Shown here: in pieces, positions 1 through 64,000 of the stretch
Numbering within the stretch: position 1 is the first letter of the stretch
Layout: each line of letters opens with the position of its first letter
NCBI GenBank assembly: GCA_964638945.1
Contig: CAZXCC010000001.1
Location: forward strand, 47,945-111,944
Length of the DNA: 64,000 nucleotides
DNA from: an uncultured Veillonellaceae bacterium
Lineage (GTDB): Bacteria > Bacillota > Negativicutes > UBA1444
Direction: 5' to 3'
Position numbers and translations under genes: made by a program
Notes under the pieces: model-generated
What the model was told of the DNA's origin: nothing
What the model saw: the letters and a program-made list of their open reading frames with translations, nothing else
Databases searched by the model: none

Positions 1-13
1 AAGAATTCCAACA

Positions 14-502
14 TTGATCGCCATCACAACCTTGATTCTTGCAGTCTGCGCCACACTGGCTTCTTTCAAGGCAGCCGGGTTCGGCAACAAAATGGTGCTT
101 TCGCAAAGTCAGGCGTCTGACCAATGGGCGTACTATCAAGCAAAGAGCATCAAGGAAACCGCCTATCAGACGCAACGGGATGCAATGGAGCTGGCGCGTC
201 AGTCTTTGACGTCAAACGATGCGGCCTATCGGGAGAAAATTGCGGCTTATGATAAAGAGGTTGCCCGCTACAAGAAAGAGAAAAATGAAATCATGGATGA
301 AGCGAAGAAGCTGGAGGCTGCACGCGATAACTTCCAGATTCACAATAATCGTTTCGGGGAAGCCCTCATATTATTGCAGATAGGCATCCTGTTTTCTTCG
401 CTGTCGACGATCAGCAAGAACCATGTGTACTGGTATGCTGGAGCGGTGAGCGGCATGGCCGGTGTTGCTGCTTTTGTCCGTGCGCTTATACTGGCGCCGT
501 AG
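14..502 (+). CDS. small membrane protein, DUF4337-like; two hydrophobic helices flank a charged coiled segment
   Basis: ORF 162 aa with N- and C-terminal hydrophobic stretches; family assignment from memory of similar small membrane proteins. Confidence 0.45.
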   Translation: MIAITTLILAVCATLASFKAAGFGNKMVLSQSQASDQWAYYQAKSIKETAYQTQRDAMELARQSLTSNDAAYREKIAAYDKEVARYKKEKNEIMDEAKKLEAARDNFQIHNNRFGEALILLQIGILFSSLSTISKNHVYWYAGAVSGMAGVAAFVRALILAP

Positions 503-513
503 CTGCTTTCGGA

Positions 514-2076
514 ATGTGGGGAGAGAATTCTCGGCAAAGGATGGGTGAAATGATTAGTCTGGATGGAAATTCGCTAACGATCGACGAAGTGATCCGCGTT
601 GCCCGGAAATATGAAAAAGTTGCGATTGGTGAAGCTGGCTGCAGGCAAGTTGCAGTGAGCAGAGCCGTGGTCGAAAAACTGCTGGAGTCTGAGCAGCCGA
701 TTTATGGTATATCCACAGGATTTGGAAATCTCAGCACCATCTGGATATCACCGGCGGAAAGGGAAAAACTGCAACGGAATCTGATATTGAGCCATGCCGC
801 CGGCGTTGGGGAATGCCTGCCGGAGGATGTTGTGCGCGCGGCCATGCTAATGAGGGCCAATTCTTTGGCAAAAGGGTATTCCGGAATCCGGCCGGAAACT
901 TTGGAAATGCTGATTGCCCTGCTGAACCACAGGGTGTATCCGGCGGTGCCGTCCAAGGGCTCTGTCGGCGCAAGCGGCGATTTGTCGCCATTATCCCATG
1001 TTGCTCTCGTTTTGATGGGGGAAGGGAAAGCGTTTGTTGAAGGGAAAATCGTGCCGGGCAGGGAGGCTTTGGCCAGTGCCGGATTGCAGCCGATAGCTCT
1101 TGGAGGGAAAGAAGGACTGGCATTGATTAACGGAACGCAGATCATGACAGCCATTGGTGCGCTTGTCTGGTACGATGCTGCGAACCTGATGAAGGCCGCC
1201 GATATTGCGGCAGCCATGTCGCTGGAAGCGCTGCGGGGTACCCGGACCGCTTTTGACGAGCGTATCAGCCGGATACGTCCGCATCCGGGGCAGTTGGCAA
1301 CTTGCAGAAACATGCTGCGACTGACTGCGAATAGCAACATAATGGCATCGCACGAGCATTGCGGAAAAGTACAGGATGCCTATTCGCTGCGTTGCATTCC
1401 TCAGGTTCACGGTGCGTCAAAGGATGCGTTGCAGCGGACTTTGGACACGTTGAATATTGAAATGAATTCAGCAACGGATAATCCTTTGATTTTGCCGGAA
1501 ACAGGCGAAGTGATTTCCGGTGGCAATTTTCACGGACAGCCGGTGGCATTGGTCATGGACCATATGAAAATCGCTGTTGCAGAAATCGGCAGCATTGCCG
1601 AACGTCGCATCAACCGGATGCTTGATGCCCATCTCAGCGATTTGCCGCCATTTCTGACAGCATATCCAGGAGTTGACTCCGGACTGATGATTACGCAATA
1701 TACGGCTGCGGCCCTGGTGTCGGAAAACAAAGTGCTGGCTCATCCGGCTTGTGTGGACTCGATTCCAACCTCGGCGAATCAGGAAGACCATGTCAGTATG
1801 GGTACGATTGCTGCCAGACAGGCAAGGGAAATCCTCGAAAATGTAAGATATGTTGTGGCGATTGAAATGCTGGTTGCAGCCCAGGGGCTGGATTTTCTGC
1901 GGCCGCTTGAGCCGGGAGTCGGAGTTTGTGCGGCGTATCAGACGATCCGGCGGGAGATTCCGCATCTGGAAGAAGACCGGGTACCGGCAGAAGATATTGC
2001 GATTGTATATAAAATGTTGGTTGAAGGGGACATCGTGGAGGCTGCTGAGCGTGCGACAGGCGAGCTGAATGCCTGA
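514..2076 (+). CDS. histidine ammonia-lyase family enzyme (MIO-dependent aromatic amino acid ammonia-lyase); true start likely ATG near 541-550
   Basis: Ala-Ser-Gly MIO-forming triad in GASGDLSPLSHVAL; about 510 aa typical of HAL/PAL; no hutU/hutI nearby, so the substrate is uncertain. Confidence 0.8.
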   Translation: MWGENSRQRMGEMISLDGNSLTIDEVIRVARKYEKVAIGEAGCRQVAVSRAVVEKLLESEQPIYGISTGFGNLSTIWISPAEREKLQRNLILSHAAGVGECLPEDVVRAAMLMRANSLAKGYSGIRPETLEMLIALLNHRVYPAVPSKGSVGASGDLSPLSHVALVLMGEGKAFVEGKIVPGREALASAGLQPIALGGKEGLALINGTQIMTAIGALVWYDAANLMKAADIAAAMSLEALRGTRTAFDERISRIRPHPGQLATCRNMLRLTANSNIMASHEHCGKVQDAYSLRCIPQVHGASKDALQRTLDTLNIEMNSATDNPLILPETGEVISGGNFHGQPVALVMDHMKIAVAEIGSIAERRINRMLDAHLSDLPPFLTAYPGVDSGLMITQYTAAALVSENKVLAHPACVDSIPTSANQEDHVSMGTIAARQAREILENVRYVVAIEMLVAAQGLDFLRPLEPGVGVCAAYQTIRREIPHLEEDRVPAEDIAIVYKMLVEGDIVEAAERATGELNA

Positions 2077-2086
2077 ACTCCGGTTG

Positions 2087-2102
2087 TTGTAAATTCTTAC
2101 AA
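2087..2102. promoter_or_regulatory. inverted repeat TTGTAA-N4-TTACAA, followed by perfect 10-bp palindrome TCATGCATGA at 2106-2115, just upstream of the sigma-54 activator gene
   Basis: read directly in sequence; candidate operator(s); related TTGTAAC motifs recur elsewhere in the window. Confidence 0.3.
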
Positions 2103-2126
2103 TTTTTCATGCATGAGGTGTAACGA

Positions 2127-3725
2127 GTGGCTGATTTTCTGGAAACCCTGATCGAAGCGCTGCCTTTTATCGCACGCATTACAGGCGGATATGCGACAGT
2201 GACGGACAGGGACGGTGTCCGCATACGGACGTATGATTCCGAGGGGCAGGAAATAGTGGAGTGGCGGGGAACGGTCTTTGAGCTGGCGAGGGAAGTTGGT
2301 CAGAACGGCCAGGTCCGGATCGGGCCTTCCCAGATCATTGCCGATGCCGAGGCTTGGGCATTGCCGCTGGGTGAATATGTGATCGCCTCCAGCAATCTGG
2401 AAAGAGTGATGAGGGAGAAGGAGCTGCTTGAATCCTTGAAGTCGGCACTACCTTTTATTGCAAGGGTTGCCGGGGGGGAAGCCGTACTGTTCGACGAGGA
2501 AGGAAAACGCACTGCCAGTGTCGGATATGATGGGCAACCCAATACAAACTTTATCGGGCGAGTCAGTAAAGCTGCTCAAAAAGCCATGAAAACGGGTCGC
2601 CCGGTGATTGGGGAATCCATGTCGGCAAATGGTGCAATTGGTGTGAGGATTCCCATCACTCATAGTTTTGGTCTGGGGTTCAATAATGAGCATGGCGTGA
2701 TGCGGCAGCAGAAATTGATGGAGGAAGTAAAAAAATTTCAGTACGCACGCTATAATTTCACAGACATTGTCGGGAACAGCGAAGCGATTCAAAAAGTGAA
2801 AAGCATGGCCAGTTTTGTAGCAAATGGCATATCATCGATATTGATTCTGGGAGAAACCGGAACAGGAAAAGAGATGTTTGCCCAGTCCATCCATAATTGT
2901 AGCGAACGGCGCAGTAAACCTTTTATTGCGGTCAACTGCGGAGCTTTGCCGGCATCGATAATCGAAAGTTATCTGTTCGGTTATGTTGAGGGAGCGTTTA
3001 CGGGAGCCAAAAAGAGCGGCAGTCCGGGCGCTTTTGAGCAGGCAAACGGCGGAACCATTTTTCTCGACGAGCTTGGGGAAATGGATTTCAATTTACAGAG
3101 CAAATTGCTTAGAGTGCTGCAAGAACGGGAAGTAACGAGGATTGGCGGTTCAAAGCCGCTGCACATCGATGTACGGGTTATCGCTTCAACAAACCGTGAT
3201 TTGAGTGAAATGGTTACGGCGAACAAATTTCGCCAGGATCTATATTACAGGCTCAATGTTGTACAGCTGAAAATCCCGCCTCTGCGGGAACGGACCGAAG
3301 ATATTCCGGCTCTGGTCAAGGGAATGATTGACCGATTTAACAATATGCTTGGCAAATTTGTCGTGGGGATATCCGAAGAATGTATCGCCAAACTTTGTGA
3401 ACACAAATGGCCGGGCAATGTGCGGGAATTGCAGAATTGCGTCGAATATGCCATGAACATTATCGGCATCAATGATAGTGTTATCGAAGTGGAGCATTTG
3501 CCGCATAATATACAAAGTATCGTTCAAAACGGCAAAATTCAGACTGTCGGTACGTTGGCGGAAACGGTATTGCTGGCGGAAAAAGAGGCCATCCTAAAAG
3601 CGCTGGCATTCACCGGCCATGCGAAAAAGGAGACGGCCAGGCTCCTTGGCATCAGTACGACCACGCTATGGCGCAAAATGATTGAAACCGGCATTGAAAA
3701 TGCGCCTCCGCTTCCGGAAAAATGA
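2127..3725 (+). CDS. sigma-54-dependent transcriptional activator (NtrC-family EBP); N-terminus is two tandem copies of an uncharacterised roughly 95-aa sensory domain, then AAA+ sigma-54 interaction domain and C-terminal Fis-type HTH
   Basis: GETGTGKE Walker A, GAFTGA sigma-54 contact motif, C-terminal HTH; internal repeat ALPFIARITGG.. / ALPFIARVAGG..; GTG start with GAGGTG RBS. Confidence 0.85.
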   Translation: MADFLETLIEALPFIARITGGYATVTDRDGVRIRTYDSEGQEIVEWRGTVFELAREVGQNGQVRIGPSQIIADAEAWALPLGEYVIASSNLERVMREKELLESLKSALPFIARVAGGEAVLFDEEGKRTASVGYDGQPNTNFIGRVSKAAQKAMKTGRPVIGESMSANGAIGVRIPITHSFGLGFNNEHGVMRQQKLMEEVKKFQYARYNFTDIVGNSEAIQKVKSMASFVANGISSILILGETGTGKEMFAQSIHNCSERRSKPFIAVNCGALPASIIESYLFGYVEGAFTGAKKSGSPGAFEQANGGTIFLDELGEMDFNLQSKLLRVLQEREVTRIGGSKPLHIDVRVIASTNRDLSEMVTANKFRQDLYYRLNVVQLKIPPLRERTEDIPALVKGMIDRFNNMLGKFVVGISEECIAKLCEHKWPGNVRELQNCVEYAMNIIGINDSVIEVEHLPHNIQSIVQNGKIQTVGTLAETVLLAEKEAILKALAFTGHAKKETARLLGISTTTLWRKMIETGIENAPPLPEK

Positions 3726-3771
3726 TCGTGGGAAAACTGCCGGTACAATGAGTTGACAGGAGTGGATACGG

Positions 3772-4440
3772 GTGAAAGACAACAAGACTTCCCAATCAGC
3801 GGTGCTTTATGATGCCAATGTTCATAAAACAATTCCGCGGTACCATACTTTCCATGATGAGACGATTGAACTGATCCGAATTTTGAGACCGGCTCCGGCG
3901 GCATGGCTGGATACCGGCTGCGGTACAGGAACACTCATCGCAAAAGCAGCAGGTTGCTTTCCTGGAGTGAAATTTGTCGCAGCGGATCCGTCATCGGCGA
4001 TGCTGGAGCAGGCCAGGGAAAAGTTGGCCGGATTGGCGGTGGAATATGTGGAGGCCGGCACCGAGGCGTTTGCCGTGAAGAACAGATTTGATGTCATTAC
4101 TGCAATAATGTCGCACCACTACTTGAATTTCCCAGAGAGGGATACGGCAACGAAAAATTGCTTTGATGCACTGAACGAGGGGGGAGTGTATGTCACATTT
4201 GAAACCATACGGCCTTTTTCGGAACGCGGTACTGAAGTAGGGCTGCAAAGGTGGCGTACACATCAACTGTCAAACGGCAAAGCGCCTGAAGAAGTCGATA
4301 AGCATATCAGCCGTTATGGTATGGAATTATTGCCGATCTCGATTGATAATCATCTCGAATTGCTTCGCCGGGCAGGTTTTTCCACTGTGGAAATCTTGTG
4401 GGTATCTGGTTTACAGGCAGGGTTCTACGCTGTCAAATAG
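3772..4440 (+). CDS. class I SAM-dependent methyltransferase
   Basis: motif I LDTGCGTGTL; 222 aa. Confidence 0.7.
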   Translation: MKDNKTSQSAVLYDANVHKTIPRYHTFHDETIELIRILRPAPAAWLDTGCGTGTLIAKAAGCFPGVKFVAADPSSAMLEQAREKLAGLAVEYVEAGTEAFAVKNRFDVITAIMSHHYLNFPERDTATKNCFDALNEGGVYVTFETIRPFSERGTEVGLQRWRTHQLSNGKAPEEVDKHISRYGMELLPISIDNHLELLRRAGFSTVEILWVSGLQAGFYAVK

Positions 4441-4459
4441 CCGGAACGTGAGCGTGCTA

Positions 4460-4490
4460 TTGACAAAAAGACGGTACTCGTGATAATGTT
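4460..4490 (+). promoter_or_regulatory. possible sigma-A promoter (TTGACA, 16-17 nt, GATAAT with TG extension) followed by a GC hairpin at about 4510-4545
   Basis: pattern reading only. Confidence 0.3.
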
Positions 4491-4595
4491 CGAAATTATA
4501 ACAGTGGCAATGGAGCCGCCGCAAATGCGGTGGCTTTTGCTTTTTATTTTGCGAACCGATGGCGAAAATGTGCTGAGGGGAATTGTCTGATGCAT

Positions 4596-4611
4596 CGGCA
4601 CGATTCTTGCA
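4596..4611 (+). promoter_or_regulatory. sigma-54 (-24/-12) promoter CGGCACG-ATTC-TTGCA upstream of the soluble MCP-like gene
   Basis: GG at 4597-4598 and GC at 4609-4610 with canonical spacing; matches TGGCACG-N4-TTGCW except the first base. Confidence 0.6.
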
Positions 4612-4707
4612 ATAAATCTTGCTGAAACAAAATTTTGTAAAACGGCTACCGGAGATGGAGGCGATCTCCAATCTGGATTTTTTGAAAACAGGGGGGAAGT
4701 TGATACA

Positions 4708-5547
4708 ATGGCAACGTCGGAAGAAATTCTGGAAAGGTTGGTCCATGCACTACCGCTTATTCAGGGGGCTTTGCACGAAGATACAGGGGTTACTTTGACG
4801 AACCGGGAAAATTTTTTGTTCTACAAAGCAGGAAAAAATTTGGACCTAAAGGTTCCGCCCAATGCACAGGTAAAGCCGGGCAGCGGAGTGCACAGGGCCA
4901 TGCAGGAACGACGGCGCGTGGCGCTGCGCTTTGACAGCACGTTATATGGATTGCCTTACACATCTGTAGCGATTCCGGTTTATGATGAATCGCATGAAGT
5001 GATCGGAGCCATTGCCATTACTCAACCTGTGGAACTGCAGGAAAGCATCAAGCGGATGTCCGGCGGATTGTTGGACAATATCAGCGCTTTGGCTGCTACG
5101 AGCGAAGAGATTTCCGCCCAGACGGAAGAGATTGCGGCGTCCAGCCGTGTATTGACGGATATGGCGCATGAGTCACAAAAAAGAGCACAACAAACCGACC
5201 AAGTGTTGGGGTTGATTCGGAACATTGCCAGTCAGACAAATCTTTTGGGTTTGAATGCTGCTATTGAGGCAGCCCGTGTCGGGGAGCAAGGCCGCGGATT
5301 CGGCGTTGTTGCGGAGGAAATAAGAAAATTGGCTGGAACCAGCGCCCAGTCAATCAGCGAAGTGACTTCAATTATTGCAGCGATTCGTAAAGACAGCGAG
5401 GCCACTTACAGCCAGATGAATGAAATGCAGAGTGCAATCGGACAAATTGCCACTGCCGTTAGCCAAATTGCTGAAACAGTGCAAAAAATAACACAAAATG
5501 CATCGCAACTGGATAAGATTGCGGAAGCAATGAATGGGCAAGAATAG
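4708..5547 (+). CDS. soluble methyl-accepting chemotaxis protein-like transducer (no TM, no HAMP), N-terminal uncharacterised sensory domain shared with the sigma-54 activator; YfmS-like architecture
   Basis: MCP signalling core [34 protein letters not shown]; N-terminal about 110 aa alignable to 2127..3725 repeats and to 54187..55032. Confidence 0.8.
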
Positions 5548-5772
5548 TATTATTTCAAAAATGAAATGCGAAGGAATATTTTAAAGGAAATAAAGAATGC
5601 AAAAATAAGCTTTGGTTGATTCTTTTTCTGCAAAACTCGAGAATGAAGATTTGCTGCTGCAAATATGTGAGGGGCAAAAAGCAGGAATAATGCAGGTAGT
5701 GATGAAGAAGACCATTGTGATTATTGCTGTGTTTCTCTTTCCTCAGGGATAAATTCGGTGCGTTGCAATAAT

Positions 5773-5786
5773 GAAATGCGCATTTC
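5773..5786. promoter_or_regulatory. perfect 14-bp palindrome GAAATGCGCATTTC about 160 bp upstream of the sigma-54 promoter; candidate enhancer (UAS) for the sigma-54 activator; a half-site-like TGAAATGCGAAGG lies at about 5560
   Basis: read directly; position typical for EBP binding sites. Confidence 0.4.
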
Positions 5787-5933
5787 TGTTTTGAAATGAA
5801 AATGATAAGTTGACCGCTGAAAATTGATGAAAAAATAAGTGGAATTCCAACCTTGCAATACAATCATACGGCGGACGAATGGCAATGAAGCCTGGCAAGA
5901 GATCTTGCGGGCTTTTTTGTTTGGAAGGCATAT

Positions 5934-5949
5934 TGGCACGGCTCTTGCA
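5934..5949 (+). promoter_or_regulatory. sigma-54 promoter TGGCACG-GCTC-TTGCA, near-perfect consensus, immediately upstream of the RBS/start of the first nicotinate cluster gene
   Basis: GG 5935-5936, GC 5947-5948; exact match to TGGCACG-N4-TTGCW. Confidence 0.75.
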
Positions 5950-5976
5950 TTGGTCTATAAAACGGAGGTGTGCACG

Positions 5977-6450
5977 TTGAATGTTGAAATAACTTGTAGG
6001 ATTAATGGCAAAGAAATTAACATGACGGTTCGGCCTGAAATGCTGTTGGTGGATTTCCTGCGTGATGAACTTGGTTTGACAGGAACGAAGAGAGGCTGCG
6101 GGATCGGTGAATGTGGCGCTTGCACGGTCATAATGGATGGACGCACAGTGGCATCTTGTATTGTTCCTGCCGCTTCGATCGACGGTTCGGATATTTTAAC
6201 GGTGGAAGGGCTGTCTGACGGAGAAAAACTCCATGTCCTTCAGCAGGCTTTCATCGACCATGGCGCAGTACAGTGCGGTTTTTGCACACCTGGGATGCTC
6301 TTGTCGGCAAAGGCTTTATTGGACAAAAATCCAAAACCGACACGGGAAGAGATCCGAGTGGCCATCTCTGGCAATGCATGCCGCTGTACAGGCTATACCA
6401 AAATTGTTGATGCGGTAGAATCAGTGGCAAAACTGGGAGGTGACGTTTGA
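5977..6450 (+). CDS. ndhS: nicotinate dehydrogenase (xanthine dehydrogenase family) 2Fe-2S small subunit
   Basis: two 2Fe-2S motifs CGIGECGAC and CGFCTPG; TTG start 8 nt after GGAGGTG; the ATG at 5839 would include the sigma-54 promoter and is judged less likely. Confidence 0.75.
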   Translation: MNVEITCRINGKEINMTVRPEMLLVDFLRDELGLTGTKRGCGIGECGACTVIMDGRTVASCIVPAASIDGSDILTVEGLSDGEKLHVLQQAFIDHGAVQCGFCTPGMLLSAKALLDKNPKPTREEIRVAISGNACRCTGYTKIVDAVESVAKLGGDV

Positions 6451-7721
6451 TGAACAATGCCGGCATTGGCAGTTCGGTTTTGAAGTCGGATGCGCTTGCC
6501 AAGGTGACGGGGCAGGCGTTATTCGCTGCTGACATGAAACGTCCGGGCATGTTGTTTTGCAAAGTGGTTCGCAACGAAAGCAAAATCGCGCATGCCGTGA
6601 TCGAAGGGATAGATGTGGCGGAAGCAGCGGCAACTCCTGGGGTTGTGGCAGTTTTTACGGCAAAAGACATTCCTGGAACGAACGGCGTCGGCATCATCCT
6701 GAAGGATGAACCGGTGCTCGCGGGGGAAAAAGTCCGTCGCCATGGCGACGCATTGGCTCTTGTCGTGGCTGAAACAGAAGAGATAGCAATTGCAGCAGGC
6801 AAGAAGGTTCGTGCCACATTGAAAGAACTGCCGGCGTATTTTGATCCCATAGCTGCGATGGCTCCTGACGCAGTCAAGATTCACGGATCATCCAATGTGC
6901 TGACCCTGCGCAAGGTTCGCAAGGGGGATGTAGAGGCGGCTTTTGCTGCTTCAAAGGTGATCATTGAAAGACGGTACACTACGCAGACGATTGAGCATGC
7001 CTATATAGAACCGGAAGCGGGATTGGCCGAATACGACGGCAGAATGGTGACGGTTTGGGTTTCAACGCAGAACGCACATTTTGACCGCAAAGAAGTGGCT
7101 CGCAACCTGGGGCTGGGAGTACATCAGGTTCGAATCGTTCAGGCTGTCACCGGCGGCGGGTTTGGCGGCAAACTTGATATTTCGGTGCAATGTTATCTGG
7201 CCCTGGCAGCTTACAAAACCGGGCGCCCGGTGAAAATGGTCTGGCAACGGGAAGAATCCATGATTGCATCAGCCAAGCGGCATCCGTACCTGATCGATTA
7301 CAAGACAGGCGCCGATGCGGACGGCAGGTTGCTGGCCGTGAAAGCAAATATCATTGGCGACTCAGGTGCCTACGCGTCTTATGGGCCGGCTGTGCTGACA
7401 AGGGCCGCGGTTCATGCTACCGGTCCCTATGAAGTGCCCAATGTCCATGTGGACGCATATGCCGTATACACAAATAACCCCCAGGCCGGAGCCATGCGTG
7501 GCTTTGGCGTGCCGCAGATGGCTTTTGCGCATGAGACGCAGATGGATCTTCTGGCGGAAGAACTGGGCCTCTCCCCCTTCGAAGTTCGCAGGAGGAATGT
7601 ATTGCGTCCGGGGGGGACGACTGCGACGGGCCAAGTGCTGGAACATAGTGTGGGCATCGGAATGACGCTGGAACAAGCCTGTAAGGAAGCAGAAAAATTG
7701 TTCCGCACGGGGGTACTGTAA
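6450..7721 (+). CDS. ndhL: nicotinate dehydrogenase molybdopterin subunit, N-terminal half (NdhL-like)
   Basis: aldehyde oxidase/xanthine dehydrogenase a/b hammerhead region; ATGA overlap with ndhS stop. Confidence 0.75.
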   Translation: MNNAGIGSSVLKSDALAKVTGQALFAADMKRPGMLFCKVVRNESKIAHAVIEGIDVAEAAATPGVVAVFTAKDIPGTNGVGIILKDEPVLAGEKVRRHGDALALVVAETEEIAIAAGKKVRATLKELPAYFDPIAAMAPDAVKIHGSSNVLTLRKVRKGDVEAAFAASKVIIERRYTTQTIEHAYIEPEAGLAEYDGRMVTVWVSTQNAHFDRKEVARNLGLGVHQVRIVQAVTGGGFGGKLDISVQCYLALAAYKTGRPVKMVWQREESMIASAKRHPYLIDYKTGADADGRLLAVKANIIGDSGAYASYGPAVLTRAAVHATGPYEVPNVHVDAYAVYTNNPQAGAMRGFGVPQMAFAHETQMDLLAEELGLSPFEVRRRNVLRPGGTTATGQVLEHSVGIGMTLEQACKEAEKLFRTGVL

Positions 7722-8774
7722 ATGAAGAAACGTGGTACAGGAATCGGTTGCATGTGGTATGGCATCGGCAATACGGGGCTTCCCAATCCGGCAGCGGCGT
7801 TTGTCGAATGGCTGGATGACGGGACGGCCAATTTGCTCGTCGGATGCGCGGATATAGGACAGGGATCGGATACCGCACTTGCCCAGATTGTGGCGGAAGA
7901 GCTCGGCATCAGTGCTGAAAACGTCATGGTCACCTCGGCTGACACGATGGTCACCCCTGAAGGCGGCGCTACAAGCGCCAGCCGACAGACTTACATTTCC
8001 GGCAACGCAGCACGCCTGGCGGCCAAGGAAGCCAAGCAGGTGGCGATTGCGGAAGCGAAAGAGATGTTGAAAACAACCGGCAATGTTGATTTTTCCCGTG
8101 GGTTCGTCTTGGTAGACGGAAAACCGGGAGAGCTTTCTGTGAAAGAAGTATTGGGCAGCTGTCGCATGAAGGGAAAACTCACGCTGGGACACGGGTGGTT
8201 CAATCCGGCGACAACAGGACTGGATACTGCCACGGGTGTAGGTTCGCCTTACGGAACATACGCTTTTGCCACGCAGGTGGCTGAAGTGGAAGTGGATACG
8301 GAAACCGGAAAAGTCGAAGTTCTTCGCCTCGTAGCTTCCCATGACGTTGGAAAGGCCATCAATCCCCAACTGGTCCAGGCGCAGATCGAGGGTGGCAGTG
8401 TCATGGGGGTCGGCTATGCCTTACTTGAGGAGATTAACGTTTCTGGCGGCCGCATTACAAATCCCAACTTTGATGCGTATCTTTTGCCCACTGCACTGGA
8501 TACGCCTGAGATTTATTCGTTTATCGTCGAAGATCACGAACCCACCGGCCCTTTCGGGGCGAAAGGCGTCGGGGAACCTGCTCTGATTCCAACTGCGGCG
8601 GCGATTGCCAATGCCGTGTACGACGCAATCGGTGTCAGAATCTATTCCCTGCCGATTTCTCCGGAACGGGTGCTCCAGGCGCTGGCAGAGAAAAAGAATG
8701 AGCAAAAGCCTGGCAACTGCAGTGGACCGGTATATGCGATTTGTTCAATCGGTGTGGAAGAAAGCAAGCCCTAA
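7722..8774 (+). CDS. ndhM: nicotinate dehydrogenase molybdopterin subunit, C-terminal half (NdhM-like)
   Basis: xanthine dehydrogenase family Mo-binding C-terminal region; clean TAA-ATG junction with GGGGGT RBS, mirroring the split 50+37 kDa L/M subunits of the E. barkeri enzyme. Confidence 0.75.
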   Translation: MKKRGTGIGCMWYGIGNTGLPNPAAAFVEWLDDGTANLLVGCADIGQGSDTALAQIVAEELGISAENVMVTSADTMVTPEGGATSASRQTYISGNAARLAAKEAKQVAIAEAKEMLKTTGNVDFSRGFVLVDGKPGELSVKEVLGSCRMKGKLTLGHGWFNPATTGLDTATGVGSPYGTYAFATQVAEVEVDTETGKVEVLRLVASHDVGKAINPQLVQAQIEGGSVMGVGYALLEEINVSGGRITNPNFDAYLLPTALDTPEIYSFIVEDHEPTGPFGAKGVGEPALIPTAAAIANAVYDAIGVRIYSLPISPERVLQALAEKKNEQKPGNCSGPVYAICSIGVEESKP

Positions 8775-8822
8775 TATCCGGGAGGCAGATTCCCGGCAAT
8801 CATGATAAGGAGAGTGACACAA

Positions 8823-9995
8823 ATGGCAAACCTAGTAATTACCAACATCGGCACAATTGTTTCAGGGGACATCGATTCTCCGATTCTCCAGGGTAACACC
8901 ATCGTTATCAAAGACGGAAAAATTGATGCCGTGGGAAATGCGGAACTGGTAGACGCTCTCAAAAAAGAATCGGTCGAATTCAAAACCATTGACGCAGGTG
9001 GTATGACAGTGACCCCGGGTCTGATTGATTCGCATGTTCATCCGGTCATCGGCGACTATACACCGAGGCAAAAGATGTCGGATTTTATCGACAGTTCCAT
9101 TCATGGAGGCGTGACTTCGATGATCTCCGCAGGGGAATGTCATACGCCGGGCCGTCCGACGGATCCGGCCGGTGTAAAAGCTCTGGCCATTCTGGCGAAA
9201 AAATCATTCGCAAATCTTAAGCCGGGCGGTGTGAAAGTTCATGCCGGCTCCGTGATTCTTGAAAAAGGGCTGACGGAAGCTGATTTTGCTGAGATGGCGG
9301 CAGCGGGTGTCAATATCGTCGGCGAGGTGGGCCTGGGTTCGGTAAAGAAGCCTGAAGATGCTGCGCCCATGGTGGCCTGGGCCAAGAAGCACAATATGAA
9401 AGTCATGATGCACACGGGCGGCACTTCGATTCCAGGTAGCTCCACAGTATCTGCAGATGACGTGATCAAAACGGACCCGGACGTAGTATCTCACATCAAT
9501 GGCGGCCCTACGGCGGTTTCATTGAAAGAGGTCGACAGGTTGCTTGACGAGACGCAGTTTGCATTGGAGATCGTACAGTGCGGCAACCCGAAAGTGGCTG
9601 ACTATGTGGCGCGCAAAGCGGCTGCCAAGAACCAGATGCATCGGATTATTTTCGGCAACGATGCTCCTTCCGGCACCGGCGTGATTCCTCTGGGGATTCT
9701 TCGAAACATCTGCCAGATTGCCAGCATATCTGAGATTCCTGCAGAAAAAGCCATTGCGATGGCTTCGGGAAACACTGCCCGTACTTATGGATTGAACACC
9801 GGAGTGATTGCGCCGGGAAAAGACGCGGATCTTGTGATTTTGGACACACCGATGGGCTCGGTCGGCAAGAATGCGCTGGAAGCGATTGAAGCCGGAGATT
9901 TGCCTGGAGTCGCGTTGGTACTTGTTGATGGAGTGATCAAGGTAAACAAGAGCCGCAATACTCCGCCGACAGTGGGAAAAGTAACGGGTGCCTAA
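8823..9995 (+). CDS. ena: enamidase-like amidohydrolase (1,4,5,6-tetrahydro-6-oxonicotinate amidohydrolase)
   Basis: amidohydrolase metal motif GLIDSHVHP; 390 aa, matching the about 386-aa E. barkeri enamidase; cluster context. Confidence 0.7.
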   Translation: MANLVITNIGTIVSGDIDSPILQGNTIVIKDGKIDAVGNAELVDALKKESVEFKTIDAGGMTVTPGLIDSHVHPVIGDYTPRQKMSDFIDSSIHGGVTSMISAGECHTPGRPTDPAGVKALAILAKKSFANLKPGGVKVHAGSVILEKGLTEADFAEMAAAGVNIVGEVGLGSVKKPEDAAPMVAWAKKHNMKVMMHTGGTSIPGSSTVSADDVIKTDPDVVSHINGGPTAVSLKEVDRLLDETQFALEIVQCGNPKVADYVARKAAAKNQMHRIIFGNDAPSGTGVIPLGILRNICQIASISEIPAEKAIAMASGNTARTYGLNTGVIAPGKDADLVILDTPMGSVGKNALEAIEAGDLPGVALVLVDGVIKVNKSRNTPPTVGKVTGA

Positions 9996-10016
9996 GGAAA
10001 CGGGAGGTTTGGAACA

Positions 10017-11525
10017 ATGATCATTGTCAAGAAGGAACTCTGCAAGGCCTGCGGCTTATGTGTCAAGAACTGTCCGGCAAGCGCGGTCAAAGTCATAGAC
10101 AAATTGGCCGTGGTGCAGGAGAATTGCGTCAGTTGCGGCGTCTGCGTCCGTGTCTGCCCTTTTCAGGCAATCATGCGCGAAGTGGAAATTGCTGCAGGCG
10201 CAGTTTCTTGCCGTTCATGCCCGGTCCAATGCGAAATCAAGGCAGGGTTTGAAGGTGCATGCAAACGCTATAGCAACATCAACGGAAAATTGGTGCGAAA
10301 CCGTGAACTGGTACTGGAAAATACCCGGTCTCAGGTGCCGGACCGGACAATCCCGGATAAGCCTCTGATTACTGCCGTAGGTGCGGGTACAGAGTATCCC
10401 TGCTGCCGTCCGGCCCCTCATATTGTCGGTGAGACGATCGACGGCATCGATGTGGTGACCGTAGTGACGGAAGCTCCGCTCAGTTACAGCGGTATCAAGG
10501 TAAAGATTGACGCCAACCGCCACATCGGCGAAGAAGGCGCGAAGATATTCAGGGACGGTGCGCTCGTCGGCATGGTGGACACCGAAGAGTATGGATCAAA
10601 GATGATTTACATCGGCGGAGCGAATATTCTGAGCGGGAAGAATGGATTTGCCGCGGCCCGGACCATTGTCGAACTGGCGAATGAAGAACGAGTGACACTG
10701 CAGGTCGAAAAAGGAAGCAAGCTGGAACTGCAGGTCGGTCACGCACCAATCATTGACGGTGTTGCCGAAAAGAAAATGCGTGTTGGTTGCGGCAGTGCAA
10801 CCGTCGGTATGTTTGCACGTATCATGAGTCAGGCAGTGGATGAAGCCATCGTGCTGGACCATCATGTTATTGGACTTCTGTCGGAACACCGGGCGGGTGA
10901 AGAGGTTGGAATGCGCTGGAGCGGCGTTGTTCCAAACGGCAGAAAAAGTACAAGGGGTAGATATTTCGGGGAGCATGGGCATGGTTGGGGCGGCACTCAT
11001 ATCGAAAAGCCTCTGGATGCAGTCAAGTCTGTAGATATGAGCATCGCCAGACAGGGCATGAAAATATTGGTTACCGAAACTACCGGGCAAAAAGGCGCAT
11101 TGCTGGAAGTGCAAGCGGATGGCAGTGTGCGCGAGATTCCGATGACTCCGGATGCTCAGGCCGCTGTCAACATGATTGTCGACAATTGTGAGGAAGCCAG
11201 GGTATCTGCCGTTTATGTCGGCGGAACCGGCGGCAGTGCGAGAGCAGGCGTGACGACCTATCCCATCAAGCTTTCACGCGCCGTGCATGCAGGGGAAGCA
11301 AAGTTGACAATCGGCGGGGCCATGGCCTACATCCTTCCGGGAGGCGGCATAAATTTTCTGGTGGATGTGGAAAAAGTGGAACCGAAGGCTTTTACCTGGG
11401 TTCCGACTCCTGCAACAGTAGCGCCGGTTGAATATACGATGACCCGCCGCAAATATGAAGAAATCGGTGGACATGTCGAGTCCATCAAACCCCTCTCCAC
11501 GCTCAAAAAGGCGAACAAAAAATGA
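10017..11525 (+). CDS. hnr: 6-hydroxynicotinate reductase-like protein with N-terminal 2x[4Fe-4S] ferredoxin domain
   Basis: CKACGLCVKNCP and CVSCGVCVRVCP motifs plus additional Cys clusters; position and size consistent with Hnr of the E. barkeri pathway. Confidence 0.6.
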   Translation: MIIVKKELCKACGLCVKNCPASAVKVIDKLAVVQENCVSCGVCVRVCPFQAIMREVEIAAGAVSCRSCPVQCEIKAGFEGACKRYSNINGKLVRNRELVLENTRSQVPDRTIPDKPLITAVGAGTEYPCCRPAPHIVGETIDGIDVVTVVTEAPLSYSGIKVKIDANRHIGEEGAKIFRDGALVGMVDTEEYGSKMIYIGGANILSGKNGFAAARTIVELANEERVTLQVEKGSKLELQVGHAPIIDGVAEKKMRVGCGSATVGMFARIMSQAVDEAIVLDHHVIGLLSEHRAGEEVGMRWSGVVPNGRKSTRGRYFGEHGHGWGGTHIEKPLDAVKSVDMSIARQGMKILVTETTGQKGALLEVQADGSVREIPMTPDAQAAVNMIVDNCEEARVSAVYVGGTGGSARAGVTTYPIKLSRAVHAGEAKLTIGGAMAYILPGGGINFLVDVEKVEPKAFTWVPTPATVAPVEYTMTRRKYEEIGGHVESIKPLSTLKKANKK

Positions 11526-12355
11526 TCAGGGAATTGGGGCCGGGCAAGGTTGCGCTTGATTTTGGTCCTACCCAGATGAATATTCATGTTTCCGGCGACA
11601 ATGCCGGTACCGGCATTGCGAAAGAAGCAGCGGATTACGCAATAAAGCTGGTTACGGAACTGGCGGGTTTTAAAACGATTGCAGCCAGGCCGCAAAGCGA
11701 AATCGGCACGCTGGAGGATCTGCCTGTCGTGCTCCAGAGAATGATCGAGTCTGTCAGAAAAACCGGGGATACGGATCTGACCCCCATGGCTGCAGTTGCC
11801 GGAACTCTATCGGACATGACTGCAGACTGGCTTTTTGCCAGAGGCGTCTCGAAGGTTATCGTCAACAATGGCGGCGATATTGCGATAAGACTCTCGGGAG
11901 AACAACGAGCCACGGTTGGCATTGCACCGGCCTTGGGCATGCCGCCGACCCACGTTCTGCATATCGGTGCAGCCGATGGCATCGGCGGTGTGACAACAAG
12001 CGGTTCAGGCGGACGAAGTTTCACCAAAGGAATTGCCACCGCCGCCACCGTTGCGGCAAAAACGGCGTCGATAGCCGACGCCTGCGCCACAAGCATCGGC
12101 AACGCAACCTTTTCTCCCCATCCATCCATCCGCATGGCTAGAGCGGAAGAAATCGATCCATTGACTGACATCGCAGGGCACTGGGTGGTTCGGGACGTGG
12201 GAGAACTGCCGCAGGAAACGGTTCAGGCAGCTCTTGAAAACGGATGGATGAGGGCAAAAAGCTATTTGGACAGAGGGATCATCAAAGGATGCGTTATCTT
12301 TATCGGACAAGCTGGAGTGGTGCTGCCGGAAGGGCTAGTGACTCCCTTGCCGTAA
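11522..12355 (+). CDS. conserved hypothetical protein, Gly/Ala-rich, in nicotinate cluster (possible Hnr accessory)
   Basis: ORF 277 aa translationally coupled (ATGA) to hnr; no motif recognised. Confidence 0.45.
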   Translation: MIRELGPGKVALDFGPTQMNIHVSGDNAGTGIAKEAADYAIKLVTELAGFKTIAARPQSEIGTLEDLPVVLQRMIESVRKTGDTDLTPMAAVAGTLSDMTADWLFARGVSKVIVNNGGDIAIRLSGEQRATVGIAPALGMPPTHVLHIGAADGIGGVTTSGSGGRSFTKGIATAATVAAKTASIADACATSIGNATFSPHPSIRMARAEEIDPLTDIAGHWVVRDVGELPQETVQAALENGWMRAKSYLDRGIIKGCVIFIGQAGVVLPEGLVTPLP

Positions 12356-12376
12356 AAATTAAGAGGAGGGTATATT

Positions 12377-12961
12377 ATGGAACTGGAAATTCGTAAGATT
12401 GTAACTGTTGTGGAAGAAACCTGCAAGGAAGCCGGACGCAAACTGGAAAAACCGACGCGCAAAGCTGCGGCGATGGCTGTTGTTGCCAATCCGTATGCGG
12501 GGCAATATGTGGAAGACCTGAATCCGCTGATTGATGCCTGCCTGCCGCTCGGAGAGCTCTTGACCAAACGTGCAGTGGAAGCATTGGGCATTGCGCCTGA
12601 AAAAGTAGAAAGCTATGGCAAGGCGGCTATCGTAGGCATAAATGGCGAACTGGAGCATGCCGCGGCGCTGCTGCATCCCAAACTCGGGACACCGATCCGC
12701 GATAATGTCGGCGGAGGAAAGGCAATTCTGCCTTCAACCAAAAAAGTCGGTGGACCAGGAACGGCGATCGATGTATCACTCGGATTCAAAAACGCCGCAT
12801 ACGTGCGGACTCACTTCGATGCAATGGAAGTACGGATTGCCGATGCTCCACGGGACAATGAAATTGTCCTTATCGTTGCTGTGACTGATTCGGGCCGTCC
12901 GCTGGCGCGTGTGGGCGGATTGACTGTGGATCAGGTCAAAGGCGAAGACGGATTGCGCTAA
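12377..12961 (+). CDS. amino-acid-synthesis (AA_synth/DUF1185) family protein, function unknown
   Basis: N-terminal MELEIRKIVTVVEE... and length about 190 aa typical of that family (from memory). Confidence 0.5.
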   Translation: MELEIRKIVTVVEETCKEAGRKLEKPTRKAAAMAVVANPYAGQYVEDLNPLIDACLPLGELLTKRAVEALGIAPEKVESYGKAAIVGINGELEHAAALLHPKLGTPIRDNVGGGKAILPSTKKVGGPGTAIDVSLGFKNAAYVRTHFDAMEVRIADAPRDNEIVLIVAVTDSGRPLARVGGLTVDQVKGEDGLR

Positions 12962-12974
12962 ACAAAAAATATAG

Positions 12975-13007
12975 TTGCTAGAACAAGGAAATTCCTTGTT
13001 CTAGCAA
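12975..13007. other. perfect 15-bp stem / 3-nt loop hairpin (TTGCTAGAACAAGGA aat TCCTTGTTCTAGCAA) between cluster genes; U-run lies on the minus-strand side
   Basis: base pairing verified by eye, 15/15 pairs. Confidence 0.6.
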
Positions 13008-13024
13008 AATTGGGGGGAAGAAAG

Positions 13025-13912
13025 GTGCGTATCGGATTTATCGGTATCGGAGCCATGGGAAAACCGATGGCGCTGAACCTTCTAAAGGCTGGCCATGAAC
13101 TGTATGTTTTTGATGTCGTGGCAGCTGCGGTGGCAGACATGGTTGCTCAGGGGGGGCAGGCATGCACGTCGCCCAAAGAGCTTGCGCAGAAGACGGAAGC
13201 AGTTATTACAATGCTGCCCAATGCCAAGATTGTGGAAAGTACACTGACAGGTGAAAACGGGCTTTTAGCCGGCTCACGTCCCGGACAGGTTTTCATCGAC
13301 ATGAGCAGTGTCTCCGCTGGCAGTACGAAACTGATGGCCAAACTCGCCGGTGAAAAAGGGGTCGGCTATGTGGATGCACCGGTAAGCGGCGGGGTGGCTG
13401 GCGCTACGGCTGGAACACTGACCATCATGGTTGGGGGAAGTGTGGATGACGTTGCGAAAGTACAACCCATACTGCAGGCTATGGGGAAAAACATCCACCA
13501 TGTCGGAGAAGTGGGTGCGGGTGATTCCATCAAGGTCGTCAACAATCTGCTGCTCGGGATCAATATGGCAGCGGTTGCTGAAGCGTTGGTGCTCGGAGTG
13601 AAATCCGGCCTGTCGCCCCAGGTCATGCTTGATATCATCAAGGGGAGCTCCGGCCGAAGTTATGCGTTGGAGGCGAAGACTCCGGGCTTTATCCTGAAAA
13701 ATAATTTTGCAGCCGGATTTGCCATCGACCTGCAGTACAAGGATCTGGAACTGGCGGCCGAAACGGCAAAAAGTCTGGGAATGCCGCTTCCGCTGGGATC
13801 CATGGCGCAACAGATTTTTGAAATGGCCAGGGCCAAGGGACTGGGGCGCGAGGATATTTCAGCAGTGATCAAGGTGTGGGAAGAACTGGTCGGCGTGCAA
13901 GTGAGGGAATAG
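13025..13912 (+). CDS. hgd: 2-(hydroxymethyl)glutarate dehydrogenase-like (3-hydroxyisobutyrate dehydrogenase family, NAD-binding)
   Basis: GFIGIGAMGKPMALNL Rossmann motif; about 296 aa; cluster context. Confidence 0.75.
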   Translation: MRIGFIGIGAMGKPMALNLLKAGHELYVFDVVAAAVADMVAQGGQACTSPKELAQKTEAVITMLPNAKIVESTLTGENGLLAGSRPGQVFIDMSSVSAGSTKLMAKLAGEKGVGYVDAPVSGGVAGATAGTLTIMVGGSVDDVAKVQPILQAMGKNIHHVGEVGAGDSIKVVNNLLLGINMAAVAEALVLGVKSGLSPQVMLDIIKGSSGRSYALEAKTPGFILKNNFAAGFAIDLQYKDLELAAETAKSLGMPLPLGSMAQQIFEMARAKGLGREDISAVIKVWEELVGVQVRE

Positions 13913-13919
13913 AAGGTAG

Positions 13920-15344
13920 GTGCAGGGGATGGAGAAGATATATAAGGAATTAAAAGAAAAGAATTTGTTGCCGGGCCAGCTGACTATCGGTGACTGTATT
14001 GGTGTGGCCAAAACAGTCGGAACGAGTGTTGGTGAAGTGATCATTGCCGAAGCGATGGAAGTCGGCAAAATGACCCGGCAGGAAGTGCTGTCGGCCGTGA
14101 TGGCAAGTTTTTCTCACAATCTGTATGCGATAGAAATCGGTACAACAACTGGTTCCAGCTTTCTGATGGGCAACGCGGGGCGGGAACTGACACAGGGAGC
14201 TGCCCCGCAGATTGTGGAAGATACTTTCCTGAACAAGGTGCTGGGATTTACGATTGGGGCACAGGTGGGAAACCATTCGGTCGGTTTGCAGCCTTGCGCC
14301 GGAACTGGCGATTCCTGTACGTATTCGGGTTTTGTCAAAGCCATGTTGGAAGAGGTGGCCGATCAGGAGCTGATTGCCCGTGTTGCGGCTGTCATGCTGA
14401 AAATCGGTACGATATTTCGCGTGGGTAAAACATCAACCGGCTGTAATATGGAAGGATTTGGTGCAGGTTCCGCTGCTTCTGCGGCAGCGTTCATCGAACT
14501 AGCCGGCGGTACACCGGAACAGATGGAGAAGGCCATTGTCCTGGCCTTGTCACCAACGATCGCGGTTCCTTGTACCCCCAGGGTCATGGTGGCCGGAATT
14601 TGCGCCACGCATATCGGCGGTGGCGTAATGATCGGCAAACTGGCGGCGCAGCTTGCGATGCATACCTCCATCCCCATCACCGTTCCTGCAGATGTGATGA
14701 TCGCCATGGCGGCAGCCGTTCATCCGATATCCGCCAAACATGTGGTTCCCACAGTGATTCAGTACATGGAGCCTTTTTTCAAAACCAACCTGGCGGTAGA
14801 AGGCTATATTTCTCCGGAAATAAAGGCGGAGGAAAAGGAGCGGATCGATCAGACTATTGGTCATGCTCTTGCTGAAGCCCGAGAACTGGCCCGCAAATCC
14901 AACCCGATCGTCAAACCGTTCAGTGAGGCGGTTGTAGGCGGAAGCAGCCAAGCTGTCGGTTCCCCGACGAACGCGGCCCGGATTGCGCATTTCCTTGCCA
15001 AAGGCGAAGTGAAGAAAGTCAAAATCGAGCTGTATCCCGAATTATTTGCCAGACGCGGCATCAATGTGCCGGGCATCCTGATGGCGGCAATTTACGGCGC
15101 AGGGACGGATAACAGCAAACTGTATCGTGAAGTCATGGACAAAGTGAAGGCTGCGGGAATCGAAGTGGAAATCCTGCAGGCCAGCGAATCTCAGATGCAG
15201 CGGATTACCGTCGAAGCCAGTGAAAAGAACGGGATGGTGCAGACTCTCAATCGTGGCGGAGCCCGCCTGGTTCTGCAAAAAGCATCCGATTTGGCAGAAG
15301 CATTCCGGATTGCCAAGGACCTTGGCATTGAAACGGTCGAGTAG
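13920..15344 (+). CDS. hmd: 2-(hydroxymethyl)glutarate dehydratase-like (Fe-S L-serine dehydratase family, fused beta+alpha)
   Basis: serine dehydratase-like single-chain architecture 474 aa; cluster context. Confidence 0.7.
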   Translation: MQGMEKIYKELKEKNLLPGQLTIGDCIGVAKTVGTSVGEVIIAEAMEVGKMTRQEVLSAVMASFSHNLYAIEIGTTTGSSFLMGNAGRELTQGAAPQIVEDTFLNKVLGFTIGAQVGNHSVGLQPCAGTGDSCTYSGFVKAMLEEVADQELIARVAAVMLKIGTIFRVGKTSTGCNMEGFGAGSAASAAAFIELAGGTPEQMEKAIVLALSPTIAVPCTPRVMVAGICATHIGGGVMIGKLAAQLAMHTSIPITVPADVMIAMAAAVHPISAKHVVPTVIQYMEPFFKTNLAVEGYISPEIKAEEKERIDQTIGHALAEARELARKSNPIVKPFSEAVVGGSSQAVGSPTNAARIAHFLAKGEVKKVKIELYPELFARRGINVPGILMAAIYGAGTDNSKLYREVMDKVKAAGIEVEILQASESQMQRITVEASEKNGMVQTLNRGGARLVLQKASDLAEAFRIAKDLGIETVE

Positions 15345-15355
15345 GAGGAACGGTC

Positions 15356-16564
15356 GTGAATTTTATAGAAAAATATCTGGCTGCTGCGGCCGGTCTTGAA
15401 AAGGTAAGTGTAGGGCAAGATTTGCGCTGCCGGGTGGATCTGGCACTCAGCCATGACGTTACTGCGCCGATAGCCATTCAACAATTCGAACAGATTGGCA
15501 TCGACCATGTGTTTGATCCAGCCAAAGTGGTCCTGGTCATCGACCACATCTTTCCCGCATCGACCGTCCAGGCCCGGACTTCACATTGGATCATGAAAGA
15601 TTTTGCAGCAAAATTCGGTGTCACACTGTATAGCAAAGGGGAAGGCGTCTGCCACCAGCTCCTGTCGGAGCGGCATCGTTTGCAACCGGGGCAGATTCTG
15701 GTGGGGGCAGACTCACACACTTGTACAGCCGGCGGTTACGGCGTGATCGGAATCCCTGTCGGATCGACGGAACTGGCTGCTGCGATGGCGACCGGTACAA
15801 TCGACCTGGAAGTTCCACCTGTGGTCGAAGTCTTCATGACTGGCGCCCTGAATCCCGGCGTAAGCGGCAAGGACATCGTTCTGAGCCTGATCAAGCGTTT
15901 CGGCGTCGATGGGCTTACAGACAAGGCGGTTGTTTTTACTGGCCCGGGAATTACAGGAATTTCTACAGGGGAACGGATGACGATCTGTAATATGGGAATC
16001 GAGATGGGCGCAATGATTGCCTGCTTTGGAGAGGAAACCAAAGCGGAGGATGTTGCGGAAAGCATTCCGCTGGAGCTGGAAAAACTGGTTCCGCTTGCGG
16101 CCTGTCCGCATTCACCAGCCAATGTTCGCCCGGTTTCCGACCTGAAGGACGTATCGGTAACCCAGGTGGTGGTCGGCAGTTGTACGAACGGGAGACTGAA
16201 CGACATGGAAAAAGTAGTCGATGTGCTCAGAAACCATAAAGTTCATCCCGATGTAAACTGTCTGATAATCCCCGCATCGAAAAACATACTGGATGCGATG
16301 GAAGAACAAGGCTGGTGCAAAATTTTGCGCGATGCCGGCGCTGTGGTGGCAAATCCCGGTTGTGGCCCGTGTTTTGGCGCTCATCAGGGATTGGGCACGG
16401 AACGCGACGTGATCGTATCCACCACGAATCGTAATTTCCCAGGACGAATGGGGCACCGGACCGCGAATATCTATCTTGCTTCACCCGCTACGGCAGCTGC
16501 ATCGGCGGTGACCGGGAAAATTACCGAACCAGGTTCGCTGGCAGCCGGAGGTGATTTGAAATGA
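15356..16564 (+). CDS. dmdA: dimethylmaleate hydratase large subunit (aconitase/LeuC family)
   Basis: GADSHTCTAGG aconitase-family motif; GTG start after GGAGG. Confidence 0.75.
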   Translation: MNFIEKYLAAAAGLEKVSVGQDLRCRVDLALSHDVTAPIAIQQFEQIGIDHVFDPAKVVLVIDHIFPASTVQARTSHWIMKDFAAKFGVTLYSKGEGVCHQLLSERHRLQPGQILVGADSHTCTAGGYGVIGIPVGSTELAAAMATGTIDLEVPPVVEVFMTGALNPGVSGKDIVLSLIKRFGVDGLTDKAVVFTGPGITGISTGERMTICNMGIEMGAMIACFGEETKAEDVAESIPLELEKLVPLAACPHSPANVRPVSDLKDVSVTQVVVGSCTNGRLNDMEKVVDVLRNHKVHPDVNCLIIPASKNILDAMEEQGWCKILRDAGAVVANPGCGPCFGAHQGLGTERDVIVSTTNRNFPGRMGHRTANIYLASPATAAASAVTGKITEPGSLAAGGDLK

Positions 16565-17055
16565 AGACAATCAAGGGTCGTGTATGGGTTTTTGACGACA
16601 ATGTGGATACCGATCAGATACTGCCTGGCTATGCAATGGCCGAGGCTGCAGCTTCCCTGGGACGTTTTGCCATGGCTGGCAGCAAGATTCCGGATTTCTC
16701 CGGCAAGGTTCAAGCCGGTGACATTATTGTCGCAGGCAAAAACTTCGGCTGCGGTTCCAGTCGGGAGCAGGCGCCGGTTGCGCTGAAACTGGCAGGAGTC
16801 AGTCTGCTCATTGCTCCCTCTTTTGCCCGGATTTTTCGCCGGAATTCCATCAATATCGGATTGCCGGTGATGTTGGGAGATATTCGGGAGGAAGTCAAAA
16901 CAGGAGATATTATCGAAGTGGATATTGAAAGCGGCGTTATTGTCGCTGCGGAGAGAAAACTGTCAGCTCAACCTCTGGCGCCCAATGTGCTGGCAACGGT
17001 GCGGGCCGGCGGCCTGATCAACCGTGTCCGCCAAGAACTGGGTATTGCAAACTGA
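16561..17055 (+). CDS. dmdB: dimethylmaleate hydratase small subunit (LeuD-like)
   Basis: 164 aa LeuD-like swivel domain; ATGA overlap with dmdA. Confidence 0.75.
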
Positions 17056-17080
17056 ACGATATACTGCAGGAGGAACCAAA

Positions 17081-18928
17081 ATGCAAGAAAAAACCATGCG
17101 GATTATTACCGAGGACTATGACAGAGTAAAAGCATATTCGGAAACCTTTGCCGTTCCCATGCCGACCCTGGGCAAGGATGGATCGGTGGATGGTCTGCCG
17201 GCTCCATATCCGCGGGAAGTCTGCGGTGTCCAGCGCAGCGGCTACCGGATTTATGAACTGGCACAACAAGCTGAAAAAACAGGGATTCCTGTGCAGAATC
17301 CGATACTTGGGCGCAATACGGCGGAAGAAACCTATAAAGAATCGGTTGAAATGTATAATATGGCCGAAAAACTGGGCATCAAAATATTCCATTTTGTGCA
17401 CTCGGAAGCTACGCGCCATATCGATCCCTTGAACGGACGAGAACTGATCGAACAGTCGCGCGGCAAGGGCGGCATTACGCCGATGGGTGAACGAAAACTG
17501 GTGGAACTGGGCGGAGGCTCGATTCATCCGATGCGGATCAATGCAACAGGGGATACTCCGCATCTTTCGATCATCAACGCCCTGCTGGCCGGATTTGACG
17601 GAACGGACATCGGACCGGTCATTCATGTGCACTTCGGCGGCCGAGGCATCCATGACTACAAGACCAAAGTGGTAAACGGATTCCGCGCCTTGGAAATTTG
17701 TGCCGAGCACAATATGTTCGTGCAAATTGAGTCGCACAAGCACTTGAATAATATCGGCGGAACGGATGGGATGGCTCTGGCCATGTGTCTGCTGGCAGAA
17801 GGCTTGGGCGTTCTTGCCGGTCTGCCTCCGGAACTGAGCGCAGTGCAGATGAATGTGACAGGATTGAACTTGCTCGGAGATCTCGCATCAATGCGTGCCT
17901 TCAAGGAAACCATGTGGAGCAAGAGCCTGATCGTAGTGCCGGAAACCTTCCAGAATCCTCCGGGCGACCTGATTGCTGAATCGGCGCACTTTGCCCGGAT
18001 GGCGATTAGTGCAAAGCTTGGAGGCGCCCACTTCTACCGTCCGAAAGCAGCCGAGTCCGTGGGAATTCCCACTGGCGGCTCCATGGCAAAAGCGATCTGG
18101 GGAACACAAAACGTGTTCGAAAACACGGTGAAAGTGGAAATCCACGATCCGTACATCGAAGTCCGGAAAAATGAAATTCTTGATGAAGCCATGGCGGTGC
18201 TGGAAGGCGTTCTGGGCATCGGCCGTACGCTGGCGCCTGATGAAATCAACGAGAAATTCTGGCGCAAATATGACAAGGATGAACTGAGTGAAAAAATTGT
18301 CACTGCAGGCAAAGCCGGAATAATGGACTGCCCGCGCGCCGGCGGCTGGGATTTGAAACGCCATGTGCGAACGCACCGTGACAAAGACGGTATCAAACGA
18401 TATGTTCCGGGTTTCACTCCGTTGGGCGTGGATTCCGCACGTATGGCGATCACGACGGAACCGGTGGAAGTGCCGGAAGTGAAAAAACCTACCCGCAAGC
18501 AAAAAATGGTGCTGGCGACAGTTGGCGCCGATGCTCACGTCATGGGAATCAACATGATCAAGGAAGCTTTCGAAAAAGCCGGCTACGAGGTGATTTACCT
18601 CCGCGGCATGAACCTGCCGGAAACAGTGGCGGAAGTAGCGGCTGAAGCCAAGGCCGAGATTATTGGCATTACGAACCTTCTCGGGATGGGCCGCGAATTG
18701 TTCCCGAGGGTGCAGAAACGTCTGCAGGAACTGGGGATGAGCGATAAGGTCCTGCTCATCGCTGGGGGCCGGATTGCCGAAAAAGAAGAAGAACATGCCT
18801 ATTTTGAAGAAAAAATCGCCAAAGAAGGTCCGACTTTCCTCGGAGTGGAGAATTTCTTCGGGCCGGGCACCGATCCGGTCAAATGTGTCGAGTGGACCGC
18901 AAAAGCACTTGAAAGGAAGGGTCTGTAA
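17081..18928 (+). CDS. mgm: 2-methyleneglutarate mutase (adenosylcobalamin-dependent)
   Basis: C-terminal B12-binding domain with [12 protein letters not shown] (DxHxxG) motif; 615 aa, same as the E. barkeri enzyme; GGAGG RBS. Confidence 0.8.
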
Positions 18929-20061
18929 TGGGAGATATGCGTCGAATTCCCTGTGTAATTTTGCGTGGCGGCACAAGCAAAGGGATATATCTGAAATCCA
19001 ACCATCTGCCTCAGGATAAAGAAGCGCGGGACAAAGTCATTCTGGAGATTTTTGGCAGTCCGGATGTCCGACAGATTGACGGATTGGCCGGCGCCGACCC
19101 ATTGACAAGCAAAGTGGCAATCATTGGGCCGTCCACTCATCCCGGAGCCGATGTGGACTATACCTTTGGCCAGGTCAGCATCAACGCACCCTATATTGAC
19201 TATTCCGGAAACTGCGGCAATATTTCGTCGGGGGTGGGGCCGTTTGCAATCGACGAAGGTTTTGTCGCTGCGACCGGTTCCATGACCACAGTTCGGATTC
19301 ACAACACCAATACGGGAAAAATTCTGATTGCCGAAGTTCCGACGGAAGACGGTCTCGCAAAAGTAAACGGCGACTGCAAGATCGACGGAGTACCCGGTAC
19401 CGGCGCCCAAATCATGATGGACTTTTCCGGCACGGCGGGTTCGGTGACAAACAAACTGCTGCCGACAGGCAATCCTGTTGATACCATCAACACCAGCGCC
19501 GGCCCTTTGCAAATTTCGATCGTGGATGTGTCCAATCCCTGCGTGTTTGTCAGAGCAAAAGATGTGGGCATGAAAGGCGGCGAGACGCCCCAGGAAGTCA
19601 ACGGGAATCCGAAATTGCTGGGTCTCATGGAGGAAATCCGTGCCCAGGCCTGCGTGATGATCGGCATGGCGCCGGATGTGGCTACCGCCACAGCCAAGAG
19701 CCCGGCATTCCCAATGGTGGCCTATGTGTCCCCTGCGGCGGATTATGTTGATTTCACCACAGGCAAGACCATCAGCAAAGATCAGATCGATTTCATTTCC
19801 CGCATGATGTTCATGCAGGTGCTGCACAAAACCTACCCGGGAACCGGCACGGCATGTACCGGCGCAGCGGCGAAAATTCCGGGAACAATTGTCAACGAAG
19901 CAATCCCGCATATTGACTCCATCAAGATTATCCGCATCGGGCATCCGGCAGGAGTGATCGAGATTGAGGCCGCTTTTGAAAAAGGCGAGTTGTCAAGGGC
20001 TGCGTTTGCCCGAACGGCAAGGCGCATTATGGAAGGGTACGTCTACGTCAGAAATTCGTGA
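18928..20061 (+). CDS. mii: 3-methylitaconate delta-isomerase (PrpF family)
   Basis: PrpF-like N-terminus IPCVILRGGTSKG; 377 aa; TAATG overlap with mgm. Confidence 0.75.
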   Translation: MGDMRRIPCVILRGGTSKGIYLKSNHLPQDKEARDKVILEIFGSPDVRQIDGLAGADPLTSKVAIIGPSTHPGADVDYTFGQVSINAPYIDYSGNCGNISSGVGPFAIDEGFVAATGSMTTVRIHNTNTGKILIAEVPTEDGLAKVNGDCKIDGVPGTGAQIMMDFSGTAGSVTNKLLPTGNPVDTINTSAGPLQISIVDVSNPCVFVRAKDVGMKGGETPQEVNGNPKLLGLMEEIRAQACVMIGMAPDVATATAKSPAFPMVAYVSPAADYVDFTTGKTISKDQIDFISRMMFMQVLHKTYPGTGTACTGAAAKIPGTIVNEAIPHIDSIKIIRIGHPAGVIEIEAAFEKGELSRAAFARTARRIMEGYVYVRNS

Positions 20062-20083
20062 TTCATACGGGGAGTGAAAAGAC

Positions 20084-21520
20084 ATGAAGGCAAACCTTCT
20101 CGTATATGATGTCGGCAGCACCTACACCAAACTGACCGCTTTCCAGCTGGAAAAAGGCGTTCTGGATTATGTTGGCCGTTCCCAGTCCCCGACGACGATT
20201 CAGGATATTGAAATCGGTGTGCAGTCCGCACGGAGTTCGCTCGCGGAACAAGGGTTTGAAATCAGCCGGGATGCTGCTGTGTTTTCTACCAGCAGCGCAG
20301 CCGGCGGCCTCAGAATGGTGGCTCTTGGTTATATGCCGCGGGTTACGGCAAAAGCTGCCAAAGAAGTGGCCATGAGCGCCGGGGCCCGGGTGCTGGAAAT
20401 CGTCAGTTATGAAGATCCGCCGGAATATCGGCTGCAGGTACTTCGGGAAATCAAGCCGGATATCGTTCTCCTCGCTGGCGGCACGGATGGTGGCGATCAG
20501 GATTCCATGCTGGAAAATGCCCGGATCATCGTGCAATCAAAAATCAAGGCCGTCATCATCATTGCCGGGAATAAGGAAGCGCAGGGCGGAGTGGCGGAAA
20601 TCCTGAAACAGGGCGGAGTGGGATATGTCCGCGTGCCAAACGTCATGCCAACAATCCATGAGCTGAAAGTGAAGCCCGCGCGGGAGGCAATCCATGAACA
20701 GTTCATCAAACAGATTACTTTGGCAAAAGGATTAAATAAACTTCTTGATATCGTTTCCGACAAAAAGGTGACTCCGACGCCGGGGGCTGTTCTTTTGGGT
20801 GCAGAATTGCTGGCAAAAGGAACTTTTGAACAGGACGGTGTTGGAGAGGTCCTTGTCATTGACATTGGCGGCGCCACAACCGATATCCATTCCGTGTTGC
20901 CTGACCTTGATAAACTGACAATCGAGGAAAAAGGTCTGGTCATAACGAATGAAAAGCAACCTTCCTACCGGACCGTTGAAGGCAATCTGGGTCTCAGGAT
21001 CAGTGCCACAGGCATCGTGGAGACAGTGGGACCCCAGGGGGTTTTGGCCAAAATCGGCAAAAAGGAGGAAGAGCTGCAGGAAAGACTGACGGAGTACACG
21101 GCTTTCCTGGAAAAGAACCCCGAGCACATCAGCCAGTCTGAAGAAGAAAAGGAATTTGACCTGGCTCTTGCTATTGCCGCCATCGAGGTGGCGCTAAAAA
21201 GACATGCCGGCTATATTTCTCAGGAATTCAATCCGGTTATGGGCATTATTCCGGGAACACCTATCGGCCGAGATCTTCGCCGTGTCAGGCATGTGATCGC
21301 CGTGGGCGGAATCTTTACCCACCGAACTCCGGCAGAAAAATTATATGTATTGGAGCAGGCTTTTGCCAATCCGGGAATCTCGTTGCTTCCTGATGAACCC
21401 CATTTTATAGTGGATGAGCAGTATCTGCTCTACGCGATAGGTGTTCTCGGGCAAAAATACAGTGACGCCTGCCTGGATTTTGCCAGAAGGCAGTTCAATA
21501 TCGAAAAAAAAGGAGACTGA
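20084..21520 (+). CDS. GlmL/MutL-like ASKHA-fold protein, probable B12-mutase reactivating chaperone
   Basis: N-terminal LLVYDVGSTYTKLTAF actin-like phosphate-1 motif; about 480 aa like glutamate mutase GlmL; adjacent to the B12 mutase. Confidence 0.5.
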   Translation: MKANLLVYDVGSTYTKLTAFQLEKGVLDYVGRSQSPTTIQDIEIGVQSARSSLAEQGFEISRDAAVFSTSSAAGGLRMVALGYMPRVTAKAAKEVAMSAGARVLEIVSYEDPPEYRLQVLREIKPDIVLLAGGTDGGDQDSMLENARIIVQSKIKAVIIIAGNKEAQGGVAEILKQGGVGYVRVPNVMPTIHELKVKPAREAIHEQFIKQITLAKGLNKLLDIVSDKKVTPTPGAVLLGAELLAKGTFEQDGVGEVLVIDIGGATTDIHSVLPDLDKLTIEEKGLVITNEKQPSYRTVEGNLGLRISATGIVETVGPQGVLAKIGKKEEELQERLTEYTAFLEKNPEHISQSEEEKEFDLALAIAAIEVALKRHAGYISQEFNPVMGIIPGTPIGRDLRRVRHVIAVGGIFTHRTPAEKLYVLEQAFANPGISLLPDEPHFIVDEQYLLYAIGVLGQKYSDACLDFARRQFNIEKKGD

Positions 21521-21521
21521 C

Positions 21522-22394
21522 ATGAAAAAAACAACGATGCTGAGACAATTGCTGGCTCAGAAAAACATTCTGGTGGCGCCGGGAGCGCATGACGCTCTTT
21601 CGGCAAAAATTGTTGCACAGGCTGGCTTTGATGCGGTCTATTTTACCGGGTACGGTCAGGCGGCAAGCCACTTGGGCGGACCTGACGTCGGACTCATGAC
21701 GATGACCGAAATGGTAATGCGTGCCCGTAATTTTGCGGCTGCAGTCGATATTCCGGTGATTGCCGACGGCGACACGGGGTTCGGCAATGTAATCAACGTG
21801 ATCCGTACAGTAAGGGAATATGAAGCAGCCGGGGTGGCGGCCATACAGCTTGAAGATCAGGTTGCACCGAAGAAATGCGGTCACATGACAGGCAGGCAGG
21901 TTGTGGCGCTGGAAGAAATGGTCGGAAAGATCAAGGCGGCGGTTTCGGCCAGGCAGGATCCTGATTTCGTGATCATCGCCCGTACAGACGCCCGAACGAA
22001 CCTGGGAATTGAAGAAGCGCTGCGTCGAGGGAAGGCGTTTGCCGAAGCCGGTGCGGATGTTCTGTTCATCGAGTCTCCGGAAAGTCTGGAAGAAATGAAA
22101 TTGATCACATCAAGCTTCAATGTTCCTGTATTGGCGAATATGGTCGAAGGGGGCCGTACTCCGCTTATGACGGCAAAAGAACTGCAGGAACTGGGCTACG
22201 GCCTGGTCATCTTCCCCACTTCATCCACATATATTACGGCGCAGGCGGTCACCCGATGCATGCAGGAATTGAAGACCAACGGGACAACAAAAGCGTTGCT
22301 GAACGAGATGATCCCGTTTCAGCAGTTTAACGAACTGGTTGGTTTGCCTGGGGTGCGCGAGATCGAAAACAAATTCCTGCCGCCTCAAAAATAG
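21522..22394 (+). CDS. dml: 2,3-dimethylmalate lyase (isocitrate lyase / PEP mutase superfamily)
   Basis: methylisocitrate-lyase-like sequence, 290 aa; ATG at 21522 with AAAGGAG RBS (the ORF-track start at 21441 is upstream of this). Confidence 0.75.
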   Translation: MKKTTMLRQLLAQKNILVAPGAHDALSAKIVAQAGFDAVYFTGYGQAASHLGGPDVGLMTMTEMVMRARNFAAAVDIPVIADGDTGFGNVINVIRTVREYEAAGVAAIQLEDQVAPKKCGHMTGRQVVALEEMVGKIKAAVSARQDPDFVIIARTDARTNLGIEEALRRGKAFAEAGADVLFIESPESLEEMKLITSSFNVPVLANMVEGGRTPLMTAKELQELGYGLVIFPTSSTYITAQAVTRCMQELKTNGTTKALLNEMIPFQQFNELVGLPGVREIENKFLPPQK

Positions 22395-22413
22395 CCCTGG
22401 AAGGAGGCTGCAT

Positions 22414-23295
22414 ATGAGTTACATGTATTACGCGCCTAGAACCATGTCGGAACTTTTGCAAGTACTGGCCGAAAAGAAGGATGGCGCAATGATCATTGCG
22501 GGTGGAACGGATGTTATGGTCGAAATCCGTGCAGGACATGCGCCACAGAGTCTGGTCGACATTACGAAGATTCCTGAAATGAAAGGAATCAGGCGTGAAG
22601 GGGACAGGATCCACATCGGGCCTGCAACGACTTTTACAGATATCGTGGAATCAAAAATAATCCGTGAGAGTGCTTTTGTGCTGGCTCAGGCGGCTGTATC
22701 TGTTGGTTCTCCCCAGATCCGAAACCGCGGGACTGTTGGCGGAAACATTGTCAAAGGCTCGCCTGCCGCCGACTCGGTTCCGGCTCTGGTAGCGCTCGAA
22801 GCCAGGCTTCGGCTTGTATCCGGGGCTGGTGAAAGGGAACTGGGTATCGAAGAGTTTCTCGTCGGCGTTTGTAAAACAGCCATCCTTCCTGGCGAAGTAT
22901 TGGTCGATATTTCATTCAAGGCTCTGGCCCCAAAGACCGGCAGCGCTTTTGTCAAACTGGGCCGAAGGAATGCGCTCGCTATTTCTCGGGTGAGCGTGGC
23001 CGCAATCATTGGTTACGACGAAGTAGAAATGACCTGTACTGACTGTCGAATTTCCGTGGGCTCTGTGGCAAAAAATCCGTTTCGGGTCAGAACGGCCGAA
23101 GATATCTGGCAGAGCTGCAGTCTTACACATAGCAACCGGGACCTCTGCGTCGAAGCGGCGCTCAGGGAGATTAGCGTGACGCTTGGAGAACGGGCTTCGG
23201 CCGTGTATAAGAAACAGGCGGGTCCTGCCATCATCAGGCGCGCTGTCGATTCGGCGCTGGGACAGGTTTTTGGCGGATGGGAACAAGTTCTCTAA
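22414..23295 (+). CDS. ndhF: nicotinate dehydrogenase FAD-binding subunit (CoxM/XdhB-like)
   Basis: FAD-binding AGGTDVMV motif; 293 aa; GGAGG RBS. Confidence 0.8.
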   Translation: MSYMYYAPRTMSELLQVLAEKKDGAMIIAGGTDVMVEIRAGHAPQSLVDITKIPEMKGIRREGDRIHIGPATTFTDIVESKIIRESAFVLAQAAVSVGSPQIRNRGTVGGNIVKGSPAADSVPALVALEARLRLVSGAGERELGIEEFLVGVCKTAILPGEVLVDISFKALAPKTGSAFVKLGRRNALAISRVSVAAIIGYDEVEMTCTDCRISVGSVAKNPFRVRTAEDIWQSCSLTHSNRDLCVEAALREISVTLGERASAVYKKQAGPAIIRRAVDSALGQVFGGWEQVL

Positions 23296-23348
23296 GCTGA
23301 AGATAGAGACATATTTCCATAGTTTTCTCTAATATAGTTTTTGGACAT

Positions 23349-23362
23349 CATTCGGCCGAATG
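23349..23362. promoter_or_regulatory. perfect 14-bp palindrome CATTCGGCCGAATG upstream of MFS transporter gene; candidate operator
   Basis: read directly. Confidence 0.4.
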
Positions 23363-23447
23363 AAAGGAGTGATTTAGCGCCGCAGAAATGAACAGCAATT
23401 CACTACCAGCAGTAATTATTTCGTAATAAAAAAGGGGGCTCTCAGAG

Positions 23448-24806
23448 ATGTCAACAAAGACAATCACCGCCGAAGAACTAGTCGGCCGGATGGAACGGCT
23501 GCCGTTCTCACGGATGCACAAGAAGATTTATTCCCTGACAGCGGCAGGGTATCTGTTTGATGCATTCGACATTATGCTGCTCAGTTTCGTCATGCCCGCA
23601 CTGGCAAAAGACCTTGGCCTGACGCCGGTGCAAATCGGACTGTCTTTCAGTGTATCCTTCCTGGGCATGTTCGGTGGAGCGCTTTCCGGGGGTATACTGG
23701 CCGACATGTTTGGCAGGTTGAAAATTTTCAAAGTCACGTTGCTTACTTTTTCTGCGGCAACTTTCTTGACCGGCTTCGTAAATAGCTATGAAATGCTGCT
23801 GGTGTTGCGTTTCTTGACTGGTCTCGGTCTGGGGGCGGAACAGCCTGTCGTATTTACATATAACAGTGAAATGATGCCCAGTGCATACCGCGGTCGTCTC
23901 AACGGCATGACTGAAGCTCTCTGGGGCGGCGGAGTGCTGACGGCAGCTGCAGTCTCGCTTTTGCTGGTTCCAACTTACGGCTGGCGCGCAGCGTTTTTCG
24001 CCGGCGTAATTCCTGCCCTGCTGGTCTGGTTCCTGCGCAAAGGAATTCCTGAGTCTCCCCGCTGGTACGTCGTAAAAGGCGATTACAAAGCGGCGGAAGA
24101 ACATCTCTCGCAACTCGAACAAGCCATTGAAGCGGAAACGGGCACGAAACTTCCTGCAGTTCAGGAAGTTGCCAAGGTGCAATCGCAAACCGGCAACAAG
24201 ATGTCTGTCATCTTTAAGCCGACCTATATCCGCCGCACGATGATGCTGTGGATTCTCTGGTTCTTCCTCATGTTCGGGTACTGGGGCCTGAACACCTGGC
24301 TGCCGACGTTGCTGAAAAATTCGGGTTATTCGACATTTGCTGCCATAGGGTATGTGTTGGTTATGAACCTGGTCTGGATTCCGAGCGGTCTGTTTGGTTC
24401 CTATCTTGCGGATAAGATAGGTCGAAAAGTTCCGATTGTGGTGTACCTGATCCTTGCTGGAATCACAGGCGTTCTGTATGGCTGGGCCCTGACCCACAAG
24501 ATGCCGGAGACGATCATGCTGGCGTGCGGTTCGCTATCGGTACTGTTTTTGGCGGGTGCTTACTCTGTCGTATATGCTTATACACCGGAGAACTATCCGA
24601 CAGAAGTGCGCGGCACAGGAACCGGAACGGCGATGTCCTGGGGTCGTATCGGCGGTATTTTGGCGCCTACGGTCGTCGGTTATCTGTATCCGATCATTGG
24701 CCTTTACATGACACTGACAGTCGTCAGTTTGGGCTTTGTAGCCGCAGCTTTGGGAGTTGCATTCCTTGGGACAGAGACGAAAGGCAAAAACCTGGAATCT
24801 TGCTGA
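23448..24806 (+). CDS. MFS transporter (aromatic acid / niacin NiaP-like subfamily), candidate nicotinate importer
   Basis: 12 predicted TM segments, MFS signature GRLKIFK; adjacency to nicotinate cluster. Confidence 0.7.
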   Translation: MSTKTITAEELVGRMERLPFSRMHKKIYSLTAAGYLFDAFDIMLLSFVMPALAKDLGLTPVQIGLSFSVSFLGMFGGALSGGILADMFGRLKIFKVTLLTFSAATFLTGFVNSYEMLLVLRFLTGLGLGAEQPVVFTYNSEMMPSAYRGRLNGMTEALWGGGVLTAAAVSLLLVPTYGWRAAFFAGVIPALLVWFLRKGIPESPRWYVVKGDYKAAEEHLSQLEQAIEAETGTKLPAVQEVAKVQSQTGNKMSVIFKPTYIRRTMMLWILWFFLMFGYWGLNTWLPTLLKNSGYSTFAAIGYVLVMNLVWIPSGLFGSYLADKIGRKVPIVVYLILAGITGVLYGWALTHKMPETIMLACGSLSVLFLAGAYSVVYAYTPENYPTEVRGTGTGTAMSWGRIGGILAPTVVGYLYPIIGLYMTLTVVSLGFVAAALGVAFLGTETKGKNLESC

Positions 24807-24822
24807 CCTAAGAAAACCAAGT

Positions 24823-24877
24823 AAGAAAGCAGGAAGCGTTTCTCGGGAGAGGAACGACATCCTGCTTTCTTTTTTTT
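24823..24877. terminator. bidirectional rho-independent terminator (12-bp stem AAGAAAGCAGGA/TCCTGCTTTCTT plus T-run) between convergent genes
   Basis: perfect stem plus TTTTTTT. Confidence 0.7.
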
Positions 24878-24908
24878 ACGCTATTTCATGTGAATCTAAC
24901 GATAAAAC

Positions 24909-25553
24909 CTACTGCACGATAACGATGCCAGCCAGTACGCCTTTGGGAACACAGGCAGGGTCGGCTCCGCTGCCGATGGGATAAATATCCCAGCCGACAG
25001 AGGCTGCAAGCTTATATACATCAATCCCGACGGCTTCCATGGACGGGCGTGAGGTGAGAGCAAAACGGCATTTTTTTCCTTCCATGGCCGCGCAGGTTTC
25101 CTGCAAACCGCAGAAGCTATGACGGCAGGAACCGGCGCCAAAACCGAAGGCAAGGTAGTGGCCATCATAAAAAGCCAGAGATTCAATCGCGCTGACGGTT
25201 TTGAACACTTGCAGGTAGGCTGCGACACGTTCCTTGATGGTAGACTTGTTGCGGACGATGACTTCCGGCTCGACATCCAAGGTGAAAAAGACTGCCCACT
25301 CGTATTTTTTCAGATGTTCACGCAGTTCTGCCGGTTTCAGCGTATTTGGAGGGCAATGGGCACTCGCGCCGTAACCGAAGCAACGGGGAATCTGGCATTT
25401 CAGCACGACCCGTTCATCTACGGGAATGGCATTGGCTCGAATGATAATGGATCGGCTGGCTCCAAGCTCCAACGCTTTTTGTTCATAACGTTTGAGATGT
25501 TCCGGAAGCAGTGACTGGTTCATGTCAGTGGCAATTTTCTTCAAAAAATCCAT
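24909..25553 (-). CDS. DUF2284-like predicted metal-binding protein
   Basis: Cys-rich conserved hypothetical; start ATG after GGGAGGA RBS (the ORF track extends to 25598). Confidence 0.5.
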   Translation of the reverse strand: MDFLKKIATDMNQSLLPEHLKRYEQKALELGASRSIIIRANAIPVDERVVLKCQIPRCFGYGASAHCPPNTLKPAELREHLKKYEWAVFFTLDVEPEVIVRNKSTIKERVAAYLQVFKTVSAIESLAFYDGHYLAFGFGAGSCRHSFCGLQETCAAMEGKKCRFALTSRPSMEAVGIDVYKLAASVGWDIYPIGSGADPACVPKGVLAGIVIVQ

Positions 25554-25728
25554 TATATCGTCCTCCCTGATGGTTTTGTATCCTGTTTCTCTTATCAACT
25601 TGTTCCTGGGGATATTGTAACATTGTTTTGAAATTTGGTGGAGTGAATTCCAAACTTGCCGGTTGCTGTCACATGATTCCGAAAACTTGAAGGATTTTAA
25701 TCGAACCCCTTTTGGTATATACTGAATA

Positions 25729-28719
25729 TTGAAGTATGTTCAGAGAAGTACTCTGGAAAAGCGGGGAAGGATTTTGAAGAAATTTGTTGATTTGAAGGCG
25801 CGTTTTTCGGGAGTCCATGACCTGATCAAATTCAGGGTTACGGAAATACTATTGATATCTACTGCATATGACGGTTTTGTCCTCGAGGAGGACGGGCAGC
25901 TCACAGAACAGATTTATCATCAGTTCAACGATCTCAGCATTCCGTACATACCCAGGATTCATCGGGTGTCAAACAAGGACGAGGCACTGACCGAACTGCT
26001 GACAAGGCAGATCCATCTGATCATTACCATGTCCCGCATCAATGACACAGGTGCATTTGAAATTGAAACGGCCATACATGAAGCCTACCCGGAAATCCCG
26101 ATCGTGATGCTTTCTTACGATCGGCTGACACCGGAAATGATCGCCCAGATCAGGGATATTTCCTGCATCAACAGGGTATTCCACTGGTCGGGTGACAGCA
26201 AGATTCTGCTGGCCATCATAAAATACATAGAAGACCAGCAGAATGTTGAGGCGGACAGCAGGCTGGGAGTACAGGCAATCCTTTTGGTTGATGATTCTCC
26301 CATCTATTACTCGCAGATTTTGCCGATCATATATACGGAAATCCTGACACAGACGCGGTACCTGGTATTGCATGCCATGAATACCAGCCATGGCCTGCTT
26401 CGTGTTCGTCTGCGGCCGAAGATTCTTCTTGCGGAAACTTATGAAGAAGCAATGTCTATTATCAGCACTTACAGATACAATTTGCTGGGAGTAATTTCCG
26501 ATGTGAGATTTCCCAAGGATGGAGTGCTCAATCCATCCGCCGGTTTTGAACTTGCGCAAAGTGTGAGGGAAATGATCAGCGATTTTCCAGTGCTGCTCCA
26601 TTCGGAAGAGCAGGAAAACGCAGACAAAGCCAAAGCACTAAACATGCATTTTTTGAACAAAAACTCGCCTAACCTGCTGCATGATTTGCGCAACTTCATA
26701 ATGGAAAATTACGGTTTCGGCTCATTTGTGTTCAAGTATCCGGATGGCAGAATTATTGCAGAGGCGTCTGATATTACAAGCCTGGAAAGAATAATTCGTG
26801 ATCTCCCGGATGAGAGCCTGTATTATCACGCTGCCAATAATCATTTCTCACGCTGGTTCCGTGCCCGAACCGAATTTGAAGTAGCAGACAAATTGCGGCT
26901 GGTGGGTACGGAAGAACTGAGCAACATCGCGGACATCCGAACCTATATTCTAAAAGTGCTGAATGATTATTTTCAAAAGTATCAATCAGGCGTAATTCTG
27001 GATTTTGAAGGGCTAGCCAAAAAAGATATGGAGAATGCTTTCATTAAGCTTGGGACGGGTTCTTTGGGCGGAAAGGCCAGAGGAATTGCGTTTATTAATT
27101 CCATGATTGCGAAAGCCTGTCTGACGGATAAATACGAAGATATCAAAGTGAAGGTTCCCCGCTCATTCGTGATTTGCAGCGATGTTTTTGAAAAATTCAT
27201 CGAAGAGAATAACTTGTATCTCTTTTTTGCCAGCGCCCCGCGAGAGGAAGAGATTGCCCGAAAATTTACGGAAAGCGCTTTGCCGGCCACGATTCAGGAA
27301 AATCTGCGGGTTTTGACACAATATATAAAATGTCCGCTCGCAGTGCGGTCCTCAAGTATTTTGGAAGACTCACGCGTATTGCCTTTCGCTGGCATCTATA
27401 ATACCTACGTGGTTCCAAACAGTCATGAAGATCCGGAAATACGCTTTAAACAACTTTCGGACGCGGTAAAACTGGTGTATGCCTCGGTTTTTTACGCATC
27501 TCCTGTTCAATATGCAAAGAATGCGGATATTCGAATTGAAGAGGAAAAAATGGCTGTGCTGATCCAGGAACTCGTCGGAGAACGGTACGGTGACCTCTAT
27601 TATCCTGTCATTTCCGGCGTGGCCCAGTCCTATAACTTTTATCCGTATTATCCGATGAAACCGGAAGAAGGGACGGTAAGCCTGGCACTTGGACTGGGCA
27701 GGGCAATCGTTGACGGGGAACGTGTTTACAGATTTTCGCCGGATCATCCCAAACTGAACCCGCTATTTGCAAGTCCGGATGAATATATGAAAAAATCTCA
27801 AAACGCATTTTATGCCATTAATCTCAATACATCCGCCGATATCACTCTTCGGGCGGACGAAGGCTACACCTATGAAAAATTGTCCATATCCCAGGCAAAC
27901 AAAGATCAATCACTGGAATATATCGGCAGTACATATTCGATTGAAAATGACTGCATCTATGACAATATATATCAACCAGGTCCCAAACTGGTGACATTTG
28001 CTCCAATTCTCAAATATAACAGGCTGCCGCTTACGCAAATTATTAAAGATTTGCTCAGTCTGGGAAAACAATCCTTTGGTGCAAATGTTGAAATTGAATT
28101 TGCCGTCAATATTCCCAAGGATCCGAACAAGCCCAAAGAATTTAATTTCTTGCAAATCAGGCCGATGGTTGTCGGTAGAGAAGCACTTCAGGTCAATCTT
28201 GACGACAGGGAGGAAGCTCTGTGTTTCAGTTGCCGTACCATTGGCAATGGACTTCATAAAAATATCCATGACATAATTTTTGTCAATCCTGAGACGTTTA
28301 CCATACAGGACAGCGTTCAAATCGCGGATGAGATCGGTGAGCTCAACAGCATTCTGTTCAAGGAAGGGCGACGCTGCATACTCATCGGGTTTGGCCGAAT
28401 GGGAACATCGGACCGGTGGTTGGGGATTCCATTGACATGGGCGCAAATGTCTCAGGCACAAATTATCGTGGAAGTCGACCGGAAGGATTTGCGACCCGAA
28501 CCTTCGCTGGGGAGTCACTTCTTTCATAATCTGACCGCCACCAATATGGGATATTTCCACATCCAATACGACAATGAAGCGGAAGGGAAGATAGATTGGG
28601 ATTGGCTGACCAGGCAGCCGATTCTGGAGCAGACGAAACATGTGAAACTGGTTCGAAGGGAGGCGGAATTCAAGGCCAAACTGGATGGGAGAAACTTTAA
28701 AGGAATCGTGTACAAATAA
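25729..28719 (+). CDS. multidomain signalling protein: two receiver-like (REC) domains (first degenerate) then PEP synthase/pyruvate phosphate dikinase N-terminal (PPDK_N, ATP-grasp nucleotide-binding) domain; start uncertain
   Basis: ILLVDDSPIYY receiver motif; LGTGSLGGKARGIAFINSM resembles the PPDK_N ATP-binding region; C-terminal GFGRMGTSDRWLGIP resembles the phospho-His mobile-domain motif but lacks His. Confidence 0.6.
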   Translation: MKYVQRSTLEKRGRILKKFVDLKARFSGVHDLIKFRVTEILLISTAYDGFVLEEDGQLTEQIYHQFNDLSIPYIPRIHRVSNKDEALTELLTRQIHLIITMSRINDTGAFEIETAIHEAYPEIPIVMLSYDRLTPEMIAQIRDISCINRVFHWSGDSKILLAIIKYIEDQQNVEADSRLGVQAILLVDDSPIYYSQILPIIYTEILTQTRYLVLHAMNTSHGLLRVRLRPKILLAETYEEAMSIISTYRYNLLGVISDVRFPKDGVLNPSAGFELAQSVREMISDFPVLLHSEEQENADKAKALNMHFLNKNSPNLLHDLRNFIMENYGFGSFVFKYPDGRIIAEASDITSLERIIRDLPDESLYYHAANNHFSRWFRARTEFEVADKLRLVGTEELSNIADIRTYILKVLNDYFQKYQSGVILDFEGLAKKDMENAFIKLGTGSLGGKARGIAFINSMIAKACLTDKYEDIKVKVPRSFVICSDVFEKFIEENNLYLFFASAPREEEIARKFTESALPATIQENLRVLTQYIKCPLAVRSSSILEDSRVLPFAGIYNTYVVPNSHEDPEIRFKQLSDAVKLVYASVFYASPVQYAKNADIRIEEEKMAVLIQELVGERYGDLYYPVISGVAQSYNFYPYYPMKPEEGTVSLALGLGRAIVDGERVYRFSPDHPKLNPLFASPDEYMKKSQNAFYAINLNTSADITLRADEGYTYEKLSISQANKDQSLEYIGSTYSIENDCIYDNIYQPGPKLVTFAPILKYNRLPLTQIIKDLLSLGKQSFGANVEIEFAVNIPKDPNKPKEFNFLQIRPMVVGREALQVNLDDREEALCFSCRTIGNGLHKNIHDIIFVNPETFTIQDSVQIADEIGELNSILFKEGRRCILIGFGRMGTSDRWLGIPLTWAQMSQAQIIVEVDRKDLRPEPSLGSHFFHNLTATNMGYFHIQYDNEAEGKIDWDWLTRQPILEQTKHVKLVRREAEFKAKLDGRNFKGIVYK

Positions 28720-28946
28720 AGGTGCTTTTGGTGGATTCTTGAGATTACAGTTCTGAGCAAATAAAACCGAAAACCACACATTTGTTACAAAATGATAAAT
28801 AATATCAAAAATTATTCCCAAAAAATAAAATAATATTGTAATGAAACTGAAAATTTTGCTTGTATTGTGTATACAAAATTCAAAACCTGTTATACAATAA
28901 AGGGGAAGAAAATTGATGTGTAAAATGCGTCAGAAGGCGCAAATAG

Positions 28947-30320
<1,374 letters not shown>

Positions 30321-30345
30321 AATAAGTCTGTATGCGTTTGGCTTG

Positions 30346-30385
30346 AAACAAGGGGCTGTTCAGTATTGAACAGCCCCTTGTTTTC
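30346..30385 (+). terminator. rho-independent terminator of gdhA (16-bp stem AACAAGGGGCTGTTCA / TGAACAGCCCCTTGTT plus TTTT)
   Basis: read directly. Confidence 0.8.
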
Positions 30386-30439
30386 GTCGGTAAAGCGGGT
30401 GAGTTATCAACCCGCAATGGAAATTGCTCGAAGGGACTC

Positions 30440-30550
30440 TTGTCAGGTGAAATGTCGGGAGTTATAATAAGCGCAGGGCGTCAGTTTTTTGACACCATCG
30501 GAGCAAAGATGCTCGATTCTCCTATCGGAGGTCGCAGCATCTTTTTTTGA
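30440..30550 (+). ncRNA. candidate small RNA or leader/attenuator: consensus sigma-A promoter (TTGTCA, 17 nt, TATAAT at 30463-30468) and about 75 nt later a hairpin plus T7 terminator (about 30497-30548) just before the PAS sigma-54 activator gene
   Basis: promoter and terminator both read directly; no ORF between them. Confidence 0.4.
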
Positions 30551-30574
30551 TTTACTTCGCGGGGAGGGAATTTT

Positions 30575-32062
30575 GTGGATTTGGAGATGTATGATAAAAA
30601 GACTCGAGAAATTCTGACATCGGGTGATTCGGAACGATTGAAGAATTTTGCTATAGAACTGTTAGGCGGAGTGAACTTACAGCAGGTTCGATGGCAAGGT
30701 TTGCTTGATGTTTTGGAAGAGGCGGTTTGCGTGATTGACGACATGGAAAATGTCATAGGGTGGAACAGAAGAGCGGAAGCTCTTTATGGGATTTCTGCGA
30801 TGGAGATTATCGGACAGCCCATTGAAAAATTTTTTTCGAATTTGCTTTTGACACGGGCCATGAAAGACGGAAAGGTGCTGCGTGAAACCTATCATAAACC
30901 TTGTCCAGGAACCCATGTTCTGATCAATGCGCAACCGATCTATTTTCGTGGAAGAGTTGCGGGGGGGGTATCCGCCGAACGCGAAATTACGGAATTGGTA
31001 AATCTGAACCAGAAACTCTCGCAAGCCAGTCAGGAAGTCCAGACTTTGCGGGAGGAGATTGACAAGATACAAGCCAAAACTGACGAATTCTCCGCTATTT
31101 ATGGACATAGTCCCCTGATTGCCGAAGCTGTCCGTGTGGCACGACGCGTGGCAACCGCCAATGTGCCGATTCTGCTTCGCGGCGAAAGTGGAAGCGGGAA
31201 GGAACTGTTTGCCCGGGCCATCCATGATGCAAGCCATCGCAATGGAAGCTTTGTTGCCATAAACTGCGGCGCAATTCCTGCCAATTTGTTTGAAAGCGAA
31301 TTGTTCGGATATGAATCAGGAGCCTTTACCGGCGCCGACCGCAAGGGGAAATTCGGATTTTTGGAACGGTCCCACGGAGGAACGCTGTTTTTGGATGAAA
31401 TCGGTGAAATGCCGAAGGATATGCAGGTCAAATTGCTCAGAGTTTTGCAGGAACAAATTTTTTACAGAGTTGGCAGCACTAAGCCTGTTCATGTGGATTT
31501 GCGTGTCATTGCTGCGACACATCGCGACCTGGAAAGAATGATAAACCGGGGTGAATTTCGTGAAGACCTATATTACCGGATGAATGTTGTAACGATTCCA
31601 TTGCCCTCGCTGCGGGAAAGGAGGGAAGATATTCCAGAATTAGTGCACCGTGGATTGCGGTATTTTGGAAACCTTCATGCAAAAGTGATCCAACGCATCG
31701 ATCCGGCGGTTATGGCAGCGCTGCTGGATTATGAATGGCCGGGCAATGTCAGGGAATTATTCAATGTATTGGAAAGAATGGTCATTCTTTGTGATGGAGA
31801 CACGCTGAACCCGGAAAATCTTCCGATCAACCTGACGGACGAAAATAGCGCAAAAACCAAATATATGGCATTGTCAGCAGGTGGTTTGAATGCAATGACT
31901 GAAGATATGGAACGCAACCTGATCCAGCGTGTGCTTGAGGAGTCCAATAATAACAAAGCTATTGCGGCGCAAAAACTGGGAATTCCGCGAAGCACCCTTT
32001 ACTATAAAATGAATAGCTTGCGTATTGGAGTCAAGGACCTGACGCAAGTGTCGGAAAACTGA
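30575..32062 (+). CDS. sigma-54-dependent transcriptional activator with N-terminal PAS domain (RocR-like)
   Basis: GESGSGKE, GAFTGA, C-terminal HTH; GTG start after GGGAGGGA. Confidence 0.85.
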   Translation: MDLEMYDKKTREILTSGDSERLKNFAIELLGGVNLQQVRWQGLLDVLEEAVCVIDDMENVIGWNRRAEALYGISAMEIIGQPIEKFFSNLLLTRAMKDGKVLRETYHKPCPGTHVLINAQPIYFRGRVAGGVSAEREITELVNLNQKLSQASQEVQTLREEIDKIQAKTDEFSAIYGHSPLIAEAVRVARRVATANVPILLRGESGSGKELFARAIHDASHRNGSFVAINCGAIPANLFESELFGYESGAFTGADRKGKFGFLERSHGGTLFLDEIGEMPKDMQVKLLRVLQEQIFYRVGSTKPVHVDLRVIAATHRDLERMINRGEFREDLYYRMNVVTIPLPSLRERREDIPELVHRGLRYFGNLHAKVIQRIDPAVMAALLDYEWPGNVRELFNVLERMVILCDGDTLNPENLPINLTDENSAKTKYMALSAGGLNAMTEDMERNLIQRVLEESNNNKAIAAQKLGIPRSTLYYKMNSLRIGVKDLTQVSEN

Positions 32063-32110
32063 CAAAAAAAGAGGCTGTGAAAAAACAAAAACCCATCATG
32101 GATTAATGCG

Positions 32111-32148
32111 AAAACCGGCGCCGTTATAGGCTGAAGCCGGTTTTTTCA
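32111..32148 (+). terminator. rho-independent terminator after the PAS sigma-54 activator gene
   Basis: AAACCGGC...GCCGGTTTTTTCATTT. Confidence 0.65.
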
Positions 32149-32154
32149 TTTGTT

Positions 32155-32170
32155 TGGCATGGTTTGTGCA
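32155..32170 (+). promoter_or_regulatory. sigma-54 promoter TGGCAT-GGTTT-GTGCA about 30 nt upstream of the dehydrogenase operon start
   Basis: GG 32156-32157, GC 32168-32169 with canonical spacing; -12 element GTGCA has one mismatch from TTGCA. Confidence 0.55.
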
Positions 32171-32201
32171 ATTTAGTTTGAAAGGGTTGGAGGTGTGTAA
32201 G

Positions 32202-32507
32202 GTGCGTGTAAATCAACATCCCATATTGGAATTTCCGGTGCGGGAAACAGTGACGTTTTATTTTAACGGAACAGAGTTGCTGGGTTTTGCCGATGAACCC
32301 ATTGCTGCGGCGTTGCATGCGGCTGGAATTCGGACCTTGCGTCATAGCTCGCGGTATCACCGTCCGCGCGGGCTTTTCTGTGCTATCGGCAATTGCTCGT
32401 CTTGCCTGATGACCGTGGATGGTGTGCCGAACGTGCGGGTTTGCGTGGAACCGCTGCGGGCCGGCATGCGGGTGGAGACGCAGGAAGGAAAGGGACGTCT
32501 GATATGA
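32202..32507 (+). CDS. 2Fe-2S subunit (HcnA / sarcosine oxidase alpha N-terminal-like) of a multi-subunit amino acid dehydrogenase
   Basis: Cys motif CAIGNCSSCLMTVDG...VCVEP; GTG start after GGAGG. Confidence 0.6.
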   Translation: MRVNQHPILEFPVRETVTFYFNGTELLGFADEPIAAALHAAGIRTLRHSSRYHRPRGLFCAIGNCSSCLMTVDGVPNVRVCVEPLRAGMRVETQEGKGRLI

Positions 32508-33592
32508 AAGAACCGGATATCGTTGTTGTCGGCGCCGGCCCTGCCGGGTTGATGGCAGCAAAATATGCTGCAGAAATGGGCGCATCCGTTCTTCTTCTCG
32601 AAAGGTCTGCGGATTTGGGCGGTCAACTGGTGAAACAGACTCACAAGTTTTTTGGGTCCCGGGCAGAATTTGCCGGGGAACGGGGCTTTGAAATCGCTCA
32701 CAAGCTGATGGAACAGGTAACAGGACAGCCTCATATTACGGTATGGAAAAATGCAACAGCGCTCGGAGTGTATCCGGATGGAGTCATGACAGTGAAAAAG
32801 GATGAAAGGTTTCGTGTCATCAAACCTCGCAGAATCATTGTGACGACCGGAGCATCCGAGAAGACACTGTCTTTTCCCAATAACGACCTGCCTGGAATCT
32901 ACGGAGCGGGTGCAGTCCAGACCTTGATGAATGTGTATGGCGTGTTGCCTGCAAAACGGGTTGTGATGGTCGGAGCCGGAAATATCGGAGTTATAGTGGC
33001 GTATCAACTGCTGCAGGCAGGTGTGGAAGTGGCTGCAGTGATTGAAGCGGCGCCGCGGATCGGTGGCTATTGGGTACATGCGTCAAAGATCCAACGCTGC
33101 GGCGTTCCAATTTTGACCGGGCATACCATTAAACAGGCCCATGGAGAAAACCAACTGGCAGGAGTCACAATCTGCCGGCTTGACGAAAAATGGGCCATGA
33201 TACCGGGAACGGAACGATATCTGGATGTGGACGGCCTGTGTATAGCGGTGGGACTCAGTCCTCTGACTGAACTTTTGTGGCAGGCGGGATGCAAAATGGA
33301 ATTCGTGCCGGAATTGGGCGGATATGTGCCCTGGCGCGATGCGGAGTTGCGGACAACTCAGCGCAATGTTTTCGTGGCAGGTGATGTCGCAGGTGTGGAA
33401 GAAGCGTCCGCAGCGATGGTGGAAGGAAAACTGGCCGGTCTTGCAGCGGCATTTTCCCTGCACTATCAAGCTGAGAATTTTGCTGCTGAATTTCACGAAG
33501 CCAAAACCCAATTGAACTCGCTGCGGTCCGGCCCTGTTAGCGCCAAGGTTTGCAAAGGCCTGTGTAAAGTGATGTTGGGGGAGGCGGTTTGA
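32504..33592 (+). CDS. FAD/NAD(P)-binding oxidoreductase subunit (HcnB / PDH1 alpha-like)
   Basis: IVVVGAGPAGLMAAKYAAEMG dinucleotide motif and second Rossmann VVMVGAGNIG; ATGA overlap. Confidence 0.65.
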   Translation: MKEPDIVVVGAGPAGLMAAKYAAEMGASVLLLERSADLGGQLVKQTHKFFGSRAEFAGERGFEIAHKLMEQVTGQPHITVWKNATALGVYPDGVMTVKKDERFRVIKPRRIIVTTGASEKTLSFPNNDLPGIYGAGAVQTLMNVYGVLPAKRVVMVGAGNIGVIVAYQLLQAGVEVAAVIEAAPRIGGYWVHASKIQRCGVPILTGHTIKQAHGENQLAGVTICRLDEKWAMIPGTERYLDVDGLCIAVGLSPLTELLWQAGCKMEFVPELGGYVPWRDAELRTTQRNVFVAGDVAGVEEASAAMVEGKLAGLAAAFSLHYQAENFAAEFHEAKTQLNSLRSGPVSAKVCKGLCKVMLGEAV

Positions 33593-33593
33593 T

Positions 33594-34088
33594 ATGCTGG
33601 ATATAGACGGAATTCCTTCTCATTCGGACCTTGCAGCAGTCACTCCGAAGACCGATAGAATGATAGAGGGACCGGTGGCTGTAATCGAATGTTTTCAGGA
33701 AATACCCTGCAATCCTTGCGCAGATGCCTGTCCACAAGGCGCGATAGTCATTCCGGCCAATATCAGCGCCCGTCCTCAATTTGACGAATCAAAATGCAAT
33801 GGATGCGGAATCTGTGTGACGCGTTGCCCGGGACTCGCAATCTTTGTCGTAGATCTTTCCTTGGGGGAAAATGAGGCACTGCTCAAAATCCCTTTTGAAT
33901 TTTGCCCATTGCCGGAGAAGGAAGAAATGGTGGAAACCTTGGACAGAAGTGGGAAGCCCGTTGGAAAGGGTCGAGTGGTTCGTGTGCAAATCCAAGCCAA
34001 CAAGACAACCGTTCTGTGGCTGGCCGTGCCACGGCAAGAAGCGATGGTGGTGCGAAATATACGCCGCAGAAAGGAGGAGACAGAATGA
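33594..34088 (+). CDS. 4Fe-4S ferredoxin-domain subunit
   Basis: CNPCADACP and CNGCGICVTRCP motifs. Confidence 0.55.
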   Translation: MLDIDGIPSHSDLAAVTPKTDRMIEGPVAVIECFQEIPCNPCADACPQGAIVIPANISARPQFDESKCNGCGICVTRCPGLAIFVVDLSLGENEALLKIPFEFCPLPEKEEMVETLDRSGKPVGKGRVVRVQIQANKTTVLWLAVPRQEAMVVRNIRRRKEETE

Positions 34089-34360
34089 ACGACGACATCA
34101 TCATTTGCCGGTGTGAGGACATTACGTTGTCGGAAATCACAGACTGCATAGAAAATGGCGACCGTTCAACGGAAGAGGTCAAACGTTCCTGCCGCTGCGG
34201 AATGGGCCCCTGCCAGGGCCGCACATGCATGCCGCTGGTGGCTCAGGAGTTGGCAAAAGCGACAGGAAAGAATGTGGGAGAAGTCAGTCTTCCCACTTTC
34301 CGCCAGCCTGTAGCGTCGATCAAGCTGGGAGCCTTGGCCGGGGGTGACGGGGATGAGTAA
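34085..34360 (+). CDS. BFD-like [2Fe-2S]-binding small subunit
   Basis: CRCEDIT...CRCGMGPCQGRTC motif; ATG after AAAGGAGGAG, ATGA overlap with upstream gene (the ORF track shows a longer N-terminal extension from 33902). Confidence 0.55.
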   Translation: MNDDIIICRCEDITLSEITDCIENGDRSTEEVKRSCRCGMGPCQGRTCMPLVAQELAKATGKNVGEVSLPTFRQPVASIKLGALAGGDGDE

Positions 34361-35501
34361 AACTGCGGATGTAGTTGTCATTGGCGGTGGAATCATAGGC
34401 TGCTCTACGGCGTACAACTTGGCACGGCTCGGCGCCGGCAGGGTGGTGCTTGTGGAACGTGGTTATCTTGCGAGTGGGGCGACTGGACGTTGCGGCGCCG
34501 GTATGCGAATGCAATGGGGAACGGAGACCAATTGTCTGTTATCTCGTGAGAGTACCCGGATGCTGGAACAATTGCCGGAAATTCTTGATGTGGATATCGA
34601 TATAGAATTAAAACAGGGCGGATATCTGCTTTTGGCCTATACGGAAAAAATGGCCGAGCAATTCAAAAAAAACCTCGTTTTGCAGGCGAAACACGGCATC
34701 CCTTCCTACTGGGTCACACCGGCGCAGGCGAAAGAAATCGTGCCGCATCTAAACACAGAGGGATTGCTTGGCGCAACTTTTTGCCCCAAAGATGGTCACT
34801 GCAATCCTTTTAAAGCAACGGCCGCTTATGCCAAAGCCGCAAGACGGCTGGGGGTGGAGATTCTGACGCATATGGAAGTGACCGGTATCGAGGAGGAAGG
34901 CTGTCGCATTAAAGCAGTGAAAACCAATCAGGGCGAAATCGTTACACCCAAAGTAGTCGTCGCTGCCGGCGGATATACCAAACAACTCGGGCTTATGGTG
35001 GGGGCGGAAATTCCTGTTTATCCGGAGCGTCACGAGATTTTGGTGACAGAACCGGTGGAACCGATGCAGGAGTCGATGGTTATGAGTTTTCATCATAATC
35101 TATATTGCCAGCAGAGTCCACACGGCAGCTTTATCATGGGAATTGGACATCCGGATTTGCCGGAGAGTTTTGATATCCGTTCCAGTTGGCAGTTTTTGCG
35201 TGAGATGGCCGAGAGACTCATCAAAATACTGCCGCCATTGGCTGGACTGAATGTTGTGCGTCAATGGGCCGGACTATATGATATGTCGCCGGATCGTCAG
35301 CCAATACTTGGACCGGCAGGAGATGTGGAAGGATTTCATGTTGCCGCAGGGTTCAGCGGACATGGCTTTATGATCGCTCCGATCACGGGACAGATTGTCG
35401 CGGAACAACTTTTGGGACTCCCCACAACATTGCCTGTCGGCATGCTGGATGCGGGAAGGTTCCGCCGTGGAGACTTGTTTATCGAGCCATCCGTTGTATA
35501 A
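34344..35501 (+). CDS. FAD-dependent amino acid dehydrogenase/oxidase catalytic subunit (DadA/HcnC/PDH1 beta-like)
   Basis: VVVIGGGIIGCSTAYNLAR FAD motif; 385 aa. Confidence 0.7.
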   Translation: MTGMSKTADVVVIGGGIIGCSTAYNLARLGAGRVVLVERGYLASGATGRCGAGMRMQWGTETNCLLSRESTRMLEQLPEILDVDIDIELKQGGYLLLAYTEKMAEQFKKNLVLQAKHGIPSYWVTPAQAKEIVPHLNTEGLLGATFCPKDGHCNPFKATAAYAKAARRLGVEILTHMEVTGIEEEGCRIKAVKTNQGEIVTPKVVVAAGGYTKQLGLMVGAEIPVYPERHEILVTEPVEPMQESMVMSFHHNLYCQQSPHGSFIMGIGHPDLPESFDIRSSWQFLREMAERLIKILPPLAGLNVVRQWAGLYDMSPDRQPILGPAGDVEGFHVAAGFSGHGFMIAPITGQIVAEQLLGLPTTLPVGMLDAGRFRRGDLFIEPSVV

Positions 35502-35528
35502 ATAGAAAAATATAGGGGGAATAATCTT

Positions 35529-37076
35529 ATGTTGACAGAATATCGCAATGAACCGTTCACAAATTTTTCCCTGCCGGAGAACAAGGCTGCGATGGAGGCC
35601 GCACTCGCTCTGGTTGCATCGCAAAAAGGCCGTCACTACCCACTCCGGATTAACGGAGCTTCTGTGGATACGGAGGCCAAAATTACATCGGTCAACCCGT
35701 CCTGTATCAAGGAGGTCGTTGGAACGGTTGCGAGGGCAAACAGTGAACTTGCCGAAAAAGCGGTGCAGGCGGCAGTGACGGCATTCAAAAGCTGGAAACA
35801 GGTTGAGCCGGAAACACGTGCGAGGTTGTTGTTCAAAGCGGCTGCAATTTTACGCCGCCGCAAATTTGAATACTCTGCCTGGTTGGTGGCGGAGGCCGGA
35901 AAGAATTGGGCGGAAGCGGATGCTGACACAGCGGAAGCGATCGATTTCATGGAGTATTATGGGCGCGAAATGCTGCGTTATGCGGAAGGCATGACGGTGA
36001 CGTCCTATCCGGGAGAACAGAATGAGTGTTTTTATATTCCCTTGGGTGTTGGCGTCGTGATTCCGCCATGGAATTTCCCACTGGCCATTTTGGCAGGGAT
36101 GACGGCCGCTGCTGTTGTTACAGGAAATACTGTCATTATGAAACCGGCAAGCAGTACGCCGGTGATTGCCGCGAAACTTATGGAGCTGTTTGAAGAAGCC
36201 GGTGTGCCGGCAGGTGTAATAAATTACCTGCCTGGAAGTGGAGGCAGTATCGGTGACTTTCTTGTAACGCACCCACAGGTTCGTTTTATTAATTTCACCG
36301 GATCGAAGGAAGTCGGCCTGCGAATCAACAAACTTGCGGCTGATGTAGCGCCGGGACAAATCTGGATCAAACGCGTGGTTGCGGAGATGGGCGGCAAAGA
36401 TGCCATTATTGTCGACGAAGAAGCTGATCTGGAGGAGGCGGCTGCAGGCATCGTGACATCGGCTTTCGGTTTTCAGGGGCAAAAATGTTCAGCCTGTTCG
36501 CGTGCGATTGTGGTAAAAAGCGTATATGAAGAACTGGTGGCAAAAGTCGCAGCAAAGGCCAAAGCTCTTCGTGTGGGTCCGGCAGCGGAATTCGGCGTGA
36601 ATCTGGGTCCCGTTGTGGACGAAGGCGCTTATAAAAAAGTGCTTGAATATATTGAAATTGGCAAGAAAGAAGCCCGTCTGGTTGCTGGCGGAAACAAAGC
36701 GGGTGAGGAGGGGTGGTTCATTGAACCGACGGTGTTTGCAGATGCAGCGGCAAAGTCACGAATTGCGCAGGAAGAAATTTTTGGTCCGGTTGTTGCAATC
36801 ATTCCTGCCGATGATTTCGACGACGCACTGGATATTGCAAATGGTACGGAATATGGACTTACCGGCGCAGTCTACTCGAAAAATCGCGCAAAATTGGAGA
36901 AGGCCCGCCGTGAATTTCATGTCGGAAACCTCTATCTGAACCGGAAATGCACGGGAGCATTGGTTGGAGTACAGCCGTTTGGTGGATTCAACATGTCGGG
37001 TACAGATTCCAAAGCCGGTGGTGCAGATTATTTGCTTTTATTCCTTCAAGCGAAAGCAGTGGCGGAAAAATTGTAA
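35529..37076 (+). CDS. rocA: L-glutamate gamma-semialdehyde (1-pyrroline-5-carboxylate) dehydrogenase
   Basis: 515 aa aldehyde dehydrogenase with RocA/PutC-type N-terminus [10 protein letters not shown] and catalytic EMGGK / Cys region. Confidence 0.8.
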
Positions 37077-37094
37077 ATAATTTAAGAAAAACCC

Positions 37095-37123
37095 TTGAAA
37101 AAATAAATATCGAGTATTATAAT
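37095..37123 (+). promoter_or_regulatory. consensus sigma-A promoter TTGAAA - 17 nt - TATAAT driving a 216-nt untranslated leader ahead of the LivJ-like binding protein gene
   Basis: read directly. Confidence 0.55.
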
Positions 37124-37339
37124 CATCATCAAGACCTCTTGTAGTGGACAGATGGCTATAATTTCTCGAAAAGCAAAGAAGCTTTTTGGCTCAATACCGC
37201 CCTGGTATTTTGTCGAAAAGTTTCTTTTTTTCTTCAGCCAACTGCGGATTTGCGCAAATAGATGCGCTAAGTTGTATGAACTGAAGGGAGGCAGAAGTTT
37301 AGTCGTTTCGGGTATTTTAAAGTTTGAAAAAAGATTATT

Positions 37340-38536
37340 TTGGAGGGTGACAAGATGAGAAGAAATGGACTGTTCCTAGCACTTGTTCTTTTGGTTATCG
37401 GAATTTTTGCCGTTGCAGGATGTGGTGGCGGCAGCGCACCGGCAAAGCCTGCCGAATCGAAAGATATTAAAATCGGCGTGGTATATGAACTGACAGGAAA
37501 CACGGCATCCTTCGGCACAGCGGCAAATAACGGAACAAAACTTGCTTTTAAAGAAATCAATGCCGCTGGCGGAGTTCTGGGCAAACAGATCGCCATTGTC
37601 AGCGCGGACAACAAGGGAGAACCTTCTGAGTCAGCCAATGCAATGACAAAAGTAATCACTCAGGATAAAGTGGTTGCCGTAGTTGGTTTCACTACCAGTT
37701 CCAATGGGATTGCCGGCTCGGCTGTCAACGAAGCGAACAAGATTCCTTTCGTAGCAGCGGCTACAACCAATCCGAAAGTGACGGTGGATGAAGCGACAGG
37801 TAAGGCAAAACCATATACTTTCCGGGTTTGTTTTATCGACCCGTTTCAGGGGACGGTGGGCGCCAATTTCGTTCTGAAGGATCTGAAACTGAAAAAAGCT
37901 GTCGTTCTGATTGATAACTCCAGCGATTACAGCAAGGGACTGTCCAAGTTTTTTAAAGAGGCGTACACTAAGGGCGGTGGAACGATTCTCGGCGAAGAAG
38001 CTTATCTGCAAAAAGACAAGGACTTTAAAGCACTGTTAACCAAAATCAAAGGCCTGAACCCTGAAGTGATCTATCTGCCCGGTTATTATGAAGAAGCAGG
38101 CATGATCTCCAAACAGGCGCGTGAACTTGGCATTACCGTTCCCATCGTGGGCGGCGATGGCTGGGATTCTCCCAAATTGGTTGAAATCGGCACGGCTGCC
38201 GGTATGAACAACACATACTTCACCAATCACTATTCACCGGAAGATTCCAGTGCGGCTTCGAAAAAATTCGTCGACGCCTATAAGAAAGAATACGGTGTAA
38301 TGCCTGATGCGATGGCTGTTCTTGGCTATGATGCGGCATATGTCATGGCTGATGCGATCAAACGTGCTGGTGCAGCGGAACCGGCTAAGATTCAGGCCGC
38401 TTTGGTGGCAACGAAAGATTTTCCGGCTGTTACCGGCGCCACTACTCTGAATGATACCCATGATGCAGTGAAGAGTGCTGTTATCATCGAAATGAAAGAT
38501 GGCAAGATGGTTTATAAGACCACTGTCAAACCCTGA
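37340..38536 (+). CDS. ABC transporter substrate-binding lipoprotein, branched-chain amino acid (LivJ/Peripla_BP_6) family; orphan (no permease/ATPase adjacent)
   Basis: lipobox AVAGCGGGS; family-typical sequence; 398 aa. Confidence 0.75.
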   Translation: MEGDKMRRNGLFLALVLLVIGIFAVAGCGGGSAPAKPAESKDIKIGVVYELTGNTASFGTAANNGTKLAFKEINAAGGVLGKQIAIVSADNKGEPSESANAMTKVITQDKVVAVVGFTTSSNGIAGSAVNEANKIPFVAAATTNPKVTVDEATGKAKPYTFRVCFIDPFQGTVGANFVLKDLKLKKAVVLIDNSSDYSKGLSKFFKEAYTKGGGTILGEEAYLQKDKDFKALLTKIKGLNPEVIYLPGYYEEAGMISKQARELGITVPIVGGDGWDSPKLVEIGTAAGMNNTYFTNHYSPEDSSAASKKFVDAYKKEYGVMPDAMAVLGYDAAYVMADAIKRAGAAEPAKIQAALVATKDFPAVTGATTLNDTHDAVKSAVIIEMKDGKMVYKTTVKP

Positions 38537-38558
38537 TTTGTTTTCAACTTACGACAAA

Positions 38559-38608
38559 GGCAGGGAACCAGCCGGGTTTGGCTGGTTCCCTGCCTTTTCT
38601 GCTTTTGT
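38559..38608 (+). terminator. rho-independent terminator (15-bp stem GGCAGGGAACCAGCC / GGCTGGTTCCCTGCC plus T-run)
   Basis: read directly. Confidence 0.85.
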
Positions 38609-38747
38609 CCGCTCCACAATAGTTCACAAAGTTGTAACAAATATGCCATAGTTTTGTAACGACTGCCGTCTATACTCATAAGTGAGTTCCCGTCATTCTG
38701 CAATAGGCAGGAAAATGGAGTTGCATGAGGTGAATGGAGGTAGATTT

Positions 38748-39257
38748 GTGAACAACAGAGCACCAAAAAAAATCGTCTGTTCTTTGTTAATCGGATTGCT
38801 GCAGTTCGGTGGAGGGGCTTATGTCGTTGAAGCGGCAGCAAGGGAAGAGCAACGGACTCAGCTTGCGGCGCCTCAGGATCCGTCAAAATTCGATAGGGCT
38901 CAGCAAGAGCGCTACTGGCAGGAACGTCGACATCTGCAGGAACAGGAACTGAATGAACGTCGCCGGGAAGAAGCTCTACGGCATGAACAGGAACTAAGGC
39001 GGCGCGAACGGGAAGACGAACGGGAATGGAAGAATCGGCAATGGCTGGAGCACCAGCGGATTCAACAACGGAACGAAGAACGCGCACGCAGGCAATGGTG
39101 GGAAAATCAGCGCCACGAAGAGGCAATGCGGCGGTTGGAATATGAAAGTGATCGTGAATGGCATCGGCGGCAATGGCAGGAGAAACAGCGCCATGAAGAA
39201 GCAATGCGTGAAATAGAAATAGGCGTATTAGCCTTGGCGGTACTTCTCGGCAAATGA
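38748..39257 (+). CDS. secreted/anchored low-complexity protein: signal peptide, long Arg/Glu/Gln/Trp-rich repetitive helical region (QRHEEAMR repeats), C-terminal hydrophobic anchor
   Basis: GTG start 7 nt after GGAGG; internal near-identical 27-nt DNA repeats at about 39108 and 39184; the antisense ORF 38512..39204 is judged spurious. Confidence 0.5.
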   Translation: MNNRAPKKIVCSLLIGLLQFGGGAYVVEAAAREEQRTQLAAPQDPSKFDRAQQERYWQERRHLQEQELNERRREEALRHEQELRRREREDEREWKNRQWLEHQRIQQRNEERARRQWWENQRHEEAMRRLEYESDREWHRRQWQEKQRHEEAMREIEIGVLALAVLLGK

Positions 39258-39385
39258 ATAAAGTTGCGTGGGCAGCCCCGGATTGTACCGTGGCTGTTCT
39301 TTTTCACGAGCAAAGGAATAACTGCGGTTTTACAGAATAATCTTCCGTACAAGAGGTCATTTGTTCACAGGGAGATGGAACAGAG

Positions 39386-42253
39386 ATGGGCAAAGTAAAC
39401 CGACGGAATTTTTTGAAAGGATTGGGATGCGCGGCTGCAGTGGTGACCGCATGCAGTGTACCCGGAAAATATCTGCGCCCTGTGACTGGCGCAGCAGCGA
39501 ATACTTTCCACCGCATAAGCCGAGAAAGCGAATATGGACCGTGGGCGGCAGAGTTGTATCTAAATACGGCGAAATGGAATTCGGGGCAAACTGTTGAAGG
39601 GGAAACCGTTCTATATTTGCCTTTTGGGACTCGAGCGGCGATGGAAGCCGACGGCTTCATCCCGGAACGATGGATATGTCTTGTCACGGCTGAGCGGCTG
39701 TTCGATGCAAATGGGGATTTGCGTTTGATTAATGGGGTCGGATGCGCCACCTGTCTGACACCGGGAGGATTGGCCATCGAAGGCGGGGTGCAGGGTGCTT
39801 TGGGTTCTATGGGAGAGAAATCTTTTCGAGCCTATCTGGACGTGTATGTGGAAGCCAAACGTGCTGAGGCGCACGGGGATACCAATGTTGTTGAAACAGT
39901 AAGATTTCCATTCAAATATAAACTGGCTGAAGACATTCCGGCAGGAACAGTAAGGTTGCGTGTTGATTTTGGGATTGGCGAAAACAGGGCCGGACATGTC
40001 GGCCATAGGCATAGCCTCAACGGAGAAGGGTTTGCGCGACGGCAACGCGATGGCTGGTCCGGTTTCTTCTCGGCTCCGATACCAGTGAATATGGAGCCCG
40101 GGAAGAGGCGCATCCCTTGGGTGATTATGTCCCGATGGGGATCAAACGGGCAAAGGGGGATAGTTGCCGAGGAAGATAAAGGCAGATTTGCCTTGTCTCC
40201 CAGACATATTGCTCCTGCTGATCCAATTTTTCCTATGGAGGATTCGGGTGGGAGAAAGCAGGAATATGAGGTCATTCCTGACATACTGGCTTGGAAATCG
40301 GATAAACACCGTCAAATCGAATGGGCAAGCGAGGCGGGCTGGTTTTCTGCGGAGCTGCAGATGCCATCCGGAAAAAATCTGCAATTTGACAATCTGTCCC
40401 TCATTCCCGGTCTGGATGGAACGCTGGCTGTTTCCGATATGAAACGTTGCCGCTGGCGTCCGGAAGAATATGGTGAACATGTGCTGATACTAAGGGGTTA
40501 TTGTGTCGATACATGGGGAAACCATTATGATGGCGGGGGAACATATCGATTTTGGATAGCGGAACGCCTGACGATTGCTACAGCCACTTTTCTGGGTCTT
40601 GCTTTACAGGCCGGCCGGAACTATGGGGCTCCGATCGCCATGAATCCGGCTTTTGCTGGTGAAGTTTCCATTGAACTTCAATTGTATTCTGCATCAGAAA
40701 AACAACGGCGGAAGAATTTCCAATGTTCGGGGAAGAGCAATGAGAGCGGCGTTTTTGGTCCGGCGGAAGGATTGAAGCAATTTACTCTTGATGAACCAGG
40801 AGAGTATATTGCCAGGATCCGGGGAAAAGCCACGGATAAAAAAGGGCGTTTGTGGATGGCATCGTTGACTCATGCCGGGGTCGTGGTTCCTCCGGATACA
40901 ACAATTGAAGCGCGGGGCAAAAAGATTAAAATTGGACGAGCCTATGCACTGCGCGGCGAAACACATTCCGAGGGGTATGTTGAAAAAGGATTGCCGCCGT
41001 TGCCGGCAAATGGGAAGTACTCAAGGGCTGACCTGGCGAGATTCCGGTTTCTTGACCATATCAACTATCCCTGGTTTCCGCTTGACGTGCTTCTTGTCGC
41101 GAGTGAAGGGCAAGGCGCCAACAAGATTGAACCGGTATTAACGTACGTGCGAAAAGGAGAAACGGAAGATTTAAAGCGCGGTACATTGGGAATCGGGTAC
41201 TCCGAACTGCAGTTCCCGCAATGCGAGGGCGGCTGGGACCCCTTCACCCACCCTGAAAAAATAAGGCAAAAAGGCGGATATTGGTACGCAGCGGCACCGA
41301 GGCCAGGATTTATGTCCAGATTTATGGTGGCGACCAATGGCGTATTCGCGCCATACTGGCCTACAAGCAACACCAATTTCGGCGGCCAGGCTGGCGCCTC
41401 GGCAAATGGGGATATGCCTGGTGATATCTATCGTCTGCTCGGCGGTGTCGTTGTGCCGGAAAAAAACGGACCCCCCTCCTATGCCGGCTATTTGGCCAAC
41501 GCAGTCATTTTGCCTGCCGGATCAGGAAACAACCGCATCATATCTCCTGGACTGGAAGATTTGCCAGGACCTGACGGGAAACAGGGACGTTTTTTTCTTG
41601 TTGCGGTTCGTCCGGGAACGGTTTATGGCGCAGACGCCAGATTCACGCCTTTTTTGCAGATTGACCCGGTCGTGCAGGCGCAGGTTCGCTATGAACTGAT
41701 TTCGCCAGCCGGAAAGATTTATAGAGCAGAAGGCATTGGTAACATGGAGGGTTATTTTTTTGGCAGAGAAACCTGGCTGCTCAATGAACCCGGTGTCTGG
41801 ACGTACAGGATACAGGCGGAATTTGACGGAAAGCCCGGACGTATGCCCGGATTGCCGTCAACAGGCGGATGGCTTTTTGTTACTGAAAAGCGGAACGCAA
41901 TGAATGCGGCTAAACTTGATTTGGGAGTGCCTGACAAGTTGCCGTTTGACCCGGCAAAAGGGTTCAAGGTGCAGGGGATTACGACAGGACAGAGCGTGTT
42001 TCTCGCTGCAGTAGTGCCGGGATGTGTAGTGGGTCAATGGGAGATTCCTGTGCGGACAGGCCGGTTTGAATGGCAGTTTGATCCGGGATTCATTCATGAA
42101 AGGGTTCCCGCCTATGATATCAAGCATAGCGCTTCGGGGCGCGCGCAACTCGGGCGAATCGTGCATTTGACATATTTTACACGAACCCTTACCGGTTCAT
42201 GGGAATGGGCGCGAATCATCGTGCGCGGTCCGGTGGCTTTCAACGGAACCTGA
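39386..42253 (+). CDS. large (955 aa) Tat-exported protein of unknown function
   Basis: twin-arginine signal NRRNFLKGLGCAAAVVTA; no catalytic motif recognised. Confidence 0.65.
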   Translation: MGKVNRRNFLKGLGCAAAVVTACSVPGKYLRPVTGAAANTFHRISRESEYGPWAAELYLNTAKWNSGQTVEGETVLYLPFGTRAAMEADGFIPERWICLVTAERLFDANGDLRLINGVGCATCLTPGGLAIEGGVQGALGSMGEKSFRAYLDVYVEAKRAEAHGDTNVVETVRFPFKYKLAEDIPAGTVRLRVDFGIGENRAGHVGHRHSLNGEGFARRQRDGWSGFFSAPIPVNMEPGKRRIPWVIMSRWGSNGQRGIVAEEDKGRFALSPRHIAPADPIFPMEDSGGRKQEYEVIPDILAWKSDKHRQIEWASEAGWFSAELQMPSGKNLQFDNLSLIPGLDGTLAVSDMKRCRWRPEEYGEHVLILRGYCVDTWGNHYDGGGTYRFWIAERLTIATATFLGLALQAGRNYGAPIAMNPAFAGEVSIELQLYSASEKQRRKNFQCSGKSNESGVFGPAEGLKQFTLDEPGEYIARIRGKATDKKGRLWMASLTHAGVVVPPDTTIEARGKKIKIGRAYALRGETHSEGYVEKGLPPLPANGKYSRADLARFRFLDHINYPWFPLDVLLVASEGQGANKIEPVLTYVRKGETEDLKRGTLGIGYSELQFPQCEGGWDPFTHPEKIRQKGGYWYAAAPRPGFMSRFMVATNGVFAPYWPTSNTNFGGQAGASANGDMPGDIYRLLGGVVVPEKNGPPSYAGYLANAVILPAGSGNNRIISPGLEDLPGPDGKQGRFFLVAVRPGTVYGADARFTPFLQIDPVVQAQVRYELISPAGKIYRAEGIGNMEGYFFGRETWLLNEPGVWTYRIQAEFDGKPGRMPGLPSTGGWLFVTEKRNAMNAAKLDLGVPDKLPFDPAKGFKVQGITTGQSVFLAAVVPGCVVGQWEIPVRTGRFEWQFDPGFIHERVPAYDIKHSASGRAQLGRIVHLTYFTRTLTGSWEWARIIVRGPVAFNGT

Positions 42254-42389
42254 GATTGAATCGGAATTGAATATTGAATGTAGTGCAGGAGAAGCAGGCC
42301 TTGATGTGAAATAATTAATAAGAATCGATTTGTACATGGACATGGTTGTCATTTTCGAACGCAAATGCTGGAAAACCGGAGGCGAAACT

Positions 42390-45248
42390 GTGTTTCTTCG
42401 TCTGCGAAAGACTGCAAAAAAAAGTGGCTGGGGCAGCCTGCTTTTGCTGGCTTCGATTTTTTGCGGTCTCATTTTGACAGGGCATCTATCTTTACTGCTT
42501 ACCCCTGTGGCTGCCGGAGAAACTCAGCAACGGATAATCCGCCTTGCTGACGATAAGGGGTATCCACCCTATATTTTCACTAATTCCGCCGGGCAGCCGG
42601 ATGGATTTGAAATGGATTTGTTCCGGCTGATCGAGCAGGATACCGGCCTGAAGTTCGAATGGACGCTGACCGAATTTGACAATGCGGTGAATATGCTGCG
42701 CAACGGCCAGGCAGAAATCGTTCCAGGAATGAATGTGACAGAAGACCGAAAAATGGAATTTGCTTTTTCACGCCCTTATTTGCAGGATAAGGGTGTGCTT
42801 TTTGTACCTGCGGACAGTTATCACATAAGCAGGCTGGACGATCTGGTGGGACGGCGGGTTGGAGTGCAGCAGGGGGAGGTGTCGGAGCAGTATCTGCGGC
42901 AAAACAAGAAACAACTTTCTCTGTATCTTTTTCCCAGTCAACGGGAACTTTTGCAGGCTGTGGTTGAGCGAAAAATTGATGCAGCAATCTGCAATTACTA
43001 TTCGGGACATTATTTCCTACATCAGCTGCAATTGGAGGAAAAAGTAAAGACGATTGGCGAGCCGATTTTTACCCATCCTTTCGCAGTGGCAGCTAGCAAA
43101 GATAATAGAGATGTGCTGGCAATTATAGATGCTTCGATTGAAAAATTGCAGTCAGGCGGCAGACTGGATGCCCTACAGGAAAAATGGTTTGGCGGGCAAA
43201 ATCTGATTTTGGGAATGAGCCGGCAAAAGCTTGGCTTATATGCGGCGGTTGCAACAGCTGGAATCATTGCCGTTGCTTGCGTAACCCTGTTGTTTATCCT
43301 CTTCCTGCGACGGAAAATTGTACAGGCTACCTCCGAGATTGCAGGACAGAGGGATGAACTTCACAAGGCGTATCAGGAAATGGCGGCGCAAAATGAAGAA
43401 CTGCTGGCGCAGGATGAACTGCTGAGTTTTCAGAACCGCACCCTGCAACTGCAGGAGCAAAGATTGACAGAGCGGAATCGAATTTTGGAAGCGTTGCAGG
43501 ATACGACTATCGAGATGCTGCAAATAGACGATGTGGATGAATTGTTTGCGCGCATCCTCAAGAGGGCGGCTCAGCTGGCTGGAACCGAAAGCGCAAAAAT
43601 CGACACATGGGATGCCGCAGGGTCGATGCTTCAGGCACGGGTTGCAATGGGATACGCCGGAAATATTGGACATATTCCGGGGAAAGGCCTTACGGGAGAG
43701 GTTATCCAACACGGAAAAACATTGCTGATAGAAGATTACCAGTCATGGGAAAAGCGTCTCCACGGGCCGGAAACGGACGTGATCCTTTCGGCGCTGGGCG
43801 TGCCGCTCTTGATTCGTGGCAATGTCCGGGGACTTCTCATAATGGACCACACAGAGCAAGGAAAAAGTTTTTCTCCGGAGCAGATTGCGGCAGTGGAGCA
43901 GTTTGCACATATTGCCGCAATTGTCCTCGCAAACGCCGATGACCGAGAAGCTTTGAAAACTATGGCGTATCACGATGCGTTGACGACTCTGCCAAACAGG
44001 CCGGCTCTCATGGAACGTCTCGTGCAGGAACTGGACAGGGCTATACGGGGGGAAACCTCCGGGGCAATCCTGTTGCTGGATCTCGATAATTTCAAGATGG
44101 TGAATGATTCGCTGGGGCATGCCTGCGGCGACTTGCTTTTGCAGGAACTGGGCAGGCGTTTGCATGAAACCGCTGCGGAGGCCGATATGGTTGCCAGAAG
44201 CGGTGGTGACGAGTTTGTGATTTTGTATGGCAATGTGGCTGATGACGGAGTGATTGAGGAATTTGCCGGAAGGATTATGCGATCTGTTTCCCAGCCTTAC
44301 GAGGTATGCGGCCAGCGTATGTACTGTACCATGAGCATGGGAATTGTACGGTATCCGGCTGATGGGACCGTTGCGGAAGAATTGTTCCGGGATGCGGATA
44401 CGGTTCTGCACGAAGTAAAAAGCGCCGGAAAAAATTCCTGGCGCTTCTTTGACTCGGCCATGAGGGACACGGTGTATCGCCGGATGCAGCTTGAGCACAG
44501 CCTGCACCAGGCAATGGGAAATAATGAACTGTTCGTTGTCTATCAGCCGGTTGTGGAGTTGCAGACACATCGTATCGTTGGATTTGAAACGCTGTTGCGT
44601 TGGAATAATCCGCAATACGGAAACGTCTCCCCCGTTTCATTCATCCCGATTGCTGAAGAAACCGGCTGGATTGTTTCCATCGGTCAGTGGGTCATTCGCC
44701 AGGCATGTCATTTTATGCAGAGACTGCGCCAGGATGGAAATGAAGATTTATTCGTGGCAGTCAATCTTTCGCCAAGGCAGTTGCGTCAGAGTGATTTTGT
44801 TGCGATGGTCCAGTCCATATTGCAGGAAACAGCGGTACCTCCTGAATTGCTCGAATTGGAAATCACGGAAACTCTGTTTATGGAATCAGTGGAACCGAAT
44901 CTGCAAAAAATCCGTGAACTGCGCAGTATTGGGGTCAGATTGGCTCTGGACGATTTCGGAACGGGATATTCTTCGTTGACCTATCTGAAGAACTTGCCGA
45001 TCAATACATTGAAAATTGATAAAACATTTGTGGATGATATCGTCGGGAGTTCCGTCAATGCAGCGATTCTTGGCTCGATTATTCAAATGGCTCATGGACT
45101 GGAGCTGACAGTAGTTGCCGAAGGCGTTGAAACGGAAGGGCAACGGAACGAGTTGATCCGACAGGGTTGCGACTTGATGCAGGGATATCTGTTCAGCAAA
45201 CCGGTGTTGGAGAATGAACTTTGCCGGATGTTGACAAAGAAAGCATAG
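42390..45248 (+). CDS. c-di-GMP turnover signalling protein: signal/TM - periplasmic SBP type 3 (PBPb) domain - TM - coiled coil - GAF - GGDEF - EAL
   Basis: GGDEF motif RSGGDEFVIL, EAL-domain motifs ETLLRWN and DDFGTGYSSL; GTG start 7 nt after GGAGG (the ORF-track TTG at 42330 is the alternative). Confidence 0.85.
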   Translation: MFLRLRKTAKKSGWGSLLLLASIFCGLILTGHLSLLLTPVAAGETQQRIIRLADDKGYPPYIFTNSAGQPDGFEMDLFRLIEQDTGLKFEWTLTEFDNAVNMLRNGQAEIVPGMNVTEDRKMEFAFSRPYLQDKGVLFVPADSYHISRLDDLVGRRVGVQQGEVSEQYLRQNKKQLSLYLFPSQRELLQAVVERKIDAAICNYYSGHYFLHQLQLEEKVKTIGEPIFTHPFAVAASKDNRDVLAIIDASIEKLQSGGRLDALQEKWFGGQNLILGMSRQKLGLYAAVATAGIIAVACVTLLFILFLRRKIVQATSEIAGQRDELHKAYQEMAAQNEELLAQDELLSFQNRTLQLQEQRLTERNRILEALQDTTIEMLQIDDVDELFARILKRAAQLAGTESAKIDTWDAAGSMLQARVAMGYAGNIGHIPGKGLTGEVIQHGKTLLIEDYQSWEKRLHGPETDVILSALGVPLLIRGNVRGLLIMDHTEQGKSFSPEQIAAVEQFAHIAAIVLANADDREALKTMAYHDALTTLPNRPALMERLVQELDRAIRGETSGAILLLDLDNFKMVNDSLGHACGDLLLQELGRRLHETAAEADMVARSGGDEFVILYGNVADDGVIEEFAGRIMRSVSQPYEVCGQRMYCTMSMGIVRYPADGTVAEELFRDADTVLHEVKSAGKNSWRFFDSAMRDTVYRRMQLEHSLHQAMGNNELFVVYQPVVELQTHRIVGFETLLRWNNPQYGNVSPVSFIPIAEETGWIVSIGQWVIRQACHFMQRLRQDGNEDLFVAVNLSPRQLRQSDFVAMVQSILQETAVPPELLELEITETLFMESVEPNLQKIRELRSIGVRLALDDFGTGYSSLTYLKNLPINTLKIDKTFVDDIVGSSVNAAILGSIIQMAHGLELTVVAEGVETEGQRNELIRQGCDLMQGYLFSKPVLENELCRMLTKKA

Positions 45249-45299
45249 CTGATTCAGAAATAGAGGTCGCGTGAACCGTCCTTGATTTCGGAGAGTTTC

Positions 45300-46532
45300 T
45301 TACTCTTCTTCATCCAGGATTTCCTGAAGCAGGGGAAAGGGAGAGAGCGCCCTGCGCAGGATGCCCATAAGGGCAGCAATGGCAACGCCATAATTCACGA
45401 TGGGAACACCGGCCTGCTGTACCTCTACGATCCGGGCAAGCATTTCCCGGCGATTTGTCATGCATGCGCCGCAGTGAAGCACCAGTTTGTATTCGCTCAG
45501 ATTTTTCGGGAAGGTCAGGCCGCTGGAGTGGTCGACAGTCAGTTCTCCTCCGACATGCTGGCGCAACCAGCGAGGGATTTTAACAGTGCCGATGTCATCT
45601 TCTACACGGTGATGCGTGCAGGACTCGCTGATCAGTACCTTGTCGCCGGGTTTCAGATGATCGATGGCACGTGCGCCACGCACCATGGTTTCCAGATCCC
45701 CCTTGTAGCGGGCAAACAGAATGGAAAAAGAAGTGAGCAGCACATCAGGCGGGGTATCCGCATCGGCCTTGAGAAAAACCTGTGAATCTGTGATTACGAT
45801 TCTGGGTTTGCGGTTCAGGCTGGCGATACATTCCTTCAATTCCCGCTCTTTGACGGTATAGGCCATGGCGTCATGGTCGAGGATATCGCGGATCATCTGT
45901 ACCTGCGGCAGAATCAAACGCCCTGCGGGAGCTGCCAGATCGATGGGCACTACCAGGACAGCAACATCGCCCGGTTGCAGCAGGTCCCCCACGATGGTCT
46001 GATTGTCCCAACGAGCCGGCGCATGACGGACCATGGCGATTTTCAGATCACCAATGCCGCGTCGTTCGCTGGCGCTGACTGCGACTGCTGCAGCGGCTCC
46101 CAGTTCCGATTTGGCGTTTTCCAGAGCCTCCGCTGCAGGAGTTTCCAAGTCGGTTTTGTTAAATACAAGGAGAAAGGGAATGTTTTGCAGCCGGCACTTT
46201 TCCGCAAGTTCTTTCTCCGGCGCACCTATTCCGAGCGTGGCATCGGTCACCAGCAGCACCAGGTCGGATTTGCGCAGTACCTCCAGAGATTTTTCGATGC
46301 GCAGCTTCCCCAGCTCTCCGACATCGTCCAGACCTGCCGTGTCGATGACGACCACGGGTCCGAGGGGCAGGATTTCCATGGACTTATAGACTGGATCCGT
46401 GGTGGTGCCGGCAACCGAAGAGACGATAGCGAGCGATTGATTGGTCAGTGCGTTGATGAGACTGGACTTGCCGGCGTTTCGGCGTCCAAAGAGGGATATA
46501 TGCAGGCGGTTGCCGCGTGGCGTTTCATTCAT
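45300..46532 (-). CDS. hydF: [FeFe]-hydrogenase H-cluster maturation GTPase
   Basis: N-terminal GTPase G1 GRRNAGKSSLINAL, DTAG; C-terminal Fe-S motifs CTHH and HCGAC characteristic of HydF; 410 aa. Confidence 0.7.
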   Translation of the reverse strand: MNETPRGNRLHISLFGRRNAGKSSLINALTNQSLAIVSSVAGTTTDPVYKSMEILPLGPVVVIDTAGLDDVGELGKLRIEKSLEVLRKSDLVLLVTDATLGIGAPEKELAEKCRLQNIPFLLVFNKTDLETPAAEALENAKSELGAAAAVAVSASERRGIGDLKIAMVRHAPARWDNQTIVGDLLQPGDVAVLVVPIDLAAPAGRLILPQVQMIRDILDHDAMAYTVKERELKECIASLNRKPRIVITDSQVFLKADADTPPDVLLTSFSILFARYKGDLETMVRGARAIDHLKPGDKVLISESCTHHRVEDDIGTVKIPRWLRQHVGGELTVDHSSGLTFPKNLSEYKLVLHCGACMTNRREMLARIVEVQQAGVPIVNYGVAIAALMGILRRALSPFPLLQEILDEEE

Positions 46533-47967
46533 GTCGCGCCTCCTTTGTTTTGGCTGGAGCCGGTTTTTTTATCATGCCCGGACGGGTCAGCATTTCCGGC
46601 CTCAATAGAATTTCCACCTCTTCTTCTGTAAAGAGGTGGCTTGCAACCAAGATTTGCTTGACGGAGGTATCATCGTGCAGAGCCTGCTTGGCGACGACGG
46701 CAGCCCGGTCATAGCCGATTAGCGGTGCAAGAGCCGTTGCAAGAGCTACGCTATGCTCCAGATGAGACAGGCATTTCGCAGGACTGGCGTCGATCCCTGC
46801 AATACAGCGGTCTGCAAATAACTTCATCGCTTTTGTGAGTTCTTCCATCGCCGGCAGCAAGTTGGCGGCAATGAGCGGCAAAAATGCGTTGAGCTCCAGC
46901 TGACCTCCCTGCGCCGCCAGTGTGATAGCCAAGTCGCGTGCTATGGTCTGATATGCAACCTGGGCTAATAATTCGGGCATGACCGGGTTGACTTTGCCTG
47001 GCATGATGGAAGAGCCCGCCTGCAATTCCGGCAGATGGATTTCGGCGAAGCCTCCTTTTGGCCCGGAGGAAAGGAGCCGCAGATCATTGCTGATTTTGAT
47101 CAGAGTTGCGGCACAGGCCTTGAGCAGACCGGAAACCTCAACAAAAACATCGGCATTTTGCGTGGTGTCGATCATGTTTTCATCCCTGGCAAGGCCGATG
47201 CCGGTCAAGGCCCGTAAACGTTCGACAACACCGAAAACATATTTTCTTTCGGCATTCAGGCCGGTACCGACGGCAGTGCCGCCGAGGTTGACCTCGCGCA
47301 AGCGTTCTTCCACTTTATAAAGCCGCCATCGATCACGGGCAACTGCCTCGGCCCAGGCGGAAAATTCCTGTCCGAGGGTGATCGGTACGGCATCCTGCAT
47401 TTCCGTACGTCCCAATTTAAGGATACTTGCAAACTCCGCTTCCTTTTTCTGCAATGCTCCCTGCAGTTGCGCGCAGGCTTCCGAAAGGGGTTGGAGCAGC
47501 CGGATGGCCGCAACGCGCAAAGCTGTGGGATACACGTCATTGGTCGATTGCGACAAATTGACGTGGTCCAGGGGGTGAACCACACGATAGTCTCCTTTTT
47601 GGCCGCCAAGCAGTTCGATGGCCCGGTTGGCTACGACCTCATTGACGTTCATGTTGGTTGAAGTGCCGGCACCTCCCTGCAAGGCGTCTACCGGAAACTG
47701 ATCTGAAAACCTTCCTTCCGACACTTCGGCGGCAGCCTGGAATATCGCCGAACCCAATCGGGGCTCCAGAATGCCGAGAGACATGTTCATTTCCACCGCA
47801 GCCTGTTTGACTGTGGCAATGGCGCGAATGAGCTCCGGGTGAACCGCTTGTCCGGAAACTGAGAAATTTTCCAGTGCCCGCACGGTATGGATGCCATAAT
47901 AGGCTTCGGACGGTACTTGCTTTTCGCCGAGAAAATCGTGTTCTGTCCGGTACATGACGACCTCCAT
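46525..47967 (-). CDS. aspA: aspartate ammonia-lyase (fumarase/aspartase class II family)
   Basis: GSSIMPGKVNP signature; DQFPVDALQGGAGTSTNMNVNEV matches aspartase rather than FumC. Confidence 0.8.
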   Translation of the reverse strand: MEVVMYRTEHDFLGEKQVPSEAYYGIHTVRALENFSVSGQAVHPELIRAIATVKQAAVEMNMSLGILEPRLGSAIFQAAAEVSEGRFSDQFPVDALQGGAGTSTNMNVNEVVANRAIELLGGQKGDYRVVHPLDHVNLSQSTNDVYPTALRVAAIRLLQPLSEACAQLQGALQKKEAEFASILKLGRTEMQDAVPITLGQEFSAWAEAVARDRWRLYKVEERLREVNLGGTAVGTGLNAERKYVFGVVERLRALTGIGLARDENMIDTTQNADVFVEVSGLLKACAATLIKISNDLRLLSSGPKGGFAEIHLPELQAGSSIMPGKVNPVMPELLAQVAYQTIARDLAITLAAQGGQLELNAFLPLIAANLLPAMEELTKAMKLFADRCIAGIDASPAKCLSHLEHSVALATALAPLIGYDRAAVVAKQALHDDTSVKQILVASHLFTEEEVEILLRPEMLTRPGMIKKPAPAKTKEARHE

Positions 47968-47971
47968 ATTT

Positions 47972-48226
47972 TTATTTGCTGCTTAAGGCGGAACGCACCT
48001 GGACTCCGTTTATATTGCCAAGTTGCCCTGTCAGGGACCCAATCTCGTCGGTTGTCCCCTGCACAATCAGGGTAATGACCGATATGCCTGTTTCGTTATG
48101 TTGAATGCGGGGAATACCCATCCTCCCGGCAATGATTTGTCCATGGCGGCTGAGAATGGCATTGATCTCGGGAGCGCGAAGCGGGTCCTCAATCACAATG
48201 CCGATAAAACCAAGTCTTTGTTGCAT
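47972..48226 (-). CDS. small ACT-domain protein of the TM1266 type (putative iron-only hydrogenase system regulator)
   Basis: 84 aa, MQQRLGFIGIVIEDP...; AAGGGGGT RBS; family call from memory. Confidence 0.5.
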   Translation of the reverse strand: MQQRLGFIGIVIEDPLRAPEINAILSRHGQIIAGRMGIPRIQHNETGISVITLIVQGTTDEIGSLTGQLGNINGVQVRSALSSK

Positions 48227-48523
48227 GGAAACCCCCTTGAAAAAATGAGAAGCCTTGCGCAAACCGCGCAAGGCTGATGAACCTCGTGACACAGGAAACA
48301 AGCGTCACTGCGATCATCCCTTGGCGTCAGGCAGCGCCCTGTTCCTCAGGAATCCAGATTTTGTCTTCATTATAAACTTGGGGTCCGATAAAATCAAGTT
48401 GCGAAAAAGAATGAAAATCCGTATCCGCCTTGCAGAGGCGACCAGAATTTTTTCGGAGCAGCATTATCATTGTTCACGCAGGAGGAGTTTGAACAAATGT
48501 GCAGAAAGCCTTAAAAAGAAGAA

Positions 48524-50533
48524 GTGCCAAAGGGAATGAGTAAAGGGGAAATCGTTGTGAAAAGCATTCAGATGAAACTGACGGTTACTATTTTGATTAT
48601 TTTCCTCGGAGCCCTGAGTACCTTGGGTGGGCTGAACTACTGGAAGGCGCGTGAACTCGTCTACACAAGCTCCGTCAACGAAATCAAGATATTGGCCGCC
48701 AATTCGGCCAATGAGGTCAGTGACTGGCTTGAGGCGCACAAATACGAAGTGGCCGGCATGGCCCTGGCACCGACCCTGCAGTCTGGAATCCGGGAACAGA
48801 TTTTGCCTTTCCTGGTTGCTGCAATTAAAGCAAATGGAAGATATGTCTCTTTTGGGTACGTGAATACATCCGGCATCGGGTTTGATTCCAACGCCGTGGC
48901 TGTCAATCTCAGTGCTCGGGAATATATCCAAAAAGCCCTGCGCGGAGAACACTCCATGTCAGACCCTGTAGTTTCGCCTGCAACCGGAGCTCTGGTGGCT
49001 GTCTTTGCTTCTCCTGTCAAGGCTCCGGATGGCAAAGTGACTGGAGTATTTTTCGGGGCCATCGATCTTGGTGAAATATCCAAAAAGGTTGGCGAGGTAA
49101 GAATCGGCAAAACGGGATACGCTTATATGTTGAAAGGCGATGGGATGACGATCGTCAATCCGAATAAAGACCTGGTAATGAAGGACAATCCCTTGAAAAA
49201 TGAGAAACTGCCGCAATCGTTGCGACAAACGGCCGAACGCATGGTCAAGGGAGAAAAGGGCATCACTGTTTATGAGTACAACGGCATGGAAAAAATGGTG
49301 GGTTTTGCACCGGTAAAAAGTGCCGGATGGTCTCTGGCGGTAAGTGCGCCGCTTACTGAGATGACAGAAGGATTGAACGCATTGACGTGGATTTCTCTTG
49401 TCACCATCTTAGTTGTGCTGATTATTGCGGCCCTCATTATCGCCTGGTTTGCAAAGAGTATCGCCAAACCCATACGGATTCTCGAGAAGGCCGTGAACAC
49501 CGTCGCTGCGGGAGATCTGTCCGAAACCAGCATGGGGATCCGTTCCCAAGACGAAATCGGCCGTTTGGCCAGAAGCTTCAAACAGATGGTCGGAAACATG
49601 CGGGCGCTGGTCAAGCAAATTTCCAGCGATGCCGAACATTTGGCAGCTTCCAGCGAGGAGCTCACTGCCAGTGCGGAACAATCTTCCCAGGCGACAAACC
49701 AGGTCGCACTTTCCATCCAGGAAGTTGCAGGCGGTGCGAACGAACAGATGAATGCCGCAAACGAGGCTGCCGCCGTTGTTACAGAGATGTCGGCCGGTAT
49801 CCAACAGATTGCTGCGAATGCATCTTCGGTATCCGAACAGTCTGAAACGGCGGCGGATAAAGCAGTCAAGGGAGGAGCGGCTGTGGATAAAGCCGTCAGC
49901 CAGATGAGCCAGATAGAACAGACTGTCAATACTTCCGCCCAGGTCGTGGCCAAGCTCGGTGAAAGGTCAAAAGAAATCGGACAGATTGTCGATGCCATCT
50001 CAGGGATTGCCGGCCAGACGAACCTGTTGGCTCTCAATGCTGCCATTGAGGCGGCACGGGCGGGAGATGCGGGGCGTGGCTTTGCCGTGGTGGCCGAAGA
50101 AGTGAGGAAGCTGGCCGAACAATCGGAAGAGGCGGCCAAGAAAATCGCCGGACTGATCGGAGAAATCCAGGTGGATACGGACAAAGCGGTTCAGGCAATG
50201 CAACAGGGAACACAGGAAGTAAAAACCGGTGCGGAAGTGGTGAATGCCGCCGGAATATCCTTCCGTGAGATAGCGGATCTGGTGACGGAGGTTTCGGACC
50301 AGGTCGGACAAATCTCCAAAGCGATCCATGAGATGGCTTCGGGGAGTCAGAAAATTGTGGAGTCCGTCAATAAAATCGACGGGCTGAGTAAAAAATCGGC
50401 AGGGGAGGCGCAGAGCGTCTCTGCAGCTACGGAAGAGCAACTGGCGTCAATGGAGGAGATTTCCACTTCAAGCCGGGCGCTTGCTACTTTGGCTCAGGAA
50501 CTTCAGACGGCTGTAGGAAAATTTAAGTTCTAA
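48524..50533 (+). CDS. methyl-accepting chemotaxis protein with double Cache (dCache_1) periplasmic sensor, HAMP and MCP signalling domain; start possibly GTG 48557
   Basis: two TM segments flank an about 250-aa extracellular domain; HAMP; MCP core [35 protein letters not shown]. Confidence 0.85.
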
Positions 50534-50771
50534 CGATTGAAAATGAAGCGAATCTTGGGAGTTGCGATTCCTACCCCGGTTCCCTCCATGGGCGCCGGGG
50601 CTTTTACTTTTCTATCAGAAAATATAACTATCTGGGACATGAGAAACCCACGGCTTCCCCGGCGCAGAGGTTCGGCGCAAGCCATGTTTTCTCAGGCTCA
50701 AGATGAAAACAGCAGGATAAATTCCTCTGGAAGACGAAAACGGGGATGAGGGATTGGCAAGGAGTGAAGTG

Positions 50772-51569
50772 AATATGAATACTCGCTTGTATTATTACAC
50801 CGGTACGGGAAATTCTCTTTGGATAGCACGGCAACTGGCAGGGCGGCTGCAAGGGGAAACTGCGCTGATTTCTTTGGGAACCGGAATCCCAATGCCTGAC
50901 GAGTCCTGCGAGAGAATAGGCATCGTTTTTCCTGTTCATATTTGGGGAGTGCCGCGACGCGTATTAGAATTTGTTGAAAAAATGACGGTACAGCCTGGGT
51001 GTTATTTTTTTGCGATTGCGGTCAATGCGGGGCAAGTGGCGGCGACACTCGTACAGTTGAAAAAGAGTTTGGCAGCCAGGGGTATCCTGCTCGGTTCCGG
51101 GTTCGACTTGAAAATGCCGTCAAACTATATTCCATGGGGTGGTGCACAGCCGGAGAAAAAACAGGAAGAGCTGTTTTCGCAGGCAGAAAAGAAATTGGAC
51201 AAAATTGCCGAAATTGTTCAGCTCCGGGAAAATGAACCGGTGGAAAAAGGTCCGTGGTGGCAGAATTTGCTGTTTTCTTTTGCCAATAAAATGACCTTTG
51301 CGCATGTCCCCAAACTGGACAAGGATTTTTGGGTAGGAGAGCTTTGTAATGGTTGTGGTCTTTGCACCCGGGTGTGTCCGGCAGGAAACATCCGCATGGC
51401 GGCAGGAAAACCTGTCTGGCAGCACCATTGCGAACAATGTCTTGCCTGTCTGCAATGGTGTCCGCAGGAAGCGATCCAATACGCAAAAAAAACGGCAGGG
51501 AAGAAAAGGTACCATCATCCGAAGATTTCAGCGGCTGACATGGTGGGAGCACCTGTTGGCCGGAAATGA
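50772..51569 (+). CDS. EFR1-family ferredoxin (flavodoxin-like domain fused to 2x[4Fe-4S] domain)
   Basis: YYYTGTGNS flavodoxin-like N-terminus; CNGCGLCTRVCP and CEQCLACLQWCP motifs. Confidence 0.6.
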   Translation, partial: NMNTRLYYYTGTGNSLWIARQLAGRLQGETALISLGTGIPMPDESCERIGIVFPVHIWGVPRRVLEFVEKMTVQPGCYFFAIAVNAGQVAATLVQLKKSLAARGILLGSGFDLKMPSNYIPWGGAQPEKKQEELFSQAEKKLDKIAEIVQLRENEPVEKGPWWQNLLFSFANKMTFAHVPKLDKDFWVGELCNGCGLCTRVCPAGNIRMAAGKPVWQHHCEQCLACLQWCPQEAIQYAKKTAGKKRYHHPKISAADMVGAPVGRK

Positions 51570-51652
51570 GAATGCCGGATGACTTTGACAGTAAGGGAGC
51601 GCTCTGTGATATAATGAGAACGGATTTTTGAGAGATAGGGCGGAATGACCTT

Positions 51653-52075
51653 TTGCTAAAGCGTTTTATCAAGTTTTCCATCGTCGGTCTGTCCGGAACT
51701 GTGGTCAACATGGCCGTTTATGCGTTGGCAGTGCAAGGCGGCCTGTATTACATGACGGCGGCGGTGGTTTCTTTTTTGTTTGCTGTGACAAATAACTTTT
51801 ACTGGAATTTTCGCTGGACATTCAGGGGACAGGCGCCGGACCGCAGTTTACGAAATAAATATCTGCGTTTTCTCGGTTTCAGCGTATTGAACCTGGGGGT
51901 AAATTTGGTATTGCTTCGAGTTCTTGTGGAGTCGTTTTCTTTTGATAAAACGTTGGCACAGCTTGTTGCAATTGGCATGGTGAGCATCCTCAACTTTGGG
52001 ATGAACGCCCGGTTTACTTTTGGTGAAAAGAGTGGCGGCCAAATTGTGGCGGAACCTGGCAAGGAGGAGAAGTAG
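51653..52075 (+). CDS. GtrA-family small membrane protein (lipid-linked sugar translocation)
   Basis: 4-TM 140-aa protein, GtrA-like. Confidence 0.6.
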   Translation: MLKRFIKFSIVGLSGTVVNMAVYALAVQGGLYYMTAAVVSFLFAVTNNFYWNFRWTFRGQAPDRSLRNKYLRFLGFSVLNLGVNLVLLRVLVESFSFDKTLAQLVAIGMVSILNFGMNARFTFGEKSGGQIVAEPGKEEK

Positions 52076-52077
52076 GA

Positions 52078-52797
52078 GTGGCCGGACACCTTATTATTAT
52101 TCCAACTTATAATGAACGGGAAAATCTTGAGCAATTGCTGGAACGGATCACCTTGACTGATCCGGTGGCTCACATCCTGATAGTGGATGACAATTCGCCG
52201 GACAGGACGTATGAAATAGTGGAAAGCCTGATGCAAACGAAATATCAAGGCAGGCTTTTTTTATTGAAACGCGCTGGAAAATTGGGCCTGGGAACCGCTT
52301 ATATTGCAGGATTCAAATGGGCACTGGCACGGGATTATGAGTATATTTTTGAAATGGATGCTGATTTCTCCCATGATCCGAAGTATCTGCCGGATTTTTT
52401 GGCTGCCGTTCAAACGAATGATTTGGTTTTGGGAAGCCGGTACGTGCCGGGTGGTGGCGTGAAGAACTGGGGATTTCTGCGGAAACTGATCAGCCGGGGC
52501 GGGAGCTTGTATGCGAGAACGATACTGGGACTGCAGCTGCGTGACCTTACAGGCGGATTCAAGTGCTTTCGGCGTGAAGTGCTGGCGGCTATCAATCTGG
52601 ATGAAGTGAAGTCAAACGGGTATTCGTTCCAGATTGAAATGACGTACCGGGCGTTCCGCAAGGGATTTAGAATTGCCGAAACCCCGATTGTTTTTGAAGA
52701 CAGGACGGCAGGCAAATCCAAAATGTCCCGCAAAATATTTCTGGAGGCTGTGTTGATGGTCTGGCGGCTCCGGCTGGATTCGCGCATTGGTGTATGA
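52078..52797 (+). CDS. GT2 polyprenol-phosphate sugar synthase (Dpm1/GtrB-like)
   Basis: IIIPTYNEREN and DADFSHDP motifs. Confidence 0.8.
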   Translation: MAGHLIIIPTYNERENLEQLLERITLTDPVAHILIVDDNSPDRTYEIVESLMQTKYQGRLFLLKRAGKLGLGTAYIAGFKWALARDYEYIFEMDADFSHDPKYLPDFLAAVQTNDLVLGSRYVPGGGVKNWGFLRKLISRGGSLYARTILGLQLRDLTGGFKCFRREVLAAINLDEVKSNGYSFQIEMTYRAFRKGFRIAETPIVFEDRTAGKSKMSRKIFLEAVLMVWRLRLDSRIGV

Positions 52798-54248
52798 AAG
52801 CGAAGGGTATCGGGCTGCTGGCCGCTGCTTTTCTTGTAAATTCATTTTATAACACTACATTGCCTTTACACTTTGATGAAGCCTACTATTGGGTCTGGTC
52901 CCAGCATCTTCAGTGGTCCTATTTTGATCATCCGCCTTTGATTGCATATCTCATTCATCTGGCAACGCTCTTTGGCCATGCGGAATGGCAGATCCGCCTG
53001 GTGCCGCTGCTCTGCTCGGCAATGACAGGCTGGGGGATTTGGCGCTTGGGCAATGAAATGTTCGGTTCAGAGGTGGGGCTAAAAGCGTTGGTGATTTTCC
53101 TTTTGTCCCCTCTGGCACAGATTGGCTTTGCACTGGCTACACCGGATTCGCCGCTGATTCTTGGCTGGACTGCGGCGATTTTTTTCACCTACAAGGCGGT
53201 ATTTGAGCAAAAAAAAGCCTTTTACATTGCTGCCGGATTCGCTGCCGGATTTTCCCTGCTGGCAAAGTATACAGCCGTTCTGCTATTGCCGGGGTTATTG
53301 CTATTTTTTGTTTTTTCTGCCCGGCGGGACGAATTGAAGAGTCCGTGGCCATATGCGGGAATTCTTGCAGCTCTTTTGATTTTTTTTCCGGTGCTGCTTT
53401 GGAATGCAGGGCACGACTGGGTTTCGTTCCGTTTTCAGCTTGCGCACGGGCTCGCCAATGAACGGGTATTGAATCTGAAAACATTAGGGGAATTTATCGC
53501 AGTACAGGCGCTTGCGTTGAACCCGGTATTTTTCCTTTCCTTTCTTTGGTTTGGAGCGAAACGGTTTCGGGAGGCTTTCGCAGAGGATCGGCAGGCCTTT
53601 CTTTTGTGGCCGTGTCTGTTTGTTCTGGGTTTCTTTGGGTATGCGTCGTTGTTCAAAAGAGTGGAAGGCAACTGGGCTGCTCCGGCTTATGTAACCGGAT
53701 CGATCTTGCTTGCCTATTGGCTGGATGCTTCAAGACAGAAATGGCTTTATAAAACAGGCATCGTCATGGGGCTTGCCATGACGATGCTTTTGAAAGTGCC
53801 GGAACTATTTGATTTTTTGCCTAAACAAATTGTGATGAAAAGACAGGTGCTGGGGTATGATGAAATGTTCCGTTCGGCAGGAAGCCTCATAGCGGATTCT
53901 GAAATGGTACTGGCTGCCGATTATAAACTTGCATCCCTTGCATGGTATTATCTGCCCGGAAACCCGGTGGTGCATGTTGTGACCCAATCGCGGCCGTCGC
54001 AGTATGACTATTGGAGGGGAACGCTTCAGAAGGCAGGCGGGAAAAACGCGGTATTTTTCGGTTCGACCGGGCAAGAGGCAGAGTTGGCCCTCCTGTTTGA
54101 AAAAGTGATCCCCGAGGAATCTCTGTCGTATACGGACCGTTATATTTCCCGGGAAATCAAAGTATATAAATGCTTTACCCTGAAACCTATTCCTGGTTTC
54201 GGGTCAGCGAGTCGGCCATCGAATTCAGAGACCGCGCCATTTCATTGA
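52794..54248 (+). CDS. GT-C fold membrane glycosyltransferase (GT39/ArnT/PMT-like)
   Basis: multi-TM N-terminal region with DE motif FDEAYYW near the first loop. Confidence 0.7.
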
Positions 54249-55032
54249 CTTCCTGAACTGATCCGGCTACCTGGGTAATAGCCTGGGCGATCTGCGGCAT
54301 TACTTCGTCGATGTGCCGGGATTGCTCGTAATTTTTTCGACTGTCATCCCGAATCGTCTGCAAAGTCGATTCTATTTTTTTGATGGATTCCCCGGTGGAG
54401 GCAGCTAATTTGCGTATCTCTTCGGCAACAACACCAAATCCACGTCCCTGCTCGCCAACCCTGGCTGCCTCGATCGCTGCGTTCAGGCCCAGCATGTTGG
54501 TTTGCCCGGCTACGGCTTTAATCAGCCCGATGACCTGATCGGTTTCCTGCAAACGGCCCTGAGATTCGGCAGCGGCCACTGACATGGCCCGACTGACTGC
54601 GCTGACTTCCTGGGTTTGCGCAGAGATTTCTTCGGATGTGCTTGCAAGCAGACTGGTATTGTCTGAAAGCTTTGCCGCCATTTCTTTCAATAAATCCTGC
54701 TGCTCCACGGATTCGATGATGACTGAGCCACCGATGACCTTTCCGGAAGCATCGTGAATCGGTACGGCGGTCGCAATATACGGCAGGCCGAATGTTGCCT
54801 TGTCGCCGCGAACTATGACTCGCCGATTCTCGTTCATGCACCTGTGGACCGCAGTACCGGTTTTAATGGGCGCGCCGGAGGAAATTTTCAGGTCCAGATT
54901 CCGTCCCGGCTTATAGAGCAGGTATTTTTCGCGATCAGTGACGGCTACGCCGATATCGCCTGAGAACATGCTCCCCAGCAGAGGCATAACATGGAGAAAT
55001 TTTTCCAGAATATCATTGTCACTGTCAGACAT
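54187..55032 (-). CDS. second soluble MCP-like transducer with the same N-terminal sensory domain as 4708..5547 and the sigma-54 activator
   Basis: MCP core [37 protein letters not shown]; N-terminal region alignable to 4708..5547. Confidence 0.8.
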
Positions 55033-55101
55033 TAAAACATAGCCCTCCTTCTTGAAATCGAAATCGACAGGCGAACTTTCTTGTCATATAAATAAAAAGA
55101 A

Positions 55102-55117
55102 AGCAAAAACTATGCCA
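55102..55117 (-). promoter_or_regulatory. sigma-54 promoter on the minus strand (reads TGGCAT-AGTTT-TTGCT) upstream of the second soluble MCP-like gene
   Basis: reverse complement of AGCAAAAACTATGCCA; canonical GG-N10-GC spacing. Confidence 0.55.
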
Positions 55118-55320
55118 AAGATATGGTTTGTGAAACAATACGTATTGAAATAAATTTGCAGAGGAAGAAAGACAACAGTCAAGGAAAGACTCATCCATTA
55201 CGTCACAATTGACATTCGGATGCAAAGTCGTCATTTCCTGCAAAAAGAAAGAAAAAATGTTGAGGAGACTAGACAGTGTACAGGAAGAAGGGCAAAGGAC
55301 TAGACAGGTCGGCAGGCTTA

Positions 55321-55349
55321 TTGTCGCATCAGCGACGTTGTAATATAAT
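55321..55349 (+). promoter_or_regulatory. consensus sigma-A promoter TTGTCG - 17 nt - TATAAT for the ABC transporter operon
   Basis: read directly. Confidence 0.5.
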
Positions 55350-55415
55350 CAATACCAAACAAGTCACAAGAGGGATCCGTAGGAAAGAAGCATGGTGTGG
55401 AAAGGGAGAGAGATT

Positions 55416-56501
55416 GTGAAGAAAAGCAGAAAATGGATGGTTATCCCGGTTTTGGCAGCGTTTTTGCTGGGAATGGTGCTTGCAGGTTGTGGCAAGGGGG
55501 CGGAGCCTGCCAAGCCGGAAACTGCGAGACCGGAGGCGCCAAAACAGGCAACGAAAGTCGGCGTAGGGATTCTTAAACTTACAAGTTCGGCACCGATTTT
55601 TATTGGGATGGAGAAAGGTTTTTTCAAAGAGCAGGGAATAGAGATCGACCCGCAGTGGTTTGACGCAGCTCATCCGATAGCAGTGGCCACGGCTTCGAAT
55701 AAAGTACAGGTTGGCGCCACAGGCATCACTGCCAGTCTTTTTAACATGGTGGCCGGGGGACAGAATCTGTCCATAGTGGCGGACAAAGGACGGGAACAGA
55801 AAGGCTACTCCTCTTCTGCCGTGTTGGTACGGACCGACCTTTGGGATGCGGGTGCGAAAAAAATAGAAGACCTGAAAGGAAAACGGATAGGAATCACCCA
55901 AACGGGGTCCACTTTCCATTATATGATTGGCCGACTCCTGGAAGCCAAGGGGCTTACACTGTCGGATGTGGAACTGGTGCCGCTGGGGAAACTCAGTTCC
56001 CTGATGGCTGCGTTGCAGGGAAAACAGGTTGATGCGGTGATTCTGAACGAGCCAAACATCACCAAGGTGCTAAAAGACGGTTATGGAAAGCTCATCACCC
56101 AAGTCGGTGACGTGATTGACTATCAGACTTCCGGAATTTTCTTTGCACCGGAATTCATGAAGAACGAAGACGCGGCTGTAAGATTTCTGATGGCTTATAT
56201 CAAGGCCTCCCGCTACTATTATGATGCGGTTTTGGTACAAAAGGACGGGAAACCGGCACCGGGTGCAAACTATGAAGAAGTGGTCGGCATCATTGCAAAA
56301 TATACTGGTGCTCCGGCTGCAGATGTCAAACTGGGTCTTCCTTACATGGACAGGGACGGCAAACTGCTTGCCAGCGATATTCAGACACAGATCGACTGGT
56401 ACTTCAAAAACAAAATGATTGAAAAACAGGTGAGTGCAGCCCAAGTCGCCGATACGAAACTTTGGGATGCAGCCCTGAAAAAAATCGGCGCCGGCAAATG
56501 A
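55416..56501 (+). CDS. ABC transporter substrate-binding lipoprotein, NMT1/SsuA/TauA family
   Basis: lipobox LAGCGKG; GTG start after GGGAGAG. Confidence 0.75.
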
Positions 56502-57274
56502 GAGTAGTCATTGACCAGGTCAACAAACAGTATGCAGGACCGGACGGCAGTCCGGTCGTTGCTTTGCAAAACATAGACCTGACCATTGAACAGGAAGAAT
56601 TCGTTGTTCTTGTGGGACCCAGCGGTTGTGGAAAGTCGACTTTGCTTAACATGGTGGGCGGGCTGCTTGCACCGACCTCAGGCCGCATCGTGGTGGAAGG
56701 GCTGAGTGAAGACAGGGATCCGTCAGTCGGTATCGTATTTCAGGAAGTAGGCCTTTTCCCCTGGCGCACCGTCGAGGGAAACGTCGGATTTGGCCTCGAA
56801 GAAAGCGGACTTTCTGCTTCCGAACAACAGGAACGAATCCAACAGAACATCGAACTGGTAGGCTTAGTAGGCTTTGAAAAATCCTACCCCCATCAGTTGT
56901 CCGGAGGAATGCGCCAGCGGGCCGGTATTGCGAGGACACTGGCGATACAGCCGGATCTTTTGCTCATGGATGAGCCGTTCTCAGCCCTGGATGCACAGAC
57001 GCGGACCCTGATGCAGGAAGAATTGCTGCGCATATGGGAAACAAAACGGCTCAGCACGCTTTACGTGACTCACAATATCCAGGAGGCTGTATATCTGGCA
57101 GACCGCATCGTAGTATTGTCTCGCCGACCCGGGCGGGTTACCAGTATTTTGCCGATAGATCTGCCGCGCCGCAACCGTGACGGTGCGGAACATGTGGCCG
57201 CATTCAATGCGTATTGTGAAAATATCTGGCGCCTCATCCGCAAAGACGCGGAAGAAGCCCTGCGGGAGGCGTAG
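56498..57274 (+). CDS. ABC transporter ATP-binding protein (SsuB/TauB-like)
   Basis: Walker [10 protein letters not shown], signature LSGGMRQR. Confidence 0.85.
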
Positions 57275-57278
57275 AAAA

Positions 57279-58070
57279 ATGGAGGGTTTTCAAAGAGAAG
57301 TTCGCTTCCGGCTGGCTTTTATGGAACGGAAAGTTTCCAAATGGACCGGGCCGGGCGGCATATTGGCCCTGCTATTGTTCTGGCAGGCAGTATGCATGAC
57401 AGGCTGGGTATCGGAACTCTATCTTCCTGCGCCGACCTCGATAGTAAAAACCGGCTGGACCATGGTTATTAGTGGAGAAATTTCCGTGAATATGCAGGCA
57501 AGCCTGCAACGGATCGGCTGGGGCTTTTTCATCGGCAGCGCTGCCGGCATAGCCATCGGGCTATTGACCGGGTTTTCCCGCCTGGCGGAAGCTGTGGGGA
57601 ATCCGATGATTTACTCGCTGTATCCCATACCTAAAATTGCTTTGCTGCCCTTGATCATACTATGGCTGGGCATCGGAGAAGTTTCCAAGGTCAGCATTAT
57701 CGCCCTCGGGGTATTTTTCCCGGTAGTCATCAATACGTATTCCGGCGTGAAGAATGTGGATCCGTTGTTGCTCAGGGTCGCTGTCAGCTATCGCACATCC
57801 CGGCTGAATATCATTCGCAAGGTTGTGTTGCCTGCGGCATTGCCTGTTATCTTTGCCGGGCTCAAGCTGGCGGCGGGAACCTCTCTGCTGCTGCTGGTGG
57901 CAGCAGAGATGATTGCTGCGAAAGAAGGCATCGGTGCGATGATACTTCACTACGGAGACCTGATGCTTACGACCAAACTCATGGTCGGGGTGCTCGTATT
58001 GTCTTTGCTGGGACTGATTTTTAACCGTTTGCTGGAATGGCTGGAGCACCGCCTGATACCTTGGAAATAA
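57279..58070 (+). CDS. ABC transporter permease (SsuC/TauC-like)
   Basis: 6-TM BPD_transp_1 type; start uncertain. Confidence 0.75.
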   Translation: MEGFQREVRFRLAFMERKVSKWTGPGGILALLLFWQAVCMTGWVSELYLPAPTSIVKTGWTMVISGEISVNMQASLQRIGWGFFIGSAAGIAIGLLTGFSRLAEAVGNPMIYSLYPIPKIALLPLIILWLGIGEVSKVSIIALGVFFPVVINTYSGVKNVDPLLLRVAVSYRTSRLNIIRKVVLPAALPVIFAGLKLAAGTSLLLLVAAEMIAAKEGIGAMILHYGDLMLTTKLMVGVLVLSLLGLIFNRLLEWLEHRLIPWK

Positions 58071-58078
58071 AAAAAACA

Positions 58079-58107
58079 AAAATCCTGCGTAAGGCAGGAT
58101 TTTTTTT
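58079..58107 (+). terminator. rho-independent terminator (AATCCTGC..GCAGGATT plus T7)
   Basis: read directly. Confidence 0.85.
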
Positions 58108-58178
58108 GCCTGAAACGAAAGTAAGAATACTGTAACAATTCTGTATAAACCGTTTTATGAGAAAGGGAGGACGAACAC

Positions 58179-59180
58179 GTGACGAAAAAATGGACTCTGG
58201 TTTCCCTGTTTCTGGTACTGACCATGCTTGCGGTGGCAGGCTGCGGCGGTGGCGCAAAACCTGAGGCAAAGCCGGAAGCGCCCAAGGCAACCTTCCCAAC
58301 GAAAGCAGTTTCAGTCATCGTTCCTTATAACGCCGGCGGCGGCACCGATTTAACCGCACGGGCGCTTGCCAAGGCAAGCGAAAAACATCTTGGCAAACCG
58401 ATCGTCATTGTCAACAAATCCGGCGGAGGAGGGGCCGTTGGGTTTTCTGAAGGCTCAAACGCCAAACCTGACGGCTACACAGTCACCATGGTCACCGTAG
58501 AGCTCACCACTCTGCGCCATCTGGGACTTGCCACCAACAGTTACAAGGATTTCAAGGCAATCGCCCAGATCAACTATGATCCTTCGGCAATTACCGTAAA
58601 AGCTGACTCGCCCTGGAAGAATGCCAAGGAATTCCTGGCTTATGCGAAAGCCCATCCTGGCGAAGTGAAAGAAGGAAATTCCGGCCCTGGGTCAATCTGG
58701 CACTTGTCGGCTGCCGGTGTTGAAAAATCGGCAGGCGTGAAATTCACACATATCCCCTTTGACGGCGCTGCGCCGGCAGTTATTGCCCTCATGGGCGGCC
58801 ATGTCGACGTCGTTTTTGTCAGCCCGGCCGAAGTCAAGGCCCAAGTGGAAGCCGGAAAAATAAGGCCTCTGGCTATTGTTGACTCCAAGCCGTCTGATGC
58901 CCTGCCGGGCGTGAAAACGTTCGAAGAGGAAACCGGCATCAAAACGACCTTTGTAGGTCCTTGGCGCGGCCTCTGCGTACCGAAAGACACCCCAGAGGAT
59001 ATCGCCAAGATTCTGACCGACGCCTTCATGAAAGGGGCGAATGAGCCGGAATTCAAGGACTATATGAAGAAGAACGGCCTCGGCATGGCCATCAAAGATG
59101 GCGCCGGATTCACGAAATTGATGGCGGATAGCGATGCCGCCTTCGCCGAACTGGTACCGGCCCTTGGCCTCAAGAAATAG
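58179..59180 (+). CDS. tctC: tripartite tricarboxylate transporter substrate-binding protein
   Basis: TctC-family sequence, lipobox AVAGCGGG; GTG start. Confidence 0.75.
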   Translation: MTKKWTLVSLFLVLTMLAVAGCGGGAKPEAKPEAPKATFPTKAVSVIVPYNAGGGTDLTARALAKASEKHLGKPIVIVNKSGGGGAVGFSEGSNAKPDGYTVTMVTVELTTLRHLGLATNSYKDFKAIAQINYDPSAITVKADSPWKNAKEFLAYAKAHPGEVKEGNSGPGSIWHLSAAGVEKSAGVKFTHIPFDGAAPAVIALMGGHVDVVFVSPAEVKAQVEAGKIRPLAIVDSKPSDALPGVKTFEEETGIKTTFVGPWRGLCVPKDTPEDIAKILTDAFMKGANEPEFKDYMKKNGLGMAIKDGAGFTKLMADSDAAFAELVPALGLKK

Positions 59181-59229
59181 AGAAGAATTATCAATGTTCC
59201 ACCTTGTTTGAAGCATTCCGTCGACTATC

Positions 59230-59274
59230 GGAGGTCGTTCTCTATGCGTCCCGAGAACGGCCTCCTTCGTTGTT
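59230..59274 (+). terminator. intra-operon hairpin (13-bp stem, one mismatch) plus T-rich tail between tctC and tctB; partial terminator/attenuator
   Basis: GGAGGTCGTTCTC..GAGAACGGCCTCC TTCGTTGTT. Confidence 0.45.
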
Positions 59275-59332
59275 ACACTGATTCTCCAGATTTCATCATG
59301 CCTCTACACTCCATTTGGAAGGACTTGATAAC

Positions 59333-59782
59333 ATGAAGAATGCTGGTGTTTGGTCTGGTATTATAATTATGTGCATCGGAGGGATATTCCTGTGGGGATC
59401 CCTGGGCCTGAAATATTCGAGTCCTGTAGGACCGGGGCCGGGGTTGTTTCCCTTCTGGCTAAGCATTATTTTAATCTGCGTCTCGCCTTTTTACATATGG
59501 GAATCGATAAAAAAAGACGTCATCTTGTTGTCGGATGTAATACCCAGGGGCAAAGAATTGAAAAGTCTTGTCGGCATTGCAATTTCTCCGGTGGTTTTTA
59601 TGGTCCTCGTTCCTTTTACCGGATTTTGCATTGCCGGGACGGTTCTCATGCTGATGCTTCTAATGCGTGAGTATAAATGGCAGTCGGCGTTGGCGATTTC
59701 CCTGATCACAGCGATAGTCACCTTTCTGCTTTTTAATTCTTTTCTGGATGTGCCGCTGCCTGTCAACGCATTCGGTTGGTAA
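59333..59782 (+). CDS. tctB: tripartite tricarboxylate transporter small membrane subunit
   Basis: 150 aa 4-TM protein between tctC and tctA. Confidence 0.65.
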   Translation: MKNAGVWSGIIIMCIGGIFLWGSLGLKYSSPVGPGPGLFPFWLSIILICVSPFYIWESIKKDVILLSDVIPRGKELKSLVGIAISPVVFMVLVPFTGFCIAGTVLMLMLLMREYKWQSALAISLITAIVTFLLFNSFLDVPLPVNAFGW

Positions 59783-59794
59783 GGGGAGAGTAAT

Positions 59795-61291
59795 ATGGAA
59801 CAATGGATCGGCGGCTTCCACACCGCACTTTCGGGATGGAATCTGCTTTATTGCTTAATCGGAGTAACGATTGGCATGCTAATCGGAGTTCTGCCGGGAA
59901 TCGGACCCACAACAGGTACGGCGGTATTATTGCCGATTTCTTTCAGCATGGAGCCGGTATCGGCGATCATCATGCTGGCGGGAATTTATTACGGGGCGAT
60001 GTATGGTGGCACTGTCACCTCGGTGCTTATCAATGTGCCAGGCGAAGCGGCCTCCGTCATCACCTGTCTGGACGGATACCCCATGGCCAAGCAGGGCAGG
60101 GCAGGGGCCGCCCTCGGGATTGCCGGAATCGGCTCGTTTATCGGTGGCACGATTTCCATATTCGGGCTGGCGTTTATCGGTCCACCGTTGGCAAATTTCG
60201 CTCTGAGGTTTGGACCGCCGGAATTCTTCGCCCTCATGGTTTTGGGGATGACGATGGTTATCGGTTTGTTGGGCAAATCTACGATCCGCGGCATCGTTTC
60301 CGCGGTCTTGGGGTTAAATCTCGCGCTCATCGGTCAGGACCCGACCTCAGGCTCCCTCCGGTTTACCATGGGTATACCGTATTTGATGGGCGGCATCGAC
60401 TTTGTGACCGTTGCCATGGGTCTATTTGGATTGTCGGAGATTCTCCTCAGCGCGGAAGCAAGCTATAAAGCCGAAAAACCTGCGGAAATAACAAGTGTTT
60501 TCCCCAAACCCGAAGAATGGATACCCAGTCTGAAGGCTATCGGACGGGGAACGGGCATCGGCTTTCTGATCGGCCTGATTCCCGGCACTAATTCTGTCAT
60601 TCCGGCGATTCTCTCCTATGCGGCCGAAAAGAAGCTGGCCAAAGATCCCTCCCGTTTCGGCAAAGGAGCGATCGAAGGCGTGGCCGGGCCGGAAACAGCC
60701 AACAATTCCTACTGCGGCGGTGCTCTTATCCCCCTGTTCACCTTGGGGATTCCCAGTTCACCGACCATCGCCATCTTGTTTGGGGCGTTCATAATGCATG
60801 GCTTAACCCCGGGGCCGACACTGTTCGTAAACAATCCCGATTTCGTGTGGGGCATCATCGCCAGTATGTTCATCGGAAACGCAATGCTGCTCGTCATGAA
60901 CGTGCCGATGGCCCGCTATTGGGCTAAGATCGCCACAGTGCCATTCGAGTTGCTGTTTCCGATCATCGTGCTTATTTCGGTTGTTGGCGCCTATACCGTC
61001 AATAACAGCCTGTGGGACGTAGGACTGATGGTTGTCTTTGGTATTATGGGCTATTTTATGAAGAAACTTGACATGCCGATGGCCCCCATCGTTTTAACTT
61101 TTGTTTTGGGGAAAATGATGGAAGCCTCCCTGCTTCAATCCCTGACCATGTTCCACGGGAGCTTTCTCGCCATCTTCCAGCGCCCCATTGCTGGCACGCT
61201 TTTGAGTTTGGCGATCCTGATCATCGCTTTTAGCTTGTTTTCAGGCATTAAGAGAAAACGCGACATCTTTTCCAGCGATGTTGAAATGTAA
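59795..61291 (+). CDS. tctA: tripartite tricarboxylate transporter large permease
   Basis: 498 aa multi-TM TctA family. Confidence 0.8.
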   Translation: MEQWIGGFHTALSGWNLLYCLIGVTIGMLIGVLPGIGPTTGTAVLLPISFSMEPVSAIIMLAGIYYGAMYGGTVTSVLINVPGEAASVITCLDGYPMAKQGRAGAALGIAGIGSFIGGTISIFGLAFIGPPLANFALRFGPPEFFALMVLGMTMVIGLLGKSTIRGIVSAVLGLNLALIGQDPTSGSLRFTMGIPYLMGGIDFVTVAMGLFGLSEILLSAEASYKAEKPAEITSVFPKPEEWIPSLKAIGRGTGIGFLIGLIPGTNSVIPAILSYAAEKKLAKDPSRFGKGAIEGVAGPETANNSYCGGALIPLFTLGIPSSPTIAILFGAFIMHGLTPGPTLFVNNPDFVWGIIASMFIGNAMLLVMNVPMARYWAKIATVPFELLFPIIVLISVVGAYTVNNSLWDVGLMVVFGIMGYFMKKLDMPMAPIVLTFVLGKMMEASLLQSLTMFHGSFLAIFQRPIAGTLLSLAILIIAFSLFSGIKRKRDIFSSDVEM

Positions 61292-61456
61292 GTCTGGTAT
61301 ATCATCTGCCTGTTTGCGGAATTATTGCATGACCCGCTTCCGTAGGCGACAGAAATCCAAAGTGTAAAGCTTATTTTAAATTGCAGGGCAGATCCCGATG
61401 CAGGGATTTGTCCTTCTTTTATGGTATTACTCTTGTTAGAGAGGGGGAGTGCGGCT

Positions 61457-63199
61457 ATGTTGCAGCAAATTTCCTGGAAAATCGGCGGGCAACAGGGAGA
61501 AGGAATCGAAAGTGCTGGAGAATTGTTGGCTACAGGACTGAACCAACTGGGGTATTATCTTTATGGGTACCGTGTTTTTTCCTCCCGCATACGAGGGGGA
61601 CATACCAATTACAATATCCGTGTCAGTTCAGTACCGATTGCCTCTGTTGCGGACGGGATAGATGTTTTAATTGCACTGGATCAGGAAACGATTGCTCTAT
61701 GCGCGCGGGAAGTGCACAATGGCGGTCTGATTCTTGCCGATAGTTCTTTTTCTCCTGTGTTGCCGGAAGCGCTCCAGGTATCAATGGTTTCCGTACCACT
61801 GGCAGAATTGGCCGCAAAGGCAGGCAGCGCAAAAATGAAAAATGTTGCAGCAGTGGGGATGACTGTGGCCATGCTCGGGCTGGCGGCGACAAAATGGGAA
61901 AAACCGTTGAATGAGGAATTTGCCCCGAAAGGGGACAAGATTTTGCAGGAAAATTTGGCATCGCTCCAAAACGGCTGGGACTATGCCATGACAATGACTG
62001 ACTTCGCCGGTAGGTGGAAAATGGAAGCTGGAGATGGAATCCCCAGGCTCTACGTAATAGGCAATGAGACGATCAGCCGGGGAGCAGTTGCCGCCGGTGC
62101 GAAATTTATGGCGGCATATCCCATCACGCCGGCATCGGAAATCATGGAAAACATGGTGCAACGACTGCCGGAGCAGGGCGGACGCATGGTACAGACAGAA
62201 GACGAAATCGCTGCCTGCATGATGGCCATCGGAGCCAATTATGCAGGCGTTCGAGCCTTCACTGCCACATCGGGTCCGGGATTGTCCTTGATGGCGGAAT
62301 CGATCGGGCTGGCGGCTATGACGGAAACTCCGCTGGTGGTCATCGATGTGCAGCGTGGAGGACCATCCACCGGTCTGCCGACAAAACATGAGCAGTCTGA
62401 TGTTTTGGCGGCGCTTTTTTCCACTCATGGCGAGGCGCCAAAAATCGTCCTGGCGCCGGATTCCATTGCGGCGGCGTATCAGGATACGATCGAAGCGTTT
62501 AATCTGGCGGAAGAATTTCAATGTCCGGTGATTTTGTTGTCCGATATGCAGCTTTCACTTGGCGTACAGACCATCGCTGCGTTGCCGGACGAGTCGCCGG
62601 AGCAGCGACGCGGGAATTTGATGCCGGCGGATTCTTTGCCTGAATTACCGAAAAACCAGTACTTTCGGAGATACCAGGTAACGCCGGACGGAATATCGCC
62701 GCGAGTCATTCCGGGAACGAAAAATGGCATGCATCACTCGACCGGCCTGGAACACGATGAGACCGGACGACCCTTTGAAGGAACAGCCAACCGGGTTGCA
62801 CAGACTGATAAACGACAGAGAAAATTGGCGACGGTTGTTAAACAATTTTCCCACCCCGTAAAGAGAGATACACCATACGAAGAAGCGGATTTGCTGGTTA
62901 TCGGAGTCGGTGCGTCTTCCGGTCCGATGACGGAAGCGGTGGCGCGATTGCGGCAAGACGGCATTCGTGTCAATCAGGCAGTGATCCGTCTGCTGCAGCC
63001 GTTTCCGACGGATCTGTTGGAGACGGAAATGGTGAAAGCAAAACAGATTGTTGTCGTGGAACACAATGCCACAGCGCAGTTGGCCGCTTTGATCCGGATG
63101 CGCACGACGGTTGGAAGGCCTGTCCACTCCGTATTGAAATATGACGGAAATCCATTTCGGCCGGCGGAAATCGATGCCGGTTGCCGGGAGGTGTTATAA
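61457..63199 (+). CDS. korA: 2-oxoacid:ferredoxin oxidoreductase alpha subunit (gamma-alpha fusion)
   Basis: N-terminal gamma-like domain then POR alpha domain; 580 aa; GAGGGGGAG RBS. Confidence 0.8.
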   Translation: MLQQISWKIGGQQGEGIESAGELLATGLNQLGYYLYGYRVFSSRIRGGHTNYNIRVSSVPIASVADGIDVLIALDQETIALCAREVHNGGLILADSSFSPVLPEALQVSMVSVPLAELAAKAGSAKMKNVAAVGMTVAMLGLAATKWEKPLNEEFAPKGDKILQENLASLQNGWDYAMTMTDFAGRWKMEAGDGIPRLYVIGNETISRGAVAAGAKFMAAYPITPASEIMENMVQRLPEQGGRMVQTEDEIAACMMAIGANYAGVRAFTATSGPGLSLMAESIGLAAMTETPLVVIDVQRGGPSTGLPTKHEQSDVLAALFSTHGEAPKIVLAPDSIAAAYQDTIEAFNLAEEFQCPVILLSDMQLSLGVQTIAALPDESPEQRRGNLMPADSLPELPKNQYFRRYQVTPDGISPRVIPGTKNGMHHSTGLEHDETGRPFEGTANRVAQTDKRQRKLATVVKQFSHPVKRDTPYEEADLLVIGVGASSGPMTEAVARLRQDGIRVNQAVIRLLQPFPTDLLETEMVKAKQIVVVEHNATAQLAALIRMRTTVGRPVHSVLKYDGNPFRPAEIDAGCREVL

Positions 63200-63954
63200 T
63201 GTCGTCTGTTGCAGATTTTCAGTTTAATGTCAAACAAAACTGGTGCCCTGGTTGCGGTGATTACTCCGTACAGGCGGCGATTCAGCGTGCACTCGGCAAT
63301 CTTGGCGTCGGGCCGCATGAAGTGGTCATTGTATCAGGCATTGGCTGTTCCAGCCGGTTGCCGGGATATGTGAACACCTATGGTTTTCACTCTACCCATG
63401 GCCGGTCACTTCCCATGGCGCAAGGCGTCAAGCTTGCCAATCCGGCTTTGACCGTACTGGCGTGCGGCGGTGACGGCGACGGTTTTGCCATCGGGCTTGG
63501 ACACACCATCCATGCCATGCGTCGCAACGTGGACATTACCTACATCGTTATGGACAATCATGTCTATGGATTGACAAAGGGACAGGTTTCGCCGCGCAGC
63601 GATCTGGGTTTCAAGACAAAGACAAGCCCAAATGGTTCTACAGAACCGCCGGTTCCGGCTTTGGAAGTGGCGCTGGCGTCTGGGGCGGGTTTTGTGGCAC
63701 AGGGTTTTTCAAAAGACTTGAATGAGCTTGCTGCGTTGATTGAAGCTGGAATCCGGCATAAGGGCTTTTCCTATATCAATGTCTTCAGTCCCTGTGTTAC
63801 TTTCAACAAGGTAAACACTTACGAATGGTATAGCCAAAGGCTGAAGCGGATTTCCGACATCGACGGATATAATCCGGCAAACCGTGCGGTCGCCATGCAA
63901 TGTGTGATGGAATACGATGGACTGGTTACCGGTCTGGTGTATGAGAGGAAATAA
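63199..63954 (+). CDS. korB: 2-oxoacid:ferredoxin oxidoreductase beta subunit (TPP-binding)
   Basis: TPP motif GDGDGFAIG, Cys motif CPGCGDY. Confidence 0.8.
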   Translation: MSSVADFQFNVKQNWCPGCGDYSVQAAIQRALGNLGVGPHEVVIVSGIGCSSRLPGYVNTYGFHSTHGRSLPMAQGVKLANPALTVLACGGDGDGFAIGLGHTIHAMRRNVDITYIVMDNHVYGLTKGQVSPRSDLGFKTKTSPNGSTEPPVPALEVALASGAGFVAQGFSKDLNELAALIEAGIRHKGFSYINVFSPCVTFNKVNTYEWYSQRLKRISDIDGYNPANRAVAMQCVMEYDGLVTGLVYERK

Positions 63955-63968
63955 ATGATGAAGACCCC

Positions 63969-63996
63969 GGCTCAAAATAGCCGGGGTCTTCATCGG
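63969..63996 (+). terminator. GC-rich hairpin (GAAGACCCCGGCT..AGCCGGGGTCTTC) after korB; T-tail would lie beyond the window end
   Basis: read directly; truncated by window. Confidence 0.4.
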
Positions 63997-64000
63997 GGGG

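Follow-up and report, generated by a model that had tools for sequence, protein, structure and literature searches.

The locus and its genes

The DNA analyzed here, referred to as the window, is a stretch of 64,000 nucleotides from an uncultured Veillonellaceae bacterium, and it contains an operon for the conversion of proline to glutamate. The operon encodes a proline-dehydrogenase-like complex and an L-glutamate gamma-semialdehyde dehydrogenase and adjoins a glutamate dehydrogenase gene, a gene content that fits the guess of a first-pass annotation of this DNA that proline is the relevant compound. It is preceded by a sigma-54 promoter and by the gene of a transcriptional activator of 495 amino acids with the Pfam domains PAS, Sigma54_activat, and HTH_8 (a PAS-AAA+-HTH_8 architecture). 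The best NCBIfam match of this protein is TF_PrdR, at 566 bits and below the family cut-off of 795 bits, and its orthologues occur across the Negativicutes at 56–84% identity. The features of the locus are listed in Table 1.

Two tandem inverted repeats, AGTCAAGGACCTGACG and TGTCGGAAAACTGACA, lie 20 bp apart from center to center at the 3' end of the activator gene, where they overlap its final codons and stop codon, and probably constitute the enhancer from which the sigma-54 promoter is driven. Among the orthologues that reach this region, all but L185 have at least one copy of the repeat, and mostly two in tandem, approximately 90–310 bp upstream of a -24/-12 promoter, and TGGCACGG-N-TTGCA-type boxes are found where the window has its sigma-54 promoter.

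Table 1. Coordinates of the predicted regulatory features and the activator gene in the window.
Feature	Position	Strand	Description
Sigma-A (sigma-70-type) promoter	30440..30468	+	TTGTCA (30440-30445), 17-nt spacer, TATAAT (30463-30468)
Inverted repeat CGTCAGTTTTTTGACA	30479..30494	.	Consensus TGTCA-N6-TGACA; candidate activator operator, approximately +5 to +20
Antiterminator hairpin P2 (proposed)	30497..30517	+	Core GAGC-AAAGAU-GCUC at 30501-30514
Intrinsic terminator (predicted)	30505..30548	+	Bulged hairpin 30505-30544, U7 tract 30542-30548
Shine-Dalgarno sequence and activator gene	30561..32062	+	GGGGAGGG (30561-30568); GTG 30575, stop 32062
Two tandem inverted repeats AGTCAAGGACCTGACG and TGTCGGAAAACTGACA	32029..32064	.	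Probable enhancer (UAS)
Sigma-54 promoter TGGCATGGTTTGTGCA	32155..32170	+	Drives the Fer2_4 / Pyr_redox_2 / Fer4 / Fer2_BFD / DAO / Aldedh operon
Second switch, upstream of the binding-lipoprotein gene (37340)	37095..37231	+	Promoter (TTGAAA 37095, 17-nt spacer, TATAAT 37118-37123; sigma-A), P2 AAAAGC-AAAGAA-GCUUUU (12-mer 37172-37183), terminator to the T7 run 37225-37231

Promoter and terminator of the activator leader

The region upstream of the activator gene (30440-30575) was described in the first-pass annotation as a promoter-terminator pair without an ORF, and both members of the pair were recovered. The promoter, TTGTCA-17-TATAAT, matches the consensus at 11 of 12 positions, has a spacer within the norm of 16–18 nt, and is predicted to start transcription near 30475, as had been claimed. 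The hairpin followed by seven T residues was likewise reproduced with ViennaRNA, and its T run ends 26 nt upstream of the GTG start codon. The hairpin has a folding energy of -21.2 kcal/mol (z = -4.4), and none of 200 shuffled sequences was as stable. The segment 30505-30548 therefore has the properties by which an intrinsic (Rho-independent) terminator is predicted; a simple promoter/terminator scanner made no call on it because the stem contains a bulge. The absence of an ORF also holds up, since a 13-codon ORF at 30509 is not kept in orthologues. The comparison with Rfam that the annotation had proposed returned no family for the leader: the covariance models gave nothing relevant at E values up to 10 in 30250-30700 or 37050-37350, and no match at the gathering score across the whole window.

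The same layout was found at 11 plus 12 further loci, so the promoter-terminator pair is a genuine and conserved control region and not a chance arrangement. The comparison is based on 23 distinct orthologous leaders from Negativicutes, 11 of which were fetched by way of the activator protein (56–84% amino acid identity) and 12 by a DNA pattern. Genomes with this leader include those of Sporomusa malonica (CP155572), Anaerospora hongkongensis, and Dendrosporobacter quercicolus. A scan of metagenomes with this pattern gave 96 matches, including 15 true leaders (12 distinct), and most of the matches were false positives in conserved coding sequence of high GC content. Because the pattern fixed the P2 loop and the base of the terminator, conservation at these positions in the 12 leaders so retrieved is by construction; the 11 protein-retrieved leaders display the same features.

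The order of promoter, operator, P2, and terminator is kept in all 23 leaders, each of which lies directly upstream of the activator gene, 20–110 nt from the Shine-Dalgarno sequence, and the neighboring genes further upstream are unrelated from locus to locus. The -10 box, mostly TATAAT, is located 6–15 nt upstream of the operator in nearly all leaders; in L086 and L122 it is represented by a weak TGTAAA/TGTAAC. A hairpin followed by a U run was folded in every leader. The sequence of its inner stem varies. Pairing at the stem base is 98.6%, and 10 two-sided changes occur there: UA to CG exchanges (in either direction) in seven sequences and AU to CG exchanges in three.

A putative operator at the start of the leader

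The leader, approximately 74 nt in length, is composed of two parts, a DNA site and an RNA switch. The DNA site is the inverted repeat CGTCAGTTTTTTGACA. In the window as in the orthologues, its motif recurs in the tandem repeats that precede the sigma-54 promoter. The repeat in the leader is probably bound by the activator itself and positioned for autorepression: since the motif is that of the enhancer repeats, the activator would be expected to bind and repress its own promoter-proximal region. A copy of the enhancer motif overlapping the promoter region of the activator's own gene is, at the level of the motif, what autoregulation would call for. The arms of the repeat are conserved in sequence and have no two-sided compensatory changes (helix 1 of the covariation test). 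In L114, the repeat begins just 6 nt after the -10 box and could therefore not be fully transcribed as an RNA hairpin.

The P2 hairpin and its similarity to ANTAR sites

The second part of the leader contains a short hairpin, P2, with a hexaloop (30505-30510) that has A as its first and G as its fourth base. The hairpin can be extended to AUCG(G)AGC...GCUCGAU and on its own folds at -6.3 kcal/mol. The 5' strand of the terminator consists of the loop and the 3' half of P2; since position 30505, where the terminator stem begins, already belongs to the P2 loop, the two structures are mutually exclusive. Across the 23 sequences, 98.9% of the cells of P2 are paired, and the outer pair occurs as AU, GC, CG, UA, and GU. 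The observed covariation score was attained by none of 500 shuffles, and controls in which the helix was slid along the alignment paired at just 18–49%. G-U pairs occur in L084, L100, L109, and L124, and the arms vary with compensation around a conserved loop. Compensatory changes therefore back both of the alternative structures, P2 and the terminator.

This hairpin closely resembles the sites recognized by ANTAR-type antiterminator proteins. For ANTAR (EutV) targets, the published element is AGCAANGRRGCUY, which in eut leaders overlaps the terminators in their 5' half, and the published P2 consensus is RRGY-AAHGDV-GCYY, with GAAGC-AAAGAC-GCUUC in eutG and GAGC-AAAGAA-GCUC in eutS of Enterococcus faecalis. 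The hairpin of the activator leader in the window matches the 13-nt element at 12 positions, and the leaders as a group match it at 9–12 positions, mostly 12; loop position 6 is U or C in these leaders, whereas the eut consensus has R. A scoring matrix was made solely from published ANTAR P2 hairpins, and its four highest-scoring sites among approximately 128,000 positions of the window were 37172, 5881, 30502, and 4506, so that the site in the activator leader ranks third. All four are intergenic, lie on the + strand, and overlap a hairpin that is followed by a T run. Matrix matches of at least 14 bits had a run of at least five T residues downstream in 25 of 31 cases in 197 kb of Negativicutes loci, versus 2 of 22 in 662 kb of control sequence. 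ANTAR regulons are centered on nitrogen metabolism and often have several sites per genome, and the locus, with a proline-to-glutamate operon and four sites in the window, has both attributes.

The known eut leaders of E. faecalis contain a further hairpin, P1, which is joined to P2 by a linker of 5–12 nt and is required for antitermination in vivo. A P1 of the form YAC-AAHGRH-GUR (SYAC-AAHGRH-GUDB) is absent from the activator leader and also from the sites at 37172, 4506, and 5881. The sole hairpin upstream of P2 in the activator leaders is the TGTCA-N6-TGACA operator, whose loops (GUUUUU, AUUAAC, GAAAUC, and others) do not have G at position 4. A canonical dual-hexaloop ANTAR site was rejected on these grounds, as the upstream hairpin has no G4, has the arms of the enhancer motif, and lacks compensatory changes. 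A single hexaloop has, on the other hand, been proposed as the minimal ANTAR binding unit. A Pfam search for ANTAR-domain genes covered approximately 40 of the window's 54 candidate ORFs and found none, and none lies in the sequence up to 10 kb from the operon in the relatives L186–L188; tblastn with approximate ANTAR consensus probes, which is a weak test, likewise found none. Among the ANTAR matches tabulated in the supplement of Ramesh et al. 2012 (PMC3369931), none lies beside a sigma-54 regulator or in Negativicutes.

Other copies of the switch

A second complete switch, with its own promoter and terminator, forms the leader of a gene at the end of the operon that encodes a binding protein. 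Its hairpin at 37172 agrees with AGCAANGRRGCUY at all 13 positions and is the best matrix match in the window; the TGTCA-N6-TGACA operator is absent from this leader (37095-37231). The switch is kept in L082, L083, L084, L109, L114, L124, L185, L186, and L187, and L188 has neither the switch nor the binding-protein gene. The binding protein carries a lipoprotein signal peptide and is, for this reason, taken to be extracytoplasmic. The gene is followed by a 191-codon ORF for a charged repeat protein without a Pfam domain. A pair of the AmiC/AmiR kind was considered for these two genes and rejected, given the signal peptide on the binding protein and a following ORF that is not AmiR-like. The remaining modules, at 4506 and 5881, have a sigma-54 promoter downstream of them and do not directly precede a gene.

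Alternative explanations

The first-pass annotation left a choice between a small RNA and a transcription-attenuation leader. Attenuation is the part of this choice that is sustained, by the compensatory changes, the mutually exclusive hairpin, and the ANTAR match, so that the principal alternative concerns what reads the hairpin. A regulated attenuator may be read by a factor other than an ANTAR protein, either another RNA-binding protein or the kinetics of NusA, NusG, or polymerase speed, and in the kinetic version the short hairpin merely delays folding of the terminator and sets a fixed partial read-through. We regard such a reader as rather unlikely. In its favor, the terminator/antiterminator pair is itself well supported, none of the four sites of the window has the canonical second ANTAR hairpin, and ANTAR genes were found neither among the scanned ORFs of the window nor close to the operon in relatives. 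However, the loop and the GC/GC pairs that close it are conserved, which argues for sequence-specific recognition and not for a generic delay, and it would be a striking coincidence that a matrix built from published ANTAR sites picks exactly the sites that overlap terminators. CsrA was considered as a specific reader because the loop resembles ARGGAU, and it was rejected: CsrA requires a GGA triplet, which is absent here.

The less favored half of the earlier choice, a free RNA of approximately 74 nt that works in trans, either by acting on mRNAs or as a decoy for proteins, with expression of the activator as a side effect of leaky termination, is improbable in our estimation. The short transcript should indeed dominate in the uninduced state, since a near-consensus promoter and a strong terminator would make it the main product under non-inducing conditions; the modules at 4506 and 5881 precede a sigma-54 promoter and not directly a gene, and sequestration of an ANTAR protein by an RNA has a precedent in EutX/Rli55. 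Against this stand the lack of a conserved unpaired seed, with the conserved bases located in the operator arms and the stems of P2 and the terminator while the terminal loop and inner stem vary, the invariable position of the unit directly upstream of the activator gene (23/23 leaders), the absence of an Rfam match, and the burial of the ANTAR-like loop in the terminator stem of the terminated RNA. It is less probable still, and quite unlikely, that both inverted repeats are DNA sites for proteins and that the hairpin and T run form an ordinary terminator or insulator with no functional alternative RNA structure. The first repeat does behave as a DNA site, and the P2 region can be read in DNA as an inverted repeat with a 6-nt spacer; yet its arms vary with compensation and its spacer is conserved, as expected of an RNA hairpin with a recognized loop and the reverse of a protein-DNA site, and an insulator placed 3' of the gene's own promoter would have no obvious purpose. 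Least credible, to the point of being nearly negligible, is an attenuator governed by a ribosome on a leader peptide or by reiterative transcription of the pyrG type. In the window, an ATG at 30509, preceded by GGAG, begins a 13-codon ORF extending through the terminator, and the predicted transcript begins with GGGC, as does the pyrG transcript of Bacillus subtilis. The comparative data already contradict a leader peptide, as the ATG is CTG in L001, L002, and L083 and neither the length, the stop codon, nor the Shine-Dalgarno sequence of the ORF is conserved, and the GGGC start is found in just two of the 23 leaders, those of the window and L081.

Proposed mechanism

The best reading of the locus, which we consider reasonably probable from its sequence, is that the PrdR-like activator gene is controlled by ANTAR-type transcription attenuation together with autoregulation, the switch being an unusual variant of the known ANTAR mechanism rather than a new mechanism. 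The sigma-A promoter would fire near 30475, and the first 20 bp transcribed would contain CGTCAGTTTTTTGACA. By default, the nascent RNA would fold into the terminator (30505-30548), and transcription would stop after approximately 74 nt, with 26 nt left to the start codon. For read-through, P2 (30501-30514) would have to form in place of the terminator, and because P2 alone is far too weak to compete (-6 versus -21 kcal/mol), it is most likely clamped by a protein, which would be an RNA-binding antiterminator of the ANTAR type. This ANTAR-like regulator would be encoded elsewhere, would plausibly report nitrogen status, and may gate several catabolic units, as is suggested by the presence of the same switch at 37172 in addition to those at 4506 and 5881. 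The activator would add a signal of its own through its PAS domain, probably proline. It would presumably drive the sigma-54 promoter at 32155 from the enhancer repeats at 32029-32064 and, by binding the promoter-proximal CGTCAGTTTTTTGACA, would repress its own gene. The binding of the activator to its operator, the identity of the RNA-binding factor, and the signal of that factor are elements of this model that we infer.

If this model is correct, the gene of an enhancer-binding protein is gated both by an RNA antitermination switch and by its own operator, and the proline operon needs two independent signals in series, one from the RNA-binding factor and one from the PAS domain of the activator. 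It would also extend ANTAR-type control to the Negativicutes, and possibly to a nicotinate-like catabolic cluster. The 23 leaders and the leaders of the binding-protein genes form a conserved ANTAR-like family that lacks the first hairpin, and this family bears on a question connected with the 2022 EutV-RNA structure, namely whether a single hexaloop is enough for antitermination. A more general proposal, which is speculative and which we think more likely wrong than right by a wide measure, is that Sporomusaceae and related Negativicutes use a P1-less antitermination system with a single hexaloop, in which one hairpin 10–30 nt from the 5' end suffices. The reader of this hairpin would be an ANTAR protein, acting in a way that has yet to be demonstrated for antitermination, or a convergent and undescribed RNA-binding factor. 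Such a reader would stand above sigma-54 activators in a cascade and would gate synthesis of the activator and of its binding protein as well as read-through from sigma-A promoters into sigma-54 operons.

Comparison with known systems

Negative autoregulation of enhancer-binding proteins occurs with NtrC at glnAp1/glnLp and with RocR of B. subtilis. As in these systems, the sigma-70-type promoter region of the activator's own gene is overlapped by a copy of the enhancer motif. Unlike in these systems, the copy is located just 3' of the start of transcription, a separate RNA switch comes after it, and the activator is predicted to bind it on the basis of motif identity. The activator itself resembles PrdR, the proline-responsive sigma-54 activator of Clostridioides difficile, in its PAS-AAA+-HTH architecture and its control of proline catabolism, but PrdR targets proline reductase whereas the operon described here is oxidative, and the match stays under the cut-off of the PrdR family. 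A survey of sigma-54 regulons in Clostridiales makes no mention of attenuators or terminators.

The antitermination part of the leader is most similar to the eut ANTAR RNAs of E. faecalis and Listeria, which are read by EutV (Ramesh et al. 2012, PMC3369931). In both cases, a hairpin with a GC-closed A1/G4 hexaloop contributes its 3' half as the 5' strand of an intrinsic terminator, and several copies are present in a regulon for nitrogen-related catabolism. The likeness extends to individual hairpins: that of eutG is close to CAAGC-AAAGAC-GCUUG in L085, and that of eutS is close to the one in the window. In contrast to the eut RNAs, the leaders described here have no A1/G4 P1, and their transcripts start just 10–30 nt before P2; they also differ in the pyrimidine at loop position 6, in a controlled gene that encodes a sigma-54 activator and not a catabolic enzyme, and in their Negativicutes host.

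Two further ANTAR systems share part of this arrangement. In the NasR/nasF leader of Klebsiella oxytoca, as here, control by sigma-54 and an enhancer-binding protein is combined with ANTAR-type antitermination in one nitrogen-related pathway. In nasF, a sigma-54 promoter drives the ANTAR leader, whereas the ANTAR-like leader of this locus belongs to the gene for the enhancer-binding protein and is driven by a sigma-A promoter, so that the two controls would act in series, as a cascade, and not on one transcript. The AmiR/AmiC system of the amidase operon of Pseudomonas aeruginosa also has an ANTAR hairpin that overlaps the leader terminator and an operon gene for a protein of the periplasmic-binding-protein fold; its AmiC, however, is a cytoplasmic partner, unlike the extracytoplasmic binding protein of this locus, which is not followed by an AmiR-like gene.

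For annotation, the model accounts for a promoter-terminator pair that would otherwise appear to be an orphan. The first-pass annotation, which had noted this pair, had missed that the first "hairpin" of the leader is most likely a DNA site for the activator, as well as the likeness of the switch to ANTAR targets and the second copy of the switch at 37172.

Promoter, terminator and gene context

The sigma-70-type (sigma-A) promoter TTGTCA-17-TATAAT and the hairpin with T7 that the first-pass annotation had placed ahead of the gene for the PrdR-like PAS/sigma-54 activator (GTG 30575) are real: the promoter, with a predicted start near 30475, is present as described and matches 11 of 12 consensus positions, and the terminator hairpin is overlapped at its 3' end by the U7 run. 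All 200 shuffles fold less well than this hairpin, which a consensus terminator scanner did not call because its stem is bulged. The end of U7 is separated by 26 nt from the GTG, which is preceded by GGGGAGGG. Since the upstream glutamate dehydrogenase gene has its own terminator, the promoter-terminator pair is a separate unit.

The activator, a 495-aa protein with PAS, Sigma54_activat, AAA_lid and HTH_8 domains, is named PrdR-like rather than PrdR because its top family match, PrdR, scores 566 bits, under the cut-off of 795. The sigma-54 operon downstream encodes Fer2_4, Pyr_redox_2, Fer4, Fer2_BFD and DAO products that resemble sarcosine-oxidase alpha and beta subunits and may form a heteromeric proline-dehydrogenase-like complex, together with an L-glutamate gamma-semialdehyde dehydrogenase (845 bits against a cut-off of 648) and a LivJ-like binding lipoprotein. 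The nearest genome matches to the window are Negativicutes and Veillonellaceae MAGs at 71-72% identity.

Directly 5' of the glutamate dehydrogenase gene, positions 25729-28719 encode a 996-aa protein of unusual architecture, with a weak response-regulator receiver match and PPDK_N (PEP-utilising, ATP-grasp). Pfam gives no above-threshold family for two further ORFs: 38682-39257 (191 aa, E/R/Q/W-rich repeats, hydrophobic ends) and 39386-42253 (955 aa, sub-threshold TAT signal and Jacalin lectin matches only).

Features of the leader, its neighbourhood and the related units (window positions)
Feature	Position	Strand	Remarks
ANTAR-P2-like hairpin GGC-AAUGGA-GCC	4506 (unit 4461-4548)	+	overlaps terminator, -24 kcal/mol
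ANTAR-P2-like hairpin GGC-AAUGAA-GCC	5881 (unit 5854-5918)	+	overlaps terminator, -20 kcal/mol
NADP-glutamate dehydrogenase gene	28965-30320		upstream of leader; own terminator ~30343-30380
Sigma-A promoter of leader	TTGTCA 30440-30445, TATAAT 30463-30468	+	17-nt spacer; 11/12 consensus match
Inverted repeat CGTCAGTTTTTTGACA	30479-30494		motif as in tandem repeats 32029-32044 and 32049-32064
Terminator, bulged hairpin and U7	30505-30544 and 30542-30548	+	-21.2 kcal/mol, z = -4.4
Sigma-54 promoter TGGCATGGTTTGTGCA	32155-32170		downstream of activator gene
Second copy, sigma-A promoter TTGAAA-17-TATAAT	37095-37123	+	between aldehyde dehydrogenase and binding-lipoprotein (37340) genes
Second-copy hairpin AAAAGC-AAAGAA-GCUUUU, AGCAAAGAAGCUU	37172	+	13/13 against eut element
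Second-copy terminator	up to T run 37225-37231	+

Conservation of the leader

Sporomusaceae and related Negativicutes commonly carry orthologues of the activator (56-84% identity). Eleven distinct loci were fetched through the protein (the window, L001, L002, L081-L086, L088 and L089; the leader of L087 repeats that of L086), and all 11 share one layout: a -10 box, 6-15 nt, the repeat (T)GTCA-N6-TGAC(A), a small hairpin of the form RGC-AAAGAY-GCY (P2; 30501-30514 in the window), a long hairpin with a U run at its end, and a variable stretch of 20-110 nt before the Shine-Dalgarno sequence. The genes 5' of the leader vary by locus (glutamate dehydrogenase, a Crp-family regulator, pyroglutamyl peptidase, Cu-oxidase_4, PilO and others), and therefore the leader travels with the activator gene. 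A pattern scan of metagenomes added 12 distinct leaders. About 65 of the 96 matches of that scan (L090-L185) were false positives in one conserved high-GC coding sequence from many environments, which reads GTCATGCCGCCGAC...CTGCAGCTTTT.

Alternative structures

Pairing was scored on an alignment of all 23 leaders (A1), in 12 of which the loop and terminator base are conserved by construction of the search pattern. The terminator base (columns 27-35 with 71-79) is paired in 98.6% of cells, with UA/CG exchanges in seven sequences and AU/CG exchanges in three; the inner stem differs wholly between lineages yet always folds. For P2 (xxGC-hexaloop-GCxx) the paired share is 98.9% of cells, and the outer pair is AU (10), GC (5), CG (2), UA (2) or GU (2); no shuffle of 500 matched its covariation score, and slid controls pair in only 18-49%. 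The arms of P2 thus covary, some leaders having G-U pairs, while the loop and closing GC pairs stay constant, which argues for recognition as RNA and against a DNA palindrome.

Because the 5' strand of the terminator is made up of the loop and 3' strand of P2, only one of the two structures can form at a time. P2 alone is far weaker (-6.3 against -21.2 kcal/mol); termination would therefore be the default, and read-through would need a factor that stabilises P2. The activator gene is very probably preceded by a regulated terminator/antiterminator leader. The first-pass annotation had offered an attenuation leader or a small RNA; the alternative structures and the ANTAR-element match bear out the former, and a trans-acting small RNA was rejected, as the leaders share no conserved single-stranded seed and in every case the unit adjoins the activator gene. 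A leader peptide was also discarded (ATG 30509 is CTG in three orthologues), as was a pyrG-like GGGC start, which just 2 of the 23 leaders have. Rfam families gave no match in either leader region or in the whole window.

Resemblance to ANTAR targets

Published ANTAR P2 hairpins follow RRGY-AAHGDV-GCYY, as in eutG (GAAGC-AAAGAC-GCUUC) and eutS (GAGC-AAAGAA-GCUC), and Desulfotomaculum sites have AAUGAU and AACGAU loops (Ramesh et al., PMC3369931). P2 of the window leader, AGCAAAGAUGCUC, agrees with the eut element (AGCAANGRRGCUY), which in the eut leaders overlaps the terminator's 5' half, at 12 of 13 positions, and most orthologues at 11-12. When both window strands (~128,000 positions) were scanned with a position matrix derived from 26 different published P2 hairpins, the top four sites were 37172 (17.7 bits), 5881 (16.4), 30502 (16.1) and 4506 (15.5), all intergenic, on the + strand and overlapping the 5' strand of a hairpin with a T run after it. 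Among the 31 matches that score 14 bits or more in 197 kb of Negativicutes loci, 25 have a T run of at least five after them, and a 26th is a binding-lipoprotein gene leader with four T's only; unrelated control loci (662 kb) give 2 of 22. The proline-to-glutamate pathway fits nitrogen metabolism, the typical concern of ANTAR regulons.

The hexaloop hairpin is like that of canonical ANTAR targets, but P1, the first of their two hexaloop hairpins, is absent: no P1 of the form YAC-AAHGRH-GUR occurs at the four window sites or in the orthologous leaders, and the predicted transcription starts lie no more than 10-30 nt 5' of P2. P1 was needed in vivo at eutP. The 2022 EutV-RNA structure reduced the minimal binding unit to one hexaloop, and single-hexaloop sites were predicted; sufficiency of one hexaloop for antitermination lies outside what that structure shows. 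No ANTAR gene was found among the ~40 of 54 candidate window ORFs scanned with Pfam, in a rough search with approximate probes, or within 10 kb of the operon in three relatives (L186-L188). An AmiC/AmiR-like pair was rejected, the binding protein being a lipoprotein and the next ORF having no ANTAR domain. Because of the missing P1, the single hexaloop and the lack of an ANTAR gene in these searches, the element is treated as an ANTAR-like variant, and for the same reasons we retain the unlikely alternative that P2 is read by some other factor or in a purely kinetic way.

The 5' repeat and a model of the circuit

The leader repeat shares its motif with the tandem repeats, which lie ~100-125 bp 5' of the sigma-54 promoter and overlap the final codons and stop of the activator gene, the TGA falling within the second. 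The activator gene thus carries, in its terminal codons, the probable enhancer sites of its product, with the DNA motif kept across orthologues. Orthologues that extend far enough have at least one copy 90-310 bp 5' of the -24/-12 box, except L185; most that reach the sigma-54 promoter have the tandem pair, and each has a single copy in its leader. Across the 23 leaders the repeat arms show no two-sided change, departures being mismatches rather than compensations, and in the metagenome leader L114 the repeat begins 6 nt past the -10 box and so cannot be fully transcribed. A protein-DNA site is therefore favoured over a structural RNA hairpin, and judging from the shared motif the repeat is likely a site of the activator itself, which would bind its own sigma-A promoter at ~+5 to +20 and repress it. 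Comparable autoregulation is known for other enhancer-binding proteins.

We lean towards a series circuit in which the sigma-A promoter would fire subject to repression by the activator at this operator, an ANTAR-type antiterminator acting on the single hexaloop hairpin would gate passage past the terminator into the activator gene, and the activator would drive the sigma-54 proline operon from the tandem enhancer sites. The mechanism is of a known kind; what is new is its occurrence without P1, before an enhancer-binding-protein gene alongside the presumed operator of that protein, in Negativicutes.

Further copies of the proposed switch

The second copy (37095-37231) has no TGTCA-N6-TGACA operator, which makes the hairpin/terminator module an RNA element that can be reused independently of the operator. 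This second copy is kept wherever the binding-protein gene occurs, with loops AAUGGA, AAUGGC, AAAGGU, AAAGUU and AAUGGU; the relative L188 has neither. In the window and two orthologous loci (L082, L083) this copy carries ~50 nt of extra 5' leader with a possible AUCAUC...GAUGAU pairing.

The hairpins at 4506 and 5881 lie just 5' of the sigma-54-type promoters CGGCACGATTCTTGCA (4596) and TGGCACGGCTCTTGCA (5934), respectively, not directly before a gene; candidate purposes are sigma-A read-through into the sigma-54 operons or decoy RNAs. Both promoters may be controlled by a second sigma-54 enhancer-binding protein (2127-3725), to which Pfam assigns no N-terminal sensor domain and whose gene follows a histidine ammonia-lyase-type gene (514-2076, Lyase_aromatic). 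Genes at ~5.8-23.3 kb encode a [2Fe-2S] Fer2_2 subunit, AA_synth (PF06684), an aconitase small subunit, a MutL-type reactivase, a PEP_mutase/isocitrate-lyase-family lyase and a FAD_binding_5 flavoprotein, a set that we take to resemble the nicotinate fermentation cluster of Eubacterium barkeri.

Follow-up and report, generated by a model that had tools for sequence, protein, structure and literature searches.

The window analyzed here, a 64,000-nucleotide stretch of DNA from an uncultured Veillonellaceae bacterium, carries three closely packed genes on its minus strand, encoding a small ACT-domain protein, an aspartate ammonia-lyase (aspartase), and HydF, a maturase of [FeFe]-hydrogenase. The original prediction was that such tight packing places the aspartase in the maturation system rather than in central metabolism, with the supply of ammonia or fumarate as its possible role. 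Almost nothing is known of how bacteria control the production of H-cluster maturases.

Composition and packing of the gene trio

Reading of the open reading frames confirmed three codirectional genes at the expected location, listed here in the direction of transcription.

48226 to 47972, minus strand: ACT/NikR-C-like gene of the TM1266 family (act in the gene orders below), 84 aa, the operon's first gene
47967 to 46525, likely start 47955, minus strand: aspartate ammonia-lyase gene (AspA/AspB type), matching NF008909, Lyase_1, and FumaraseC_C
46532 to 45300, minus strand: hydF, 410 aa, matching TIGR03918 and three Pfam domains

The 8-nt overlap reported between the aspartase gene and hydF was read directly (ATGAATGA), with AAGGAGG located 7 nt upstream, a layout in line with translational coupling. 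The 4-nt gap reported between the TM1266-like gene and the aspartase gene holds only if translation begins at the ATG at 47967, which gives a protein of 480 aa. A second ATG at 47955 (MYRTE...) is preceded by GGAGG 6 nt upstream and gives 476 aa, the length of both the homologues and an identical database protein. Judged from these features, the second ATG is the more likely start, and because the start would then move to 47955, the gap would be 16 nt, not 4.

The HydF protein matched TIGR03918 at 573.7 bits (cutoff, 325.55) over profile positions 1 to 392 of 392, and Pfam analysis indicated MMR_HSR1 at residues 12 to 126, HydF_dimer at residues 180 to 278, and HydF_tetramer at residues 282 to 398. 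The translation contains the GTPase motifs G1 (GRRNAGKS), G3 (DTAG), and G4 (NKTD), as well as the predicted Fe-S motifs CTHH and HCGAC, which together give the CxH...HCxxC ligand pattern. Residues C305, H307, H308, H353, C354, and C357 were invariant among 12 HydF sequences. An Era-like GTPase, the identity that would have undone the prediction, was ruled out by the profile search, which found both HydF-specific C-terminal domains.

A structure of the TM1266 family has been available since 2006. The small protein encoded by the first gene matched TIGR03959 at 93.8 bits (cutoff, 60.8) and PF21699 and has the TM1266 fold. It thus shares family, fold, and the company of hyd genes with TM1266 of Thermotoga maritima (PDB 2NZC), for which TIGR03959 carries the name "iron-only hydrogenase system putative regulator." Its gene stands beside [FeFe]-hydrogenase maturation genes, as the first of act-aspA-hydF both here and in relatives, and in some loci it stands instead beside TonB-dependent receptor genes. 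The protein is a small stand-alone ACT/NikR-C-like domain that travels with the hyd maturation genes. Residues R4, G6, R35, G37, P39, G63, T66, G67, G70, and S79 are invariant, and there is no conserved His/Cys metal site. Unlike the C-terminal metal-binding and tetramerization domain of NikR, the protein is not joined to a ribbon-helix-helix DNA-binding domain and does not have conserved His/Cys nickel ligands, and the lack of any conserved His or Cys makes NikR-like metal sensing unlikely. Nothing relevant came from literature searches on the function of TM1266 or on a hyd-associated riboswitch.

The substrate triad is S-T-N in aspartase and S-S-N in fumarase C. The window's enzyme has the S-T-N triad; it scored 666.5 bits against the aspartate ammonia-lyase subfamily NF008909 (cutoff, 510), did not reach the stricter equivalog cutoff of TIGR00839 (570.6 against 681.2 bits), and matched Lyase_1 and FumaraseC_C in Pfam. 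Its closest solved relative is AspB of Bacillus sp. YM55-1 (PDB 1J3U; E = 3.8e-143), and E. coli AspA (1JSW; E = 3.4e-122) is likewise homologous over the full length. The SS loop, GSSIMPGKVNP, conforms to GSSxMPxKxN with the catalytic Ser, and the loop and the pattern T101/S140/T141/N142/T187/S318/S319/M321/K324/N326 (AspB numbering) are the same in all three enzymes. At position 188 the window's aspartase has Glu, whereas AspB has His and E. coli AspA has Gln; among hydF-adjacent homologues in the survey described below, Glu occurred in 23 and Gln in 22. A catalytically altered paralogue linked to hyd genes was rejected, as the sole difference is at position 188 (Glu or Gln in place of the His of AspB), and because E. 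coli AspA also does not have His there, no case can be made for a new activity. By its sequence the enzyme appears to have an ordinary catalytic makeup and could equally serve central metabolism.

The aspartase beside HydF

The original prediction stated that hydE and hydG are absent within 15 kb on either side, and that absence extends to the entire 64-kb window and to hydA. Neither CxxxCxxC nor HydA H-cluster motifs were present in open reading frames of at least 150 aa over the whole window, and Pfam found no Radical_SAM, BATS, or Fe_hyd_lg_C domain in the 20 large open reading frames between 30.5 and 63.2 kb. As the window contains no hydE, hydG, or hydA, a complete maturation system is only assumed for this genome, with the three genes presumably encoded elsewhere in it.

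Conservation of the adjacency of aspA and hydF was examined in a survey of 80 hydF loci from species-representative genomes, 49 of which had at least 5 kb of sequence on both sides. An aspA-like gene abutted hydF on the same strand in 45 of the 80 loci and lay no more than 10 kb away in 53; among the well-flanked loci, 31 of 49 had the two genes directly adjoining. In 11 of the 49 well-flanked loci, the pair had neither hydE nor hydG within 10 kb, and we conclude that the absence of hydE and hydG nearby is not unusual. The gene order act-aspA-hydF-hydE-hydG was found in four loci (L006, L015, L022, and L074), and the window therefore resembles that cluster minus its last two genes. Independent metagenome contigs carried the trio with identical proteins, and the stand-alone trio was seen again in close Negativicutes relatives and kept in relatives of approximately 84% identity in which the flanking genes differ. 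The linkage of aspartase to HydF outlasts the splitting of hydF from hydE and hydG. We are largely confident that the trio is a real operon that helps to build the [FeFe]-hydrogenase cofactor.

A gene for aspA between hydG and hydF was noted already in 2012 (Aklujkar et al., PMC3543383), and the association of aspA with hydF was reported from genome-neighborhood analysis by Pagnier et al. (2024, J Biol Chem 300:107760; PMC11736057). In that analysis, an ammonia-lyase gene (aspA, ilvA, or sdaA) lay within ±20 open reading frames of 79% of bona fide hydF genes, aspA was the one most often within ±10, and aspA was nearer to hydF than to hydE. The window's aspA, being directly adjacent to an authentic hydF, falls within the ±10 span. 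The same study found that 15N passes from aspartate via E. coli AspA into the azadithiolate bridge in a defined in vitro maturation system. Free ammonium also works in that system, which thus does not strictly depend on a dedicated lyase. The biochemistry was done with the housekeeping enzyme of E. coli, not with a hyd-linked aspartase. The arrangement that Pagnier et al. described is widespread in anaerobic Firmicutes and beyond, and the window shares with it an aspA beside hydF and a proposed role of supplying ammonium for the bridgehead nitrogen via H- and T-proteins. The window's trio differs in being led by a TM1266-like gene and in standing apart from hydE, hydG, and hydA, and neither the TM1266-like gene nor a leader RNA is mentioned in PMC11736057.

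Applied to the window, the published pathway would run as follows. Completion of the 2Fe subcluster takes place on HydF, the GTPase scaffold; the aspartase beside it would split L-aspartate into fumarate and ammonium, and the ammonium would become the bridgehead nitrogen of the dithiomethylamine ligand through the published glycine-cleavage H-/T-protein route. Entry of ammonium from aspartate in vitro is taken from the literature, and we infer that the window's aspartase supplies the ligand in vivo. Of the two inputs originally proposed, ammonia for the azadithiolate bridge is upheld by the 15N transfer in vitro and by the conserved adjacency, and fumarate found no support as an input to maturation. 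We conclude that an aspartase acting as ammonia source for the azadithiolate bridgehead nitrogen is supported and that it was already published in 2024.

Alternatively, the aspartase could serve energy or nitrogen metabolism, and its linkage to hydF could reflect co-regulation under the same growth conditions. Aspartate fermentation would then yield fumarate as an electron acceptor, or an ATP-yielding route, with electrons leaving as H2. Coupling of such a kind was proposed by Aklujkar et al. (PMC3543383), Pagnier et al. (PMC11736057) invoke fumarate respiration to explain why aspA, and not sdaA, is the conserved neighbor, and the fully canonical active site would suit it. The adjacency, however, is specific to hydF, often with overlapping stop and start codons; it persists where hydF stands apart from hydA, hydE, and hydG; and both the published proximity of aspA to hydF rather than hydE and the passage of aspartate 15N into the ligand in vitro speak against a purely metabolic role, which we consider improbable. 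The aspartase-HydF trio is in concept already known, and the window adds a further instance, taken from an uncultured lineage of Negativicutes.

A structured leader upstream of the trio

The new element of the locus is a leader that lies just outside the interval 45300 to 48226 covered by the original prediction. The leader is roughly 135 nt long; its elements and the promoter-like site that precedes it are listed below.

48397 to 48369, minus strand: sigma-70-like promoter, with −35 TTGATT (48397 to 48392), a 17-nt spacer, and −10 TATAAT (48374 to 48369)
48352 to 48316, minus strand: conserved leader core hairpin with two internal loops, from RNAalifold consensus, covariance-model matches, and covariation
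48350 to 48348 and 48321 to 48319, minus strand: core helix P1, CCU/AGG, with J1 GA
48345 to 48344 and 48324 to 48323, minus strand: core helix P1a, GG/CC, with J2 AACA
48339 to 48336 and 48332 to 48329, minus strand: core helix P2, GGGC/GCCU, with J3 GACG and J4 A
48318 to 48314 and 48280 to 48276, minus strand: stem P3, GAUGA/UCAUC, enclosing a variable hairpin and joining core to terminator
48275 to 48240, minus strand: intrinsic terminator in the 5′ leader, with a 10- to 11-bp G+C-rich stem (48275 to 48251) and a U-rich tract (48250 to 48240)

The promoter-like site matches the consensus at 10 of 12 positions, which taken alone is weak evidence, and its hexamers are conserved in L005, L087, L088, and L090 in diverging surroundings. 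From the consensus match, the operon transcript is predicted to start near 48362. The leader blocks were invariant among nine relatives in which the flanks diverge; pairing in the hairpin inside P3 was kept in these nine despite sequence changes, and the terminator stem showed compensatory changes in relatives. The terminator ends just upstream of the ribosome-binding site AAGGGGG (48238 to 48232).

Folding of the leader suggests a switch. Nascent P3 is predicted to be able to extend into an antiterminator made from the 3′ half of the core and the 5′ arm of the terminator, and in minimum-free-energy folds of nascent prefixes the terminator 5′ arm paired with part of the core in 9 of 9 family members, a count that carries no significance test. 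In shuffle tests, complementarity between the core 5′ half and the terminator 5′ arm reached significance in L015, L017, L026, and L067, with L048, L006, and L022 borderline; in the window's own lineage it did not (shuffle fractions, 0.11 to 0.96). In that lineage, the antiterminator seems to draw on other portions of the core, as seen only in the nascent-prefix folds.

The leader recurs far from the window. Searches with covariance models of the core (R1, R2, and R3) placed the motif immediately ahead of TM1266-like genes in Desulforadius, Pelotomaculum, Syntrophopropionicum, and Clostridium, and the motif also occurred in Halanaerobiaceae and others. Four of five loci fetched later as an independent test contained it. 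In a metagenome scan for the 18-nt leader block CCTGACGCCNAGGGNTGA, 4 of the 120 matches listed were real leaders (L110, L121, L157, and L195), and the remaining listed matches were due to chance. By a structural descriptor, the motif was present in 12 of 17 act-first clusters, to which the covariance model added 3, and in 4 of 70 clusters without act, the chance level. The descriptor is loose (779 matches in 2.9 Mb) and serves the enrichment test only, not detection. A terminator followed 14 to 82 nt downstream in 20 of 20 motif instances examined.

Pairing in the core is supported by covariation. Paired cells amounted to 87%, against 73.5% in shuffles, none of 500 of which was as high, and sliding the partners by 1 to 3 columns lowered pairing from 87% to between 36 and 65%. 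The covariation score was 0.403 against 0.19, and P1a pairs switch among GC/CG/UA and GC/AU/CG/GU. Because both the descriptor and the 26 modules of the set were selected with the sequences already known, statistics that rest on them are partly circular. Selection of the alignment rows took the structure into account, and with that reservation the element has the general makeup of a riboswitch or attenuator, combining a covariation-supported structure, a position in the 5′ leader, and an expression platform. Rfam 15 at the gathering threshold gave zero matches in the whole window, and in seven related loci it matched tRNAs alone. Glycine, TPP, ZTP, guanidine-II, and glutamine riboswitches, ANTAR and RAT elements, CsrA sites, and k-turns were compared by eye and none fits, in agreement with Rfam. 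On balance, we favor the view that the leader is a real, undescribed class of cis-regulatory RNA of TM1266-led operons, mostly of hyd maturation genes and sometimes of TonB-dependent receptor genes.

What may act on the leader

The leader is probably an attenuator, either as a riboswitch or as a binding site of the TM1266-like protein. The operon would be transcribed from the sigma-70-like promoter through the P1-P1a-P2 hairpin, the connector stem, and the intrinsic terminator. When a small molecule or protein stabilizes the hairpin, the terminator would form and transcription would stop; otherwise, part of the hairpin would pair with the terminator 5′ arm and allow read-through. The most plausible stabilizing protein would be the TM1266-like protein itself. 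We infer both what the effector is and in which direction the switch works.

One candidate, drawn by analogy and considered tentative at somewhat below an even chance, is that the core is an RNA operator through which the TM1266-like protein exerts effector-dependent negative autoregulation of the hyd maturation genes. The protein would bind its own leader and internal attenuators and stabilize the hairpin, leading to termination. In PyrR attenuation (RF00515) and in HutP of the hut operon, a small regulator gene likewise comes first, hairpin stabilization lets a downstream terminator form, as it would in the window's leader, and attenuators are repeated between the first genes. Here, L008 and L071 carry a second motif copy between act and the gene that follows it, an arrangement shared with the pyr operon. 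The TM1266-like protein itself is unrelated to PyrR or HutP. Consistent with a protein operator are the association of gene and motif, including the independent test loci; the invariant R4 and R35 in a protein without a conserved metal site; and tandem modules (L006, L015, L017, L022, L026, and L076), which would suit an oligomeric protein. A further point in its favor is that the one weak Rfam similarity shown by two relatives' leaders points to the PyrR binding site (19.9 and 18.6 bits, where the gathering score is 54). The window's leader gave no match to RF00515 at E ≤ 10 and does not belong to that family.

We know of no stand-alone ACT or NikR-C-like domain that binds RNA, which weighs against a protein operator. 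Moreover, a match to the bS6 fold is a general property of the ferredoxin-like fold, the motif is also present in a locus without a TM1266-like gene (L070), and some TM1266-like genes occur without the motif (L212 and the internal act genes of L057 and L079).

A less probable reading is that the leader is an undescribed metabolite riboswitch that senses a small molecule of H-cluster assembly or metal supply, the TM1266-like gene being merely the first gene controlled. Ligand binding would then cause transcription termination or occlusion of the ribosome-binding site. A conserved hairpin whose internal-loop nucleotides are invariant and whose helices covary would fit a riboswitch, as would the tandem modules and the variety of platforms, which are terminators in Firmicutes and, in L213 and L214, an overlap with the Shine-Dalgarno sequence or the start codon. 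Instances that do not directly precede a TM1266-like gene would fit as well; they lie between act and hydG or hydE (L008 and L071), upstream of hydG in the locus without act (L070), and upstream of aspA (L056). On the other hand, the enrichment in act-first clusters indicates that the motif tracks the TM1266-like gene and not the pathway, and the motif also stands in front of TM1266-like genes whose downstream neighbors are TonB-dependent receptor genes rather than hyd genes. The core is small for a selective aptamer (approximately 32 nt, with helices of 2 to 4 bp), and no ligand candidate emerges.

It is very improbable that the upstream blocks are a DNA-level transcription factor operator with incidental RNA structure: the region does lie between divergent genes and conservation of the −35 and −10 hexamers is certainly at the DNA level, but the conserved core comes after the −10 hexamer and lies on the transcribed strand, its helices stay paired through double changes and lose pairing when partners are slid, a terminator or ribosome-binding site always follows on the same strand, and reverse-strand matches score far lower.

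Returning to the protein operator, if it is true, TM1266 proteins would be effector-sensing, RNA-binding attenuation proteins and the first stand-alone ACT/NikR-C-like domain known to act in such a way. An attenuator that tracks the TM1266-like gene would offer a direct and cheap experimental route to both maturase regulation and TM1266 function, and the leader may reveal which signal tells the cell to make the hydrogenase cofactor.

Gene trio and its surroundings

Three same-direction ORFs on the minus strand of the window, flanked by plus-strand genes, form the trio in operon order act-aspA-hydF.

Genes of the trio
48226-47972, minus: act, first gene, TM1266-family protein of 84 aa; TIGR03959, 93.8 bits versus 60.8
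47955 (likely start) to 46525 (stop side), minus: aspA, aspartate ammonia-lyase; NF008909, 666.5 bits (cutoff 510)
46532-45300, minus: hydF, 410 aa; HydF equivalog TIGR03918, 573.7 bits (cutoff 325.55)

The original prediction had named the third product as HydF, and the alternative of an Era-like GTPase lacking the HydF C-terminus was ruled out because of the TIGR03918 score, the HydF_dimer and HydF_tetramer domains that accompany MMR_HSR1 (Pfam), and the cluster ligands C305/H307/H308 and H353/C354/C357, which were invariant in the 12 HydF sequences compared. The aspartase scored below the stricter TIGR00839 cutoff, and its closest solved structure was Bacillus AspB (1J3U; E=3.8e-143). The TM1266-like protein also matched PF21699 and PDB 2NZC (E=1e-7). 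A mechanically listed ORF that extended act to a TTG at 48301 (47972-48301; 109 aa) was rejected, as it would cross the terminator hairpin of the leader described below; the homologues are 84 aa long, which places the true start at the ATG at 48226. The predicted 8-nt overlap of the aspA stop and the hydF start (ATGAATGA) was read directly, with AAGGAGG upstream. Close packing of act and aspA also stood, but the proposed distance of 4 nt becomes 16 nt if the aspartase starts at 47955, which is probably the start rather than 47967, because GGAGG lies 6 nt upstream and the homologues are 476 aa long.

The expected absence of hydE and hydG was borne out by a motif search of the 64 kb and by Pfam scans of 30.5-63.2 kb. 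No CxxxCxxC radical-SAM or HydA H-cluster motif was found in any ORF of at least 150 aa in the whole 64 kb, and the aspartase SS loop occurred once. Moreover, Radical_SAM, BATS, and Fe_hyd_lg_C were absent from the 20 large ORFs between 30.5 and 63.2 kb, where Pfam indicated a sigma-54 activator, flavoproteins, an aldehyde dehydrogenase, a periplasmic binding protein, an SBP-GAF-GGDEF-EAL protein, two chemoreceptors, a ferredoxin-domain protein, glycosyltransferases, ABC and Tct transporters, and a 2-oxoacid:ferredoxin oxidoreductase.

Conservation of the linkage and role of the aspartase

Identical proteins in an identical trio arrangement were found on four independent metagenome contigs, and in Negativicutes-annotated relatives (about 84% aspartase and 90% HydF identity) act-aspA-hydF stands alone with different genes on either side. 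Conservation was surveyed in 80 hydF loci from species-representative genomes, which were retrieved with a HydF alignment and mapped for five gene types, using HydE and HydG references validated from one locus. In 45 of the 80 loci, hydF was directly abutted by a same-strand aspA-like gene (42 upstream, 3 downstream), and the adjacency that the original prediction proposed to survey is thus conserved. Of the 49 loci in which each flank spans 5 kb or more, 31 had an aspA-like gene adjacent to hydF, and 11 had an aspA-hydF pair without hydE or hydG within 10 kb; such pairs include those of Sporomusa, Selenomonadales, Massilibacillus, Paenibacillus, and Clostridium. Desulforadius, Pelotomaculum, Desulfoscipio, and a fourth locus carry the gene order act-aspA-hydF-hydE-hydG, and the window trio looks like this cluster minus its last two genes. 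We conclude that the trio is conserved and that its flanking genes are variable.

Several further features were also recorded. A segment of about 6.6 kb (38682-45248, plus) parts hydF from Peripla_BP_6 and aldehyde dehydrogenase genes, which directly flank hydF in three relatives (comparison loci L087, L088, and L090). The segment holds a 191-aa ORF and a 955-aa ORF (39386-42253), neither of which had a Pfam match, and the SBP-GAF-GGDEF-EAL gene. On the other flank (48524-51569) lie a chemoreceptor gene and a ferredoxin-domain gene, both missing from L087 and L088. In Paenibacillus loci L034, L037, and L038 (about 4000-11260), the order is hydA-hydG-hydF'-aspA-hydF, such that two HydF paralogues bracket the aspartase gene, and the upstream copy has only 43-45% identity to the window HydF. 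Locus L213 encodes HydF as two ORFs (5351-6609), one of 199 aa for the GTPase and one of 185 aa for the dimer/tetramer region, reflecting either a split gene or an assembly frameshift. Finally, the 2.9-kb contig L029, carrying aspA-hydF-hydE, is recorded under "MAG: Mycobacterium leprae", which almost certainly reflects misbinning or mislabelling of the public entry.

Ammonia-lyase genes, aspA foremost, are reported to cluster with hydF: 79% of bona fide hydF genes have aspA, ilvA, or sdaA (one or more of them) within ±20 ORFs, and a lyase within ±10 ORFs is usually aspA (Pagnier et al. 2024, PMC11736057). In the same study, a defined, lysate-free maturation reaction was supplied with 15N-aspartate and E. 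coli AspA, and 15N ENDOR showed that the aspartate nitrogen was incorporated into the dithiomethylamine ligand. The lyase was proposed as the source of ammonium for the H- and T-proteins of the glycine-cleavage system; the TM1266-like gene is not discussed there. The position of aspA between hydG and hydF had been noted in 2012 and given a metabolic explanation (Aklujkar et al., PMC3543383). The maturation role originally predicted for the aspartase, putatively ammonia supply, matches the in vitro 15N result with E. coli AspA. The literature thus supports the prediction in substance, and since neither the linkage nor the role suggested for it was new, the trio itself adds little.

For a comparison of active-site residues, 53 aspA-like proteins of the survey loci were aligned to three references: AspB, E. 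coli AspA, and FumC. Equivalents of AspB T101, S140, T141, N142, T187, S318, M321, K324, and N326 were conserved, the S319 equivalent was Thr in some more distant homologues, and the S-T-N triad of aspartases was present, not the S-S-N of fumarases. The sole variable position was the equivalent of AspB 188, which is Glu in the window (residue 185, in GRTEMQDAVP; 46525-47955), Gln in E. coli AspA, and His in Bacillus AspB; of the hydF-adjacent aspartases surveyed, 23 have Glu and 22 have Gln at this position. With conserved active-site residues and variation at position 188 only, we see no basis for an altered reaction.

A conserved structured leader upstream of act

The intergenic space between the act start and a divergent chemoreceptor gene is 297 nt long and contains a leader (48240-48397 including the promoter-like site, minus) that lies outside the region covered by the original prediction.

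Elements of the leader
48397-48369, minus: promoter-like site, TTGATT-17-TATAAT
48352-48316, minus: core hairpin (P1, P1a, P2)
48275-48240, minus: G+C-rich hairpin of 10-11 bp with U-tract, directly before the ribosome-binding site

Upstream of the G+C-rich hairpin there is no minus-strand gene that it could terminate. Two leader blocks, CCUG[A/C]GGAA[C/A]AGGG and CCUGACGCC[A/G]AGGG[A/G]UGA, were invariant in four relatives whose surrounding sequence had drifted, and the terminator stem varied through compensatory substitutions among the relatives compared. A metagenome pattern scan added four further members, each 5′ of a TM1266-like ORF. RNAalifold on nine sequences indicated a core hairpin of P1 (CCU/AGG), P1a (GG/CC), and P2 (GGGN/NCCU), interrupted by two internal loops and followed by a P3 connector (GAUGA/UCAUC) around a variable hairpin and then the terminator. 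Rfam 15 gave no leader match at gathering score in the window and seven related loci, and nothing on the window minus strand at E≤10. A PyrR binding site was rejected, as two related leaders reached only 19.9 and 18.6 bits, below the gathering score of 54.

The whole-leader covariance model R1 gave significant matches in Desulforadius tongensis (E=2.7e-7), a Pelotomaculum MAG (2.2e-5), Ca. Syntrophopropionicum, and a Clostridium MAG, all four directly 5′ of a TM1266-like gene, and the core-only models R2 and R3 added Halanaerobiaceae, Syntrophomonadaceae, Desulfoscipio, and others. Six leaders (L006, L015, L017, L022, L026, and L076) carry tandem pairs of modules. The GG/CC of P1a was replaced by GA/UC, GG/UU, GU/AU, UA/UA, CA/UG, CG/CG, CC/GG, CU/GG, UC/GA, and AU/AU, and P2 pairs varied in like manner. 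In a MAFFT alignment of 26 modules, the rows of which were picked with the structure already known, 87% of cells were paired versus 73.5% in column shuffles, and the covariation score was 0.403 versus 0.19, neither value being reached in 500 shuffles; sliding the partners by 1-3 columns lowered pairing to 36-65%. An intrinsic terminator followed the motif by 14-82 nt in 20 of 20 instances examined. We conclude that the leader is conserved, structured, terminator coupled, and, by searches of Rfam 15 and the accessible literature, undescribed.

The distribution of the motif was determined with a descriptor, a structural pattern for the core, in hyd clusters with a complete upstream region within the 80 loci.

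Descriptor-positive hyd clusters
Starting with a TM1266-like gene: 12/17, and 3 more by covariance model
Without a TM1266-like gene: 4/70, chance level
With an internal TM1266-like gene: 1/3

Descriptor matches upstream of act numbered 28 versus 2.5 expected, a figure that is partly circular because the descriptor was written after the data were seen. As an independent test, five TM1266-like loci (L211-L215) were fetched afterwards. R2 matched within the last 150 nt before the TM1266-like gene in four of the five; no other match in the locus scored higher in L213, L214, or L215, and in L211 it ranked second. L212, an orphan act beside a TPR gene, was negative in the R2 search.

Positive test loci
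L211: act-hydG; motif and terminator
L213: act-hydF-hydG; motif 4959-4990, its 3′ AAGG being the Shine-Dalgarno sequence
L214: act, then a TonB-dependent receptor gene (4957-7392); motif 4957-4996, touching the ATG
L215: hydA...act-EamA-TonB receptor (3865-7294); motif and terminator

Neither L213 nor L214 has a terminator between motif and start codon, and their sequences suggest a translational version of the same switch. In L214 and L215, TonB-dependent receptor genes, joined in L215 by an EamA transporter gene, follow act in place of hyd maturation genes, a hint that use of the protein/RNA module extends beyond hydrogenase maturation. Some instances depart from the position upstream of act. 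Additional core copies lie between act and hydG in L008 (6970-7006) and between act and hydE in L071 (7048-7083), resembling the repeated attenuators of the pyr operon. Locus L070 has one motif instance upstream of hydG and no act.

Proposed mechanism of the leader

Full-length folds of several family members gave a minimum-energy structure of consensus core, P3, and terminator. When nascent prefixes up to the terminator 5′ arm were folded, the arm paired with part of the core in 9 of 9 members, the partner being the core 3′ half (CGCCAAGG...) in six and J2 plus the P2 5′ strand in three. Core and antiterminator would therefore be mutually exclusive, and core stabilization should thus cause termination: a stabilized core would preclude the antiterminator, the terminator would form, and transcription would stop (an OFF switch). 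In Pelotomaculum-type leaders, the core segment GCGAAAAGGG is complementary to the terminator 5′ arm CCCUUUUUUCGC, and the shuffle test gave fractions of 0.002-0.034. The same test was not significant in the window's own lineage, and thus the antiterminator step there is a folding prediction, from which we infer that the leader may be an OFF switch in that lineage as well.

What stabilizes the core could be the TM1266-like protein, making the leader a putative RNA operator, a reading that we hold tentatively and at somewhat less than even chances. Stabilization by a small molecule, making the leader a putative riboswitch, is favored by the diversity of expression platforms, the paired modules, and the motif of L070, a locus without act. 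The gene-specific distribution and the very small core speak against it, and we regard a small molecule as somewhat less likely than the protein. Most of the remaining interest lies in the leader, the linkage of the trio and its proposed role being already in the literature, and the leader gives the TM1266 family a testable role.
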